From NCBI GenBank assembly GCA_958009085.1, contig OY253669.1, positions 1,674,001-1,738,000 on the forward strand: a stretch of 64,000 nt of DNA, given 5' to 3'. Positions 1 to 64,000 of this stretch are shown piece after piece. Position 1 is the stretch's first letter, and every line of letters begins with the position of its first letter. The notes below the pieces were generated by a model. The model ran no database searches and was not told the origin of the DNA. It worked only from the letters and a program-made list of their open reading frames with translations. The position numbers were made by a program, and so were the translations under genes. This stretch comes from Protoeuglena noctilucae. Taxonomy: Eukaryota.

Positions 1-2318
1 TGGCGGCCCGTGCCGCCGCATCCTCATCCCTGGCGTGACGAGACTGCGCCTCCCTCGCCTGCCTCCCTCGTGCCGCCAGAAACGCAAGCAAGTCCGTGGC
101 TGCCACCGCCACGTGCGCCGCCATCCGCCCCGTGGCTTCGTCCACCCAACACGGCTCGGGCATCCCGCCACCCCGGTCCTCACCCTCCTCGGTAAACGTC
201 AGCGCCAGGCCTGACAAGTCCACGCCCCCTACGGGGTCCACGCCGAGCCTCCGTGCCGCATCCACCGCGTCCACCAGCGCTCCCAGGGCAGCGTGGTACG
301 CGGGCGTGAAGGTGAGCGACTTGGGCGCCACGATCACCCTGCGCGCGATATGGACTGGGCGGGGTGCTGGCAGGTTGTCCATGCAGGCTTGGCTGACTTT
401 GACATGACAGCAGCAAAGCACGGGCTCTGTGCTGTGTCACAACGACACCCTACCAGCCGCTCACCCCAGCCCCAGCGCATCTGCTGCCCGGTCCTCCAGC
501 TTCCGAATCCGGCCCAGGCGTGCCTTGCGCAGTGCCACCTCTGCCCAGTTGACATTGCACAGGGCGTCTGCCCACGTCTCTGGCCCAGCCTGCCGCACGT
601 CCAGCCACACGGTGCCTGAGGCATCCACGCCCGCCCTGCAGCAGCAAGGAAGAGTGACAAACTTGTTCAGCTGCAAAGAGGCTCTCGTGGGCTTGAGTCC
701 AGCCATGTGACAATGCCGTGCAGCGTCGACCTGACCCCGGGAGCCCTGTGCTCAGATGGCCAATGCCGCTGCGTATGTGCCACGCCCGCACCCGTTCCCG
801 AGGGCGATGGTCTGTCCACGGAGCGCCCCAGCACCCATGCGCGTCTCGACGGCGTCCACAGCGGCCGCGAGCACCGTCAGCAGCTCCGCCTGGCGACGGG
901 GGTGCTCCCTCGCCACCTCCGTCACGCTCACGAGGACGCCCCTCGCAGTGCGGAACGCGCCCCGCATCGTCGCAATCCGGTCCCTGCGGCACGGGAGAAA
1001 GCTGATGCGGGGAATGAGACAGCCTACGGTGGGATGAGAGGTACCACCCCTGCAGCGCCCAAAGCCCTGGGCACCCGCTGGGCTACCGGCATCCTAGGCT
1101 AGGATGGTGGGTAGGCATGGTGAGCAAGCACGCTGAGCACGCATGATGCTAAGGCAACATAGCCTTCACCTTTGCGCCACGAGCTCCGCTTCCTGGCGCC
1201 TCGCCACCTCCGCGGCAGCGCGCGCAAACTCCGCGATTGGCGCGTGCGTGTCCACCTCACTGCGGCCAGGCCACGACACCGAGGCATTTGTCAAACACGC
1301 CAAATATCCAGATACAGCCAGCCAGGCAAGGTGCCAATGTCAAGAGGATGACACTCAGTGTCTGCAGAACACGCACCGCCCGAGGGCATTGTCCTCACCC
1401 CAGGTAGTCGGCTGCGAATGCCCCGAACGTGTCGGCGCCTCCGAGTGTCTTCCCCACGGCCTCCCGGGGCACCGCCCCACACGCCACCGCGAGGATGAGC
1501 AGGGCGCGGCGGGTGGAGGCAACGGGGTCACCCTCGGGGCCGACGATGGGCGCCGGCAGCTGCACCGTCAGGCGCGTCAGGCCCAGATCCTCCACCCTGC
1601 GGCAGGGGGGCAGCCGTACGCGCGCCATGGCTTCGCTTGCCCCTCACAGCGACCGTGGCTGGTTGCCTGCGAGAGTTGTCCCCCCGCCCTCCGCAGAAGC
1701 CCTCACCTGGCCTCCACGCCGGGAAGACCCTCGCCCGAATTCCTTTGCACTGTCGCGTCGTCATCGCGCGTCCTCACATAGAAGTGCAGACGCACAGGGC
1801 CCCTGTCACCGTGGGACGAGGCCCCATGCACACGCCCTCCCGTCAATCGCACGCCCGCAGCATCCAAGTAGGCCTGGAGCAGCTGCGGGGGAATGAGGCG
1901 TGGACAGCTCGGTTGCGCTGGAGGTGTAAGGCTCCCTTGATGGGCCAGGCACCCTAGCTAGGCGAGGACAATGGACAAAAAGACCACGAGAACGTGCCTG
2001 AAAGCTTTTCTGGTTCACGGCCTGCTCTGCAGGGAAGCCATGGAAGAGGTCTGGATGCACAGCTCGGAAGACGCCGCGCATCGCACGGCTCAGCTCCCGC
2101 TGGCGGGTCCCCGCGTGAGCATGGGCCTGCGACGTGCTGTAACGAGGACCAGAGCGCCAGCTGTCGAGTTTCGGTGTTGACGTATAAGACGTGGATGCCG
2201 TCGCGAGGCTCCAGACCCGAGATGCGATGGCGGTTTCCGCAAAACACTGCGTCTCCCTTGCGTGGCAGATGAGCTCATGAGACGTGGCGCCCACCGCGGC
2301 CAGGACGGCACGTCTCAT
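1..2318 (-). CDS. TCAIM-like (DUF4460/DUF4461) protein, spliced, runs off the left edge
   Basis: Spliced reading RAMRGVFRAVHPDLFHGFPAEQAVNQKSFQ|LLQAYLD...VRLHFYVR matches the DUF4460 'VHPD.F..P.E...N..S' motif; mitochondrial-type N-terminus MRRAVLAAVG; further coding exons continue to position 1. Confidence 0.7.
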
Positions 2319-2525
2319 GATGCTCGCGAGACTCAGCGCACGTCTGCCGGACCGCCGGGTGTGGCACGGCGCCATGACTTCGCCGCCACGGCATTCCGAC
2401 CTTGGTTCTGGCGCCCGGCAATCAGCTCCTGCACCTTTCGCGGGGGCGACGACGCGATGGGGAAGACACGAGAAGCTCCTGCAGCTGAGGAGGGACTTTT
2501 GCAGGTCTAGGATCGCGGGGCCTCC

Positions 2526-3176
2526 ATGGCCGCGACCAACATCACTCTGGAGTTCAGCGGCGGTCTGGAGCTCTTGTGAGGGGCCGATGCTCCTGACGCT
2601 TGCATCACGCGATAGATATGGATGTTTCAAATCGGGCAGCTTGGCTATAAAGTTGCATGGCTGGGGGAGCGTTGTGCAACACGCCCTCGCAAATGCGCTG
2701 CAGGTTTGGGGGGCAGAAGACGGCACAGGCGACTCTAGAGGGGGCAGGACTGACGCTGAGCAAGGTGAAACGCGTCACCGCGACGGCGGGTGTCAGGGCC
2801 CACGCGAGCCGTGAGTTTGGGTGCGTCGCGCGGTTCCTTCACGCTCCCGGGCCAGTTCCTCCGCAGGTGCTGGCCTGGGCGCGGGACAATTTGCTCCAGG
2901 AACGACCAGAGCTATTCATGAAAGGGGCTACAGTCAAACCAGGCATTCTGGTGGGATGCTCGGAGCGTTTTGCAGAGCGCACTGCGCGTCGGCGACTGCC
3001 CCGTGTCGCCCTTGGGCAACATGGCGCCCTCCGGCGCTCGGATATCGCATGCACCTGCTCCGTACTGCCCGCAGGTGCTGGTGAATGACGTCGATTGGGA
3101 ACTCACGGGGCGGGAGCAGACGGAGATTGGAGAAGGTGACACGGTGACGTTCATATCAACTTTGCACGGTGGCTAG
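2526..3176 (+). CDS. URM1: Ubiquitin-related modifier 1 (4 exons)
   Basis: [22 protein letters not shown]...|[40 protein letters not shown]...[10 protein letters not shown]; diagnostic C-terminal STLHGG. Confidence 0.96.
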
Positions 3177-4001
3177 CGGGTTGTTTTCAATCCCCCGCGG
3201 ATCCTGCACGCTCGATGGCCAGCGCGTGAAGCCAGCTCAGCCGCCGCCAGACACAGGCGCTCGTGTGCCAGTGCGCTCGCTGCTAGCGGTTTAATACGCG
3301 CGTGCCGCGGCGCCCGGGACGCTGTCACTCCGCGGTTACACAAGCCGCACGGACGACACTCGCGGGGAGGGGCGCCAGCGCACGGCTGGATTACCTCTTG
3401 CCCCCTCGCCCTCAGACCAGGCGGCCTTGCTTCGACCACACCCTCTGTCCTGACGCACGACTAGGCCTGCCTTCTTCGCAAGCCAATCATCGCCCTTCTC
3501 CGCTGCCCTCCTTCCCTCTGAGCGCGCTGTCACTGTCCCGATAAGCAGCAGTCGCTTGACGGATCCCGCGTGCTTGCTTCTTAACAAATTACCGCTTGCC
3601 AAGCCGGGCTTTTCCTCCAAGCCTTCCAGCGAGCCCGGATGGCGCCAAAGAAGCCCGAGGGCCGGTGAGACCCGCAGGCCGCCCGCACGCGCTCGCGCTG
3701 ATAAAAGGTACGATTTTCGGGGATCGGCGGGCTCCCGGAATTTATCCTGCCGTCGCGGGGTGGGCGGCCCTCGAGCCTGGCGAACGCGCCGCGCTCCTTG
3801 GCAGGCCCGCGCTGCATCGCACCCTCGGCAAGCTTTGTACCTGGCTCTGCGCCCAACCCCGGGTCGAGGTTGGCCGCCGCGGGGGGCGTTGTGTTTGGGG
3901 GGGGCAGCGTGGCACCGACGTGGGCTAACCACCGCCGCGATCTCGTCATGCGGCCTTAGGAGCTCCTCTTCGTTCGTCACCGCAGGGGGAAGCCCGCTGA
4001 T

Positions 4002-7000
4002 ATGCCCCCGCCCTCGCTGGAGAACGTGATGAGCCAGCTGCAGACGATGCAGCAGACGCTCGCAGCGCAGCAGGAGCTGATCCGGGCGCAGGTGCGGCGG
4101 TCGCGCGCCGCATCGCACAGTCTTGCGCATGCTCGACCTTCTCGCGCTCTGCCCCGCCGCACGGCGCGCTCCTTGACCCAGCCGTCCTCCGTGTGTGCTT
4201 CGCGCAGGCCGAGCAGCAAATTCGGCTGCTGCAGCTTCAGGCCGGCATCGGTGTCCTGCCCACGACGTCGCAGTTCCCGACCTCCGTGGCCATGGGCGCG
4301 CGGCCAGCGTTCTCGCCGGCTGCAGGCGCCCCTGGGTCCGTCGCGCAGCGCGTGTCGGGCCCCATGCCCCCGCCCGGCCCGGCCCCGCCCCCCGGCCCCG
4401 CGCCGCCTCCCGGACCGGCCCCTTCCCCCGGCACGACGCTGCCTCCCAGCGCGGCCCGGCCTCCGGGCCCGACCCCGCCCCGCGGACCGACCCCGCCCCG
4501 TGGCCCGGCCCCTCCTCCCGGCCCCGCACCGCCCCTTGGCGGTCCGAGCATCGGCCAGCCTCGGCCGCCTCGCCAGCCCCAGCCGAGCGCCGGGCTGGAC
4601 ACCATGCAGGCCCTCTTGCTCCTCCAGGGCCTGTCGTTGCCCTCGGGCCCCACCCTCCCCTCCAGCCTGCCCCCCTCGGCACTCGGCAAGCTCGCCGCCG
4701 CGGCGGGGCCCCGTCCTGTCGGCGCGCGCGGTGCCGGACGGCACGAGCCGCCCGCGGTCGCGGAGGTGCTGCGGCCCGCCATCGTCCCCAAGGCCCAGGG
4801 CACGCTGTCGGCGCCCGCGACCCCGATGGCGCCTGCGCCAGCGCAGGGAGCGACAGAGACCCCCGCCGGTGCTTCCGGCGCCTCGGTGCTGGCGTCTGCG
4901 GCACCGTCGGCTCCCGCCTCTGCCTCGGCGGCCCTGGGGCCCGCCACGCCCCCCCGCAAGCAGCCGGCGCCGGCGCGCGCGGACGCTGAGGACGAGGCGC
5001 CGCTCGCCAGCGACGCGGACCGGGAGGTCGTGGGCCCTACGCCGCCCGGCAAGCGCGAGCGCGCGATTGTAGTCTCCGTGGTGGACAAGTACGGGTTCCT
5101 GCGCTGCGAGCGCCGGGTGCACGACATCTTCTTCCACTTCACCGAGGTCGCGAACGGGCAGCCGGCGAAGGAGGGCGAGCCGCCCGTGTCCCCGGGGGAC
5201 TGCGTGGAGTGCCAGGTGCGAATGGGCGGGGACCGACGCAGTGGGGCTGCACACAGTGTGGGGTTGTGGGTATGGGACGCACCTCGTCAGGTGTGAATGC
5301 TTTGGGTCATGCGCACCCCGCCTCCCTCTTCTGCCCCGCAGATCGTGCACAACTTCAAGACAGGCAAGCTCAACGGCGTCAACGTGCACGTGCTGCCCCG
5401 CGGCATGGTGCAGCTCGACGTGCAGCTCCCGCAGACCTTCTCGGGCGTCGTGAGCCGCGGCGTCGCCAGCCGCAAGGACAAGGGCGTCATCACGATCTCT
5501 GCGGTCGAGGACGGAGCTGGGCCGACGCCCAAGGGCTGCCAGCCCGGCGCGGAGCTGTCGTTTCAGCAGAAAGAGGTCGTCCAGGGATCCAGGACCCCTC
5601 ACGACGCATCCGACGCGTCCCAGGGCCCCACGCACCTCCTGCGCACGGGCGACCGCGTGCGCTTCCTCGTCAGGCAGAGCAAGGCCACAGGTGCCTTCCG
5701 CGCCGTCCGGGTCGAGTTCGTCGGTTCGCCCGAGACGCCCAAGCCGGACCCCGGGGGCCCCGAGGAGGCAGGCATCGTCACGGTGGTCAAGGACACGTAC
5801 GGCTTCCTCCGATGCCTCGACCGGTGAGCCTAGCTGGGGTCTGATGGGGTGTTTGAGCGTGCTTTGGTGTGCCTAGTTGGGAGGGACGGTGCATGAGGTC
5901 CCCGACTCGCCATGAGTAGAGCACGCCAGACGTCAAGGGGGTTACGCAGGGCCCCATCCGCCCGTAGCCCTACGCCGCCAGCTGCGTCACCTGCGCCACC
6001 CCTAACTCTTCACCGAACATCCGCCGTCTCCATTCGCCCTTCCAGGAACAGTCGTCTCTTCTTCCACTTCTCCGCCGTGGATGGCTCCCCCAACGTCACC
6101 CCGGCCGTGGGCGACGCCCTTCGCTTCATGCGGGCCCAGGACCCTCGAACGGGGAAGGAGCTCGCCGTGCAGTGTCGCCGCGTACCCATTGACTCCCTCC
6201 CACAGGAGGTCGTCTTATCTACCAAGGTGAGGCGCTCTGCAGATTGCAATAAGGCCCGCTGCAGTGACTTGATCGGGGGTGAGGGTGGGTGCAGGGACGG
6301 GTGCTGGAGTTAGGACGGGGTGCGGAGTCAGCATGTGCTCTGTGGGGCCGTCCCGCGCGCACAATGGCCCCCCGCACACGCCGCCGCGTCCCTCGCGCGT
6401 CCCTCGCAGGCGCTGGGCCGCGTCAAGTCCCCCTCAGAGACGGCGGCGTGGCAGGCGGTGGAAGACGGGGTCATGGAGCTGGTCGAGCCGCCGGAGCTCG
6501 CGGGGCGCACGGCGGTGTTCAGCAACGCGGAGCTGCTGGACGCTGGGGGCGGGGACGGCGCGGCTGCGGCCGAGGCGCCGCCCAGCCTCGGGTCGGATTC
6601 GGCGACGTGGGTGGGCGCGCCACCCCCGCAGTCCGAGCCCCGGGGCGGCCCTCCCCCGGAGTTCCCCCTCGCGGCGGGCGACGAGGTGGAGTGCCAGGTG
6701 GTGGAGAACGCGAAGCTGGGCCTCCTGCGCTGCGTCAAGATGCAGCGGCGGTGGCTGCTGGGCCAGGTCTCGAGCCTCAAGGAGAGCTTCGGGTTCGTGG
6801 CTTGTGTCACCAAGCCCCTCGACCTCTTCTTCCACGCCTCGTACCTCGAGCCGCCCCTCGCCATGGACACCATCCAGATCGGCACCGAGGTGGAGTTCCA
6901 GGCGGGGGTGGACCCCAAGGCGAGCAATGAGCGAGGGGAGGGGAGCGGTGGGGCGCTGGGGAGCACGTGCGGTGTGCGTTCGCTGGTCGGTGTCACCGAC

Positions 7001-8411
7001 CTGCTTGGCGCCTTGACGTGGGCCTGACTGCTCGGCACGCCTCCCGCCAATTGACTCGACACCCCCGCTGCTTGGCTCAACACCTACCCCCACCGCCCCG
7101 CTCGCAGTCGGGCAAGCCCGCCGCCGTCCGCGTGCGCCCGGCCCCCCGCGGCGCCAACGCCCAGCTCTCGCGCGAGCTGTCCCCGGAGATCTTCTACGGC
7201 ATTGTGGCCGAGACCGCCCAGACGGGCCGCGCCTACGGTGGCCCGCCCGCGTCCGGCCTGCTCGAGTACGTGGACAGCAAGGGCCGCCGCGTGCGGGTGC
7301 CCTACCAGGCCAGCGCCACGGACCAGCCCCGGCAGCCGTACCGTGCGGGGGACCAGGTCTGCTTCCGCCTCGCCACCGGGGCATCCAGGGGCCGCCGCCC
7401 ACCCAAGGTCGACCGCGGCAGCTCCCTGGGCATCGCGGCGGCCGAGGTGGCGGGCAAGTACGCCGCGGAGGTCCGGTCCGTCCGCAGCCGCGTAAGGCTC
7501 CTGGCGCTCTACGACGCCACGGGAGTGTGCGAGGTGCGTTGGCTACGAGGGGTAGTCTGCGATCATGACATTTAACATGGACGACTGCGGTCATGGCAGC
7601 TGCTTGCGTTGATGCGGCTCGCACCGTCCCGACATGCCCCGCACCGACCCGGCCTTTCCTTCCTCCTCCGCAGCTCTTGATGCACGACATCGCCCTCAAG
7701 CGCCGCGCCCCGCGCGGGGGTGCGGACGCGGCGGGGGCCGAGGGCGCGGGTGACGCAAAGGCGCAGGGGACCGACGCAGCGGACGGGCCGCCGCCGACGG
7801 AGCCCGTGGGCCCCTCAGGGGAGGCCCTGGTGGGGTACATGCCCCCCGGGCGCATGCTGACCTTCCACATGTCCGAGTTCCTGCGTGGCAAGGACGGCCC
7901 TCGCCCGGGAGAGACGTACGACTGCATGATCATGACCCACCCGGCAACACGGGAGATGACCGTGCGGCGGATGAGCAAGGTCGGCGACCCGCAGCCGGGG
8001 TGGCAGGCGCCGGAGATACCCGAGGCGTTCCGCAAGGGTCAGGGGCCGGCGCCGGAGCGGCCGATCCTGCAGTTGGCCCGCAAGCAGGGGCTGGACCGGG
8101 GAAAGACCGACAGCCCGGCACGGGCGGGGGAGGGGGCGGGCGAAGGCGCGCCGACGCGCCCCGCCGTGCAGCAGCCCAAGGGACCGGACGGCACGCGGGG
8201 CTTCGCCATGGGGCGCGGGAAGGGCGCCGCTGCGGCCGCGGCTGCGCCGCTGTCCCCCCTGGCCAACGCCTTCCGCCCCGGCGGCAACTCCGCCCCGGGG
8301 AACCCCGCGCCGGCCGCACCGGCGACGGGCGACCCCCCCGCGCCCGGCTCGACGGGCCGTCCGATGGGCAGCGACGAGGCGGATGCCCAGTCCGCAGGGT
8401 CGGGCAAGTGA
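4002..8411 (+). CDS. Multi cold-shock-domain RNA-binding protein with C-terminal SUZ-C motif (CSDE1/UNR-like), spliced
   Basis: Repeated CSD RNP1/RNP2 motifs (KYGFLRCERRVHDIFFHFTEV; TYGFLRCLD..RLFFHFSAV; ESFGFVACVTKPLDLFFHASYL) and terminal QQPKGPDGTRGFAMGRGK; Pro-rich N-terminus. Confidence 0.85.
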
Positions 8412-8759
8412 GCGGGAGGCGGGAGATGTTTTGTCGCACGATGTCCTCTTTTGTGCATGGCGGTGATGTTGCATCGTGAAGTTTGCGTGCACCTGTGTAC
8501 TGGCCATGCCAAGGGCCTGCGCGAGTGGGCCCTGCTTTTTCCAGCAAGCAACTAAAACACGAAACACTGACAAACAACGAGACGGGGCGGGCTGGGCCCC
8601 AGGGAGTACGACCTAGTAGCCGCTGGGCGCCATAGCTTTGAAGAGTCCAGGGTTGCAGCGCGACAACGCTAGCGGCAACAGCGGCAACGCCACGGGCAAC
8701 TGCAACAACACTAGTGTCACTAGACGCAGAGGCCGACGCGTCCGCGCGTCTCTCCCGCC

Positions 8760-8854
8760 GGCCCCAGCCCTCACTCGGTGGGTCGGTGCGTGGAGGGCAT
8801 GTAGCTTGGCCCCAGCCCTCACTCGGTGTGTCGGTGCGTGGAGGGCATGTAGCG
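8760..8854. repeat. 48-bp tandem duplication spanning the RRP36 stop codon
   Basis: ggccccagccctcactcggtg(g/t)gtcggtgcgtggagggcatgtagc present twice, offset 48. Confidence 0.9.
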
Positions 8855-9976
8855 GTGATCCTTGGCGGCGTTGTGCTGGCGGCGCTTGGCCAGCACCTTG
8901 TCCAGCTTCCCCGTCGACTTGAGCTCCTTGTACTTCTCCACCAGCTCCAGCTGCCGCCGCACCGACTTTTTCACGTAGAAGGGCTTCTTGCCCTTGCCCA
9001 CCGCCTCCTTTTCCCGGTCCCGCAGGCCCCGCGCGACCTTCTCGCCCCGCCGCAAGTCCCGCTCGCGCGCGAGCCTCGACTCGACCCGGTTGAGCGCCGC
9101 ACGCACTTGCCTCCGCCCCTCCTCCGTCTTCTCCTCCCGCAACTGCTTGCGTAGGGGGCGTGCCTCGGCCGGGAGCGTCTCGTCGAAAATGAAGCGGTAG
9201 CGCTTGCGAAAAGCGTCCTCCGAGAACTTGCCGGACAGGGACTCGAACCGCGGGTCGCGGGCCTGCGGGCCCCCTCCCTCCAGCACGGTGCGGAAGCGGG
9301 GCACCTGCCGCTTGCTCGACATCTCCGTGGGCCGGTGCTTGTTCTCCCAGTGAAACGATCGCTGCGCCTTCTGAGAACAGGAAGCGGCGGAGCGTGGCGC
9401 GGTGGCGGCACCGTCGGCGCATAAAGGCAGCTGCCGACCCTGCAAGCGACGTGGCCCACCTTGCCCGCCCCGTCCGCGCCCTCCCCACCGTCCCCGCCGC
9501 CACGCTTCTCGCTCCTGCCTCTGGTGCCAGTTCGAGTCCGCGCCTCCGCCATCGCGCTGCTCGCCCGCCGCGCCAGCACTTCCATGGGGAGGTCGCTGGC
9601 CCCCACGTCGTCGTCGCTCATCTGCCCGTCGTCCGTCGACCCTTCAGACCCGCTTTCCTGCACCGCACGTAGCAAAGGGACCGGGACTCGATGGCAAAGG
9701 CACGACTAAAAGCCGCGCGGCGGCCCCCTAGGGCTAGGGCAGGCGCGGCACCTCGCTGGACGTGCCGTCCTCCTCCTCTGACGACCCGGAGCGACTGCTG
9801 GCGGGGACCCTGCATAGCGAAAGACATAAGGTCGCCACGAGGAGAGGCGCGCACCGTGCATCAGCGGCGTCGCGCACGCACCGTCGAGACGTCGCCCTGG
9901 GCACCTCGGCCGGGGCTTCGCCATCGCTGCTGTCCTCCGCTTCCACCATGCGCCGTGTTCGTCTCTTCTCCTTCAT
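8819..9976 (-). CDS. RRP36: rRNA biogenesis protein RRP36, spliced
   Basis: ENKHRPTEMSSKRQVPRFR...RDPRFESLSGKFSEDAFRKRYRFIFD...GKKPFYVKKS...KRRQHNAAKDHRYMP; acidic N-terminal exons from ATG 9976. Confidence 0.9.
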
Positions 9977-10230
9977 GGCCAAAGCCTGCCTCCCGCTTGG
10001 CTGCAGAGGAAGTTTGACGGCGGAAACGAGGCAGAAGGCGCAGAAACAGCCTGTCCCTAGGCCAGCAGTGTCAACCATACTTGCGGGAGGGCCCTTATAA
10101 GCCAGGGGCGGCGAGCTCTTGCAGCGTTTTCTTGCGAGGGTCTTACCCGGACAAAAACTCAGCCCTGGCGAAGAGGCGGGCTGCAATTTCAAATTTGGGC
10201 AACACGCCTTACATCGCGCAAGGGCTCGTG

Positions 10231-10952
10231 ATGCAGGCCGCGACCGCTGCCGTTTCCAGCCAGGCGCTGGCCCGGTCGACGACCGGCGCCTTTGCGAGGT
10301 GAGCCGAGGTGGCCAGGCTTCGAAAGTGCGCATTTGTGTCGAACGCGACTCGCAGCTAAGGCGCTGGAGGGACTGGCGGCCCCATCGCTGCTGGCCAGGA
10401 GTGTGGTCCTGGCCCGCGCGTCGCGGGTGGCCGCCTCCCAGGGGTGGCGGAGGGCGCGCAAGTTTTCACTATGGATGCATCGGCGAACCATCGGCCCTAT
10501 GCCCCGTCCCTGTGCCGCCTGAGCTCCCCACGGGACGTTCCCAGTGTGCAGCTTTCGCCCGCCCTCACCGGTCTGCCCCGACCGTACCTGCAGCGCCCGC
10601 ACCGTCTGCGCGCCGCGGATGGCCACGCGGACGTACGCCAAGCTTCCTCGGGGCGTTTCGAAGCCTTCCCAGGAGCCCCAGATCCGCGAACCGTGGTTTG
10701 GCTTCAACCAGGGCCCCGAGCTCCTCAACAGGTGCGCCGCGCGGCCAAGCTAGGCTTAGTGGATGGGCCTCCAAGTAAGCTCTCAGCTGCAGGTTTTTCA
10801 TTGGAGACCTCATGCGCCCACCACGCTGTGCGCGCAGCCGGGCCGCAATGATTGGCTTCTTCGCCCTCCTCCTGGTTGAGGCCGTGGCGAACAAGGGCAT
10901 CCTCGAGCTCATCGGCGTCAAGGTCGGGGGCGGGCTTGATCTCCCGTTGTAA
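10231..10952 (+). CDS. OHP1: One-helix protein 1 (LHC-like, chloroplast), 3 exons
   Basis: Transit peptide MQAATAAVSS..., then AKLPRGVSKPSQEPQIREPWFGFNQGPELLNS|RAAMIGFFALLLVEAVANKGILELIGVKVGGGLDLPL*, matching the OHP1 C-terminus. Confidence 0.92.
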
Positions 10953-11090
10953 AAACAGTCCTCTTCACACCTCTTGTTCCCTCCCCTCCATGTCCTGCCT
11001 GACTGCGTGCTCTACCAGCCTTGCAAACCACTAGACGCCCGCCGACCCGTCCTCATGTGCCACGCAATGCCCGCGGGGCCGTGTGAAGCG

Positions 11091-12276
11091 TCAAAAGTCG
11101 GAGGCTAGCAGGTCCACAGCCAGCTGGATCTTCTCGCCCGGCTTGAAGGGTGGCAGGCCCCGGTAGGGGCACGTGGCGCACCGGAACGCGTCTCCCAATG
11201 AGCAGCTGCCACACGCGGACGTGGGGTTGTTGATCTGCTCATCTGCGGGGCGGTCAAGCGGGGCACATTGCACGGACGCTCACGGGCACGACCCTCACGC
11301 CCCACTCTACCCGCGCCGTCCCATGCGACAGCAGCACCTTGTCCCGCACCTGTCAAGTTGACCTTGACGCCGGCCCCCGTCGCTTCCTCGGCCTTCTCCC
11401 GCTCGGCGCGCCCGCACGTGCAGTTCTTGCAGGCTTTGCGCTTGGTGGCACAGCCGTCTGCCACTGCCCCAACCTGGGGCCGCTGGAGGTCCTCCGGCAG
11501 CAGCAGCGTCTCGTCGTCGATCAGGTCGTCGTCCCCGTTGCTCGCGAGGAACGGGTTGGCCGCCCGTGGAGCCGCGGTCGAAGCTGAGGGGGCCACCGCA
11601 TCGACCGCACCGGGAGCGTATCCCGCCTTCTTCGCCCTCGCCACGCTGCGGGGACGGAGATCATCAACAGGATGTGTCGCGCTCTGCAAGCGCTTGATAC
11701 GCCGGATCAGGCGGCAGCGGGGGACGGGGCAGCTCACCCAAGGACGGAGCCGTCCGGAGCCCCGAGCGCCGCGTCCTCCACCGTCGCACCCACGTAGCCG
11801 GCCATGACGAGACATCGCTTCAGCTTCGAGGAGTCTGTTGCGCGCTCAATTACCACGACGGAAGCCCCCGGGGACGCCACGCGCGCGAACTGAGCCAGCA
11901 CGCCCGTCGTGAGGGCCCCTGCGCGGCGCGGGAATGGCGGGCTGGTTCTCCGGCCGCCGCGTGCGCTTCGTGCATATACTAGGTGCTCTCGCGGCGCGGA
12001 AGCGTGTGCTCACCTGACTCCTCGGAGACGAACACGACCGTCTCAAACGTGGCGCTGTTTGGCGCGCCGCCGGGGCCGCCTGCGGAATCAGAGTCGCAGA
12101 AGATGATGTCAGATAATGGAATGAATGTATCTGAATACGTAGCATACGAAAGAAGAAACCCACGACTTGCCTGTAATCACCGCAACCTTGTCCAGCGACA
12201 GCCCGCAATGCTGCAGCACTCGGGCGAGCATCGCCCCGTGCATCGCGGGGCCCACCGCGCAGATGGCGGCCTCCAT
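11091..12276 (-). CDS. DRE2: Anamorsin / Dre2 Fe-S cluster assembly protein, spliced
   Basis: [15 protein letters not shown]...[14 protein letters not shown] and [31 protein letters not shown]; start 12276 or 12285. Confidence 0.93.
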
Positions 12277-12666
12277 ATCGCGCATACGCTCGGTCCAAGC
12301 GGGGGACCCCTCGGTAAAAAAGGGTAGCCGGCAAGTTCGGACAAGGGGGGCTTCTCACAGCGGGTTCCGCGCGAACACGTGCTAGCGAGACCTCAAACAG
12401 CCTGGTTGGTGGAACGGGAAGTGTGGGCAGCGGGTCCTCCAGGAGATTGAGAGCCGGGAAAAACCGCCGTGTCAGAATGACCGTGTGAGTGGCACGAGGG
12501 CCCCGCGAGCCACGACCTTCCCGAGCCCATCTGGCGAGGACAGTCGCGAGCGAGTGCCCACCGGACGGGCGTCGCTCGGAGCGGCCCGGAGCAGTCTCCG
12601 GCGCGAGTCCCCATTTCGAACATCGCAGACAAGCTCCGTCTCGACCTGTGGTCCGCGCGGCTCGCC

Positions 12667-15600
12667 ATGTCGCCTCAGCGTGCGGGCAGGGGACCTGGTG
12701 GTCTCGGCGGTGGCGTGCCGCTCTCCAGCACGGTCCAGAAGCACCTCATGTCGATGGGCAACAGCTCACCCGGGGCACACGGTGCGCTGCCGCTCACGAG
12801 CCCATCCGCCCATCCGCAGAAGCGCCGTGCCGTGCTTGACATCGCGGCAAGCCCGACCCCTCGCAGGGAAGCGCAGCGGGCACGGGTCTTTGTCGGCCCG
12901 CCTGGGCCTGGCGATGCGCATGATGGCGGAGAAAGAGACAGCAGAGCACGCGGCCATCTGCGCACACAGCGCGATCGGCTCCAGCGCCGGCCCCGGGGAC
13001 CAGGCGCTGGCGCTCAAGACGCTGCTGCAGGGGATCGACGCGTGCGGTCCTCAGCCCCGCCGCGTGCGCCTCACCGTCGCAGCGACCGCCATCGAACGAC
13101 AGCTGGCGCCGGCGGTCGTCCAGAGGCTCGCGGGACCCATCGGGCGGTGGCTGGCGCGGGGAGCTGCTGCCGATCCCGGCACTACCGCATCGGCCGTCGC
13201 GCCCTTCCGAGCCCTCGCTGCCACAGCAGCGTCGGCCGCGCTTGCCGCGCCCCCGGACCCCGGCGCTTCCCACGAGGCGACCCTGGAGGTGACCCACACC
13301 ACCGCCGTGGATGCCATGGCACCTCAGGGCGCGGTAAGGCCCTCACTGAGTAGTAATGTAGCACGGCAATGGAATACCCTCGGTCTTATTTCCCCGCACC
13401 CGCAGTCCCTCTTCTCACCCCTCGCCGCCGCCATCGGCGCCCCCGACCGCCGCGGCGCGGCCCTCGCTGCCGAGTGCCTCACCGCCGCCCTGGCGGCCGC
13501 AGTCCGCTCGTCCCCGCACGCCGCCGCGCCCGCCGCCGCCGCCGCAGCGCAGCTCCTGCTGCGTGGCGCGCACCCCGCGGCGCCCGGTGACGCGGCCGCT
13601 GCCTCCCGCGCTCCCGTGGCTGCGGCAGAAGCCATTCACGCCCTCTCCGCATGCGTGGCGGCGGCGGGGCCCGCGTTCCCGGCCAAGTCCCTGCCCCGCA
13701 CCCTGCGCCTCCTCCTCGCCGCCCTCGCCGCCGGCGTCCCCGACTGGCGCGTCCGTGCCGCCTCAGCCGCCGCCGTCGCTCGCCTGGCCGCCCTCGCTGC
13801 CGCTTCCCCCGGTATCGCATGGGCACTCGCCGCAGCGCGGGACGACCTCACTGCCGCCCTGGAGGCCCTCCGCTACGACCGCATCCCCGCGGTGCGCGCG
13901 GCTGTGGCTCAGGCCCTCGACGACCTCTCTGGCATCGCCAGGGGCCAGCCCGGCACTCACACCTCCCCCGCACGCTCCCCGCTCCAAGTGAGGCTGCCTG
14001 GCGGGGTCTGCGGGGCGCGCTGCGGATGCTCAGTGACGTACCTAAGCCTTCCTTACATTGCCGCCACCTATGACACCTCGCTGTCTCATGCTCCCGCCTC
14101 ACGCACCCGCTGCCCCATGCACCCCTTGGCCCGCTCCCGCCAACCCCACCGCTCTTCGTCCCGCCCCCCCAGGACTCCCCTCATTCAAGGTGGTCCCCAC
14201 CCGCGGCAGCGTCTGCGGCGAGCCCTCTTCGCTTCTCGCCCTCTCGCTCCCCGGGGGTGCTCAGCCAGGGCAGCCCTGCAGGCGTACCCTCCGTGGCAAA
14301 GTGCTCTGTGCGGAGGGCGTTGTATGTAGACGGGGCTCCGGGCGGCGATGCGACTCCGATGTCCGGCTGGGGCGAATCGGACGGCTACTACGCGAGGGCG
14401 GGTCCAGCCGGGCACGCGGGTGCGGGGCGGCAGTGTGCGTGTGACGACGCCTGACACACAGGCGAAGAAAGGCAGAGAGACTCAATTATTTGCTTGTTTG
14501 ATGAAGTGAAATTACGACTGCACTGCTTCTTTCCTTTGTTCCTAGTTCTGCCCTTCACAGCATGCGAGCTCATCGACCAAGTCATCCCCCGGCCCTCCCT
14601 CCCCGTGCCTGCAGCGCCGCACGTCTCGCACTCCTCCCCCGCGCGCCCTCGCGTGCCCGGCCGCCGCACGCGCCGCAAGCGCCGCGGGGAGGTGCGCGTG
14701 GAGATCTTCGTCAAGGGAGAGCCCCCCTCGCGATCTGTGGGGTCCGAGGAGCGGAGGGGCCGGCTGCTGGGCCCCAGTCTGGGCACATCGCAAGCCACGG
14801 TGCAGCACACGCAGGCGACGGTGCAGCAATCCCAGGGGGTTGCTGCGCACGCGAGCCCGGCGGCCGCGGTCGCCCCACCCAGCCCTGGGGACGAGGAGCC
14901 TCGGGCCCGGGTGCCCCTGGGCACACCGCCGTGGATGCGGGGGGTGGGGAGCGCCACCGCGCCCGCGGGAGCGCCGGGCGGGGCGCCGGGGAGCTGGCCG
15001 GGTGCGCCAGCACAGGGCGCGATTGCCGGGAACGACGGGGTGGGGGCATCGGCTGTGCCAGATGCAAACAATGCTGGTGCGTCCACTGCCGCTGCCACCG
15101 TGCACCTGGGGTACATCCTCACGAGCCCCTCTCTGATGAACCGCGGCGACCGCCCGTGGGAGTGGCTGCCGCCCCTGCACCCAGCAAACATGGCACCAGC
15201 AGCAGCACTTGCACCAGCGCCCGTGCCTGCACCGGCAGTGGCGGTGGCGACGCAGACCTCGGCAGCCAGGGCGCTGTTTACGGAGACGGGCGCGGCCGGT
15301 GGCGGCGGGGCGGGTTTGGTGGCGCGGGGCAGCGAGGGCGGGGCGACGGAGGCGGGCGGCGGGAGTGGGCCAGCAACGGGCGGTGTTGCGGGAGCAAAGC
15401 CGGACGCAAAGAGGGTGGTAGGAGAGGCCCGGGTCGGGCTTGGTGAGACGCCAGTTGACAGAGGGGAAGCGGTGGTTCGTGGGGGCGTGGGGTCGTCGCC
15501 GGCACGCGACCGCGCTCTGAGCGATGGCCAAGGGTGGGCCGAGGGCCGGTCGAAGCAGAGCGGAGGTCGCGGGGTGGACGGAGCGCTGCAGGGAGCGGGT

Positions 15601-16765
15601 GCGGGTGCGGGGTGCCCTGCGTCGGCGGCGGGGGTGCGTGGGGAGGAGGTGTGGATGGGGGCGACGGTGGGGCGTCCGTCGATGGTCTCAGCCATGTCAA
15701 TGCGAAGCAACTTGTCCGAGGCCTTTTGGAACGATAGCGAGGGGCGCAGGACCATCTCTGAGGTGGGGGGCGGGGAGGGTGCGGCGGTGGGTGGCTCAAG
15801 GCGGGAGCAGTGGCGGGGTGCGGGCGACACCGTGGCGATGGGGTCGGCGAGGAGCGGGGGAGTCAGCCCGGAGCCGGCGGGGCCTCGGTCGGCCCCGATC
15901 ATAGCCTCAGGAACAGCCGCGGCCACAGAAGCAGGCTCTGCCACAGCCCCAGTCACTGCTACAGCCGCAGCCACTGCCACTGCCACAGGCACCGCAGCGG
16001 GGGAGAGGCGTGAGGGGTCGGTGTCTCGCGGGGAGGTGTCGTTTGACATCCCTGGTGACGCGAGTGGGGTGGGGAGCGAAGTGGCGGGAGCTGGGAGCGA
16101 AGTGGCGGGGGGTGGGGGAGGAGGGCGGCGCGTCTGCGGGGCTGGAGGGGTCGCGGCGGGTGCGGCGGTGGGAGCTGGACAGTCGCGACTTCGGGGAGGA
16201 GTTTGGGACAGGGATGGGGTCCGAGGGGTGGGGCGAGAGTGGCGCGGGAGAGGAGAGGTGGGGCGAGCCGCCCCAGCGTGGGGTGGGTGACGAGGGGGGC
16301 GGTGGTGGGCAGGTGGGGAGGCGGGATGAGCGGGGAGAGGAGGAGTGGGACGATGGGAGCTTGGGAAGCGGGGGCGGGGCAGGGACAGCGGAGGGGGTGG
16401 AGGTGGGAGGGGAGAGGGCAGATGGCCGTGAGGGTGTCAGTGCACGTGGCGGTGAGGGTGGCGAGGAGGGCGGTGCTGGCACAGATGACGCGCCCTGGCG
16501 TGACGAGCCTGCCCTGCTCTCTTTCCTGGCGCGGGCGATTAAGGCGACGCTGTGGGACATCGAATCCCACGAAAAGCAGAGCGCGAGGGGTGCAGAGGCG
16601 GGGCTGGGGCTGGAGGAGGTGCTAAGGGGTCTGGGTCTGGACTCTATGGCGGGTGCGGTGGGGGGGACCGGGGGAGGCGAGGGGAGCGGAGACGGGGAGC
16701 GGGAGGGGGGAGGGGTGGGGAGAGGACGCGGGGGACGAGGCGGTGCGGCGTTGGGCGGTGGGTGA
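12667..16765 (+). CDS. HEAT/ARM-repeat protein resembling TORTIFOLIA1/SPIRAL2, with long low-complexity C-terminal region; boundaries uncertain
   Basis: DWRVRAASAAAVARLAALA...LEALRYDRIPAVRAAVAQAL resembles the TOR1-family 'DW..RKAAAE.L...LE..RFDK.KPVR' segment; Ala-rich helical exons at 12.9-14.0 kb. Confidence 0.5.
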
Positions 16766-16785
16766 GTGGCGGTGGGCTGAGCGGT

Positions 16786-16985
16786 NNNNNNNNNNNNNNN
16801 NNNNNNNNNNNNNNNNNNNNNNNNNNNNNNNNNNNNNNNNNNNNNNNNNNNNNNNNNNNNNNNNNNNNNNNNNNNNNNNNNNNNNNNNNNNNNNNNNNNN
16901 NNNNNNNNNNNNNNNNNNNNNNNNNNNNNNNNNNNNNNNNNNNNNNNNNNNNNNNNNNNNNNNNNNNNNNNNNNNNNNNNNNNNN
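16786..16985. other. Assembly gap (200 N)
   Basis: Run of N. Confidence 1.
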
Positions 16986-19679
16986 CCCGTGCGGCGTCAG
17001 ACGACGTCAGTGCCGCTCGCACCTCCATGGCCTGCTGTTGCAGCGCCAGGTCCCGCGACGCCAGCGCCTGCGGAGAGACGAGCGCAGTCCAGCGTCTCAT
17101 GACACCCGCAGGGCTACTGATCATTCACCAGCCCGCCGCCCTCATCGCCCTCTGCATACAACCACCCCGCTCCCTCACCTGCGACAGCAGCGCCTCCCCC
17201 TCCGCCGAGAGCCCCCCCCCGCTCCTCGCCGCCAGCTTCCCCAGCGCCAGCACCGCCCGCTGCGTCTGCGCCGGCGGCAGGCGCACGCTGCCCGAGAGAC
17301 CGCACACGGCGTCAATCGCGTCCTCGACCGCCTCACGGTCCCCCTCGGCCCCAAACTCCCCCGCCGCCCACAGCGCGACGGCCTGCAGGGGCTCCGGGGT
17401 GTTCCCGCGGGACAGGTAGGGCAGGAGCGTGCGCAGGGCGAAGGCGGGGAGGCTCGAGTCCGTGGCGGCGTGGGTGGCCATCGCGGCGGTCAGGCCGTCC
17501 GCCAGCTGCGGCCCCGCGTCCGCGCCGCACGCGCAGATGAGGGACGCGATGGTGCGGATGTACCATTGCACCTGCGAGCGCAAGGGGAAGGGGGGCCAGT
17601 CAGCAATGCGTGCATAAAACACGACGGTCTGCCAACAGCACCTGTGCCCCGTCTCGCACGCACTACATCACGGCCCACACCCCATTGCATGGCACACAAT
17701 TCCCCATCAGCCAAGGCCCACATGCGCCCCACATGCGCCCAGCCCCTCACCCCTCCCGGAGCCAACGCCGCGAATTTGTCGCAGAGCGCCGCGAGCTTGG
17801 TCCCGAGCGCGGCGCGGACCTCCAGGTCGGCCCCTCCCCCCAGGAACTCGAGCATCTTATCAGCGATGACCTCCACGTTGCCCTCGTGCGTCATCCTTGC
17901 CAGGAGATCCAGGGTGGATCGTCTCAAAGTGGCGTCCTTGCTCTCCAGGCAGTCGATCACCGCCGCTTGGTGGGCCTCGGCGTGCTCGTGGCCCAGGGTG
18001 ACGAGGGACGACTGCGGGGGTGGGGGAGAGGTGGGGGTCTAAGTGGGGGTGGGGGTGAAGGTGGGTGTGAAGGTGGTCAGCGGTGGGGAGACTTGAGATG
18101 ACTGCGCAGCGCACTCGATTACACTCCTCCCCATCACACGTTCGTCTCACCAGGGCGTGGATGCCGGCGTATTTGAGGTTGGGGGGCGCGGACGGGCGCA
18201 GGAAGAAGCCCACGGTGCGCGTGCACTCCCCAAGCAGCTCCCGGCTGGGCGGGCTCAGGCGTGCAGCGGCACGCAGGCACTCGTAGGCCAGGGCGTGGGC
18301 GATGGTGTTGGAGCCCTGGCGGGCGCGGCGCAGGACGTCCAGAATGGCCAGCGAGGCGGACGCCGAGGCCTCCGGGCTGCCGGCGGACAGGCGCGCGAGG
18401 GCGCGCACGATCTGCGGGGGCGGGGCGAGTTATTGAAACATGAGCAGTGAGCAGTGAGCGGTGGGGAGCATGGCGAGGGACGGCCTTGCAAACGACCCGC
18501 CGAACGGCCCTGCTGTTAGCAGCCCTGACATCAGAGGCCCTGCTCCAACCAGCCTTGCCATCAGCTGCCCTGCTGCGAGGAGCAGCCCTGCCCCGAGCAG
18601 CCCTGCGCTTCCCGCTCGTCATGCATGCTCACCCGCAGTTGGATGAAGGGCGCCGGGGCCTTGTGGTACTCGTAACTCTTGGGGAGCCTGCCCTGGAGGA
18701 CCTGCCCGAGGATGTGCGCGAGGGGCCCGACCTGGGAGCGCAGGCTGGCCGGGTCCAGGCGCGCGGCGTCGTCGAGCGCGTTGAGGGCCGCGGCCATGAC
18801 GGCGGGGTCGCGGTCGAGCAGGGCCTGGCGGATGCGCGCGGACAGCTCCGGGAGGCGGTCGGGCGCGAGGACGACGGCGCGTTGCACGGCGAGGCATGCC
18901 TTGCGCCGCACGGGGTCGATGGGGTGGGGCAGGAGGGCCTCAATGTTGGGAAGCAGCGCCGGGGCCGTGTCGCGGGACATAAGCTTGCAGCAGGCGTCGA
19001 GCGCCGCGCAGACGACCACGTAGTTGTCCGACTTGAGGTCCCTCTGCATCGTGTTGGTCAGCATCAGGGCCAAGTCGTGATTGGGGCCCAGGAGCACCGA
19101 GGCCGCCAGGTATCCCACGCGCTTCAGCACGGGGTTGGTGCTCGCCGCCATCGTCACGGCCTGGATCTCCCCGAACGACGCGTCGTAGCCCAGCATGTCC
19201 AGGTAAATGAGACGCACCATGCTCTCCCGCTTGGCCTGCACGGTCAGTTAGCGGCAGGGGGCGGTCAGCGCGCCGCGCGCGGCCGCCGGAGGGCGGCGGA
19301 GCCAACCAAAGCACTTATGAAACGCGGGCGGCGGGGCCAGGGGGCGCGGGCGGCGGAGGCACGCGCGAGGCGCGGCGCATACGCGCCTGCGGGTCTGGGA
19401 TGGGCTCGGAGAGGAGCTTCTTGAGCGTCAGGCGCTCAGCCTCCATGATGCGGGTCTCCTCCGCCTGCAGATCACGACGAGCGACCGCTGAAGCGCGAGA
19501 CCCGCACGAATAGGCCCCGGCGCGCGGCCTCGCAGGCCCAGACCCGCGTGACAAACGCGAGCCCCGTGCACCGCGTGCAGGGCGCTTGTGGGCCCCACCT
19601 TCGACTTGCATTCTCCAATGGCCGCAATGAGTTCGTGGAACTCCTTGGTGAACTTGCCGCCCTTCCCCGTCGACGCCAT
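16986..19679 (-). CDS. AP4E1: AP-4 adaptor complex subunit epsilon, spliced, 3' part interrupted by the gap
   Basis: KEFHELIAAIGECKSK|AEETRIM...RLIYLDMLGYDASFGEIQAV...KRVGYLAASVLL...QRDLKSDNYVVVCAAL...RLPKSYEYHKAPAPFIQLR...NLKYAGIHAL...IDCLESKDATLRRSTLDLL. Confidence 0.92.
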
Positions 19680-20131
19680 CGTCCCTCCCCGCTCCCTCAG
19701 CCCAGCCTGGGCAGCGTCGGGGACCGGAGCGGCACGAGCTGGCACGGCAGAAACGAATCCTTTGCTGCGCGCTGAGATCCGTCACGCTGGACGCGCAGCG
19801 GACCGCAGGCAACCGGCGAGCGCGCGGGACACGGCCAGGAGGGCTCGACGCCGGTCCACCGGGGGCAAGGTCACGCCGGTTATCTCAAAGATGCCGCATG
19901 TCGCCGTCAGCCTTCGCCTTGACGAGGTCTCGAGCAAAACGTGCCGTCGTGCATTTCACTGGCAAGAGCCTAGAAATCCCCATTCATGCCGTAAATCCCT
20001 CTCAGCTGTTTAGGGCTCGACACACAACGGATCTCGAGGGTTCCCTACCCCGTTCTCTCTTCGCTCCTCATTGGCAAAAGAACAAACACAAGCCTCAGGT
20101 TGGGGGCCCACGCCCGCGACCCCCGCGCCCC

Positions 20132-21745
20132 ATGTCGTCCGTCCCCGACGTGGGAGCGGGCGTAGTGCTCCAGGGCACGTGCGGTTGGTCGGACGAGTCA
20201 ATCCTGCGCAGCCGGCGGTTCTATCCGTCGTCGGTCCGGACGTCTGAGGACCGCCTGTTCCACTACGCGAGGCACTTTCCGTGCGTGGAGGTCGACTCGT
20301 CTACGTACGCCATCCCCTCGCCAAAAACCTGCGCCTCCTGGGCCTCCCAGACGCCCAGGGGCTTCGTCTTCCACGTCAAAGCGTACGGCCCCTTCTGCTC
20401 CCGGTCCTGCGTCGTAGGCGCCCTTCCCCGGGCGGTGCGAGAGCGCGTGCTCGAGGAGGGTCTGGCCAGAGACGCCAAGGCCACCATTCCACTTCAGGAG
20501 GCGAGCAACCGACCAGGGCTGGGAGAGGCTGCGAGCACTCCGTCCCAGCAACGGATGTCAGCCACTCATGGTGTCGTCTCTTCTCCTTGCCCTCCAGCTT
20601 CCCGAGGGTGCGGAGATGGAGGTGTGGGAGGCGTTCAACCGATGCCTCGACCCCCTCATCGAGGCGAAGAAGATGGGAGTGAGTCCCTTGCGTCGCACGG
20701 CCGAACCGCTCAGCACGTTTCCGCACTCCGAGCACGTCTCTGCACACCAGGGTCATGCTTGAGCCCCACCGCGTCCACAGGTTTGCGTGTTTCAGTTCCA
20801 CCTCGGCTTCGTGCCCTCTGAAGAAACTCACGAATACCTGCGCCACCTGCGGTCCATGCTGCGCCCCGACGTCAGGCGAGTCGCCGTGACCCACGGCACG
20901 GGCACCGCGCTCGCGCTGAAGGGTGCATCAGCGATTGCATCAGCAGGGACGCTCCTGGCATTGTAAGAGCCAGCAGCCTGCATGGCCTTGTCGCGTCCAC
21001 TCACATACCTCAGCTGCTGCGCAGCATGGCAATGGAGTTCCGCGACCGTGCCTGGTTCGACACCCCGGCGCGGAGGGACTTGACGGTGGCGGCCCTGCGA
21101 GACCTGGACGCCTGTCTGGTGGCCGGGGACGACCTCGCGTCAGAGATGGGCGCCGGGGGCGGCGCCGGGCAGCTGCCGGTGGCTGAGGGGGTCGCCACGC
21201 CGCGTTTCTGGTACGTGCGCATCCACCGCCGGCGGGGGACGTGGGAGAGGCAGCTAGGGGCGGCGGAGGTGGAGGCGTGGGTGGCGCGGCTGGGGCGCGT
21301 GCAGGCGCAGGGCCTCCGGGGGCCAGTCTTCTTCATGTGGGGCACCGACTGGGAGGACGTCCCCATTCGGAACGCCTCGGTACTCGAGACAGCACTCCCC
21401 GCAGCGATGCGCTTCAACTGGCGGGCGCAGCTGCGGGAGAGGGAGGCTGCGCAGCCGGGCAGCCTCATGGCTATGCTTGCGGGGGGTAGGGGGAAGCGAT
21501 TGCGGGAAGAGGCGGCCGATAGGGATGTCCAGAAGCGTCAGGCGGGGGGAGGGGAGGGGTTCGACCGAGGGCGCGCCTCGTGTGCTGACGCGGGGGTGCC
21601 TGGCAGCGGCGCATTAGCCGAGGAACGAGGCGAGGCTGAAGCTCCCAGTGGGGTGGGTTGCAGTCCACCGGTAGCACCGCTCCCTCCAAGGCTCCCCAAG
21701 AAGGGCTCTTTGCTAAATTATTTCCCCCGCGTGGGGCCGTGCTGA
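20132..21745 (+). CDS. DUF72 (UPF0759/YecE-like) domain protein, 4 exons
   Basis: GTCGWSD...LFHYARHFPCVEVDSSTYAIP...W..QTPRGFVFHVKA...VFQFHLGF...AMEFRDRAWF...YVRIHRR. Confidence 0.9.
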
Positions 21746-21799
21746 CTGCGGTCGCGGAGTTCGCTCAAGTGCTCTAGAATCGCCTTAGTGCGTTCAGTG

Positions 21800-23084
21800 C
21801 TAGGAAGGGACCTGGGATGGCGCCGGCGCGGGTCCTAGGCTCAGCTCCGCCGGCGTGGGTCCGATGCTCCGCTCCGGGGGTTGCGTGGCCGTAGCCCCGT
21901 CCCTTTCCACGCTCGCACCGCCGTCGTCGTCCCCATCGCTGCCGCCCAACGCACTCTTGAACCTCTCCCACGCGCTCCGGCTCCCCTCGGGCGGCGTCGC
22001 GCTCTCTGCCCCGCTCGCAGACACAGGACCCTGTGGCCCCTCGCTGGCGGGGGTCCTCTCTTCAGAACTCGTCGGCTGGGGCGTCCCGACTGCCGGCGCG
22101 GGCGGGGTGCGTGGCGCCGGGGTGCGCGGCGCCCCGGCCACGTTGGGCACGGCAGTCGCGGCGGGCGTGCTGCGGGGCGGTCGCGTCCTCGGCCGCTGGG
22201 TGGGCGCCGCCGTCGGGACCGGGGTCGGTCTCTCGCTCGGTGGGTTGGCGGGAATATCTACGATGGAGTCGGCGATGCCGGACACGTGCTGGTGTGCTGA
22301 GAGCATCTCCTGCGCCACCGCCGCCTCTTCCTTGGCCAGCGCCGACAGCAGCGACCCCAAACGATCTCCCATCGCCCCCAGCTGTGCCCCCACCTCCCCT
22401 GCCCGACGCTCGGCGTCTCTCGCCGCGCTCCCCGGCTGCCCGCCCACGGCACGCAGCACGCTCGTCAGCTCCGCCAGCGCTCCCTGGTCCACGCGCAGCG
22501 CCTCCGCCGCCGCCTGGCACGCCTGGTGCTCCCGGAGCAGGGCGTCATACCTACTCGTGGCAGAAGCCGGCAGCTCCTCGTCCTCGACCTTGCGAAGGGC
22601 GGCCACTTCGCTTTCCAGCCGCGCGATGATGCGGTCCCGCCCGGTCAGCTGCTCCCGGAGGGCGGCGTTTTCTCGCTCCATCTGCCGCACGCGCGGGTTG
22701 GGCGCTATGGCCACGCCATCCGTACCCCCGTCGCCTGCGTTCGGGGCCAGAGGATTGCCGATGATGTCGAAGAGGACGATGCCCGATGTCTGGGGCGTCG
22801 TGAGCCCGCTGTGCAGGGCTCACTGCGCCTGCAGGTGCATAAACAACCATTTCCCGAGAACCACGCTGCGCACCCGGCACGTGCGGGCCTCCCAGGGGCC
22901 CAGTGACCAAAGACGTCCTCCCCAGCCACGCCCCGATCGCGAGCATCGCGAGCATCGCCGCCAGCGCCCGCGGGTTCCTCCACCAAGCAAGGGCCTGCGA
23001 ACAAAGCGAGCCAGAGAGGCGCTTCAAGAGCCATCTCGTGCTCTGAGGGTCCCACGAATCCTCGCGCTTTGCAACGCGTTGCAT
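21800..23084 (-). CDS. Hypothetical membrane-anchored coiled-coil protein
   Basis: Hydrophobic ALAAMLAMLAIGAWLG segment followed by a heptad-rich region (QMERENAALREQL...IARLESEVAAL) and a Pro/Thr-rich tail. Confidence 0.55.
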
Positions 23085-23528
23085 CGCACCGCATGGTCGC
23101 TTGCAGCCCTGTCAAAGCGATGGCGCGGGAGGACCATGAATCAAATCCAACTCCATTCCCGCAGATGCGGGGTCGTACGGCTTCGCTTGTGCTGATGCAG
23201 GGCCGTGCGCTGTGAGTTTGCACGCAAGCGTGCGATGCAGCCGGGTCAGTTCAGCTGGCCGACTTCGCGGTGATTGAATTTATGGAGCATGTGGTGTAGG
23301 GATGCGATTTTTGTTTTTTGCCAATGAGGATTCAGGAGTCCACTTCAGACAAGGAGCCCGTAAGTGTGGTCAGGCCGCCGTCTAGCACGATATTTGCCCT
23401 GTCCACTCCGCGGTATGACCTTCACATGATGACTGGCTCGCAGTTACAACGAGTGCGCGCCGCTCAACAAATCGCGGGCGCCCAGGACCACGCAGCCAAC
23501 CCCCCGCGCGGAGGCCACATCGTGCACT

Positions 23529-24380
23529 TTACTTGGTCTCAGCCTCAAAGTTCTCCACCAGGTCCGGAACGTCCTCATCCCCCTCCTCCTGCGAACCACG
23601 AGAGGGTGAACTATCCTCGAAGTTCGCGGGCACCCTGGTGTGGGCCACCTGCACCGCGGCGGGTCTCGGCGGAGAGCACAAAGCGCCGAACGTCACCTCG
23701 ATCGTGGGGACCTTGGGCATGCCCCCCGGCGCCGCGCCCATCTTCGCCAGCAGCTGCTGCAGCGTCGCCATGTCCGGCGCCCCCCCACCCATGTTCATCC
23801 CGAAGTTGGGCAGCATGTCCTCAATCCGCTTGGTCGTCGCCTGCCCCGACACCACGTACGTGTTGGCCTGGATCGACGCCTGGACCTTGGGGTTCTTGAA
23901 CGAGATGACCGTCTGGTCCCGCTGCACGATGTTCACCTCCTCGATGCCGGGGATCTGAAGAGCACAAGCGTCCCAAGGTAGCGTGAGGGGACTTGCAACT
24001 TCACATCCCCCACCATGGACCAGGGCAGCGCCTAGGGTGCCAAGGAGCCGGGACACAGGTAGCTGTCAGTTTCCGTCGCGCTGTCACCTGGGTGACGTGC
24101 AGGCGCTTCAGCGTCGCCTGGAGCTTCTTGTCGTCCACCGTGCTCGAGCGGGACGTCGCCTTCTGCGCCCTGCGGCGGATCGACGGCACGCGAGCATGGG
24201 AGCGGGACGAACATGATGCATCCAGCAGGGCTGTCGAGCCGTCGCCGGCCGAAAGCGACCCAGGGCCGCGAGGCAGGGGCTAAACGCATTCCGCTCCCGC
24301 GCGGCCGCCCACCTCCGCGGGCCCCCACTGCCCGTGGTGCGAGCGGCCCCCGCCTTGGCTTTGAGCTTGGAAAGGTCCAT
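23529..24380 (-). CDS. BTF3: Nascent polypeptide-associated complex beta subunit (BTF3), 3 exons
   Basis: DDKKLQATLKRL..|IPGIEEVNI...ISFKNPKVQASIQANTYVVSG...EDVPDLVENFE. Confidence 0.95.
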
Positions 24381-25024
24381 CTGCGGGCGACACGGTCAGC
24401 TGCGCGATGAAGCAGAGGCTCGATCGCTTTGGGAGCTCTGGGCATGGCCCGTCGCAGGCCGCGCAGCATCCAGCACGTGGCCTCGATGAGAAAGTGCACA
24501 AGCATTACGGGAGACGGCGGGAGACTCGCGCATCGCGCGAATTGAGTCGCAGCGACGCCAGCCTCGCGCCGCCGCAGGAACTGCTCTTACCTCACACGTC
24601 CCGCACAAAGTGCTCCAAAGAGAGGGCGAAATAGGGCAGCGGGGGCGGCCCGAAGTCTCGCCCCGCCGCACACACGATTCCGGCGCCAGGGAACCCAGGC
24701 GCAAAGGCGCAGGATTGATGGCGAGGAACGACGTGATCGACAGTGGGGGGCGCTGGTGGTCTGCGGCGTGGTCCGGAACGTGCACAGACGCCGACTGAGC
24801 TTGCATATGGTTGTGGCGGCCTACTGATCCCCGCTTGAGCATCAGACGGCAACGAGCCAGCCGCCCTTAACAGCCGTTGTGAGGACGCGAAGCTCTTGCT
24901 TGGCGCCTGCGCTCTGGCCTCGAGAGAAGGCGTGGAGGCCGAAATCTCGTCTCGGCAGCCCCGGGAACGCTGATCGCCGCGCGCTCCCCGCCGTCAAGCG
25001 GTGTCATTGGGGCCCGCGCGATCC

Positions 25025-26342
25025 ATGGCGACCGCGTTGGCATCACGGCTGCGGCGTGGAGCCCCGGCGATGTTCCGAGGGGCGGGGTGGGGGCCGGGAC
25101 CCTGGACGGGGCGATGTGCAGCTTCAGAGGCGAGCCCCGCAGGCCCTGCTCCCCGTGCGATGCCCTCTTTCGCGTGCGAGGGACGCGCGCGGCCTCACCA
25201 CCTCCTTCGCACGCGCTGCAGGCGTCCACGTCCGCCCCTGAAGCATCGGACGCGTCAGTCCCCGCCTCCAAGCCCCGCGGATGGGACCGTGAGGGGGCGC
25301 CCACCAAGCAGCTGTGCGCGGTGCGAGCAGTGGCGAAGCGTTGCGCGGCGTGGCTCCGCCTGCCCGCTCCGGTGCCTGCGCTTATGCCCACGGCACGTTC
25401 CCGACCCCCGCAGGCGATCATGCGCCGGTGCAACACGAGGGGGCAGGAGCTCATTTCCGCCCAGGGCATCCACGCAGTCTGCGCGAGCGTGCGGACGGCT
25501 TTGGACGCGCGCAGAGCCATCAAGTGAGCGGCGGGTGTCGCCCAGATGGCTGACCGTGGCCATGGCGCAGGGCCCCTAGTTCTGAAGAGGGTATTAGGGC
25601 CTTCGACCATCGACTCTCCGCAGGACGATCGAGATGGCGTGGAATCGCCGCACGGGCTGGCGAAAGTGGCGGTTCCAGCCGTGGCTGCCCAGTGCGGGCA
25701 TCCCCACGACGCTCGTCCGGCAGTGCGTTGAGGCCGGCGCCCACGCCGAGGCCCTCGGTGAGGCGCCGCGCGATGATATGTGACTCGAACCTCAAACCCC
25801 GCACGCGCCGCTCTGAGCCCCCTTACCGTATGCTGAGGCACAGGCACCACCGCTTGATCTCGCCCGTCTGTGCAGACGCATTGCAGCGCCTCGTGTCCCT
25901 GGGCATGGCACGAGACAAGGAGGCTTACCACATCTTCATGCAAGTGAGGGACAGACTGGCGCTCGAAGGGTCCCGGGTCTCGGCTCGTGCATGGCGCAAC
26001 GTCTTGGCTGTACCCGCTTGACCCCTCTCTGGCCCCCCGCAGAGCGCAGCCGAGCGCAAGGACCTGGACGGCTTGATCAGGGCATACCTGGCGATGATAC
26101 AGAACCGGGTGCAGCCGGGCGCGGACACGGGGCGGCTGCTGGGGGATGCGTTTGCAGACCTGGGTCACGCGCGCCTGCGGGACGTGCTGTGGGAGGAGCT
26201 GAGGGTGAACGGGGTGACCACGGAGGGCGGGGACGGGGAAGGGGGAACGGCAGAGTCTCCGGCAGAGTCCCACAGTGACCCTGTCGACGGGGCAGCGGCG
26301 GCAAAGGGGCAAGGGGCGGGGGAGAGCGCGGGGCCGGCGTAA
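25025..26342 (+). CDS. Hypothetical organellar helical-repeat (PPR-like) protein
   Basis: Mitochondrial-type N-terminus MATALASRLRRG; exons with LVSLGMARDKEAYHIFMQ and AYLAMIQNRVQPGADTGRLL resembling degenerate PPR motifs. Confidence 0.45.
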
Positions 26343-26434
26343 GTGACTGAGAACGGATGTCAGCGGGCGCGCGATGGGCTCCCTGCTGTGACGCGTCGGC
26401 ATGTGGCTTGGCCGAGGCAGAATCTAATGGGTTT

Positions 26435-28136
26435 TCAACCATGCTTTCGATGCAACGTGCTCTGTTGGGCAGGCAAAGGTCTAGTGAACCCGCGAGGGGG
26501 ACCCGCGGCTAGGCGTGTTGGGATGGGATGGGGAGCGACAACAACGGGACTCTGCGGCAGGCATACAGCACTATGGGGCTGCAGTGCTGACTCTGGGAAC
26601 ATGGGCCGTCCAATGTGGGTCGCACGCGCAAAGGGGATGTGTTGACGGCACCTCTCAGGTGCTGCGGGCATTTCGGAAACAGTGGAGGTCATACCATTCG
26701 CACCATAACTCTCTGGCGGGTTTGGGGGGCCCGCCTTTCAGATGACAGGCCCGGTCCTCGTGGCCTTGCGTGATGGGACGCGGGAGAGCGGCGACTCCAC
26801 GATACTCGGCAGCTGCCCCGACCGGCGGCACCCTTCCGGGAGGCTCGCGGAGCGGTTGAGGGACGCCACCGACTCGAACAAGGACGAGGCCCCAGCAGCC
26901 ACCGCCACCTCGGGGGGCGCCTTGCCCACGACGCTCCCGCGGCGGTAGTCGCCAGACCCCCGGCACACCTGGCCATCGCACCTAAGAGGAAGAAGGGGCC
27001 CGGGAAGGTTAAGGTTGCTTGGCTGTGGAACCTGGTTGGAACCCCCGCGCTGCGCCTTTCACACGCCGTGCATACGTCAGCAGGCCGTGTCCTCACCCTT
27101 GCTTCGTGCCGTGCGTCGCCACGCCCGTGTCTGAGCGCGTGGCGAGGCGCCCAGACTGCTCGCCGCCCAAGGTCCCGCTCGACTCCGACCCCACGGTGCT
27201 GTCGCCGTCGGCTTTGGCCGGGTGGAGCGCGCCGTGGATGCTCGGCGGCAGAGCACGATCTTCCACGTCGAATCCGTCCGAGTGATGCGTTTCGCTGCCG
27301 CCCCCGGGTCGCGGAGACTCGCAGAGTCGCGGGGTGCTGGTGCCCCCGCGCTGCACCGGCTCCATGCTGCACCCACGAACGCGAGTCGCCCATCAGCTGC
27401 ACCGCGGACCCCACAGCAGTCATGTCAAGCGGCGCACTGGTCCCGTCAACCTGGGCGCTGCGAATGCGGGGTGAGCGGCGCACGACCGGACTTGCCTGAA
27501 GGACGCGTTCCCGGCCTGCGTCGACTCGGCGAGGGCGCCGTGCGAGAGGAGGTCCTGCCAGAAGTCCTCAAAAGCCGCTAACGAGGACCACGCCTGCACC
27601 ACGGCCACCTGCGGCTCGCCAACGGCCGGCTGCGTGTGATCCAGCAGCTTCCAGGCCAGCAAAGGACAGGGGCCACGCTGTGACCGGGCGATCAGCGCGT
27701 GCCGAACTTGATCGATAATAGGCCCCATCTGCACGCACACGCGGACGGAGGGTTGCAGCCAAAGGCATGGCCAACCGCCGCGTGAAGGTGCAGCCCCCCG
27801 CGCACCTCTGAGCCGTCAGCGACCAGGCGGCATATCACATCAACGTGTTGGTCGGTCCCACTGTTGAGGGGGTTGGGGCTGGTCGGCGCAGGCTCCGTTC
27901 CGCTCAGGAATGGCAGGCCCAGCGAAAGGACGCCGAAGACCATCGTCCGACTTCGTCCGACGCACCCGCCCTGCAATTGCGCGGCAATCCGTCACGTTCT
28001 TTAGAGCTGCGCGACTGTCAGGCGATAACGTGCGCCAGGGCGAACGCTGCTGCAACCAGACGTTGACAGAGCGGCGAGAAGCCCGCTCAGGCTCCTCGGG
28101 CACCGCGCCGTCAACAACGACTTCAGTGCGTGTCAC
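26435..28136 (-). CDS. Hypothetical spliced protein; exon structure unresolved
   Basis: Series of minus-strand coding-like segments bounded by GT/AG (e.g. MGPIIDQVRHALI...VAVVQAWSSLAAFEDFW); no confident family. Confidence 0.3.
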
Positions 28137-28385
28137 CTGTTGCAGCGCTGATGGGGTTGGCGCTCAGAGCTGAGAACGCTCGGCGTGGCTCGGCCTGCTC
28201 ACGAGGCGAGCCGATGTTCGGGCCCGCGTCGAACGCCGCGCTTATCTATTTGCACGAATTTGCACATTAGGACGCAATGCGCCGGCTATCAGGCTGCCAC
28301 CGAGCTGGCAGTGCAACACGGTTCAATCACTCGATGCCACGGAACAATCAAGGATCGGGTGGGCCTGGCACACAGTCGAAAATGC

Positions 28386-29913
28386 CTAGTTCTCCAGCAC
28401 GTACTTGGCCGCGGCGGCCAGAACCGTGATGAAGAGGAGGGTCGGCAGGGCCCGCTCGGCGGCCTTGCTGGCAATCTTGCGCGTCTGGCCCACGACCCAG
28501 GCGCCACCGCCCTGCAGATGAGCGCAGCGCTCCGCGTCAGACGCGCACAGGGACATGGCGTGCGCGTGCGAGGCCCGGGCGCGACGCCAGGCCTGGCAAC
28601 ATGCAGCCCTCCCTCCTCACCAGGACCGTGAAGCCCGACACGAGGGCGAGGGCGACCTGGAGGCTGGGCGTGCTGGCGGTGAGCTTGGCAAACTTGTCCA
28701 GCGAGTCCACCTTGCCGAGCGCCGACACGAGCACCGAGAACTCCCCGCTTGCGTCCTGCAGGAGGAGGCCGCCCGCGCCGCCGACGATGGCCACGATGAA
28801 GGCGATCAGGAGGGACGGCGGGGAGCTGCGCCGCTTCCCCTCGGGCAGGAACTCGAGGTCGCCCTTCTCCACGAACATCCACAGCCCCCGCTCGCCCCCG
28901 GCGAAGCCGCCCGTCAGTGCCGACTCGCGCGAGGCGTACTTGCGGGCGTCGTCCTCCACGTAGCGGCCCTTGCCGATGTAGATGGTGTCCGTGCCCGTGC
29001 TCCCCGCGGGCTTGACCACCTTCTTGGCCGAAGCCGGCTTGGAGGACGACGCGTCGGGCTGGTCCCGCTCCCGCTGCACCTCCTCGCGGAAACGCCACAG
29101 ACCGGCCTCGCCGCCGGCCCACCCGCCGGTGTAGATGGTGCGGTCGGGGTACTGCGCAGGCCGAGAGGAGGAGTTGATCAGGTCATGGCCGGGTCACCGT
29201 GCTCGAGCACGTCGGCAGCATGAGGCACGCGGGAGGTGGCGAGAGACAGCTACCGACGAGAGCGAGAGGCAAGCGGAAGCTACGGGTGTGCCATGGCCAG
29301 GCATCCGCGCTCGGCTGCGCGAGAGGTCATGCCTCCGCGCGGGGCGGGGGCCTCTCATGGGCTGCTGGCGCGCTCGCCTTAGCGGGGTCGTCCTTCACAT
29401 AGCGACCCTTGCCAATGTAAATGTCCGCGGCCTTCCCCGGCGCCTTGGTGGTCGTCGTCGCGGTCTGCAGGCACGGGATGGCCGGGATTCACCAACGCGA
29501 CGGCATGAGGGAACCGAGCACCCATACGCATCCCAAAGGATCGCAGGACCCTTCCCGTGACCACACGATGCACGTCATGTACTAGGCAGGCCCCCGACGC
29601 ACGCGAAGGGCCCTGGAAGGCGGTCCCCATTTCCTGGGGCCCCGACAGCCCTAGCGCGAATCCAGCGTCGCGAGGCCCCGCGCGGCACGCGCGTGGCTCA
29701 TAACCGCAACATAGCTGCCTTGCGACCGACGTCACGACGCAAGCATCGGCGCCTACGCGCGAATCCGATAGTCGCTACAGCCACCGCAACTGCTTAGTCG
29801 ATAGGCGCCCAGACGACCGCGGTGCCCGCCCGCGAAGCCATTCTCACCTGTGCGCTGGCGCAGACGTTGCGGCGGGGCACAGTCGCCCGCGCAGGGAGGC
29901 CCAGCGCGTACAT
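28386..29913 (-). CDS. Putative chloroplast membrane protein with a duplicated IYIGKGRYV..DD...TGG[WF]AGGE.GLW motif
   Basis: Transit-like exon MYALGLPARATVPRRNVCASAQ; two motif copies; three hydrophobic C-terminal segments; stop at 28386. Confidence 0.7.
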
Positions 29914-30163
29914 TCTCGGCCTCGTTGTGCTCTGGCCGCCCAGCAATCAGTCACGGACGCAAAGGGTGAGTAACACTGGCCCGAACTGCTAAGCAACGCC
30001 GAGGAGACGCACCATTCGTGACGATCGCCACTCTGGCTCTGAAACCGCCCGAAAGAGTGGTGCAGGTCGAAGTGGCCGTCTCGTGCCCCCCGTCTGGAGG
30101 AGAAGGGCGCGTGTGTTCGCTGGCGGCGCCGCGACCGCCCGGTGCTCCTGCGCCCCGTGCACC

Positions 30164-31591
30164 ATGTCCGCATCTGCTGTGCGCCGTGTGTGGCGGCTGG
30201 CGTCCGCGAGAGGCATCTGTTGTGGCGAGATTGACGTTGCTCGGGCGAGCAGCCATCTCCGAGCGTCCACCAGCGACGGGGAGGCGCGGGGCTTCAGCAC
30301 GCGGGCGCGCGTCCCGCCGTCGTTCGAGCCCTGGTCCCCCGTGGACCTCAGCGCCGACGCGCCGACGCGGCGCGACTATCTCGCCAGGATCGATGAGGGC
30401 CACCGCCAGATGACGTCGCACCCGACGGTGAAGGCCGTGGTGGCCGAGGAGTACGAGGGTGCGTGGCCCCGACGCGGCCCGATCCATGTTTGTTGGGTGG
30501 TGGAAGGGTGAAGCGCAAAACACCTGATTTCTGGGAGTCCTCCGCTTCCCGCAGACGTCCCCGAGCGGCACGTGGTGGAGGCCGTGCGCCGGTCGCCCTG
30601 GAAGGTCTTGTCGCTCTTCCTCCGCTACGACGATCCGGACGTCTTCAGCAGCGTATTCCGCGGACTGCAGTTCCGGTACGGCCGGCGGCCCCGTTTGCAT
30701 GCCCTGCCTGCCCCGGCATGGCATCCTGGCCCTCCACCCTCTGCCTTCGCCCGCCCCGGCCCTCGCAGAGAGATGGCGCGCGTGGGCACGGCCTGGGCCC
30801 GGACGTCCGAGTCCCTGCGCCACCAGGAGGCGTCGCTGTCGCACAAGCTGGGGATGCCTGTGGAGATTTTCCCCGTCAAGTTCGAGGGCCTCGCCCTTTC
30901 GGCCCAGCTGCTGGCCCAGGACATCGCCATCAACATCACGCAGGCCGCAGAAGACCGGGCCTCCATCAGGCGAGTGGCTCGCCGGACAGCCTCGCGCAGC
31001 CGGCTGTTATATGGGGCAGCATCAGCCCGTATGTCGAGCATGCCCGCAGGCGATTGGTCGAGACCTTCCGGAACGACGTGCTTCTCCCGAACCGCTTCAT
31101 TAAGGGATTCCGTATCAGGTGCGGCCATGCCCTTTCGCGTCGGCGAGGAACGTGGCGTGCCCTTGTGCCTCCCACCCTGCGCCACCTGCCCTGCGGTGCC
31201 CCGCCCTCCCTCCCGCCGCTCCCCACCCCCTACTAACGCCCCCCGACTCGGGCTTCCCTTTCGCAGAATCAAGGGGAAGCTGACGGCCGGCATGGCCTCT
31301 GGCTTTGTCGTGCAAGGGGGCTCCACCCACACCACGTCCTTCACGTCCGTCTATGACGTCGGCGTCGCCCACGCGCAGACGCGCATCGGCATCATCGGGG
31401 TCAAGGCAAGGCTGGCAAGCTACCCCCGTGCAGATGTGCGCGAAGCCCAGCATCGGCGGCATGCTTTCAATGCAAAGCATGCCTCAACTCCCTATCCTGC
31501 CCTCCCCCAGGTGTGGCTGATCTACCACCAACTGCCGTGGTCGCGCGCCCAGCACCAGATGGACTTCTGGGCCGCCCAGACGCGGCGGTGA
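30164..31591 (+). CDS. Nucleus-encoded mitochondrial ribosomal protein uS3 (C-terminal domain), 6 exons
   Basis: Presequence MSASAVRRVWRLAS; SAQLLAQDIA...IKGFRIR|IKGKL...VYDVGVAHAQTRIGIIGVK|VWL matches Ribosomal_S3_C. Confidence 0.8.
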
Positions 31592-31737
31592 GGCCTGAGG
31601 TCAGGTCGCCATCTGCGCCCCTCCACTCTCACGGACCCCTGCTTCTCGCCCGCGGCGACGCCACCCCGCCACGGCGATCCGACCATCTCCTGCTAGTCAG
31701 CCTCCCGAACCCCGGGCCCTCCCAACCAGGCACGACA

Positions 31738-33101
31738 CTAGGTTGCCCAAACGTGCTCGGCGCACGCGGCCCGGGGGAGGTGCGCCACTGGGATCGGCGG
31801 CGTGTCGACGAGCATGCCCTGCTTGTCGACCATCTCGTGCACATTGAACCACTCGTGCGTCTCGTTGGGCTGGCCGGGGTTGTACACCACTGGGGGGGCG
31901 AGCGGGCTCACGCGTTAGGCAGCTCCTTCAGATGTCTCCTCTCATCGACCCATCCTCGCAGCTGTCCTCGTTGAGACCATCGCCATGTCGGCCCCGCACC
32001 ACATCCTCGCCCATCAAGCCCTCCACCCCACCCTCCACGCGCATCCCGGCAGCTCACCGAGGTGCTCGTGCTTGTTCAGGTCAAAGTCGTAGATGTACCC
32101 GTCCTCGAAACTCTTGTCTCGCATCTGCCGCTTCTTCTTGATCATACGCCCAATCAGCGTGACCTCAGCCGTCAGGTTCATGCTGTCCATGCGAGAGCTG
32201 CCCTGCGGAGGGGCGCAACAATGGCCGGGGAGGCTCGCGCTCGAGCCAATCCGCGGCACATTGACGGTCACCGCCAGTACCGATGCTTGCGCGAAGGCTG
32301 GCTGCGAGGGCAGGGACGCCTCGCATAGCAGCAATGACGCTATGGCGCTCACCATCATGAAGGTCTGGCGGTCCTTGATCGCTGACCGCTTGTTCGACCG
32401 TGCCGGCGTCGCGACCGCCGCCGACGGAGCGGGCGCGTCCGCGTCCTTGGGCCGCGGGGGGGCCTTCGCTTTGGGCGCCAACCGCGGCTTGCTTTGCGCG
32501 GGCTTCGATGTGCCCCCGCGCGCCTTGGGCGGGCGAGATTTGGGTGTGCTTGTGTCGTGCGACTCGGACCGCGCTGAGTAATCGGGAGAGGGGTCGCGCA
32601 GGGCGGGAGGCCGGGGCGGGTCGGAGAGCTTGATGGCGCCCTGCGTCCAAAGCCAGGACGGGGTTGCGAGGAGACGCAGGGCTCGCGGGGCCGCAATCCC
32701 TGGCGGCACACAATCCCAGTGAGCACAGCGCAGCACCTTGGATTGCGCGATCTGCTGCACGATGCGCATGTGGTCTGCTTGCGTGAGGCTGAGCTCCTCA
32801 CGCAGCACCACAAGCGTCTCCTGCGTCTCCTTCATGCCCAGCACCCTCTCTGCCGCCAGAAGGAACGCTGCAGGCAGCGCGGGGAGGTATCAGGGGGCCG
32901 AGGCGCCTCAGGCCCTGCAGTAGATGCTGGACAGAGACCAAAGCGAGGGAAACGTGGTCCGTTGCAGAAACGGAAGCACCAGGTGCCCCAGAGCAGGACC
33001 TATGCGCCGGATGCACCGGACGCACGTGCGCCGCGGCGGCCCGCACCAAGGTACGCCTCATGAGCCAGCTCCTCCGCGCGCTTCTGCCGCCAGACTTCCA
33101 T
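31738..33101 (-). CDS. EMSY-like (ENT + Agenet/Tudor) chromatin protein, spliced
   Basis: ELAHEAYL|AFLLAAERVLGMKETQETLVVLREELSLTQADH (ENT-like) and LIGRMIKK...FEDGYIYDFDLNKHEHL|VVYNPGQPNETHEWFN (EML Agenet-like). Confidence 0.75.
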
Positions 33102-33341
33102 CCCAACACTCGCAACCCCGGCAGTCCCGACAAGGAATCACGCGCCCGCGGGTGCAGCGGGTCGCGGCCCCGACTTCTCTCGAACCGACTTCCACACCCC
33201 CGCCGCAGACAGAAAGCAAACTATATTCACACAAGGGGAGTCGCACGACTCGCGTATGCAAAGCGGAACTTGCTAAGGTTAGAGCCGGCCCCTGCACGCC
33301 AACCGAGCAACGGCGGCGTAGGCAGAGCGTGTTAGTGCCCT

Positions 33342-35129
33342 TTACTTCTTCTTCGCCGGCTCCTTCCCCTTCGCGGGAGCCGGGGGAGCCGACTTGGCCG
33401 CCTTAGGATCGACCTTGGCCTTCGGGTCGACCTTGGCCGGCGCCGGCGCAGCGGCCGGGGCTGAGCCCCCCGACTTCTGCACGCCCGTGATGCGGGCGAT
33501 GGTGGCGAAGGAGAGGCCGCCCAGGACGTTGTTGCCCATGCGGATGAGCGTGGAGTAGACGCGGAAGGCGGGGGAGGGGAGCAGGGGGAGCACGAGCATG
33601 TCGATGCCGTTGATGGCCTGGCGGGCGGGGGCGACACGGGGGGAGGCGTCGCGGGGGGTGCGGGCCACGGGGCGGCGTCGCGCGAGGTGGGAGTTCACTG
33701 CGGCCCGCTCCTCGCCTGGTACCGGAGGTTGGAGGAGACGGACATGTGCAGCGCCCAGCAGCCGGCGTTGGGGAAGAGCGCGGGCTGCTTGTTCTGGGGC
33801 TTGAAGCTGGGGTCGGCCATCTGCCTCAGCGCGATCAGCCCGTTGGTGGTGGCCGTGCCCATGATGCCCGCGAAGAACCCGATGAACCCGAACTGCAGGG
33901 CCTTGTACACGACGGTCGTGAGCCGGGAGCCGACCGAGTACGACCCTGCCTCAAACATGTGGCCCGTCGGGGCGTTGAAGCCCGCCAGGAGGTCCCCCGT
34001 CACGAAACGCGTGAGGAAGTCCTGCGGCGGCGGGAGCCGACGAGGTGTGCGTGACGCGGGGGCGATGCGGGACCTTGCGGATGGGGTAACCGGGGCCTGC
34101 GTTGCCCATAGGTGCAGGCGGGCCTCCCTCGCCTTCGCGGGGGGGATGCCCTCGGTGGGGGCGAGGAGGTACATGAGGGAGAAGTTCATGAGGGACCCGA
34201 CGATGAGGGTGGAGAAGACGAAGTCCAGCTCGTTCAAACCGTAGTTGGGCCGGCTCGCCATGTCGCCCGCCACCGCCGCCCCCACGCCGATGACCTGCTC
34301 CACCGCCACCTGCGGGAGCCGCACGGGAGCGGGGTCATCGGCGGCCGCGGAGGGCGCAGGGGCGAGGTCCCGCCTGCCCCAGTCCCGGCCTTCCCGGTCC
34401 TACCTTGAAGTTGAACTGAGGATCCGCACGCACGCGCGCGGCCCAGCCCGCCAGGAACCCCGACTGGGACTCCTTGCCGTTGTCCCCGCCCCCGCTGCCG
34501 CCGCCCCCGCCGCCGCCACCCCCACCACTGCGAAGGCGGGAGAGCTGTCATCCCTCAAGTCGCCCCCCAAACGGCAGCGAGCGACTAGCCGGGCGCGAAA
34601 CGGTTCCCCGGCATGGGGAAACGTAAATATGTGTCACGGCGGTCTCGCTGCGGGACGCGGCGTGTGGCCTCACCCGCCCGAGGTCCCCATGCCCCCCCCG
34701 CCGATGTTACCCCCGCCCGAAGCCACGGAGACGGGCAGATCCCGCGAACGCGCCCTCCTGCGGTCGGAGAAGATACCAAAGAGTACATCGACGAGAGGTG
34801 GATCGACGTGGGCCGGGGACGCGGCTGTTGCGCATGCACGGCCATTGCAGCAGGGGGTCGCTGAGCGTCCGGAGTCACGGAGCGCTGCTTCCCAAGCGCG
34901 GGACACGCACGGCTGCCTCGAGGTCCGAGTTGCGCAACGTCCGGACAGATCGCCCGCCTCTGCGACCCCGCCGGGTCGCTGAGCCGGCAAGGTTTGCAAC
35001 CGTTGCGCGCCGTTGGGCTCACCGCGGCAGCGAGACGCCCAGAGTCGACGGAAGCGCAGGTTTGCTCACAGAAACGCGACTTGGGCCGCCCGCAACCGCG
35101 CGGGGGCCGAGGCCCAGGGCCGAGTTCAT
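33342..35129 (-). CDS. RETICULATA-related chloroplast envelope protein (DUF3411, RER3/RER4-like)
   Basis: Transit peptide and Gly-rich linker, then VEQVIGVGAAVAGDMASRPNYGLNELDFVFSTLIVGSLMNFSLMYLLAPT...WALHMSVSSNLRYQ|AING...NNVLGGLSF. Confidence 0.92.
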
Positions 35130-35326
35130 CTGGACGAAAATTCGGGCGCAGCGGGTCGCTGGACGGCTGGCCCGATCTCGGCACAGTGAATGATTTCCTT
35201 CCCCCAGCAACAAAGAGTGCGCTGGGTCGAGGCGAGCCCGAGGCGGACGCAGGGGCGCCGAAAAGTGCCAGTCAGACAGACCGCGACGTGGGGCGGCGAG
35301 GGTGCAGGGCAAGGGCCCCCGCTGCG

Positions 35327-36517
35327 ATGGGTACGCCCCCCATTCGTCGGGCGTCACGATCGCTATTGCGCTTTCGACGATCGCCTGCGCGCCGCTTCCC
35401 TCGTTCTGGCCACCGCTCCTGCGCATCGCACTGCGGGGGGGAGGGGAGTGAAGAATGAGGGTCTGTACGACTGGAGTGCACACCAAGCGTGCAGGATGTG
35501 TGGCAGCGGCTGCACGGCGCCCCCCACAAGCCGCACGGTAATCTCCGGCATGCAGCGGATGCGCCGTTCACCGGTTTGGCCACCGCACGAGACGACCGGG
35601 TTAAACGGTCGTTCAATTATTCTTGATGCAGTCATCCCTCGCTCTCCTCTGCACAGGGAACGCGGCCACGCGACGGGGATGGTGGCTGTGGCGCTTGTGG
35701 CCCTCGTCTATCTGGCGCCCGGGGAGGCCATGGCGGCGTAGTGAGTGGGCCGTTGCTGCCGATGTCGTGCGGTCGTTCAACGCCTTGCCCGGGGCACCGT
35801 GTGGAAAGCCTGGCGTGGCCCTCCTCACGCACAGCTCACCCCAAACGTGTGTTGGCCTGCGTGACCTGGGGGAGGACGATGCCGAGTGCAGGGCGCGCAT
35901 CCTTCGAGAAGACTTCAGCTCCGGCGCCAACGCAAAGGACTTCAAGGGTTTCTCCGCGGGGTGCGCGCCTCATATGCAGCAGCGCTGTGGGCGTGGGCCG
36001 CTCATCCGCAAGCCCTAGGCGATGGAGGCCCCGTCCCGGTCCGCCCGTGCAGACAGACGCAGTATGGCGTGCCAGTGGCGGAGATGGGCGACGCATACGT
36101 GGTGGAGACGCTAGAACTTGGGCGCAAAATCCTTCGGTACGGGGAGCTTGACCCGTACAGCAAGGAGCGCATCGATTTGATCAAGCAGATCAAGGGGGAC
36201 ATGAACCAATGGGTGGGGAAGTACGCACGGGGCGGGAGCGCGCGCAAGGAGAGCGCACGCAAGGTCTACATTGTCATCGACGCCCTCCAAGGACACCTGG
36301 TCCAGGTATGAAGCTGGGAGCGGGACATCATTGAGCCGGTTGTCAGTGCCCTGCCGAGCACGCACGCCCTCGCAGCACGTGCGCCAATGACAGTTGACCG
36401 CACTGCGAGATGGCGCCGCGCCTGCAGAACGGCCTGGCGCCCCTGCCCAAGCCCAAGTTCCAGAAGCTCGCTGTGGATTTGCAAGAGGCTTTCGACCTGC
36501 TCAGCCAGAGCCGGTAG
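35327..36517 (+). CDS. Psb27-family photosystem II assembly protein; start uncertain
   Basis: YVVETLEL...DMNQWVGKYAR...VYIVIDALQGHLVQ|NGLAPLPKPK..L..DLQEAFDLLSQSR* matches the Psb27 four-helix pattern. Confidence 0.8.
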
Positions 36518-36860
36518 GCCTAGTGCCTGCACCGCTGGCCTGCCCCGCCGACTCCCGGGAGGGGTTCCTTCGCTGGCGCAGGGCCTTGAGGATCCGGATC
36601 CGTCGCTCAGCGAGGTCCCTCTCGCATGCATTCGGGTCGTCTGGCCCCGGGATGGCGACTCCGCCCCACCTGTGATGACATGGCACTCGGATGAATGAAA
36701 ATTGACCGCGAATCGTGACCCACGAAAACTGGCACTGACGCCAGTGCCCGGCCACCTCTAGGGCCGACGTCGGAGCCTGGGGACGGCAAATCCACGCTTC
36801 GTTGATTGGAATAGAGCTGCTCGCCACTTCATCTCGTGGTCTCTGAGAACGACTGGCGAG

Positions 36861-38226
36861 ATGTCGTGCCGGGCACTCCAGGCGCCGAGTGCGTCGGCGC
36901 TGAGCGTGGTGGGGCCTCCCCGCCGCTCGAGGGCTGCGCCGCAGAGCCAGGGGTCGTTTAGAGCTGTGGTGGCGCGTGGGTTCGACGAGGGATCGGTAAC
37001 GAGGCTCACCTCGGTTGACCTGGGAGGGGGCCCGGCCGGGAAGGCCGAGCGCGCACCTAGCGTCGTCGAGACGGTGCAGGATGTCCCATTGGAATCTGAG
37101 GTGACTTTTCAAGCTCGCGGAAGCCCTGAGAGCGATCACGGTCGCCGGTGGACGCGACGATTATCCACTTGCCCAGCCCTCCCCGCCAGAGCGGCCCCTG
37201 GGTCCTTCCCAGCCGGGCCACGCATGATCTCCGGGGAGCATGTGTTTCGAAAGTCGGCGCTGGCACTTCCATTCGCAGCTCGGTATCGACTATGCGCCGC
37301 TCAAGGAGCTCTTGGCGAAGGGGGAGTTCGAGAAGGCCGACGACTTCACTCGCGCGGTCCTCATTACCATGGTCAGTCTCGGCGGAGAGGGGTTCGCGAT
37401 GTGCGCACGCTAGCAGGCCGCTTCGGCCCTCGCTGCCGCAGGAGTGCTTTGCGTGGCGCCGTCATGCCGATGCCAAGCTCTGGCCCGCAGGCGGACAAGT
37501 CCGCGGGGCTCGGGGCGGCTAAGCGGGGTTACGTCTACTTCACGGAGGTCAAGTCCATCCCCGTGGCGGATCTCCGTACGGTAGATGAGCTGTGGAAGAC
37601 TTACAGGTGCGTGGGGGTACCGCGAAGGGTGGCCCTGCCTGGGCCTGGGCTCCAGGGCGGGCCGAGTTCGATGCGGCTCTACCTCCGCCCTGCTCGCCTT
37701 GCGCCGCAGCGGGGGCAAGTTCGGGTACAGCGTGCAGAAGGGGGTGTGGCTGGCCAACCGCCGCAACTGGCAAAAGTTCTTCAAGGCCATCGACTGGGTC
37801 GTGGGGGAGGACAACAACTACCGGCAGTGGCCCACGGAGTTCAAGTACACGGTGGACGCCAAGAGGGGGCACCTGCCGTTGACGGCGGCCCTCCGTGGCA
37901 CGCAGCTCCACCAGTCCATCATGGAGCACCCCGCTTTCGAGGCCAAAAAGCCCACGGTGAGACGGCTTGGCGCAGTCAGACTCGCCACGGGTGGGGGCTG
38001 GCACCAGGGGTCTTGGAGCCCCACAAGCTCAGGGGCAGGTGGGTCGTGCGTTGCCGATTGGGCGTCTTCCCCGGGCATGAACACTCACGGTGGAGCAGAG
38101 CTGCTCCTGTGTCAGCTAGACTTGCTGACTCACTGCTCACGATTTCCTTGCTGGATATCTCGTAGAGCTACACGCAAAGTGCCTGAGTTGTTGCTCTCCG
38201 ATTGGTGTCCGCAGCTCTCGTCCTGA
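36861..38226 (+). CDS. GUN4: Tetrapyrrole-binding protein GUN4 (Mg-chelatase activator), 5 exons
   Basis: VPLESE|LGIDYAPLKELL..GEFEKADDFTR...KRGYVYFTEVKSIPVADLRTVDELWKTY|SGGKFGYSVQK...GHLPLTAALRGTQL..IMEHPAF. Confidence 0.96.
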
Positions 38227-38336
38227 TCTGAGGACCATTTCCTGGGTCAGAAAGAGACGTTGGCCTCACCAGCACCAGGGAAGAAGGCGTTGTCTTCAAA
38301 GGGCTAATTAGAGGCCTCAGAGGGCGGGTAGCAGCC

Positions 38337-40899
38337 GCGCGCTGCCTTTGGCTGTCGACACTAGGCACCTTGAACCACCGGCAGTGGCACTGCCCTAGGG
38401 TCTAGTGGACATCTAGCGCCAGGAACAGACCGCTACGTCAGGTGTCATGCAAGTGCTATGGTGGCTCCGGTGCCATGCTCTCTCGTCTGCTGGCTGTGCG
38501 TCAGGCAGCCAGCCTCCTGCCGCCGGCCAGGGCGTTGATCTGCCCAACGTTGCCCCGGCCCCCCAGCGCCTGCGGACAAACAGGGAGCCAGGCTCAGATG
38601 CGCAAGGCGCGCCATGAAGGGGCTGTCGGCGGCACGCTCGCGAGCCCCAGTCGCCTGATTGATGAGGTTGTTCCCGGACGCCCCGCCAGCGAGCGCGTTG
38701 ATCTGGCCGACCGCCCCGGAACCGGCCCCATTGTTGCCCACGGCCTGGGAGCCACGGCGTTGGAGATGGCGGGTCAGGTCACGGCGCCGCGGTGCCAGGA
38801 AGCCGAGCAGCCCTGCGCATGGCTCAGGGCGCACAGCAGCAGGCGGGCGGGCACTGGAGAGGGTGCCGAGTCGCTGCGACCGCACCTGGTTGATGAGGTT
38901 GTTGCCGCCGCCGGTGCCCGTGCCCGTCTTCTTGGGGTCGGTGCTGCCGGAGCCGCCACCCTGCTGTGCGTTGGTCTGGGCAACGGGTGCGCCGCTCGAC
39001 CCGCCAGAGCCGCTCCCGGAGCCGCTGCCCGACCCCACTCCCGCGCCGCGCACGACCTGCATTACGTGAGCGCGGTGCTGGCTGTCTTGTGACCCTGGCC
39101 CAGACGCCCGCGCGGTTGTCTGTGCCGGCACCCACACACGACGCGCTGGCTCAGCGTGGCACCTGGTTGATGAGGTTGTTGCCACCAGCCCCAGCGCCCG
39201 TCTTCTTGGGGTCGGTGGTGCCGGTCCCGCCACCCGCCAGCGCGTTGATCTGCCCCACGGCTCCCAGCCCAAACCCATTGCCCACGGCCTGCGAAACGAA
39301 GCTCTGGATCCCGCCTTCAGCATGCATGCCATGCACGGGGTCAGACAGGGGCAACTCCGTGGTCTCCACTGTGTGAAGCCACGGCACTCGCCCGCCTCGA
39401 CCCATGACATGGCATGCTGGCCGCGGTCGCATGTTGCTGCTGGGGGCGGCGACGCTGGCTCAGCGCGGCACCTGGTTGATGAGGTTGTTGCCACCAGCCC
39501 CGGCGCCCGTCTTCTTGGGGTCGGTGGTGCCGTTCCCGCCCGCCAGCGCGTTGATCTGCCCGATGGGTGCGCCGAACAGGCCGCCCACGACCTGCACCGC
39601 ACGAACGGCCAGCGGGGCCTCATGCAGCATGCGATGCCGCTGCCGGCGCCAGAGCTCATGCGCCGAGAGCAGCCTCGACGTACCTGGTTGATGAGGTTGT
39701 TGCCACCAGCACCATTTGGTGCCGGGGCCGGGGGCACCTTCGGAGTCGGAGAGCTCTTGGGCGTGGGCGAGCTCTTGGGCGTGGGCGAGCTCTTGGGCGT
39801 GGGCGAGCTCTTGGGCGTGGGCGAGCTCTTGGGCGTGGGACCCTGCGCCAGCCGCCGGCTCCTCACGGCCTGCGAGGGGCACGTTACATCACATCCCTGA
39901 GGATCCAGGCTCCCGGAGAGTAAGGGATGGTTGCTCCCGCAGTCGAGGTGTACAGCCCTGGGGGCTTTGTGCATCAGCCATGCATGGAAAGGTCGCAGGC
40001 ACAGCGCCGGGCCCCAGCAGCACCGGCATGCACGGTGCATCCCGCCGCAGCTGCTCCGCGTCACCTGCTCCCCGAGGTCGACCTCAATGTCCGGGAAGGC
40101 ACCGGAGACCGCCGATAGCTGCCGAGGCTGCAGGGCCTGCGGGGCATGACCACGGAAACTCGGGGTATGGATCCAGGCCAGGATGCGAGGCCAGCGGCTC
40201 ACCGCAGCTCCCTAGCCCGCTTGAAGTGTGCGTGGAGGGTGCCGGGCCTCGGCATGGGCATCGATGCACCGGCGGACCGCACAGAAGCCATACACTCACC
40301 TGATCATGCGGGAGGATGTTTGCTTGGGCTGCGGGCACGGGGGAGAGGGGAGGGCATGTCGATGGCAGAATGTGCTTTGCACACCTCGTGGAATGCGGGG
40401 CCGTGCTGGAGGACTCACCGGCCGCCCGCGATGCGCTGACCGCGAGCAGCAGCAGGGCTGCCACAGTGCAGATGGCCTTCTGCATGTCCGCGTCGCGACG
40501 TGGGATGCGGAGGGACCGTGTGTGCGGAAATGATGTCACCAGTGCACACTTAAGCTCATGGCAGCTATGACGTCACTGCACACGCAGCGGCAGCGCTGCC
40601 ATGTGGAGGTAGCATGGCGCAGCCAACCATGGCTCGCTGCAGCGACGGCAGGCCGCGCCGGGGCCGAGCTGCGGGTCAACGCATCGGGACGTTATCAAGA
40701 GGCGCGACGGGCACGGTGGCTCTCGCATGCCGGCGTGGGAGGAGTCGGACGAAGGTGCCGCTGGCGCCATCTCCCGGCAGTCTTCCGCGCCGCGCATGCG
40801 ACACAGAAACGGAGGTCGCCTTGGCGATCTGCTCGAGATGCTCAGTCGCTATGGTTGGCGGTGGCTCCGGGGGCCGCTTGGGCGGGCCGAGCCGTGCAC
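38337..40899. repeat. Left arm of a 2563-bp inverted duplication (partner 51862-54424)
   Basis: Reverse complement matches 51862-54424 (coordinate sum 92761); ORF translations are mirror images; about 3 mismatches seen. Confidence 0.95.
38501..40485 (-). CDS. Secreted QINALAG/NNLINQ-repeat protein, copy A (9 exons; inverted copy of C)
   Basis: Mirror of 52276-54260; signal peptide MQKAICTVAALLLLAVSASRAA. Confidence 0.8.
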
Positions 40900-41096
40900 T
40901 TGCTGGTCAGGTCGTGGCAGCAGGTCCAGCAGCAACGGGCCTTACGGGCGCAGTGATGGCATCACTGGTGGCTTAGCTATTATTAAGCCGTTAGGGCTGC
41001 GAGTACCGGGCTGAGCACCGCGCCTGCTCCATTGCCGGAGCCAGCGCTGCATTCAAACACTTCACTCGTCTGCGGCGCTGACAGCCATACAGAATC

Positions 41097-41884
41097 CTAT
41101 TCTCCCCGGACCGAATCGCGCCCCAGCGCCTCGTCAATCACGCGCTCCAGCGCGCCACACAAGGCATCAACGCGCTGGATGACGGCTCGCCTGGCTTCCC
41201 TGGCGCTGCCCTGCAGGCCCTCCATGGCATCCATCTCAAGAACCTTGCGCTCCAGCATCTCCCGGGCCTCACGCGCCCGCTGCAGGAAGGGCGGCCGGGG
41301 GCCGGGAGGCTCCGCCGCTATCGAGACAGGCTCCGGCCCCGGCGCCCTCGCCTCCTCGACCATCGCCTCGACCTCGCGCCCCCAGCGATCGACGGATGAC
41401 CGAATTTCTTCGATGCGCTCCTCGGCGTTCCTCGGCGCGGGCGCTGCGCCAGGGGTCGGGTCGGCGTCCGAAGGCCCCGCCAGGGCCAGCAGCTTCTGCC
41501 CGCTGCGAACCCCCGAGGTCGCCAGCGGAGCTTGAGGATCACGCACACGGCCCCGAAAGATGACCTGCACACGGTCCTGCGATGGTCCACGCGACCGAAA
41601 AGCTTGCAATGCGCCCAGCGGCCACGCTGCGCTCCCTGACGCCGCGCTGCGCCTCACGCTGGGCACGCCCGCTGCTTGGGAGAGCTTCTCCGTGACATCG
41701 CGAAAGGTCCCCTCGATTGGCAGCTGCGGCAGGGCACGAACCGAGGGTCGTGGACGTGGCGTGCGATCCCGCGACAATTGCGAGCGCCGCATGTCCAGGG
41801 AAGACCAGGCGCGCAATAGAAAGCCCTCACCTGAAGGTCATAGCTCTTTCCCTCGAAGGAGACCTTGAGCTCCATCGTCGCCAT
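41097..41884 (-). CDS. BAG-family co-chaperone (ubiquitin-like + BAG domain), 3 exons
   Basis: UBL MELKVSFEGKSYDLQ|LPIEGTFRDVTEKLSQAAGVPS|DRVQVIFRGR...GVRSGQKLLAL; BAG EMLERKVLEMDAMEG....REARRAVIQRVDAL. Confidence 0.85.
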
Positions 41885-42434
41885 CCCGCCCCCTGCAACA
41901 GAGTGAGACTGCTGGAGTGATCGCCGGCGCTGACAGGCTGTACGAAGCCTGGGATCCCACCTCCGAACTCTGTGACTCCATATGACACTGCAACGACCAT
42001 CCAGTGCGCCCCTCGCGGCGGCCCAATCACCACTCGCAGCCTGGCCCATCCCTTGGCGCCCGCTCGTCCCGCCGGCACGCCACCGGCCTGTCCTCGTAGC
42101 CGCTTTACAAAGTCAACCTCGCGGTGGGCCGAAACTCGCAGGGCCTCGGGGCCTCTCGGAACGGCAGCACTCCACGCACTTCACCTAGCACGATGCACAC
42201 GGAGGGAGACAGCGCAGCGGCTATCTGTGGCGGCAGGGCCACTTCTCAAACCCAACCACGACGGACTAGACTTTTCATGGTCCACGTTCTCACTCCCAGA
42301 TGTTTTTTTTTGCCAGATTCAAGCGCGTGCAGCCCGAGCTTCTCATGCATTCAAAGACAAGGATGCAATCCTACTTGCCGTCCTCGCCAGCAACAGCAGC
42401 GCTTTCCAGCTGCGGACAAGAAAGGTGACGACTT

Positions 42435-44221
42435 TCAGCTCGCCCTGCAGCCTGCACCAGTCAACCATGCCCTGTACGGTCTTTGCCCCACCTTGGACGC
42501 CAGCTCGTCCGCATCCTTCCCAGCCTCCTTCTCCGACTCAGCAGCACCGGCCTCGCCATCCGCGCCCGCGGCTCCGCCCCCCAACAGCTCCCCGTTGGCC
42601 TGTGTATGGGGCCAGCCAGCAGCCGCTCCTCGCCCATCCAGGCATGCCCAAACCCGACCGACCTGCAGTGACACGCGCTTCAGCATTCAACCCTCCAACC
42701 CCTCACCTCAGCCGCCTTCTCAAAGGCCGTCTTGAACTCAGCTGCCTTCTCCTCGCTCCCAAACCGCACGCAGAACATCTCCGGCTTGAGCTCCCCCTCC
42801 GCAAAGTCTGCAGAGAAAGCGACTTCCTCTCGCAAGCCGACAACACGGCCGCTCCAGCCACACAGAGCCACACGCGGCGCCCTCTCCTCCACGAACCAAT
42901 CACCACACCAGCCCCGCCCTTCTCACCCATCGTGCGGTAAACCCACGCCTTGCTTGACCCCGCGTGCTCCTGCAGCTCGGTTTTGGGCATCACGATGTGG
43001 TTGGCTCGGATCTTGAACGTCTGCGGTCGACGGGCGGGGTGCAGTCGCGTCGCACGTGTGTTCTGGGCACGGGCGCTTCCTCACTATTGCCGCCCCTGCC
43101 CACCATCCCCCCACCACCCCTCGCCTTCTCCTGCCGCATGAGCAGCCGCGTCTTGCCGGACTCCCGATGCCGCAGCAGCTTGACCGGCCCCACCCCACGC
43201 TCCTTCCACTCGTTGCTGTCCAGGTCAAAACGGTACAGCTTGCACTTCAGCTCTAGCATGAGCTCCTCGTCCTCCTCGCCCGTCTGCGACACGCGAACGG
43301 CCAGAACGCAGAGACATTGGACTTCCGCAACAGCACTCAGCTTCCCTCGCCGTCCCTGACCTCCCGACGGGCAGCGTCACCTTGGTCTCCACCTCCTGCA
43401 GCTGCACCACGGGCTTGAACTCCGCTTTGCACTCCTCCTCCGCATTCTCCTCGCCTTCGCCGTGGTCCTCCCCCTCGCCCGCGTCGTGCTCGGGCGCCTG
43501 CGGATGCGGCGCACACTACGTGGCGCGCACGGGCGCTTAGGGCGCGGCCCGCGTGGTCGCCGCAGAGATGCGCATTGGCTGCATGTTGAGATCGTTGTAA
43601 AGAGCACGGAGAGCGATCCGTGCGCGGCGAACGGGGCGTGTCGGCGGCGGAGGGCCCTGCGTCGCGACGATGGCGACCGGCTCACCTTGGGCGCCGCGCC
43701 GGCCGCGCCGCCCGATGCCGCGAACGCCGCAAAGCCCGACCCGGACCCCAGTGAGAATCCCTGCCCAAAAACGAAGGCGGGCGCCTGCGGAGGGAGGCGC
43801 CAGGGAGGCATCGGCGCCCCGCACTCGGCATCTCTGGGCGTTCGCGACCTGCCGGGGCCCGAGCCGGCCCGCAACGTGAGGCTTGGCGAGGACCTCCGCC
43901 ATCGTCCCGTCGCGACGCTCTGATTCAGGGGCACCTCAACGAGCGAGGCGCACGGGTCCGAGGGCGTGCGCGGGGATCTCGGGCACAGTGGCTGCATCGT
44001 CAGCATTCCACGCGCGTATCTTGCATCGAGACGCGAGGCCACGAGGCCGGAGATCCAAGGCGGGCGGGCGAAATTCTCCCCAGAGGCGCCCCCCGGTCCC
44101 CGGGACCGCCAGCGACAGCGCCGGGCCGTGCCGCGTCGTGCGCCAGTTCTTTCGACAAACAAGCGATCTGCTCGCGCCACGTCATCACCTTCTCAGCCGG
44201 CTTCTCCTCCCCGCCCGACAT
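42435..44221 (-). CDS. RANBP1: Ran-binding protein 1, spliced
   Basis: FKPVVQLQEVETK|TGEEDEE...KLYRFD...EWKERGVGPVKLL...RLLMRQEK|TFKIRANH...AWVY..|DFAEGELKPEMFCVRFGS. Confidence 0.95.
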
Positions 44222-44623
44222 GATGCTCCTGGAGGACAAGCAGCAGAGATTCCAAGCGGAAACGATGCTCCTTGCACTCAAGGCAGCGCAGAGTGACGCT
44301 GGGCGGTGGGCGCGCCGACAATCTGGCCACAAGGGGCTCTCTCGGTTCAAGTTGCGCTGGCACATGTGCGGCGTGTAAGACCGGGGGGAGCCGTCAGGCG
44401 ACTCCTGCGCGCCAACAGGACGGCAATCGCTCGGGCGAAAGGCGACGCGGTCCCCTCGACGGCGCCTCCGGGACTCCAGCGGCGCGGTGGCCACGCCGTG
44501 TCGTTAAGCTGCAACTCCGTCCCTCCCAGCCCGGCCGAACGACTCAAATCAGTCGCTGAGGTCCACTGCCGTGACGCGGCTGGGTACGGAGGCCTCGCGC
44601 CCCCGTGAGCGACCTGCATCGCA

Positions 44624-46932
44624 ATGTCGTACCGAGAGGTTCGAAGTGAGCGTGGCGAAGGGGCGACCGTGGACACCTTGACGTTCTGACGCAGCTTATC
44701 CGTCCTTTGCGAGACTGATGGGTTCGTGACTCGCGCCACGTGGGTGGGATGATCTTTGTCGGTTTTCGCTCCCTTCCTGCCGCTCCCGTGCCCCGTGCGG
44801 GTCTCCTCGGGCCGCATGCGCATGGCTACTCTTCTTCTAACACAAACCCATTTATCTCCGGGCCTGGGGGCGCTTGGCTGGCGCCCCTGTTGGAACGAGG
44901 AGCTTGTGCATGTGCGCAGGCTTCTGCGAGATCATGCGGACGCTGGGGTACCCGCGAATCATCTCTATGGAAAATTTCCGAGAGCCCAACTTCCCCTTGG
45001 TGGCCGATTGTCTCGAGTGGCTCGTTCGGAGGTACGACCAGGTAATTGCGGCGTCCCGGCACTTGCCGAGCGTTCACGCACTCGCTGAGCGATGGGAAGC
45101 CCATAACACGAGGCAGGCGCGTGCCGGCAGCTTCCATGGGCGCAGCGGACATCTCTCTTTCGCAGGGGGTAGTGATTGCCGCCGACATTGACACGGCGTC
45201 CGACCGCGTGCTTTTTCTCCAAACCATCGACCGGACCATGTTCGCCAAGGCCCGCATCAAGCTCAACCTGCGGAAACTTTACACGGGTGCGCAACTCGGC
45301 TCTGCGCGCCACCTCCCCGCGCCGCTGGCCCCCTGCCCAGCTGATGACGCATGCGTCGCCTGACCCCTGCAGCCGACGGCCACGCGGTGCGCGAGCTGCT
45401 CAAGGTCGCGAGACTCCTCTTCGACGCCAACCGCTCCGCGGACACTGCCGACCCGGCGGGAGACGTGGACGGGGGGGTGGTGTCCTCGGCCTTGCCGGCC
45501 GACGCTGCGCAAATGCGCACGGTGCGTGGGCGGGCGTCGGCGCGCGCGTAGTCGCACTTTGCGCCGCAAGCTGTGGCGCGGCACGCCCCTCGCGACGCCT
45601 GACGGCCCCCCGTCCGCCTGTGCCGCGCAGGTGCGGGAGCTGGCGGCCGAGGTACAGGCGGTGGGCAACCTGCTGCAGGAGGCCCTGCTCCGGGAGGGGG
45701 AGATGAGCCGCGCGCGGGCTCGCGCGTTTGCCACAGACACGCAGGTGGTGCAGGATCAGCTGCGCGAGGCGGTGCAGGGGGTGCGTGGGTCGGCGCACAA
45801 CATGGAGGCGCAGGCGGATCAGATGGACAAGGAGCGGAGGGCGTTGGAGGGCAAGATGCGCAAGCGCGCGGACGAACTGGAGCGACAGAGGCAGAGGTGA
45901 GACTCCTGTCCGAAACAGGCGGGTAGTGCGGCCGACGGGGGCGGTCTTGCGCCGGTGTCGCTGCGCGGCCGTGGCCTGGGGCAGCGCCGGAGGCCTCGCC
46001 GCATCGCGCCCTCTCCTCCTCTCCCCAGACTGGTGGCAGTGCAGGGCGTGCGCCCCGCCTACATGGCCGAGTACGAGCGCCTGATGGAGCAGCTGCAGGC
46101 GCTGTTTGCCGAGTATCTGGAGCGGCACCGCAACCTGGAGTATCTGCAGCGGCGGCTGGAGAGCCTGGAGGCCAAGGAGCAGCGGGAGGCGGAGGAGGAC
46201 GAGAGGAGGATGCGGAAGGCACAGGTGAGAGGAGGGATGCACAAGGCGGGATTGTTGTGGTGCCTTGTCGCATGGCAGTGTATGGGGGTGCAAGGGTGGG
46301 CCGGGCGGCACGGCGGTTGAGCGCCGGCGCAGTAGAAGGACGCGTTGCGGGTTGTCGGGCATTCCTGGCCACGCATCCTCGAAAGTCTCTCTCGCCCCCG
46401 TCGCAGGCCAAGATGCAGCGGGAGATGGAGGGCGTGCTTGGCGGCAACCATGAGGTGGACGACTCGGGGCTGGACTCCATGGAGTCAGGGGACATTGAGT
46501 TCAGCAACGACGGAGATTCGGACGGGCGAGGGGCGGGGAGGGACACGCTCAAGCGGCCCACGCAGCCGGACAGGCGAGGGACTGGGGCGTGGGGCTCAGT
46601 GTCCCAGCCACTGCTGCTGCTCGCGCTGCAGGTCCGCCGCTGCTCTGTCTCTTCTGATGCCAAGGCTGGGCCTGAGGCGCCGCGACGCCACCCCGGCCGC
46701 TCGCTGCAGGGGTGCGCGCCGGCAGGCGACGGGTGGTGCGCCCCCACCGGGTGCAGGCGGGGGGCGCCAGGTGGGCAACCTGTCCCCCGGAGCTGCGGCG
46801 GACGACGACGACTCGCTGTCGGGATCGGGGCTGTCCGACGACGACGGATCGGCCAGCGGCGGGGTGTCCTTCGGGAGCGAGGTGGAGGCAACAGGCATGG
46901 GCAAGGTGGGGCATGAGAGCTCGTGGGATTAA
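44624..46932 (+). CDS. CLUAP1: Clusterin-associated protein 1 / IFT38 (IFT-B), spliced
   Basis: [46 protein letters not shown]...[21 protein letters not shown]...[12 protein letters not shown]...[11 protein letters not shown]. Confidence 0.95.
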
Positions 46933-47364
46933 AATGCTTGTCGATGCCCGCGGCGAGCTTGCTGTTACGCCACCTCCGCCTCGCCGCCCCAGGACCGCCT
47001 CAGGGCCAATGCCGGGGGCCTGCTGGGCATGGATGAGGACGGGGACCTCCTTGGCGGAGACGGCGACGCGGGCATCTACGAGGATACCGAGTCCAGTGGG
47101 GACTTTTAGCCATCTTTGCGCACTGCTTGTAATTTCAGCTAGGAGCGCGGCGAGAGTTTTAAAATCTGGCATTGCCACTTGCTGTTTCACCTGGTGCGGC
47201 CTCCTCAGGCGCGGTCGCGGTGTCAGGCGATCGCATAGATTCCTCCGTGAGCTCGTCGGCGCCCCGCTGTGGCAGGCGCAAGCCGCAGCGGAGGCTGCAG
47301 TGGGACCCATGCCAGCCCACTGCACGCCGTGCCTGCGCTCCCATGCAAGCGACGTCACCGTGGG

Positions 47365-47392
47365 AGTGACGTCATGCGATTTTGGGGCTTAA
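47365..47392 (+). promoter_or_regulatory. AGTGACGTCAT-N11-GCTTAA motif upstream of copy B (also at 52184-52211, 54874-54901 and 40550-40577 on minus)
   Basis: Palindromic TGACGTCA (bZIP CRE/C-box type) 80-90 bp before the ATG of all four family members, with the same spacing to GCTTAA. Confidence 0.6.
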
Positions 47393-47464
47393 AAGCCAGG
47401 TGAGGGGCCTCTCCCAGGCAGAGTTCGGGCCGCCCCCGGCTTTGGAGGCCCTACCTGCCCGTGC

Positions 47465-50400
47465 ATGGGAGCTCGTCGCCGCGGCGTCGCTGCGGCGGCG
47501 TTGATTATCGCCGCGGGCCTCTTCTCGCAGACTCTGGCCTGGGCGCCGTCCTGCCTCGACCATGCGGCCGGCCACAAGTGCCTGTACCAGGTGCAGAGAG
47601 TGCATGCAGCTTGCTTTGTGGCAGATGGCTGCGCGCGCGCTCCGTAAGCCACGGCGAGATTCGGGTCCGCATCCCAACACTGATGCCAAAGTTGGCAACA
47701 TTGCCGCAAACCAAACAATAATTACAACAATAATTCCGCTTTGCAGGCCGGGGGCATCGTGACGGATGTCCATGCGCTGGCGGGATCGACCTTGACCAGC
47801 CAGGCCATCGTCGGCCGGCGGCTGGCAGATGACAGAACCCCCAGCCCGCCTCCGCCGAGCCCTCCGGGACCGCCGGGCCCCACCGGTCCCTCTGGTCCCC
47901 CCGGTCCGCCTGGTCCGCCTGGTCCGACGAGCCCCCCGGGTCCGCCAGGCCCCACTGGTCCCTCCGGTCCCCCCGGTCCGTCGGGTCCGCCGAGCCCCCC
48001 GGGTCCGCCGGGACCCAGCGGTCCTGAAGGGCCCCCTGGTCCGTCTGGTCCGCCGAGCCCCCCGGGTCCGCCGGGACCCAGCGGTCCTGAAGGGCCCCCT
48101 GGTCCGTCTGGTCCGCCGAGCCCCCCAGGTCCACCGGGCCCCAGCGGTCCTCCCGGCCCCAGCGGCCCCTCCGGTCCTGAAGGCCCCCCAGGTCCGTCGG
48201 GTCCGCCGAGCCCCCCGGGTCCGCCGGGACCCAGCGGTCCTGAAGGGCCCCCTGGTCCGTCTGGTCCGCCGAGCCCCCCAGGTCCGCCGGGCCCCAGCGG
48301 TCCTCCTGGCCCCAGCGGGCCCTCCGGTCCCGAGGGCCCCCCTGGTCCGTCGGGTCCGCCGAGCCCCCCGGGTCCGCCGGGACCCAGCGGTCCTGAAGGG
48401 CCCCCTGGTCCGTCTGGTCCGCCGAGCCCCCCAGGTCCGCCGGGCCCCAGCGGTCCTGAAGGGCCCCCTGGTCCGTCTGGTCCGCCGAGCCCCCCAGGTC
48501 CGCCGGGCCCCAGCGGTCCTCCTGGCCCCAGCGGCCCCTCCGGTCCCGAGGGCCCCCCTGGTCCATCTGGTCCGCCGAGCCCCCCGGGTCCGCCGGGCCC
48601 CAGCGGTCCTCCCGGCCCCAGTGGGCCCTCCGGTCCCGAGGGCCCCCCTGGTCCATCGGGTCCGCCGAGCCCCCCGGGTCCTCCAGGCCCCAGCGGCCCG
48701 TCCGGTCCCCCTGGCCCCTCTGGTCCCTCCGGTCCCGAGGGCCCCCCTGGTCCATCTGGTCCGCCGAGCCCCCCGGGTCCTCCTGGCCCCAGCGGCCCGT
48801 CCGGTCCCCCTGGCCCCAGCGGTCCCTCTGGTCCTCCGGGCCCCAGCGGCCCGTCTGGCCCCGAGGGCCCCCCTGGTCCGTCGGGTCCGCCAAGCCCCCC
48901 AGGTCCGCCGGGCCCCAGTGGCCCTTCTGGCCCCCCGGGCCCTACTGGCCCTTCTGGTCCTCCAGGCCCTGGTGGCCCCTCCGGTCCCGGAGGGCCCCCT
49001 GGTCCGTCTGGTCCGCCGAGCCCCCCTGGCCCGTCGGGTCCCTCCGGCCCACCGAGCCCGCCGGGTCCGCCTGGTCCGTCGGGTCCTTCCGGGCCCCCTG
49101 GTCCGCCTGGTTCCCCGAGCCCCCCAGGTCCCCCGGGTCCACCTGGCCCGGCCGGTCCCCCGAGCCCTCCGGGTCCGCCGGGTCCTGGCGGCCCCTCCGG
49201 TCCCCCGGGCCCCAGTGGTCCCTCCGGTCCCCCGGGTCCCAGCGGCCCCTCCGGTCCTCCCGGCCCCGGCGGCCCCACGGGCCCGTCGGGTCCGCCGAGC
49301 CCCCCGGGTCCCCCGGGCCCTCCTGGTCCGTCTGGTCCGCCTAGCCCCCCGGGCCCTCCCGGCCCCCCTGGCCCGTCGGGTCCTTCTGGTCCCCCGAGCC
49401 CGCCGGGTCCCCCGGGCCCCTCCGGTCCCGAAGGGCCCCCTGGTCCGTCGGGTCCTCCGAGCCCCCCAGGTCCCCCGGGTCCACCTGGCCCGGCCGGCCC
49501 CCCGAGCCCCCCGGGTCCGCCGGGTCCTGGCGGCCCCTCCGGTCCCCCGGGCCCCAGTGGTCCCTCCGGTTCCCCGGGTCCCAGCGGTCCCTCCGGTCCT
49601 CCTGGCCCTGGCGGCCCCACGGGCCCGTCGGGTCCGCCGAGCCCCCCCGGCCCTCCAGGCCCCACGGGCCCCACGGGCCCTACCGGTCCTCCGGGCCCCA
49701 CTGGTCCGTCGAGCCCTCCGGGTCCTCCGGGCCCCACGGGTCCGACGGGCCCCACAGGTCCCTCCGGCCCACCGAGTCCCCCCGGCCCCTCCGGTCCCCC
49801 GGGTCCCAACGGTCCTCCGGGCCCGTCCGGTCCCAACGGCCCGCCCGGTCCGTCGGGCCCGACTGGCCCCAACGGTCCCCCTGGCCCCACGGGCCCCACG
49901 GGCCCGACGAGTCCCCCGGGTCCCACGGGCCCCCCCGGCCCCACTGGTCCGTCTGGTCCGACCGGGCCCTCTGGGCCTAACGGTCCCCCGGGTCCCTCTG
50001 GTCCCAACGGCCCCCCAGGTCCCAACGGGCCCTCGGGTCCCTCGGGCCCACCCGGCCCCAACGGTCCCAACGGTCCCAACGGTCCCCCCGGCCCCACGGG
50101 CCCCTCGGGTCCTACGGGCCCCAGCGGTCCGTCGGGTCCCTCGGGTCCCAACGGCCCTCCGGGTCCCTCGGGTCCCAACGGCCCCGCCGGCCCCCCCGGC
50201 CCCACGGGTCCGACGGGCCCCGCGAGCCCCCCTGGTCCTCCGGGTCCCCCGGGTCCCCCTGGCCCTCCCGGTCCGACCCCTCCGCCCCCTCCGCCGACCC
50301 CGACTCCCAAGACCCCCCCGGGCCCCAAGAGCCCCCCCAAGAACCCGCCCGCCCCTGCCCCTGGCGGCAACAACCTCATCAACCAGGTACGGATGCGGAG

Positions 50401-51640
50401 GCTCTGGATGTCGCCGAGCTTCATCGCGCCTTGACTGCCGCGGTGCACCTGTGCTGACACACCGCACGCTGCCGACGCAGGCTGTGGGTGGCGGCGGCGC
50501 TGGCGGCGCTGCTGTCGGTCAGATCAACGCGCTGGCGGGTGGCGGGACCGGCACCACCGACCCCAAGAAGACGGGCGCCGGGGCTGGCGGCAACAACCCC
50601 ATCAACCAGGTGAGGGTGCAGGGCGCGCCGCTGTATTTGCACCTGGCAGCCTGGCTGGCTCGCGGCCCTGTCAGAGGCACGCGGCATCTTCTCGCGTTGC
50701 TCTCAGGCCGTGGGAGCGGGATCGTCTGGCTCTGGCACGGGCTCCGGCATCGTCGCGCAGATCAACGCGCTGACGGGTGGCGGGGCCGGTGGCGGCAACA
50801 ACCTGATCAACCAGGTGCGGTGACGTCTACAGGGGGCCTGCTGGGTACAGGGGGCCTGCTGGGCAAAGGATGTGCTGCAGCTGTGCATGCGTGGCGCGCT
50901 GTGCGACTTGATAATGCGCTGTGCCGGAGTCTGCGCCGCTGCGATCGTCAATTGGAGGCCCCGGCTGTCCTCGCCCATGCAGGCCGTGCCGGGCTCGGGC
51001 TCGGGCACTGGCTCGGGCACTGGCTCTGGCTCTGGCTCTGGCTCGGGCACTGGCTCGGGCACTGGCTCTGGCTCTGGCTCTGGATCTGGCTCGGGCTCGG
51101 GCTCGGGCTCGGGCTCTGGCTCTGGCTCCGGCTCTGGCGGCGCTCCTGTCGGTCAGATCAACGCGCTGGCGGGCGGCTCCGGCACCACCGACCCCAAGAA
51201 GACGGGCGCCGGGGCTGGCGGCAACAACCTCATCAACCAGGTGCGCGCGCAAGGCGTGGCGGTGCGTGGATGCTGGATGCTGGATGCTGCCGCTGGCCGC
51301 GTGCCTTGCTGCAGAGCGCTGGTAGCGTGGCTAGAGGTGTCGAGGAGCATCGACCGCGTCGCTATGCTTGTGTGGTGCAGGCCGTGGGCGGCTCGGGCGG
51401 CGGAGCTGTCGGGCAGATCAACGCGCTGGCCGGCGGCGGCGGCGGCGGCAACAAGCTCATCAACCAGGTGCGTGCGGCGTGACGGGTGCTGACGGGCCGC
51501 GATGCTGTCCGTTGCGGCCCCGTGGTGGTGACCCGTCGCGTGCCAAGCGCCCGCAGGCTTTGGGCGGTGGCTTCGGGCTGGGTGCCATCGGCCAGATCAA
51601 CGCGCTGGCAGGCTTGGGTGGCCGGCGGCTGGCCGCGTAG
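47465..51640 (+). CDS. Secreted collagen-like QINALAG/NNLINQ-repeat protein, copy B (7 exons: 47465-47590, 47747-50386, 50481-50609, 50707-50814, 50983-51240, 51381-51467, 51557-51640)
   Basis: Signal peptide [30 protein letters not shown] site; (Gly-Pro-Y)n domain; phase-0 module exons with GT-AG boundaries; ends GGRRLAA*. Confidence 0.85.
47867..50278 (+). repeat. 9-bp-periodic coding repeat: 268 triplets of (G/S)-P-Y
   Basis: 2412 nt; [18 protein letters not shown] triplets with periodic SPP. Confidence 0.95.
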
Positions 51641-51861
51641 CAAGCTGGTCTCCTCTAGAGTGCAACTAATCTTCTAGCTAGCACTTGATATTAGAGAGTG
51701 CACTGTCCTCGACTTAGAGAGTCTTGGAATGAGTTAGTACACTAGCCACTGGCTCGCCTTCTGCCTCGCCCTTTCTACTGCTGCTCGTCACTACGACTGT
51801 TAACGCATGAGACGCGCGCTAGCCTGTGCAAGGGCGACGTGACGCATGTGGGCCCCCGCAG

Positions 51862-54424
51862 GTGCACGGCTCGGCCCGCCCAGGCGGCCCCCGGAGCCAC
51901 CGCCAACCATAGCGACTGAGCATCTCGAGCAGATCGCCAAGGCGACCTCCGTTTCTGTGTCGCATGCGCGGCGCGGAAGACTGCCGGGAGATGGCGCCAG
52001 CGGCACCTTCGTCCGACTCCTCCCACGCCGGCATGCGAGAGCCACCGTGCCCGTCGCGCCTCTTGATAACGTCCCGATGCGTTGACCCGCAGCTCGGCCC
52101 CGGCGCGGCCTGCCGTCGCTGCAGCGAGCCATGGTTGGCTGCGCCATGCTACCTCCACATGGCAGCGCTGCCGCTGCGTGTGCAGTGACGTCATAGCTGC
52201 CATGAGCTTAAGTGTGCACTGGTGACATCATTTCCGCACACACGGTCCCTCCGCATCCCACGTCGCGACGCGGACATGCAGAAGGCCATCTGCACTGTGG
52301 CAGCCCTGCTGCTGCTCGCGGTCAGCGCATCGCGGGCGGCCGGTGAGTCCTCCAGCACGGCCCCGCATTCCACGAGGTGTGCAAAGCACATTCTGCCATC
52401 GACATGCCCTCCCCTCTCCCCCGTGCCCGCAGCCCAAGCAAACATCCTCCCGCATGATCAGGTGAGTGTATGGCTTCTGTGCGGTCCGCCGGTGCATCGA
52501 TGCCCATGCCGAGGCCCGGCACCCTCCACGCACACTTCAAGCGGGCTAGGGAGCTGCGGTGAGCCGCTGGCCTCGCATCCTGGCCTGGATCCATACCCCG
52601 AGTTTCCGTGGTCATGCCCCGCAGGCCCTGCAGCCTCGGCAGCTATCGGCGGTCTCCGGTGCCTTCCCGGACATTGAGGTCGACCTCGGGGAGCAGGTGA
52701 CGCGGAGCAGCTGCGGCGGGATGCACCGTGCATGCCGGTGCTGCTGGGGCCCGGCGCTGTGCCTGCGACCTTTCCATGCATGGCTGATGCACAAAGCCCC
52801 CAGGGCTGTACACCTCGACTGCGGGAGCAACCATCCCTTACTCTCCGGGAGCCTGGATCCTCAGGGATGTGATGTAACGTGCCCCTCGCAGGCCGTGAGG
52901 AGCCGGCGGCTGGCGCAGGGTCCCACGCCCAAGAGCTCGCCCACGCCCAAGAGCTCGCCCACGCCCAAGAGCTCGCCCACGCCCAAGAGCTCGCCCACGC
53001 CCAAGAGCTCTCCGACTCCGAAGGTGCCCCCGGCCCCGGCACCAAATGGTGCTGGTGGCAACAACCTCATCAACCAGGTACGTCGAGGCTGCTCTCGGCG
53101 CATGAGCTCTGGCGCCGGCAGCGGCATCGCATGCTGCATGAGGCCCCGCTGGCCGTTCGTGCGGTGCAGGTCGTGGGCGGCCTGTTCGGCGCACCCATCG
53201 GGCAGATCAACGCGCTGGCGGGCGGGAACGGCACCACCGACCCCAAGAAGACGGGCGCCGGGGCTGGTGGCAACAACCTCATCAACCAGGTGCCGCGCTG
53301 AGCCAGCGTCGCCGCCCCCAGCAGCAACATGCGACCGCGGCCAGCATGCCATGTCATGGGTCGAGGCGGGCGAGTGCCGTGGCTTCACACAGTGGAGACC
53401 ACGGAGTTGCCCCTGTCTGACCCCGTGCATGGCATGCATGCTGAAGGCGGGATCCAGAGCTTCGTTTCGCAGGCCGTGGGCAATGGGTTTGGGCTGGGAG
53501 CCGTGGGGCAGATCAACGCGCTGGCGGGTGGCGGGACCGGCACCACCGACCCCAAGAAGACGGGCGCTGGGGCTGGTGGCAACAACCTCATCAACCAGGT
53601 GCCACGCTGAGCCAGCGCGTCGTGTGTGGGTGCCGGCACAGACAACCGCGCGGGCGTCTGGGCCAGGGTCACAAGACAGCCAGCACCGCGCTCACGTAAT
53701 GCAGGTCGTGCGCGGCGCGGGAGTGGGGTCGGGCAGCGGCTCCGGGAGCGGCTCTGGCGGGTCGAGCGGCGCACCCGTTGCCCAGACCAACGCACAGCAG
53801 GGTGGCGGCTCCGGCAGCACCGACCCCAAGAAGACGGGCACGGGCACCGGCGGCGGCAACAACCTCATCAACCAGGTGCGGTCGCAGCGACTCGGCACCC
53901 TCTCCAGTGCCCGCCCGCCTGCTGCTGTGCGCCCTGAGCCATGCGCAGGGCTGCTCGGCTTCTTGGCACCGCGGCGCCGTGACCTGACCCGCCATCTCCA
54001 ACGCCGTGGCTCCCAGGCCGTGGGCAACAATGGGGCCGGTTCCGGGGCGGTCGGCCAGATCAACGCGCTCGCTGGCGGGGCGTCCGGGAACAACCTCATC
54101 AATCAGGCGACTGGGGCTCGCGAGCGTGCCGCCGACAGCCCCTTCATGGCGCGCCTTGCGCATCTGAGCCTGGTTCCCTGTTTGTCCGCAGGCGCTGGGG
54201 GGCCGGGGCAACGTTGGGCAGATCAACGCCCTGGCCGGCGGCAGGAGGCTGGCTGCCTGACGCACAGCCAGCAGACGAGAGAGCATGGCACCGGAGCCAC
54301 CATAGCACTTGCATGACACCTGACGTAGCGGTCTGTTCCTGGCGCTAGATGTCCACTAGACCCTAGGGCAGTGCCACTGCCGGTGGTTCAAGGTGCCTAG
54401 TGTCGACAGCCAAAGGCAGCGCGC
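51862..54424. repeat. Right arm of the 2563-bp inverted duplication (partner 38337-40899)
   Basis: See left arm. Confidence 0.95.
52276..54260 (+). CDS. Secreted QINALAG/NNLINQ-repeat protein, copy C (9 exons) with (PTPKSS)5
   Basis: MQKAICTVAALLLLAVSASRAA|AQANILPHDQ|ALQPRQ...GEQ|AVRSRRLAQG(PTPKSS)5..NNLINQ| four module exons |[22 protein letters not shown]. Confidence 0.8.
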
Positions 54425-54973
54425 TACTGCGCTTTCCGACACCCCCCGGGCACCGCAACCTGCTACTTGTCCGCCGCCCTTGATTCCCATCCCGGGAAAG
54501 CATCGCGGACTCCTGCTGCTTTCGCTCACAGCACGTAACCGGGCTCTGGCATTTCGTCCCGCCCTCTTCCTCCTCTCCACCGTCTGGTCCGTCGGGGCGT
54601 CCATCGACGGGCCCTCCCGCTCCGCCTTCGATCTCAAGTTCCGCCAGCGGCGGAGTTCCTGGACGAGGCCTCCACGGACATCCCCGGCCTGCCCCACCGA
54701 AAAGCTTTCGCGAGCGGGGCTTTCCTTACTGCCATAGGGTTGCGATGGATCCTCCGTGAGCTCGTCGGCGCCCCGCTGTGGCAGGCGCAAGCCGCAGCGG
54801 AGGCTGCAGTGGGACCCATGCCAGCCCACTGCACGCCGTGCCTGCGCTCCCATGCAGGCGACGTCACCGTGGGAGTGACGTCATGCGATTTTGGGGCTTA
54901 AAAGCCAGGTGAGGGGCCTCTCCCAGGCATAGTTCGGGCCGTCCCCGGCTGTGAACAGAGCCTTTTGCTTTGC

Positions 54974-56022
54974 ATGGGGGCTCGTCGCCGCGGCGTCGCG
55001 ACGGCGGCGGTGATCGTCGCAGCGGGTCTCTTCTCGCAGGCCCTGGCCTGGGCGCCGTCCTGCCTCGACTACGCGGCTGGCCTGTACGACGGAGGGTGCG
55101 GGTATCTCGGCTCTGTGGACCCAAGTGTCCTGTATGCCGACTGCCCGTCTCTGCGTGGGCCGCTTGGCGCCTGCGGGTACACGGGCGGCACTAACGCTGG
55201 ATCCGGGGGCACTGGCACGGGCAGCGGCGGCAGCGGCCAGACGAATGCGCAGTCGGGCTCTCCTTCGCCATCGCCCACTTCCGCCCCTACGCCTACCTCT
55301 GCGCCCCTGGCACCTCCTGTGGCGCAGATCAATGCTCTCGCAGGCTCTGGCGCCGGCCTTGGCGGCAACAACCTGATTAATCAGGTGAGGGAGTCTGCAC
55401 ATGGCCGGCGCGCCCCCCGCACAAGCGTAGCACGTGTTGGGCCCTGCCGCATGCAGAGCACCTGGGCTTCCCCTCTCGCCTCCTCAGGCAGTGACTGGGT
55501 CCGGCAGCGGCGGCAGCGGGTCGGGCGTCGTCGCGCAGATCAATGCGCTGGCGGGCGGCTCCGGCACCACCGACCCCAAGAAGACGGGCGCCGGGGCTGG
55601 CGGCAACAACCTCATCAACCAGGTGCGCGCGCAAGGCGTGGCGGTGCGTGGATGCTGGATGCTGGATGCTGCCGCTGGCCGCGTGCCTTGCTGCAGAGCG
55701 CTGGTAGCGTGGCTAGAGGTGTCGAGGAGCATCGACCGCGTCGCTATGCTTGTGTGGTGCAGGCCGTGGGCGGCTCGGGCGGCGGAGCTGTCGGGCAGAT
55801 CAACGCGCTGGCCGGCGGCGGCGGCGGCGGCAACAAGCTCATCAACCAGGTGCGTGCGGCGTGACGGGTGCTGACGGGCCGCGATGCTGTCCGTTGCGGC
55901 CCCGTGGTGGTGACCCGTCGCGTGCCAAGCGCCCGCAGGCTTTGGGCGGTGGCTTCGGGCTGGGTGCCATCGGCCAGATCAACGCGCTGGCAGGCTTGGG
56001 TGGCCGGCGGCTGGCGGCCTAG
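54974..56022 (+). CDS. Secreted QINALAG/NNLINQ-repeat protein, copy D (4 exons: 54974-55384, 55488-55622, 55763-55849, 55939-56022)
   Basis: Signal peptide paralogous to B; small four-Cys segment; SP/TP linker; module exons; ends GGRRLAA*. Confidence 0.8.
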
Positions 56023-56432
56023 CTCTAGAACACGGTGTGCTAGTTGCTAGCTAAAATGTTAGACTGCATGTAGTCTTAGCTGGTATTGAAATGGTCTAGT
56101 CAAATACCTTCCGCAACCCAATCCCGACCAGCCCACCTGCTCCCCACCCGATGTCTCCCCGGGCCGGCTGGTTAGTGTTCACTGGGTTGTCCCCAAAGAC
56201 TGGGGCAGTCTTGGCCCCGGGGAAACTGACGGACTGACGGGCGAAGTGGGTAGGGTACAAGGCTGTAGGTCAGGGTAACAAGACTGTAAACAGTCACAAT
56301 ACCAGACAGTTGGACGTCAGGCGTACTTCCTAAGTGCCCTCGTGTCAACGGTTTTAGAGTTGCGGTGACGGGGGTGCTCCATCGGTAAAACTCAGCTTGC
56401 CTGCAAGCCTCTGAGCTCGCCTGAGCTCGCCC

Positions 56433-57444
56433 ATGGCCGCCGACGACCAGCTCCGCAACTGGTTTAACAGTGTGGATCAGGACAGAGATGGCGTAATCAA
56501 GGCCGACGAGCTGGTGAGCTGGTAGCATTTGGTTTTCCGGGTCCTCGGCACGATCCCCGAGATTGGTTGATATATGTCCCTCCTCACTTTCCTTCGCGGG
56601 AATTGGCGGCGGATCGCCGCTGCCTCGTCTAGGGCGGCCGACCAAGGCTCTCCTCGTTCCCCATCTTGGGCGCCATCGGCAGCGTCGTCATCCACGTCTC
56701 GGTTGCGATGAGCATCTCTGGACATGGGCGCGCGTTGGGATCTCAGTCTCCCAGTCCCCCCTGACCGCAGAGGACGGCGCTCGAGGCAGGGGGCCTCAAG
56801 TACTCCCTCAATCAGGCCGGCCAGCTCGTCCGTATGTTCGACAGGGACAACAAGGTACGTCCAGCTGTCGTGCGGAGGCTGGTGCGCGGTAGGATTGGCT
56901 GCTGGGCAACGCAGAGTTGAGAACGTGGCTTTCGCAGGCCGCGCTGACGTACGAGCAGTACACGGACCTTCACAACTGGCTCATGCAAGTCAGGTGCGCT
57001 TCTCGCCAGCAGCAAGCGTTCTGATATTGCCAGGGCGACCTCCTGCGCTGAGCACTTGGTTCCCTTCCGTCCCAGGGAGTCCTTCATCCAGAACGACGTC
57101 GGCAAGAAGCGCAGTCTCACTTACTCCGAGGTCCAGGCGGCCCTGCAGGCGGCGGGATTCATCATCGACGCCACGCCGTTCCGGTGCGTGGACGCACGAG
57201 CTTCCCCCTCGCAGCGTCGCTCCGCGACCGCGCCCGACCCGCGGTCCCCCGCCGCTTTCGCAGGAGATTGTGCGATGTGTTCGACCCCACGCGCTCGGGG
57301 CACATCTTCCTCGAACAATTCGTCGGGATGTGCGCCTTCCTCAAAGGGGCATCTGCAGCCTTCCGGGCCTTCGACGGCGGCGGCCGCGGCGTCGTGGAGC
57401 TCGACTTCGGGCAGCTCATCTACGTCGGCACCTTCCTGCGGTGA
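56433..57444 (+). CDS. Penta-EF-hand calcium-binding protein (ALG-2/peflin/sorcin-like), 5 exons
   Basis: LRNWFNSVDQDRDGVIKADEL|RTAL...LVRMFDRDNK...FDPTRSGHIFLEQFV...AFRAFDGGGRGVVELDF. Confidence 0.88.
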
Positions 57445-57721
57445 CCCGGCCGGAGCTACCGTCCCCAGCACCACCTCCCCGACCCTCCACTGCGGCCCTC
57501 CTGCCGCGCCCTCCGGCAGGTGTACGCATCCCTGTCGGCCTTCAGGACTCTTCCTCGCATGTATGCTTCGACCTGCGTTCTACCCCATGCGTCCTACCCC
57601 TGTGCTCGCCCCCTTCAGTGACACACAGCACGAGTCCCCTCCCTTGCCTTTGTCCTGACCCAGGGGCTTTCTTTTCAACACAATGCCGCGCCACCCTTAA
57701 CGCCAGGTATTTGCTAGCACC

Positions 57722-59898
57722 CTAGCTACCCCCCGCGTCCCCCGTTCCCAGTGGCGGGGGCACCACCCCGCCGCCTTGCCTTGAAGGCTCCTCCCCCATT
57801 AACCAGCTGTCGACATGGTCAGGCGAAAGGAATGGCAGTGGGGAGGGCCACAGACCCGCCGTCACCTCCGCCGAATAGCGCTGGGCGGGCGGCACGTGCG
57901 ACGGCGTGACGTGGTGTTCGGGCAGCATGTGGTGTGCGGGCGGGATGCGATGTGCGGGTGCGATGTGGTGTGCGGGCGGCACGTGGTGTGCGGATGGCAC
58001 GTGGTGCGAAGTCTCCATTGCACCCATGGCTGTCCCTGCGGGGAAGCAAGCAAGCGGAGGTGGAGCGGTGCCCGCGCATCCCCACGCAAGCCACGCAAGC
58101 CACGAGGCACGAGGCAGGCGCCTCCATGCGCGTCTGCCTCCACCCTCGCCAGCCACAGCCCGACTTCCACCTGGGAAGGGCTCTCCTCCCGTCCCCACCG
58201 CCAGCGGCCCCGACGTTGCCACCGCCAGCGAACCCCCCACCCACTCGGGACCCTGGCTGTTGCGGAGTGGCCGCAGGAGGGAGGGCACCACGTGCGGCAT
58301 GGCCGACACGATGTGCAGCGCTTGCCGTGAGTGCTCTGGCTGGATGGTGCCGTGGTCCCGCAGTGCCGCCACCACCTCGAGCACACCCTGGCGCAGCGCT
58401 GGGGTAACAGGGGCGGGCGGGGCAGAGTGTTTAAGAGAGGGGTGGGGGGGACAGTGGGGTGGGAGGGGCAAGCAAGGCAGCGGAGATGCCAGGGACTGAG
58501 CTGCGGCATCGATGCCGGCGGCTCACCCGTCACGTCGGCCTGCAGCACCGCCAGCGCGCCCAACACTTCGGCGCGTAGGGTTTGGATCATCTCCATGGCA
58601 CTTTCCGTTGACACGGCAGCAGGCGCTGGGGCGGGGGCCTTAGCAGCGTCAGGCGGTGCGGTCACGATGTACTTGCCCAGGGACTGGGGGCGCGGGAAGG
58701 AGGCAGTAACTCGTTAGTGTGCGTGTGGGGGCATGAGGGGCAGTCAAGGCAGTTGCGCGTGTGGGAGCCCGGCAGGAGAAGAACGGGTGGCTTTGTGCGA
58801 TAACGCGGCTGTGAGAGGTGGGGCATCCAGGGCAGCGCGCCTGTCAGAGCGGGAGCCCACGGCCCTTTGGGCAGGCGACCGGGCCAGGCCCCCTCTCACC
58901 GTCCGGAAGTCTCGTGGGCCCGTGAAGAGTGGGGCTGCTGCGAGCCCCGTGCCCACCGCCACCACCGCCGCCGCCCCCGCCGCCGCTGCCTCGGCCCACT
59001 CGCGCATGCCCTCTTCCCCCGACCCCTCCCTGCGCCCGCTGCTGTCCCCCGGCGGCTGTCCCTCGGCGCCCTCGGTGCCACCCTCCTCCCCAGCGGTGGG
59101 GTGGCGCAGCAAGGGCCAGTATGTCGAGGCCCGCAGGTACCGCGTGAGGGCGAGGAACTGCGGCAGGGCGGAGCGGGGGGTGAGAGCACGGTGGGGGAGC
59201 TCCAGCGACGCGGCGCGTGGCCCCTTCCCAACTCGCACCGCTCCCGTCGCGCGTGTCGCGCGTGTGCAGGCGGCCGCTTTACCAACTCACCAGGGGCGTC
59301 TTGCGCAGGGGAGGGCGCTCTGCCATGGCGTTATACACCACCGGCAGGGGCACCAGCCGTAAGTGGCCCACCGTCGCCGCTTCCTCTCCGATGTGCTCCC
59401 GGAGCACAGCGCGCACGGATTGGGGTGCCACGAAGGCCCTGGGCAGAGGCGACGCAAGAAGTGACGTGAGGAGACGCGGGTGGACAAGAGTAGTGGGCCC
59501 AGACACCCCAGGCACCCCAGCGCGGTCGTTCCAGCACGGCAGCAGGCGGAAGGGTCGGCATCGCGTCAAGCCATGCAGTATGGGACTACCGGGTCGTGAT
59601 CGCGCTAAGCCATGCAGCATGGGACTGTCGCGGCGCGCTCACCCCACCCAGTAGAGAGGGTCCGGGGCCTGTGCTTGGAGGGGCTGGCGTGGCACCACCA
59701 GGCGCGCCACGCGTGGCCGGCTGAGCTTGCGGGCGTAGTTGGGGTCGAGGATCGGCTTGAGGTAAGACATCGGCACGAGGACATCGCCGGTGTCCTGGTC
59801 CTCCACGACGGGGCAGCACTCTGATGCAGACACCCCCACGGGCAGCACCCCGGGTCGCGACACTTGGGGGCCGGGGGCGGGGACCGTGGCGGCGCCAT
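57722..59898 (-). CDS. Hypothetical spliced protein with a C-terminal His/Pro hexapeptide repeat; start uncertain
   Basis: Minus-strand coding-like exons (DTGDVLVPMSYLKPILDPNY; QFLALTRYLRASTYWPLL; GVLEVVAALRDHG) and HHVPSA-HHVPPA-HHIAPA-HRIPPA-HHMLPE-HHVTPS. Confidence 0.45.
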
Positions 59899-61017
59899 CC
59901 GAGGCCAGGCGCGCGCGCTTGTGGGGCGGCTGCGGGAGAGGTGGAGCGGAGCGTTACTCTGAGGCGCGCGGGGGGCTGGGCTCGTGCAAGTGCCGACGCC
60001 CTCGCGTGACGCGCGCGACGCACCGCCATGTGCGCCCGGGCTCGGCCGCAGATGCGGGGAGGTCAGCCCACCCTCTCAGGGGCCCGGTTCTCCGAGCTCG
60101 CCCCCCGACCCCGGCCCCCGTGCGCCCCTCCCTTCCCAAGGGCCCTGGCGCGCCCTGGGCTGCAGGTAGCACGACCGTCCCCGCAAGGGCCTGAGCAATG
60201 TCCGCGACACTTCACCGTGGTCCCTAAACGCAAGACGAAGCGGGTATATCAGTTGCTCGCGCTGTCGTGACGCGGGGACGTTGCAGTCGCAACCATTCGA
60301 CGCACAGGCACAGCCGCGTCACATTGGCGACGCGTCAGGGTCGAGAGTGCGAGCATGACTGACCAGGGACAAGTAAGCGACGCACGTGGGGGCGCAGGAG
60401 GGTGGTAAACGTCCCCCAGGCGAAGGAAAACCGGCTGACAAGGTGCTCTTCGCTGGGCAGCAACTGTGCGCAAAAGCAGCCCGACAGGCGCTTATATCAA
60501 AATGTCAGTTCATGGCAACACGGACGCGGACGTTGAGAGGGGAACTGCTTTGGTTTCTTTATTAACTGGCGTTTCAACGCTCCCTTCGCCGGGGGCTCTG
60601 AACAGCGCGATCGGACGCGACCATCGTGCAATGTATGGTGTCGGGGGGCCTCCCACCAACGCCCGCGCGCTGCCTTCCACTCCCCGCGACGAGCCTTCGC
60701 GCCTCGCTGTCCGCCGTCGACCCCGCGCTGGAGTCGCTCGCGCTGCCACCCAGGCCTTCATTCGTTCAACCGCTCATCGCCGGGTGCTTCCCGGCGAAGG
60801 AGGCTCGGGAAACAGACCCAGGTGCCGACGGCGGCCCCAGATGGCCCGGGGGCTGCCCGCGCCAATAGAGAGGCCTCGCGCGTCGTATTTCTTGTCACGT
60901 CGGAGCGTCTGGCGGGCCCCCGGGCTTCCGTCGGGCCCCCAGCGTCCCCTCCAGGGCTGGGCCAACAAGGGGCCACCTACCGGGCGACAGGAGGGCCGAT
61001 AGTCCCTCTCCCCTCGT

Positions 61018-64000
61018 ATGTGGATCGCCAAGCGTCCTATTTCTGCGTCAGCAACGCCCCCGCCGCCCGCCCGACACGATCGCACGCCGCTTTTTGCCGA
61101 TGCAGGGCGGCGCATCTACGAGGGTCACCGGCGCGCCATCCGCGCGCCCGGCCCTCCGCTCGGCCGCGGAGCAGCTCCGCACGCGCCAATAACACCGTCT
61201 ACCCTCGGCGATGTGGATCCTCGGCCCCAAGTGCCACTCGGTGGCTGGACAGGACTCGCGGGCCTCCCAAAAGGTGCGGCGGGCGCGGCTCCTCGCTGGG
61301 CGCCGGAGCGCTCGGCAAACTGTTTGAGTCTTGAGCCCGCACGCCCGCGCACCGGATCAGCGGCTCGACGGCAGGGCGTGCTTCCCTGGACGCGCCCCAC
61401 CCTCGGTTGCTGGCCCGCAGGCCCTCTCAGCGACGTCCTTCCGCGCCACGACGTCAGCCGTCGGATCGACGTCTCGGCCCCAGTCGCCCCCCGCGGTGCG
61501 GTGCCCCGCGGTCCCGGATGCCATGCGCAGCCCTGACCCCGGCCCGGGTCTCCACGGTTCCCGCTGGCCGGCCCGCGGCGGCGCGCACCCGGCGCCCGTG
61601 GCCCCGACGAGCACGCTGCTCTCGGAGATCGATCGGAACCTGGAGGAGCGGCGCGCGGCAGGTGGGCTGAGGGCAGTGGTGCTGATTTGCCCGCCGCACT
61701 CAGCGCGCACGTTGGGCCCGCCGGCCGCGCGCTTGGCCCACCTGCTTCTTTTGCTCCTCCGCAGATCACCCCAGCACTCTGCTCCAGGCCCTGGACATGA
61801 CGTCCCTGTCCAGCGGCAGCTCCCACCTGTCCGACCCCCTGGCGCGTCACGACAGGTGAGGGCCATGCCGCGACGGGCCGGGGTCACGCGCCGCTCCCTT
61901 CGACTCCGAACAACTGCCGCACGCGTGACCAGGTCCACCTCCGCCCTCCCTGCACCCGGCGTCCCACCTCCCCGGCCCCCACCGCACCCCACCCACCCCA
62001 CCCCCACGACCAACCATTCCTCCTCCCCGCCCCCAGTGACACGGACGTTCTCTTCGACGATCACGGCTTCCTCCTCGACCAGGCCGGGCCCCGCAGCCCC
62101 GCGTCACTGCGGGCGTCGGCATCCCCCCGCGCCGCGCCCCACGCCCGCCCCGCCACGGGCCCCCCGGGCCCCTCGCCCCGCCACTCCGCGCACTTCGCGG
62201 ACGCAGCCCCGGCGCACCCGACCGCCGCCGCCGTGCGCGTGGCTTCCCCGCCCTCGCCCCAGCCCCTGCCCCCGTTCTCGCCCCCGCTCCCCCTGGTCGT
62301 CGCACCCGCGAGCCCCGCCACCGCCCCCCGCGCCTCCCCCGCCGCCGCCCCGGCCCCCGAGTCCCCCCCTACCCTGGTGGTCTTTTCGGGCGCGACGGCC
62401 TTCAACACGGTCGCGGCGTCGCTGCGCGGCCTCACCACGCGCGTCACGCACGTCCTTCCGGTGTCGGACGACGGCGGCTCGACGGCCGAGATCGTGCGCG
62501 TGCTGGGGGGCCCGGCCGTGGGGGACATCCGCTCGCGCTGCCTGCGCCTGTCGGACCGCAGCGACGACGAGGGCCGCGCGGTGGCTGCCCTCTTGGGCCA
62601 CCGCCTCCCCGGGACGTCCGCGGCTGAGGCGAAAGCGCAGTGGTACGCGATCGTGGAAGGGGACCACGAGCTTTGGCGCGGGGTGTCAGAGCCCTACAAG
62701 CACACCATCCGCGCCTTCCTGGTCCACTTCCAGGCCAACATCATGCGGCACTCGTCCGAGCGGTTCGACTTCCGCAACGGAAGCGTCGGAAACTTCTTCT
62801 TCGCGGGGGCGCGCGTCTTCTTCCGATCACTCGAGGTGGGGATGCAGTGTTCGGGGTGGGCGGGGGCTTGTGCAGCCGCGGTGCCCTGGTGTTTGCGTTC
62901 AGTGCCACCCCCACTGCCACTCTCGCCCACACCCACATCCGCACCCTCACCCTCACTGCCACCCTCACCCTCGCTGCCACCCTCACCCTCACCCTCACTG
63001 CCACCCTCACCCTCACCCTCACTGCCACCCTCACCCTCGCTGCCACCCTCACCCACACCCTCACTGCCACCCTCACCCTCACCCTCACTGCCACCCTCAC
63101 CCTCGCTGCCACCCTCACCCACACCCTCACTGCCACCCTCACTGCCACCCTCACCCTCACCCCAGGCCGCCATTTTCCTTTTCTCCCGCGTCGCCCGCCT
63201 CCCTGAGGGCTCCCTGGTGGCCCCGGCCATCCTCACCGAAGAGCGCATCACGCTGGGGGCGGAGCTGGCTGACGGCACCTTCATACGGGGGCAGAACGCC
63301 ATCTCGCACCCGCCCCGGGGCCACGGCGGCGTCGAGGCCGTGAGGAAGGACCTGGAGGACCCCCCCATGCCTGCCCGTGTGCGACGCGTCTTTTACCTGG
63401 TGAGGCCCGGCGCCATGGGGGTACCCTCCGTGACACTGAGGGTGGTTAAAAAGGGCACAGGCCAAGGGCACGAGGAACGAGGGGGCTGATGAGGAAACGA
63501 GATATACTACCACCGACATCGCTGCGCATGCCCTCGTTGATCCGCGATGGGTCGTTCCGCCGATGCGCTCCCCCTCGCGCGCCCTCGCCCTCCGCCCTTG
63601 CCACCCCAAGCGCTCCCTGACCCGCCACCCCTCCTTTTCCCCCCGCAGTCCTCCGAGGGCACCCGCGGCGAGCACGAGGTCTTCCCCCGCGCCAACCCCC
63701 GCGTTCTGCAGCAATTGGAGTCGGCCGAGCTCATCGTCTACGGCATGGGGTCGCTCTACACCTCCGTGTGCCCCAGCCTGGTGCTGCGAGGCGTGGGGGA
63801 GGCCGTGGCAGCGCGGGCGTGCCCCAAGGTGCTCGTGCTCAACGGATCGCACGACAGGGAAACTACTTACATAGAGGGAGGCACAGAGGGAGCGGATGGG
63901 GAGGGCGGGCGCGCGTTCATGAGGGACATGGCGGCGGGCGAGGGGGGGACGGGCGCAGGGGCCGAGTTGGTGCGGGGGGCGGGCGGCGAGGGGCCCGGGC
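61018..64000 (+). CDS. UPF0052/CofD-YvcK family protein (MEE18/YNL011C-like); start uncertain, runs off the right edge
   Basis: LVVFSGATAFN...VLPVSDDGGSTAEIVRVLGGPAVGDIRSRCLRL...FDFRNGSVGNFFFAGAR...IRGQNAISHP...IVYGMGSLYTSVCPSLVLRGVGEAV...KVLVLNGSHDRET. Confidence 0.9.
62900..63163. repeat. Intronic minisatellite built from CCCTCA/CTGCCA hexamers
   Basis: Variable 12-24-bp units of ctgccaccctca(ccctca)n. Confidence 0.95.

Follow-up and report, generated by a model that had tools for sequence, protein, structure and literature searches.

A cluster of four genes (A to D) at positions 38501-56022 of the window, by which we mean the whole 64-kb stretch of DNA that was analysed, encodes proteins in which a proline-rich rod is followed by an array of glycine-rich QINALAG/NNLINQ modules, with one module per exon. 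The genes are real, nuclear and expressed, and come from a marine chlorophyte green alga. We lean towards the view that their products are lineage-restricted modular proteins of the extracellular matrix, with the build of algal hydroxyproline-rich glycoprotein (HRGP) chimeras and a new glycine-rich domain of sticky motifs. The locus appears to belong to chlorophyte green algae, since a neighbour gene of RETICULATA type has its closest counterparts among chlorophyte sequences. No wall-related family was found among the Pfam-recognisable neighbour genes.

A sequence-only reading of this DNA had proposed the QINALAG/NNLINQ gene cluster, and the cluster proved to be real. In a six-frame scan of the 64-kb window, all 19 matches to Q[IT]NA[LQ][ATQ]G (five each in A, B and C, four in D) and all 18 matches to N[NK][LP]INQ (five each in A, B and C, three in D) fell within 38501-56022. 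The same was true of the nine copies of TDPKKTG and of the four copies of GRRLAA-stop, one per gene model, in agreement with the terminal exon ending in GGRRLAA-stop that had been described. The strand of each match was the one given in the sequence-only reading. When the whole window was shuffled with a first-order Markov model based on dinucleotide frequencies, none of the three repeat motifs was matched in 100 shuffles. The clustering is far above chance, and spliced joints in RNA (see below) add to the case for the locus.

The module exons had been proposed to run in phase 0 from a cAG|AV-type start to an INQ|donor end, and this layout was found in all of them: they begin with AV, VV or AL directly 3' of cAG, end in INQ followed by a GT donor (GC in one case), and each has a length divisible by 3. 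The spliced models stay in frame to the stop codon (B 1143 aa, C and the identical A 309 aa, D 238 aa), and frames are intact over the four genes and 10 distinct module exons. Because of this one-module-per-exon, phase 0-0 layout, the array can grow, shrink or be shuffled with the frame kept.

Gene B lies on the plus strand and has a predicted exon 1 (47465-47590; ATG, signal-peptide-like N-terminus, Cys-x8-Cys, donor GTGCAG). Its exon 2 (47747-50386) holds a degenerate HALAG...GRRLA stretch, one SPPPP and 268 G-P-X triplets, and its C-terminal end is [14 protein letters not shown]. The module exons of B, placed from the sequence with RNA joints at four of the introns around them (the last one shared with D), are 50481-50609, 50707-50814, 50983-51240 (which carries a long Gly-Ser/Thr run) and 51381-51467, and the terminal exon, with its GGRRLAA-stop end, is 51557-51640. 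Gene C, also on the plus strand, has a predicted, signal-peptide-like exon 1 (52276-52342) and two predicted small exons (52433-52461 and 52625-52696). Its spacer exon (52892-53077) contains SRRLAQ, five PTPKSS and PTPKVPPAPAP and ends in NNLINQ; the tandem repeat in it has an 18-bp unit, 4.9 copies and 100% matches. There follow the module exons 53170-53289, 53473-53598, 53705-53875 (a QTNAQQ variant) and 54017-54106 (with the GC donor), and the terminal exon 54192-54260, with an RNA joint at the preceding intron. The first three exons of C, 5' of 52892, are predictions with no RNA joint; alternatively, the in-frame 90-nt first intron may be coding, which would give a B-like Cys-x8-Cys. Gene A (38501-40485, minus strand) mirrors C, with the spacer exon at 39684-39869, module exons at 39472-39591, 39163-39288, 38886-39056 and 38655-38744, and the terminal exon at 38501-38569. 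Gene D (54974-56022, plus strand) starts with a first exon (54974-55384) containing a signal-peptide-like segment, 4 Cys, a Gly/Ser and a Ser/Thr/Pro stretch and the first module, and continues with module exons 55488-55622 and 55763-55849 and a terminal exon 55939-56022.

Genes A and C are the arms of one inverted duplication of 2,570 bp (38337-40906 against 54424-51855). The two arms are 99.8% identical, none of their 5 differences is exonic, and the exons are identical. The right arm (51855-54424) comprises gene C together with flanks of 421 bp on the upstream and 164 bp on the downstream side, and the word depth of a DNA run was about 335-390 within it, compared to about 135-160 in the unique flanks. 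In runs X9-X12 the sampled words are almost absent. Genes B and D are alike at both ends, with 91.6% identity at the 5' end and 99% at the 3' end. The four loci of the proposed four-gene family are present, but its diversity had been overstated: the genes follow only two different plans, one in A=C and one in B/D. Mean pairwise identity over 28 pairs was 0.67 for module exons, 0.53 for introns and 0.51 for shuffled introns. The module exons have kept their sequence, whereas divergence between their introns has reached background level.

Splicing was examined in the region 50300-56100, which has 16 predicted introns, using RNA contigs of the marine metatranscriptome runs X2 and X3, with the DNA run X5 as a control. 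Seven joints in the RNA contigs fit predicted introns, and none of the seven was seen in X5, which bears out the splicing that had been proposed at the INQ|AV boundaries. In gene B the supported introns are 50387-50480, 50610-50706 and 50815-50982 (the last from a loose end, placed separately); one further joint fits 51468-51556 in B or its near-identical twin 55850-55938 in D. In gene C they are 53599-53704 and the GC..AG intron 54107-54191, and in gene D 55385-55487, seen in two runs. For the remaining predicted introns of this region there was no joint among those listed for the RNA contigs. One RNA contig points to a further member of the family outside the window. Contigs of the RNA run X1 followed the genome without a gap through at least 4 predicted introns, including one contig (52284-52752) over the 5' part of gene C; they could represent DNA carry-over, pre-mRNA or intron retention. 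An extra GT..AG intron, 54909-55039, was revealed by record 13 of X2, a contig of 612 nt with zero differing letters from the genome, in which 54729-54908 is joined to 55040. This intron takes out both the ATG of D (54974) and the hydrophobic core of the signal-peptide-like segment. No in-frame ATG is left upstream, and this start-codon-less splice is the sole assembled RNA form of D. Its donor and acceptor sequences recur in B, at 47401 and 47531.

The claim of no known family stood up to searching for the module. With 8 exon translations, Pfam at E<=1 gave no family matching the module, a profile search of the PDB with the module gave no match at E<=10, and in the ESM Atlas neither exon 1 of D nor a single module had a usable match. 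Against 1.84 billion representative proteins the module profile had seven matches, of which four were unspliced fragments of the window itself, two were probably spurious and one, P0006, is the single credible relative. P0006 retains both motifs and has a Val codon (GTN) after LINQ at two of three sites, which would be consistent with a donor there; it comes from a different organism, whose DNA seems less rich in GC. The profile also matched P0007, a repeat protein of bacteria, which was rejected on inspection, and P0005, a protein with IAQLNALMGG repeats, was rejected as a relative with an hhalign probability of 8.7%. A word-indexed search of longer proteins with the module profile yielded nothing beyond a read-through ORF of the window itself, and the same type of search with P0006 as query returned only itself. 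The module profile gave 212 pattern matches in JGI metagenome contigs and 67 in viral contigs, with no confirmed relative in the former and none in the latter, and a degenerate DNA pattern of the two motifs was found neither in metagenome contigs nor in prokaryote genome contigs. The four motif strings were absent from the literature searched, and among the papers listed on algal collagen-like proteins with Gly-X-Y none was relevant. The module appears to be a lineage-restricted repeat, essentially missing from the 1.84 billion database proteins. One distant relative offers no comparative clue to function.

Signal peptides had been proposed for these proteins, and the N-termini of B, C and D do look signal-peptide-like. 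In a crude script combining hydropathy with the residues at -3 and -1, all three resemble classical signal peptides, with 1-3 basic residues, a stretch of 10 residues whose mean hydropathy is 2.63-2.93 and small residues at -3/-1 (AxA-type sites, e.g. ALA|W); the segment is missing from the RNA isoform of D. In D a helix is predicted at residues 7-20, on the hydrophobic N-terminal segment, with a pLDDT of only about 50. The secretory pathway, and then the extracellular matrix, is the most likely destination of the A-D proteins as judged from these sequences. The variable proline-rich spacer that had been described is also present, in lengths from about 20 aa of Ser/Thr/Pro in D and five PTPKSS in A and C to about 800 aa in B, and in B and C an RRLA motif follows the Cys-containing stretch. 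The B rod consists of 268 G-P-X triplets in register with no frame break. Position 1 is Gly in 241 triplets and Ser in 27, position 2 is Pro in 266 (the other two triplets being GSP), and the Ser-for-Gly triplets, which yield PPSPP, are spaced by 4-35 triplets, commonly 7-15. B exon 2 has tandem repeat periods of 9, 153, 216 and 342, and matches Pfam Collagen (PF01391) with an E value of 8.6e-96 and 314.1 bits (cut-off 27.2). Only B matches this family; A/C and D have no collagen part. A check for extensin-type Ser-Pro(3-5) found one SPPPP and the 27 SPP triplets in B, and none in A/C and D.

The C-terminal domain is 29-36% Gly, lacks Cys, Trp and Tyr, and is net basic (5-10 Lys+Arg against 1-3 Asp+Glu). 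In it copies of V-G-Q-I-N-A-L-A-G and N-N-L-I-N-Q-A-V-G are set between flexible Gly/Ser linkers of 8 to 57 residues, up to the GGRRLAA end. AlphaFold2 modelled a single module without secondary structure and with low confidence (pLDDT 57.8), and the module part of D had a pLDDT of 41-55. Because of the low pLDDT and the lack of secondary structure in the single module, no folded assembly unit is visible in the models. A complex prediction with four single-module copies, run without the alignment, scored 0.02 against a mark of 0.32, which speaks neither for nor against binding.

In the matrix-protein reading that we favour, the rod would be a stiff spacer and, like the rods of algal HRGPs, probably hydroxylated and glycosylated. 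The Q/N-hydrophobic repeats would be multivalent "stickers", tying the molecules together or to another matrix component. Candidate sites for cross-links are the conserved Gln and, in TDPKKTG, the Lys-Lys pair. The same architecture could also belong to a secreted adhesin or anchor, in which the module array binds polysaccharide, scale, theca or mineral and the rods project or space the binding domain. Multivalent short motifs in flexible linkers would suit a repetitive surface, the single module has no autonomous fold in AlphaFold2, and the net basic charge of the module domain would go with green-algal coverings rich in acidic sugars, as described in PMC10762512. However, no carbohydrate-binding or other binding family was found with Pfam, nothing in the data separates binding from self-association, and we regard this reading as unlikely, if a serious one. 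It is doubtful that the unit created only by splicing, NNLINQ-AVG...[10 protein letters not shown], is a new Asn/Gln-ladder strand-turn-strand module (beta-solenoid or amyloid-like) that self-assembles into a new fibre or lattice on the surface of the alga. Such a unit would come with a collagen-like rod of about 230 nm in B and short rods in A/C and D. For the module exons, no curli-type or other amyloid family was matched in Pfam at E<=1, and AlphaFold2 predicted no strand.

We consider it improbable that B is a true collagen, with a triple helix of about 230 nm that the module domain trimerises or registers, and with A/C and D as short rod-less partners or regulators. The unbroken run of triplets, mostly with Gly, and the Pfam score argue for it, and a motif with V-x-x-I-x-x-L spacing might form a short trimeric bundle. 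Yet Ser replaces Gly in 27 triplets, giving PPSPP, a typical motif of the polyproline-II rods of algae, Pfam revealed no known collagen trimerisation domain, and A/C and D share the module domain but have no collagen part. Finally, these could be fast-evolving low-complexity sequences with no extracellular role, either cytosolic disordered proteins or spliced, largely untranslated loci. The missing start codon in the D RNA isoform, the near absence of the family elsewhere and the low-confidence structure models would fit this. It is nevertheless very improbable in view of the conservation of exons over introns, the intact frames, the signal-peptide-like N-termini in both gene types and the motifs retained in the distant relative P0006.

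To our knowledge, hardly any sequences of green-algal surface proteins are known beyond those of Chlamydomonas and Volvox, and the cluster offers a definite set of transcribed candidates from a marine chlorophyte. The volvocine HRGP chimeras (pherophorins, GP1, agglutinins) combine a signal peptide, a Pro-rich rod with (SP)n and PPSPX motifs, and a non-proline domain. The A-D proteins resemble them in this order of parts, in the variable length of the rod, in being encoded by clustered, duplicated paralogues, and in their green-algal origin and presumed extracellular-matrix role; how matrix glycoproteins of green algae are built in general is set out in PMC10762512. In contrast to the volvocine proteins, the rods here are G-P-X or PTPKSS, and the end domain is a new Gly-rich repeat, with no pherophorin or other known end domain among the 8 exon translations (Pfam, E<=1). 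B resembles collagens in its 268 consecutive in-register Pro-rich triplets and strong Pfam score, but differs in its Ser-for-Gly triplets, in its nearly invariant second-position Pro and in having no known trimerisation domain; it is a rod of 800 residues with a regular Gly-to-Ser pattern. The repeats of curli CsgA are short, with conserved Gln/Asn and Gly. The likeness of the modules to them is loose: they too could form strand-turn-strand units, but there is no Pfam match and no predicted strand, the genes are eukaryotic and spliced, and the linkers are of very variable length. Should the modules turn out to self-assemble, a new motif for protein materials would be at hand; otherwise the cluster would still mark a lineage-specific matrix. 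Plant glycine-rich wall proteins, silk and elastin-like proteins share with A-D the signal peptide, predicted in A-D, the Gly-rich repeats and the alternation of hydrophobic motifs with flexible linkers, but there is no sequence similarity, and the A-D motifs are rich in Asn/Gln and not in Ala or Val-Pro. The cluster is also a clean case of frame-neutral, one-module-per-exon evolution. Tropoelastin has the same arrangement of one exon per module, and in both, Lys-containing segments alternate with hydrophobic ones.

The repeat motifs belong to four genes: A (38501-40485, minus strand), B (47465-51640), C (52276-54260) and D (54974-56022), the last three on the plus strand. A six-frame scan of the whole window found 19 QINALAG-type, 18 NNLINQ-type, nine TDPKKTG and four GRRLAA-stop motifs, all within 38501-56022 and on the strands expected from the sequence-only reading; the three repeat motifs never occurred in 100 shuffles of the window. 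The proposed phase-0 donors were also found, with GT directly after each INQ codon run (GC in one case), and the module exons start with AV, VV or AL after an in-frame cAG acceptor. The module exons of B (129, 108, 258 and 87 nt), C (120, 126, 171 and 90 nt) and D (135 and 87 nt) are all multiples of three, and once joined they read without interruption from the ATG to the stop codon (1143, 309 and 238 aa, respectively). The Q, N, A and G of the QINALAG core never vary across 12 aligned module exons.

The splicing of the module genes is real. Contigs from three RNA sequencing runs (X1, X2, X3) and one DNA run (X5) were aligned to 50300-56100, where 16 introns are predicted, and seven of these were matched by X2 or X3 RNA joints with GT..AG or GC..AG ends. 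In gene B, 50387-50480 and 50610-50706 have RNA joints, and 50815-50982 is matched by the loose end of an RNA contig, placed exactly at 50984; the joint at 51468-51556 belongs to B or D, being indistinguishable from the D twin 55850-55938. Gene C has joints at 53599-53704 and 54107-54191 (GC donor), and gene D at 55385-55487, in two runs. None of the seven was found in the X5 contigs of the same region, and the joints in X5 itself are non-GT..AG jumps between repeated modules. For the other predicted introns there, no joint is listed among the RNA contigs, and contigs of X1, also an RNA library, follow the genomic sequence straight through at least four predicted introns without a listed joint; these could be DNA carry-over, pre-mRNA or intron retention.

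The genes are clustered and recently duplicated. Four loci are indeed present, as initially claimed, with only two distinct plans among them, since A duplicates C and D shares its ends with B. A and C occupy the two arms of an inverted duplication 2,570 bp long (38337-40906 versus 54424-51855) with 99.8% identity and five differences, none of them exonic. DNA word depth is ~335-390 inside the duplication arm versus ~135-160 in unique flanks, which fits two genomic copies better than an assembly artefact. D is 91.6% identical to B in the 5' region and 99% over the last 494 bp, and is in effect B minus the long rod (the proline-rich spacer before the module domain) and two modules. RNA and DNA contigs extend from module sequence into letters absent from the window, and the genome probably holds at least one more family member elsewhere. 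One X2 RNA contig continues for 255 letters past NNLINQ (51241 / 55623) into a different exon; these letters have no window match at up to three mismatches, pointing to a paralogue or an alternative downstream exon elsewhere. Several loose ends in the DNA run, at 50516, 53522 and 53751, likewise exit the window. Mean pairwise identity among eight module exons is 0.67 (28 pairs), and that of the introns downstream of them is 0.53 versus 0.51 for shuffled introns (28 pairs). Since exons are conserved while introns are at the shuffled level, the modules are duplicates of long standing in which the coding sequence has been maintained.

The signal peptides proposed earlier hold insofar as a crude hydropathy and (-3,-1) script finds the N-termini signal-peptide-like, with one to three basic residues, small residues at -3/-1 and a mean hydropathy of 2.6-2.9 over a 10-residue core. 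B and D continue with Cys-x8-Cys or Cys-x10-Cys. The predicted first intron of gene C (52343-52432) is 90 nt long, in frame and stop-free; only if it were coding would C gain a B-like Cys-x8-Cys. GRRLA or SRRLA stands directly before the rod in B and C, and this RRLA echoes the C-terminal GGRRLAA present in all members. The rod comprises ~20 Ser/Thr/Pro residues in D, five exact PTPKSS units in A and C, and 268 triplets in unbroken register in B (241 G-P-X and 27 S-P-P), with Pro second in 266 and GSP as the other two; the B rod matches Pfam Collagen (E 8.6e-96). The module domain is 29-36% Gly, net basic and free of Cys, Trp and Tyr. Its linkers are mostly 9-13 residues long across the splice site and, within exons, ~8-10 residues without TDPKKTG and ~20-22 with it. 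With a single module and the D first exon as inputs to a structural question that properly concerns the spliced repeat unit, AlphaFold2 modelled the module (12-row alignment) at pLDDT 57.8, without any secondary structure. For the D exon (pLDDT 53.8) it placed a helix over the signal-peptide segment and, with moderate confidence, helices at residues 28-66; the module part of this exon had low confidence and was predicted to have no secondary structure.

The only assembled D RNA form joins 54908 to 55040 and skips the ATG at 54974. There may be two transcript forms, one upstream-initiated and spliced, the other promoter-proximal and coding. Upstream of D and B, TGACGTCA is kept (54876-54883 and 47367-47374), as is TTAAAAG (54898-54904 and 47389-47395), the latter each time 70 nt before the ATG; a 27-codon upstream ORF lies at 54819-54902. 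One X1 contig carries 22 T before 54372 and another spans 54403-54747, which suggests that the minus strand between C and D gives rise to a polyadenylated transcript; a minus-strand ORF at 54356-54880 is not protein-like.

The modules had been called an unrecognised family, and they have no Pfam match at E<=1, no match in a PDB profile search and no usable match in the ESM Atlas; a literature text search found no occurrence of the motif strings. A module profile run against 1.84 billion representative proteins qualified this by one credible relative among seven matches, four of which are unspliced ORF fragments of the window itself. The relative, P0006 (from two Logan contigs), has two clear modules, an hhalign probability of 95.7% and a Val codon right after LINQ in two of three cases, as would be expected with a GT donor there. 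P0005 (ENA, 537 aa) reached a profile E of 1.5e-5 but an hhalign probability of 8.7% and is probably spurious; it consists of seven ~60-residue units, each ending in a PLIAQLNA-type motif and then a Ser-rich tail. P0007, also probably spurious, was dropped on inspection. No relatives turned up in scans of contigs from metagenomes, viruses and prokaryotes.

Pherophorins and GP1 are green-algal matrix glycoproteins. The general architecture of green-algal matrix glycoproteins, with signal peptide, Pro-rich rod and end domain, is described in PMC10762512. The A-D proteins resemble these glycoproteins in signal peptide (here by script only), variable-length Pro-rich rod and distinct end domain, and also in their clustered, recently duplicated genes, but their end domain is new. 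By this analogy they may be read as matrix components, for which we infer secretion. The interpretation put forward at the outset is partly supported, with the extracellular structural or self-assembling role as its putative part; the caveats are that no fold was predicted for the modules and that the only assembled D RNA form lacks the start codon. The rod would space the multivalent Gly-rich module domain, whose Q/N-hydrophobic motifs could mediate association. The conserved Gln and Lys-Lys are candidate cross-link sites, an idea suggested by reported transglutaminase activity during assembly of the Chlamydomonas wall.

The window genes are eukaryotic and split by introns, and G+C is ~68% throughout, rising to 81% over the gene B repeat; an assembly gap of 200 N lies at 16786-16985. 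Pfam-recognisable neighbours are RETICULATA-like, Psb27, GUN4, BAG-domain protein, Cluap1/IFT38, CofD-like, Urm1, cold-shock domain, RRP36, TORTIFOLIA-like, adaptin, DUF72 and NAC. By its gene content, this set indicates a photosynthetic host, probably flagellate because an IFT38 gene is present. The best named relative of the RETICULATA-like ORF is from Pedinophyceae sp. YPF-701 (51% identity), and Haematococcus, Chlorella, Gonium and Volvox proteins are 44-49% identical; these identities place the host among the chlorophyte green algae, with no sequenced relative close to it. The RNA runs containing 50300-56100 sequence are marine metatranscriptomes. Three chloroplast-related nuclear genes are adjacent at 33698-38223, RETICULATA-like (minus), Psb27 (plus) and GUN4 (plus), and GUN4, convergent with gene A, ends ~280 bp away from the gene A stop codon.

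Follow-up and report, generated by a model that had tools for sequence, protein, structure and literature searches.

Organisation of the gene

The window analysed here is a stretch of 64,000 nucleotides from Protoeuglena noctilucae. It carries a gene on the forward strand (gene A) that we model at 47465-51640 with 7 exons and 1143 codons, and whose parts are as follows.

47465..47590, + strand: exon 1, ATG and 42 codons, read from the sequence, ending CAG/GT
47591..47746, + strand: putative intron 1, 156 nt, GT..tttgcAG, phase 0
47747..47866, + strand: start of exon 2, a degenerate module (..DVHALAG..TSQ) followed by the PSPPPPSPP flank
47867..50278, + strand: collagen-like array, 268 triplets, G(241)/S(27)-P(266)-Y
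50279..50386, + strand: end of exon 2, linker and first GGNNLINQ half-module, donor CAG/GT, RNA joint at 50386/50387
50387..50480, + strand: intron 2, 94 nt, GT..AG, removed in RNA run X9 (927-nt contig)
50481..50609, + strand: exon 3, one full module, present in RNA contigs
50610..50706, + strand: intron 3, 97 nt, GT..AG, removed in RNA run X9 (215-nt contig)
50707..50814, + strand: exon 4, a module that lacks the TDPKKTG insert, present in an RNA contig
50815..50982, + strand: intron 4, 168 nt; the loose end of an X9 contig at 50815 equals the first bases of exon 5
50983..51240, + strand: exon 5, a (GS/GT)n run, then a full module
51381..51467, + strand: exon 6, a short module, 99% identical to the counterpart exon of paralogue C
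51557..51640, + strand: exon 7, the last half-module, stop codon at 51638-51640; this C-terminus is also found in paralogues B, C and D

The product of exon 1 has a basic n-region and a hydrophobic core, then a TLA/W cleavage-like site and a short stretch with two Cys. We infer intron 1, since reading through from exon 1 runs into a stop codon and the frame of exon 2 has no ATG ahead of the array; this splice, and hence the signal peptide, is read from the sequence, and the RNA joints cover the introns further 3′. The whole array is contained in a single exon (47747-50386, 2640 nt), within an open frame of 916 codons (47684-50434). The open frame, the splice sites and the signal-peptide-like exon 1 agree with the proposal of an earlier note on this DNA that the array is confined to one exon of a secreted-type protein, and the product of gene A would be secreted.

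A Gly-Pro-Y array with regular Ser-Pro-Pro triplets

The segment 47867-50278 translates without a stop into 804 residues, or 268 triplets. The first position of the triplet is Gly in 241 cases and Ser in 27. The second (X) is Pro in 266 and Ser in 2, and the third (Y) is Pro in 128, Ser in 82, Thr in 25, Glu in 12, Asn in 11, Gly in 6 and Ala in 4, so that Pro fills 0.99 of the X and 0.48 of the Y positions. In this triplet count, Lys, Arg, aromatic and aliphatic residues are absent from the 804 residues. Translation and count thus bear out the earlier description of a 268-triplet Gly-Pro-Y array in which X is nearly always Pro and Y is limited to P/S/T/E/N/G/A, with neither Lys nor Arg; the flanks that it mentioned, PSPPPPSPP at 47840-47866 and a 3′ flank from 50279, are both found in the sequence.

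The 27 non-Gly triplets are all SPP and stay in register. Their Ser codons are AGC (25) or AGT (2), and a single transition (AGC/GGC) lies between SPP and GPP. Along the array, successive SPP triplets are spaced by 7, 7, 7, 10, 7, 10, 7, 7, 10, 10, 11, 14, 14, 4, 7, 5, 15, 5, 6, 7, 5, 15, 8, 7, 15 and 35 triplets, and the longest run of Gly triplets free of SPP reaches 34-35. The array is thus built from units of 7, 10, 14 and 15 triplets, each opened by SPP, and the recurring spacings of 7 and 10 triplets correspond to the periodic 63-bp and 90-bp units reported at first. At a higher order, TRF found periods of 9, 153, 216 and 342 in this region, the repeats with periods of 153-342 matching at 79-91%. 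GC content reaches 0.815 in the 48-50 kb interval, compared with about 0.68 in the surroundings.

The Y position changes from one end to the other. Counted by quarter from 5′ to 3′, Glu goes 7/4/1/0, Thr 3/1/4/17, Asn 0/0/0/11 and Ser at Y 20/28/19/15, which is the shift from an E/S-rich to a T/N-rich composition noticed earlier. A search of the array against the Pfam Collagen family matched PF01391 in 6 stretches with an E value of 2.2e-95 and 312.8 bits, the gathering cut-off being 27.2 bits.

Conservation of Gly and Pro among the repeat copies

Among ten 7-triplet units, pairwise differences at Gly codons are synonymous in 73 cases and non-synonymous in 9, those at Pro(X) codons 119 and 9, and those at Y codons 68 and 88, and four 10-triplet units give 33 synonymous differences and no other; these counts compare paralogous, mutually dependent repeat copies and are not independent events. 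In nine SPP-led 7-triplet units, polymorphic columns at codon positions 1-2 number 0/14 for Gly and 1/14 for Pro(X), and at codon position 3 they number 3/7 and 6/7, respectively. We thus showed that Gly and Pro(X) are conserved at the protein level while synonymous sites change.

This bears on the idea of a recent, neutral, microsatellite-like expansion in an unconstrained spacer, in which the resemblance to collagen would be a by-product of amplifying GGN-CCN-NCN. The higher-order units are indeed young tandem duplicates, and the spacers of the paralogues presented below differ freely from one another. However, the synonymous excess at Gly and Pro codons, even among related copies, is unlike neutral decay because two thirds of the single-base changes in GGN and CCN alter the residue, and we consider neutral expansion quite unlikely.

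Strand, transcription and reliability of the assembly

The minus strand of the array also reads Gly-Pro-x, in a frame of 933 codons, and for this reason the strand needed separate evidence. In RNA run X9, a marine metatranscriptome, contigs have introns 2 and 3 removed and exon 4 (50814) abutting exon 5; the 927-nt contig joins exon 2 to exon 3 and extends into the array for 640 nt or more. Read on the + strand, the introns removed here have GT..AG borders, and the minus-strand frame was rejected on this ground. The gene that carries the array is therefore transcribed from the + strand, a point on which the earlier note had made its reading depend. These contigs show splicing and give no expression level. 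Run X11 has an unspliced contig over intron 2 (50370-50549), representing pre-mRNA or DNA carry-over; otherwise runs X10 and X11 hold short pieces only, free of joints.

The stretch or part of it occurs in 13 of the 24 runs among those listed. Four marine metatranscriptome runs contain it at shares of 0.20-0.41, and the marine metagenome runs of a separate study at 0.43-0.85. In DNA run X4, two joints (50388 to 50520 and 50388 to 50757, with sides of 25-27 nt) have the appearance of cross-matches between paralogous modules, and were discarded as deletions.

A repeat of period 9 with a GC content of 0.815 invites the suspicion that the array, or its length, is an artefact produced by expansion or mis-joining of a short GC-rich repeat during assembly, all the more so as no read or contig examined spans all 2.4 kb and the window is part of a scaffold with an N gap elsewhere (16786-16985, the only N run in the window and distant from the array). 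We hold this to be highly improbable on several grounds. First, 0.75-0.88 of the words sampled over 47300-51700 are present in the organism's runs and in an independent marine metagenome study. Second, an independent 920-nt DNA contig also enters the 3′ part of the array; it and the 927-nt RNA contig reach 570-640 nt into the array with 0 mismatches over the aligned part, the alignment covering 50200-50990, from the 3′ end of the array through intron 4. Third, the copies differ from one another: exact internal repeats extend to 114 nt at most, every 151-mer is unique, and of the 2032 distinct 31-mers (over 2382 positions) 1850 are found a single time. Finally, a collapse or expansion artefact would not give rise to the composition gradient, and the frame stays open over its 916 codons.

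A gene family with a variable spacer

Three paralogues of gene A lie in the window.

52276..54260, + strand: paralogue B, signal peptide, small exons, RRLAQG-(PTPKSS)5, 4 modules, ..GRRLAA
54974..56022, + strand: paralogue C, promoter and signal peptide as in A, 4-Cys head, short SPSPSPTSAPTPTSAPLAPP spacer, modules
38501..40485, - strand: paralogue D, inverted copy of B, 2573 bp at 99.8%

Upstream, A and C are 91.6% identical over the 335 bp of promoter and exon 1 (47241-47573 in A); downstream, the last 494 nt of C are 99% identical to A. The family plan consists of a signal peptide, a short head, ..RRLA.., a Pro-rich spacer, 3-5 modules and a ..GRRLAA end. The modules are Gly/Asn/Gln-rich, one per phase-0 exon, and their exons start with cag/G[CT]N and end with CAG/gt (one gc donor), all in phase 0. 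Paralogues B, C and D have the flanks and the C-terminal modules of A, with a short Pro-rich spacer at the position of the array: between the conserved flanks, this spacer is (PTPKSS)5 in B and a short SP/TP/AP stretch in C. A ..Q-A-[VI]-x-x-RRLA.. motif precedes the array in A and likewise goes with the spacer of B (52892). The proposal that the array was born from an HRGP-type repeat gains from these Pro-rich spacers of B and C at the same site; what they support is the origin, and the form of the helix and the oligomerisation, which had been part of the same proposal, stay outside this support.

Elsewhere in the window we noted genes for GUN4 and Cluap1/IFT38 and a weak TORTIFOLIA1 match, from which a green-algal affiliation is plausible as far as sequence comparison goes. 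An adaptin (AP-4 epsilon-like) exon is also present, its relatives being 38-51% identical.

Searches for relatives

The non-collagen parts of the family have no relatives among 1.84 billion proteins, Pfam and the PDB. A module profile run against the 1.84 billion representatives returned 5 matches: 3 are ORF calls of these same loci, and the other two were dismissed as unrelated, one being a repeat protein from a bacterium and one a coiled-coil protein that contains IAQLNALxGG. With the exon 3 module as query against longer proteins, both matches obtained are ORF calls of this locus family. The profile confirmed 0 of 37 candidate stretches in JGI metagenome contigs and 0 of 72 candidates in viral contigs, and had 0 matches in the PDB at E up to 10. 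Pfam on the head and module exons gave sub-threshold noise only, with no known trimerisation domain recognised, and for paralogue C a comparison of its head and first module with a protein atlas gave no usable match. Our literature search found no paper on the Gly-Pro-Y/SPP array or on the C-terminal module.

The best database matches to the array itself are bacterial, metagenomic and animal collagens. This, together with the literature listings, where giant viruses, virophages, polinton-like viruses and bacteria often have collagen-repeat genes, could suggest that the collagen-like part was acquired horizontally, the donor being an animal, a bacterium, a giant virus or a polinton-like element. 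However, the matches have the repeat alone in common with the array (where aligned, none of the 120 listed exceeds 51% identity) and carry other accessory domains. Among the same 120 matches listed, Pro fills at most 0.73 of the X positions (median 0.35) and at most 0.17 of the Y positions, values that the array (0.99 and 0.48) far exceeds. None of the animal-collagen domains looked for (COLFI/NC1, VWA, TSPN, C1q) occurs in the gene A product, for which Pfam gives PF01391 only. Collagen genes of viruses and mobile elements are marked by a viral context and a lack of introns, whereas gene A has cellular neighbours, two introns removed in RNA and a loose end that supports a third; moreover, this spliced, host-type gene has flanks in common with paralogues devoid of the array, and the module profile is absent from the viral candidates. 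We therefore regard horizontal transfer as most unlikely. Standing where the sister genes have short Pro-rich spacers, the array has more the look of a collagen-like rod that arose within the family than of a collagen taken over from an animal.

Comparison with known collagen-like proteins

Collagen-like proteins outside animals include the bacterial Scl1/Scl2, BclA and Legionella Lcl proteins and the giant-virus collagens. Gene A resembles them in its long Gly-X-Y array matching PF01391 and in the layout of a predicted secreted surface rod with non-collagen ends, and it may likewise dispense with animal-type cross-links. It differs from them by the abundance of Pro at X (99%) and Y (48%), beyond the 120 best matches, and by the regular Ser-for-Gly substitution (10%). 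It also differs by being a spliced eukaryotic gene without V-domain, C1q, COLFI or other known trimerisation domain.

Within green algae, collagen genes are annotated in Ulva genomes, 4 in U. compressa and 28 in U. mutabilis according to the annotation statements in PMC9266709 and PMC10762512, and a general remark in PMC12664985 places PF01391 in microalgal proteomes. The premise of the earlier note that Gly-X-Y proteins are foreign to green algae was therefore too strong, in view of these annotations. The likeness of the Ulva genes to gene A, compared by annotation statements, is that they are Gly-X-Y or collagen-annotated genes, found in marine green algae; the GC content of the window (about 0.68) and the database search for its proteins give no link to Ulva. 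Cnidarian minicollagens, as described in PMC2289959, have a Gly-X-Y core between polyproline stretches and Cys near the N-terminus. Gene A is similar in this architecture, with no homology implied. A minicollagen has 14-16 triplets and, at each end, a conserved Cys-rich domain, whereas gene A has 268 triplets, two Cys in exon 1, no C-terminal Cys and unrelated Gly/Asn-rich C-terminal modules.

Triple helix or single-chain rod

HRGPs comprise the extensins, Chlamydomonas GP1 with its PPSPX repeats and the agglutinin shafts; wall proteins of Chlamydomonas and Volvox and the agglutinin shafts are hydroxylated, O-glycosylated polyproline-II rods. Gene A has much in common with them: a predicted signal peptide, motifs of the Ser-Pro-Pro and poly-Pro type, a rod of low complexity, a modular evolution by short repeats and SP/TP/PK spacers in its paralogues. 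The array could then be an HRGP-type single-chain rod, i.e. a hydroxylated polyproline-II chain, heavily O-arabinosylated or O-galactosylated, in which Gly is merely tolerated and no triple helix forms. This is a possible reading, to which we give somewhat less than an even chance. It fits the classic SP/TP/PPPP motifs of the array flanks and paralogue spacers, the 27 SPP triplets, the absence of Lys and Arg for collagen-type cross-links or charge pairs, and a head and modules in which Pfam recognises no trimerisation domain; green-algal coverings are moreover described as HRGP-based in PMC10762512. By contrast, a nearly strict Gly at each third residue is a feature of the array and not of HRGPs: a polyproline-II helix does not need it, and in the array codon positions 1-2 of Gly/Ser and Pro are fixed as position 3 varies. 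In addition, Gly is replaced by Ser alone, always between GPP triplets. The Ser-Pro(3-5) motif of extensins is represented by a single SPPPP, in the N-terminal flank, the recurring motif being SPP followed by Gly, and the array and its flanks have no Tyr for the cross-link motifs YXY and VYK.

Structure modelling also speaks, weakly, against a single-chain rod. Three copies of the segment 47867-48136 (90 residues, 4 SPP) gave a model score of 0.56, compared with 0.00 for the best control, on a scale calibrated with two copies: of the proteins solved as one-chain pairs, 21 of 30 attained the score mark, and of those solved as single chains, 0 of 23. In the predicted trimer, pLDDT does not fall below 91, repeated runs share at least 97% of their contacts, and all chains make contacts over residues 1-90. 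The model may owe this pass to solved collagens that it has learned, since the modelled segment matches 43 such sequences; BclA and animal collagens are among the PDB matches. Ser at Gly positions weakens the collagen helix, and 10% of the Gly positions of the array are Ser. We put the chance that three array chains wind into a true collagen-type triple helix at about even.

Proposed function

Altogether, we propose with a probability of roughly 0.7 that the product of gene A is a fibrous protein, secreted to the surface or matrix and belonging to a lineage-specific family, and that in gene A the spacer grew in place into the 268-triplet array. The spacer would have expanded by tandem duplication of units of 7 to 15 triplets, and the array would most likely act as a rigid spacer rod keeping the shared C-terminal modules at a distance. 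Since the collagen helix rises by 0.286 nm per residue, the array would measure about 230 nm as a collagen helix; as polyproline II it would reach about 250 nm. Prolyl hydroxylation, glycosylation, trimerisation and a cell-surface location may be expected of the product. In a triple helix, the SPP triplets, being in register, would give regularly placed sites of local loosening, clamped by GPP and probably O-glycosylated, and the C-terminal modules could serve as a trimerisation or nucleation domain. Modification by a plant-type P4H is expected for gene A as it is for HRGPs, and a plant-lineage P4H is described in PMC11252719 as able to hydroxylate the second Pro of Pro-Pro-Gly.

The proposal of a secreted rod grown from a spacer can be carried further. 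The array would then be a true, long collagen triple helix of independent origin in a Pro-rich spacer, in which selection keeps Gly-Pro-Y and sets Ser for Gly each 7 or 10 triplets. The 7/2 and 10/3 symmetries of the collagen helix have these same numbers of units, and with such a spacing the loosened, glycosylatable sites would align on one face of a 230-nm rod, the modules being a new collagen registration or anchoring domain. We see this extended version as rather unlikely.

If the array is only a polyproline-II rod, it would be one further low-complexity wall protein; under either reading, the orphan C-terminal module family needs an explanation. If the triple helix is true, gene A would represent a clean invention of collagen from an HRGP-type spacer, datable because the sister genes still have the short spacer, and it would bear on the origin of fibrous matrix proteins. 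With its regular Gly-to-Ser sites and its lack of Lys and Arg, it would also be an extreme Gly-Pro-Y sequence of natural origin in which to study helix stability and interruption, and the array would be useful toward plant- or alga-made collagen-like materials.

Composition and periodicity of the array

From 47867 to 50278 on the plus strand, the translation runs without a stop for 804 residues, all of which belong to a collagen-like Gly-Pro-Y array located in exon 2 of gene A. Triplet counts over the 268 triplets give Gly (241) or Ser (27) at position 1, Pro (266) or Ser (2) at position 2 and Pro (128), Ser (82), Thr (25), Glu (12), Asn (11), Gly (6) or Ala (4) at position 3; Lys, Arg, aromatic and aliphatic residues were not found among the 804 residues. 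All non-Gly triplets are SPP (Ser codon AGC in 25, AGT in 2), and the array scores 312.8 bits against Pfam Collagen (cut-off 27.2). The 804-residue (Gly-Pro-Y)n domain with in-register SPP triplets that had been proposed in the earlier note is thus confirmed in full. Its other descriptions also hold: the flanks are present (PSPPPPSPP and a downstream Pro-rich stretch), and the Y position drifts by quarters of the array (Glu 7/4/1/0, Thr 3/1/4/17, Asn 0/0/0/11). GC content is 0.815 in the array and ~0.68 in its surroundings.

The SPP triplets are spaced by 7, 10, 11, 14 or 15 triplets, which accounts for the 63-bp and 90-bp units noticed before and for TRF periods of 153, 216 and 342. Collagen helices are known with 7/2 and 10/3 symmetries, and the spacings of 7 and 10 triplets match these unit counts. 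The 10-triplet unit is the 7-triplet unit plus GPPGPSGPS, and the spacing may reflect duplication history rather than design.

Structure and transcription of gene A

The minus strand of the region (47725-50523) is also an open Gly-Pro-x frame, of 933 codons, which an automatic gene caller could pick wrongly; evidence for the coding strand therefore had to come from elsewhere. The seven-exon model of gene A, on the plus strand, is as follows.

Exons of gene A
47465-47590, plus: exon 1, from ATG 47465 to CAG/GT; 42 codons: basic start, hydrophobic core, cleavage-like site with small residues
47747-50386, plus: exon 2, short linker, entire array and Pro-rich tail ending GGNNLINQ
50481-50609, plus: exon 3, small, phase 0
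50707-50814, plus: exon 4, small, phase 0
50983-51240, plus: exon 5, small, phase 0
51381-51467, plus: exon 6, small, phase 0
51557-51640, plus: exon 7, small, phase 0

Read-through past 47590 runs into a stop and the array frame, opened by the acceptor tttgcag at 47746, has no ATG ahead of the array, so that intron 1 would lie between 47590 and 47747. Contigs of public runs were compared with 50200-50990, the array as a whole being left out as a long repeat. In RNA contigs of X9, a marine metatranscriptome, the introns 50387-50480 and 50610-50706, both GT..AG on the plus strand, are absent, and a contig loose end at 50815 matches the first bases of exon 5. One RNA contig of 927 nt links exon 3 with exon 2 and extends at least 640 nt into the array. 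As spliced contigs cannot derive from contaminating DNA, the Gly-Pro-Y frame is the one transcribed, and plus-strand transcription, the lack of which the earlier note named as a refuting outcome, is borne out. An unspliced piece across intron 2 in another RNA run, X11, counts against the transcript reading, and the contigs carry no information on expression level. Altogether, gene A is real, expressed and spliced, and codes for a protein of the secreted type. Exon 5 also holds a (GGC TCN/ACT)n microsatellite of ~24 copies (50992-51138) that encodes a Gly-Ser/Gly-Thr run.

Soundness of the assembly

Such a repeat could be an assembly artefact. This is unlikely: words sampled from 47300-51700 are found in runs of the organism (0.84-0.88) and in marine metagenome runs of a separate study (0.43-0.85), and a 920-nt DNA contig from one of the latter reaches ~570 nt into the array with zero mismatch over the aligned part. 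The copies are not identical, since the longest exact repeat within the array is 114 nt, no 151-mer recurs and 1850 of the 2032 distinct 31-mers (2382 positions) are single-copy. The composition gradient along the array argues in the same direction, as does the location elsewhere of the sole scaffold gap in the window (200 N, 16786-16985). The exact length, 2.4 kb as assembled, is putative, with no span of the whole array among the reads and contigs compared.

Constraint on the repeat units

Pairwise comparison of ten 7-triplet units gave 73 synonymous and 9 nonsynonymous differences at Gly codons, 119 and 9 at Pro (X) codons, and 68 and 88 at Y codons; four 10-triplet units differ by 33 synonymous changes and no other. 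Among the nine SPP-led 7-triplet units, polymorphic columns at codon positions 1-2 and 3 are 0/14 and 3/7 for Gly, and 1/14 and 6/7 for Pro (X). In GGN or CCN, two of every three single-base changes would alter the residue, yet the differences there are mostly synonymous; this speaks for selection that holds Gly (or Ser) and Pro and leaves Y free, in copies that share history and whose events are not independent.

A family of paralogues with orphan modules

Gene A is one of four family members in the window.

Paralogues of gene A
52276-54260, plus: gene B, signal peptide, small exons, ..RRLAQG-(PTPKSS)5 spacer, four modules, ..GRRLAA
54974-56022, plus: gene C, 4-Cys head, short SPSPSPTSAPTPTSAPLAPP stretch between A-like ends
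40485-38501, minus: gene D, inverted copy of gene B, 2573 bp at 99.8%

Genes A and C are alike in promoter and signal peptide over 335 bp (91.6%) and in their last 494 bp (99%). The array occupies in gene A the exact position of the short Pro-rich spacers of B and C. These spacers are the best evidence that the collagen-like domain may have grown in place out of an HRGP-type (hydroxyproline-rich glycoprotein) repeat, and they back the origin from an SPP repeat put forward in the earlier note. SPP and GPP triplets are a single AGC/GGC transition apart, and either may have come first.

The C-terminal modules, short Gly/Asn/Gln-rich repeats with a consensus ending -GGNNLINQ, are encoded one per exon. 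Searched as a profile against 1.84 billion representative proteins, they matched ORF calls of the same loci and, apart from these, just two unrelated proteins; Pfam, PDB and the protein atlas gave no match, and none of 37 candidates in JGI metagenome contigs or 72 in viral contigs was confirmed.

Genes D and B lie in a 2573-bp inverted duplication (38331-40903, minus, and 51858-54430, plus; 99.8%) that encloses one BAG-like and one Cluap1/IFT38-like gene together with gene A; the pair may stem from a recent inverted duplication, form an invertible segment or have been duplicated in assembly. At 54106/54107 a module exon of gene B ends CAG/GC, likely a GC-AG intron, all other family introns being GT-AG. 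In A and B, a ..G/S-RRLA.. motif stands just ahead of the Pro-rich spacer (47747-47836, 52892-52921), and ..GRRLAA ends all four proteins (sites include 51614-51637, 54237-54257 and 55996-56019); the motif might serve as a dibasic signal for processing or sorting.

Neighbouring frames match Adaptin_N, GUN4, Cluap1/IFT38, BAG, DUF72 and CofD, and weakly TORTIFOLIA1, a set that points to a eukaryote that is photosynthetic and has genes for cilia. The runs that contain the sequence carry marine labels, the adaptin exon has relatives at 38-51% identity only, and a green-algal identity appears plausible. The CofD-like (2-phospho-L-lactate transferase) match (61801-63486, plus) and the DUF72 match (19652-21742, plus) stand in a eukaryotic context.

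Comparison with other collagen-like proteins

Collagen-repeat proteins are well known from bacteria, viruses, fungi and protists. Exon 2 matched 4630 of them (animal fibrillar collagens, bacterial and metagenomic proteins). Among the best 120 of the 4630, aligned parts share at most 51% identity, accessory domains differ from those of gene A and no gene A orthologue is present, the organism's own protein being absent from the database. In the same best 120, which were picked for most words in common, Pro at X reaches at most 0.73 (median 0.35) versus 0.99 in the array, and Pro at Y at most 0.17 versus 0.48; even against these the array is a compositional outlier.

In our literature search, neither a Gly-Pro-Y/SPP array nor the module family turned up. 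For green algae, PMC9266709 gives annotation-level counts of four collagen genes for Ulva compressa and 28 for U. mutabilis, restated in the review PMC10762512. One survey names PF01391 among the domains of microalgal proteomes (PMC12664985). The layout of gene A resembles that of minicollagens, described in PMC2289959 as a Gly-X-Y core flanked by polyproline stretches, but gene A is without their Cys-rich domains. Gene A falls among non-animal collagen-like or algal Pro-rich rod proteins; what makes it unusual is the nearly pure Gly-Pro-Y composition, together with Ser-for-Gly sites at regular intervals and the orphan modules.

Triple helix or single chains

Of all triplets, Gly-Pro-Pro/Hyp stabilises the helix most; in model peptides Ser ranks with the mildest replacements of Gly, and Riftia cuticle collagen is stabilised by galactosylated Thr at Y. 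We modelled three copies of a 90-residue array segment with four SPP triplets. The trimer scored 0.56 (best control 0.00), with pLDDT of at least 91, run-to-run contact agreement of at least 97% and residues 1-90 of all three chains in contact. Of 30 proteins solved as one-chain pairs, 21 attained the model mark, against none of 23 solved as single chains. As this calibration used two copies, not three, and 43 solved collagen sequences match the segment, the pass calls for caution and may stem from model memory; to the model, the sequence including SPP looks like a triple-helix former, nothing more. According to PMC11252719, P4H1 of the plant lineage hydroxylates Pro-Pro-Gly at its second Pro. 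On the other hand, ten per cent of the Gly positions are Ser, a known trimerisation domain is absent, and contiguous Hyp, if glycosylated in the plant manner, could prevent the chains from associating. We put the odds of a true triple helix in the array at about even.

We propose that, in a lineage-specific family, a 268-triplet Gly-Pro-Y array would have taken, in situ, the place of a short Pro-rich spacer.
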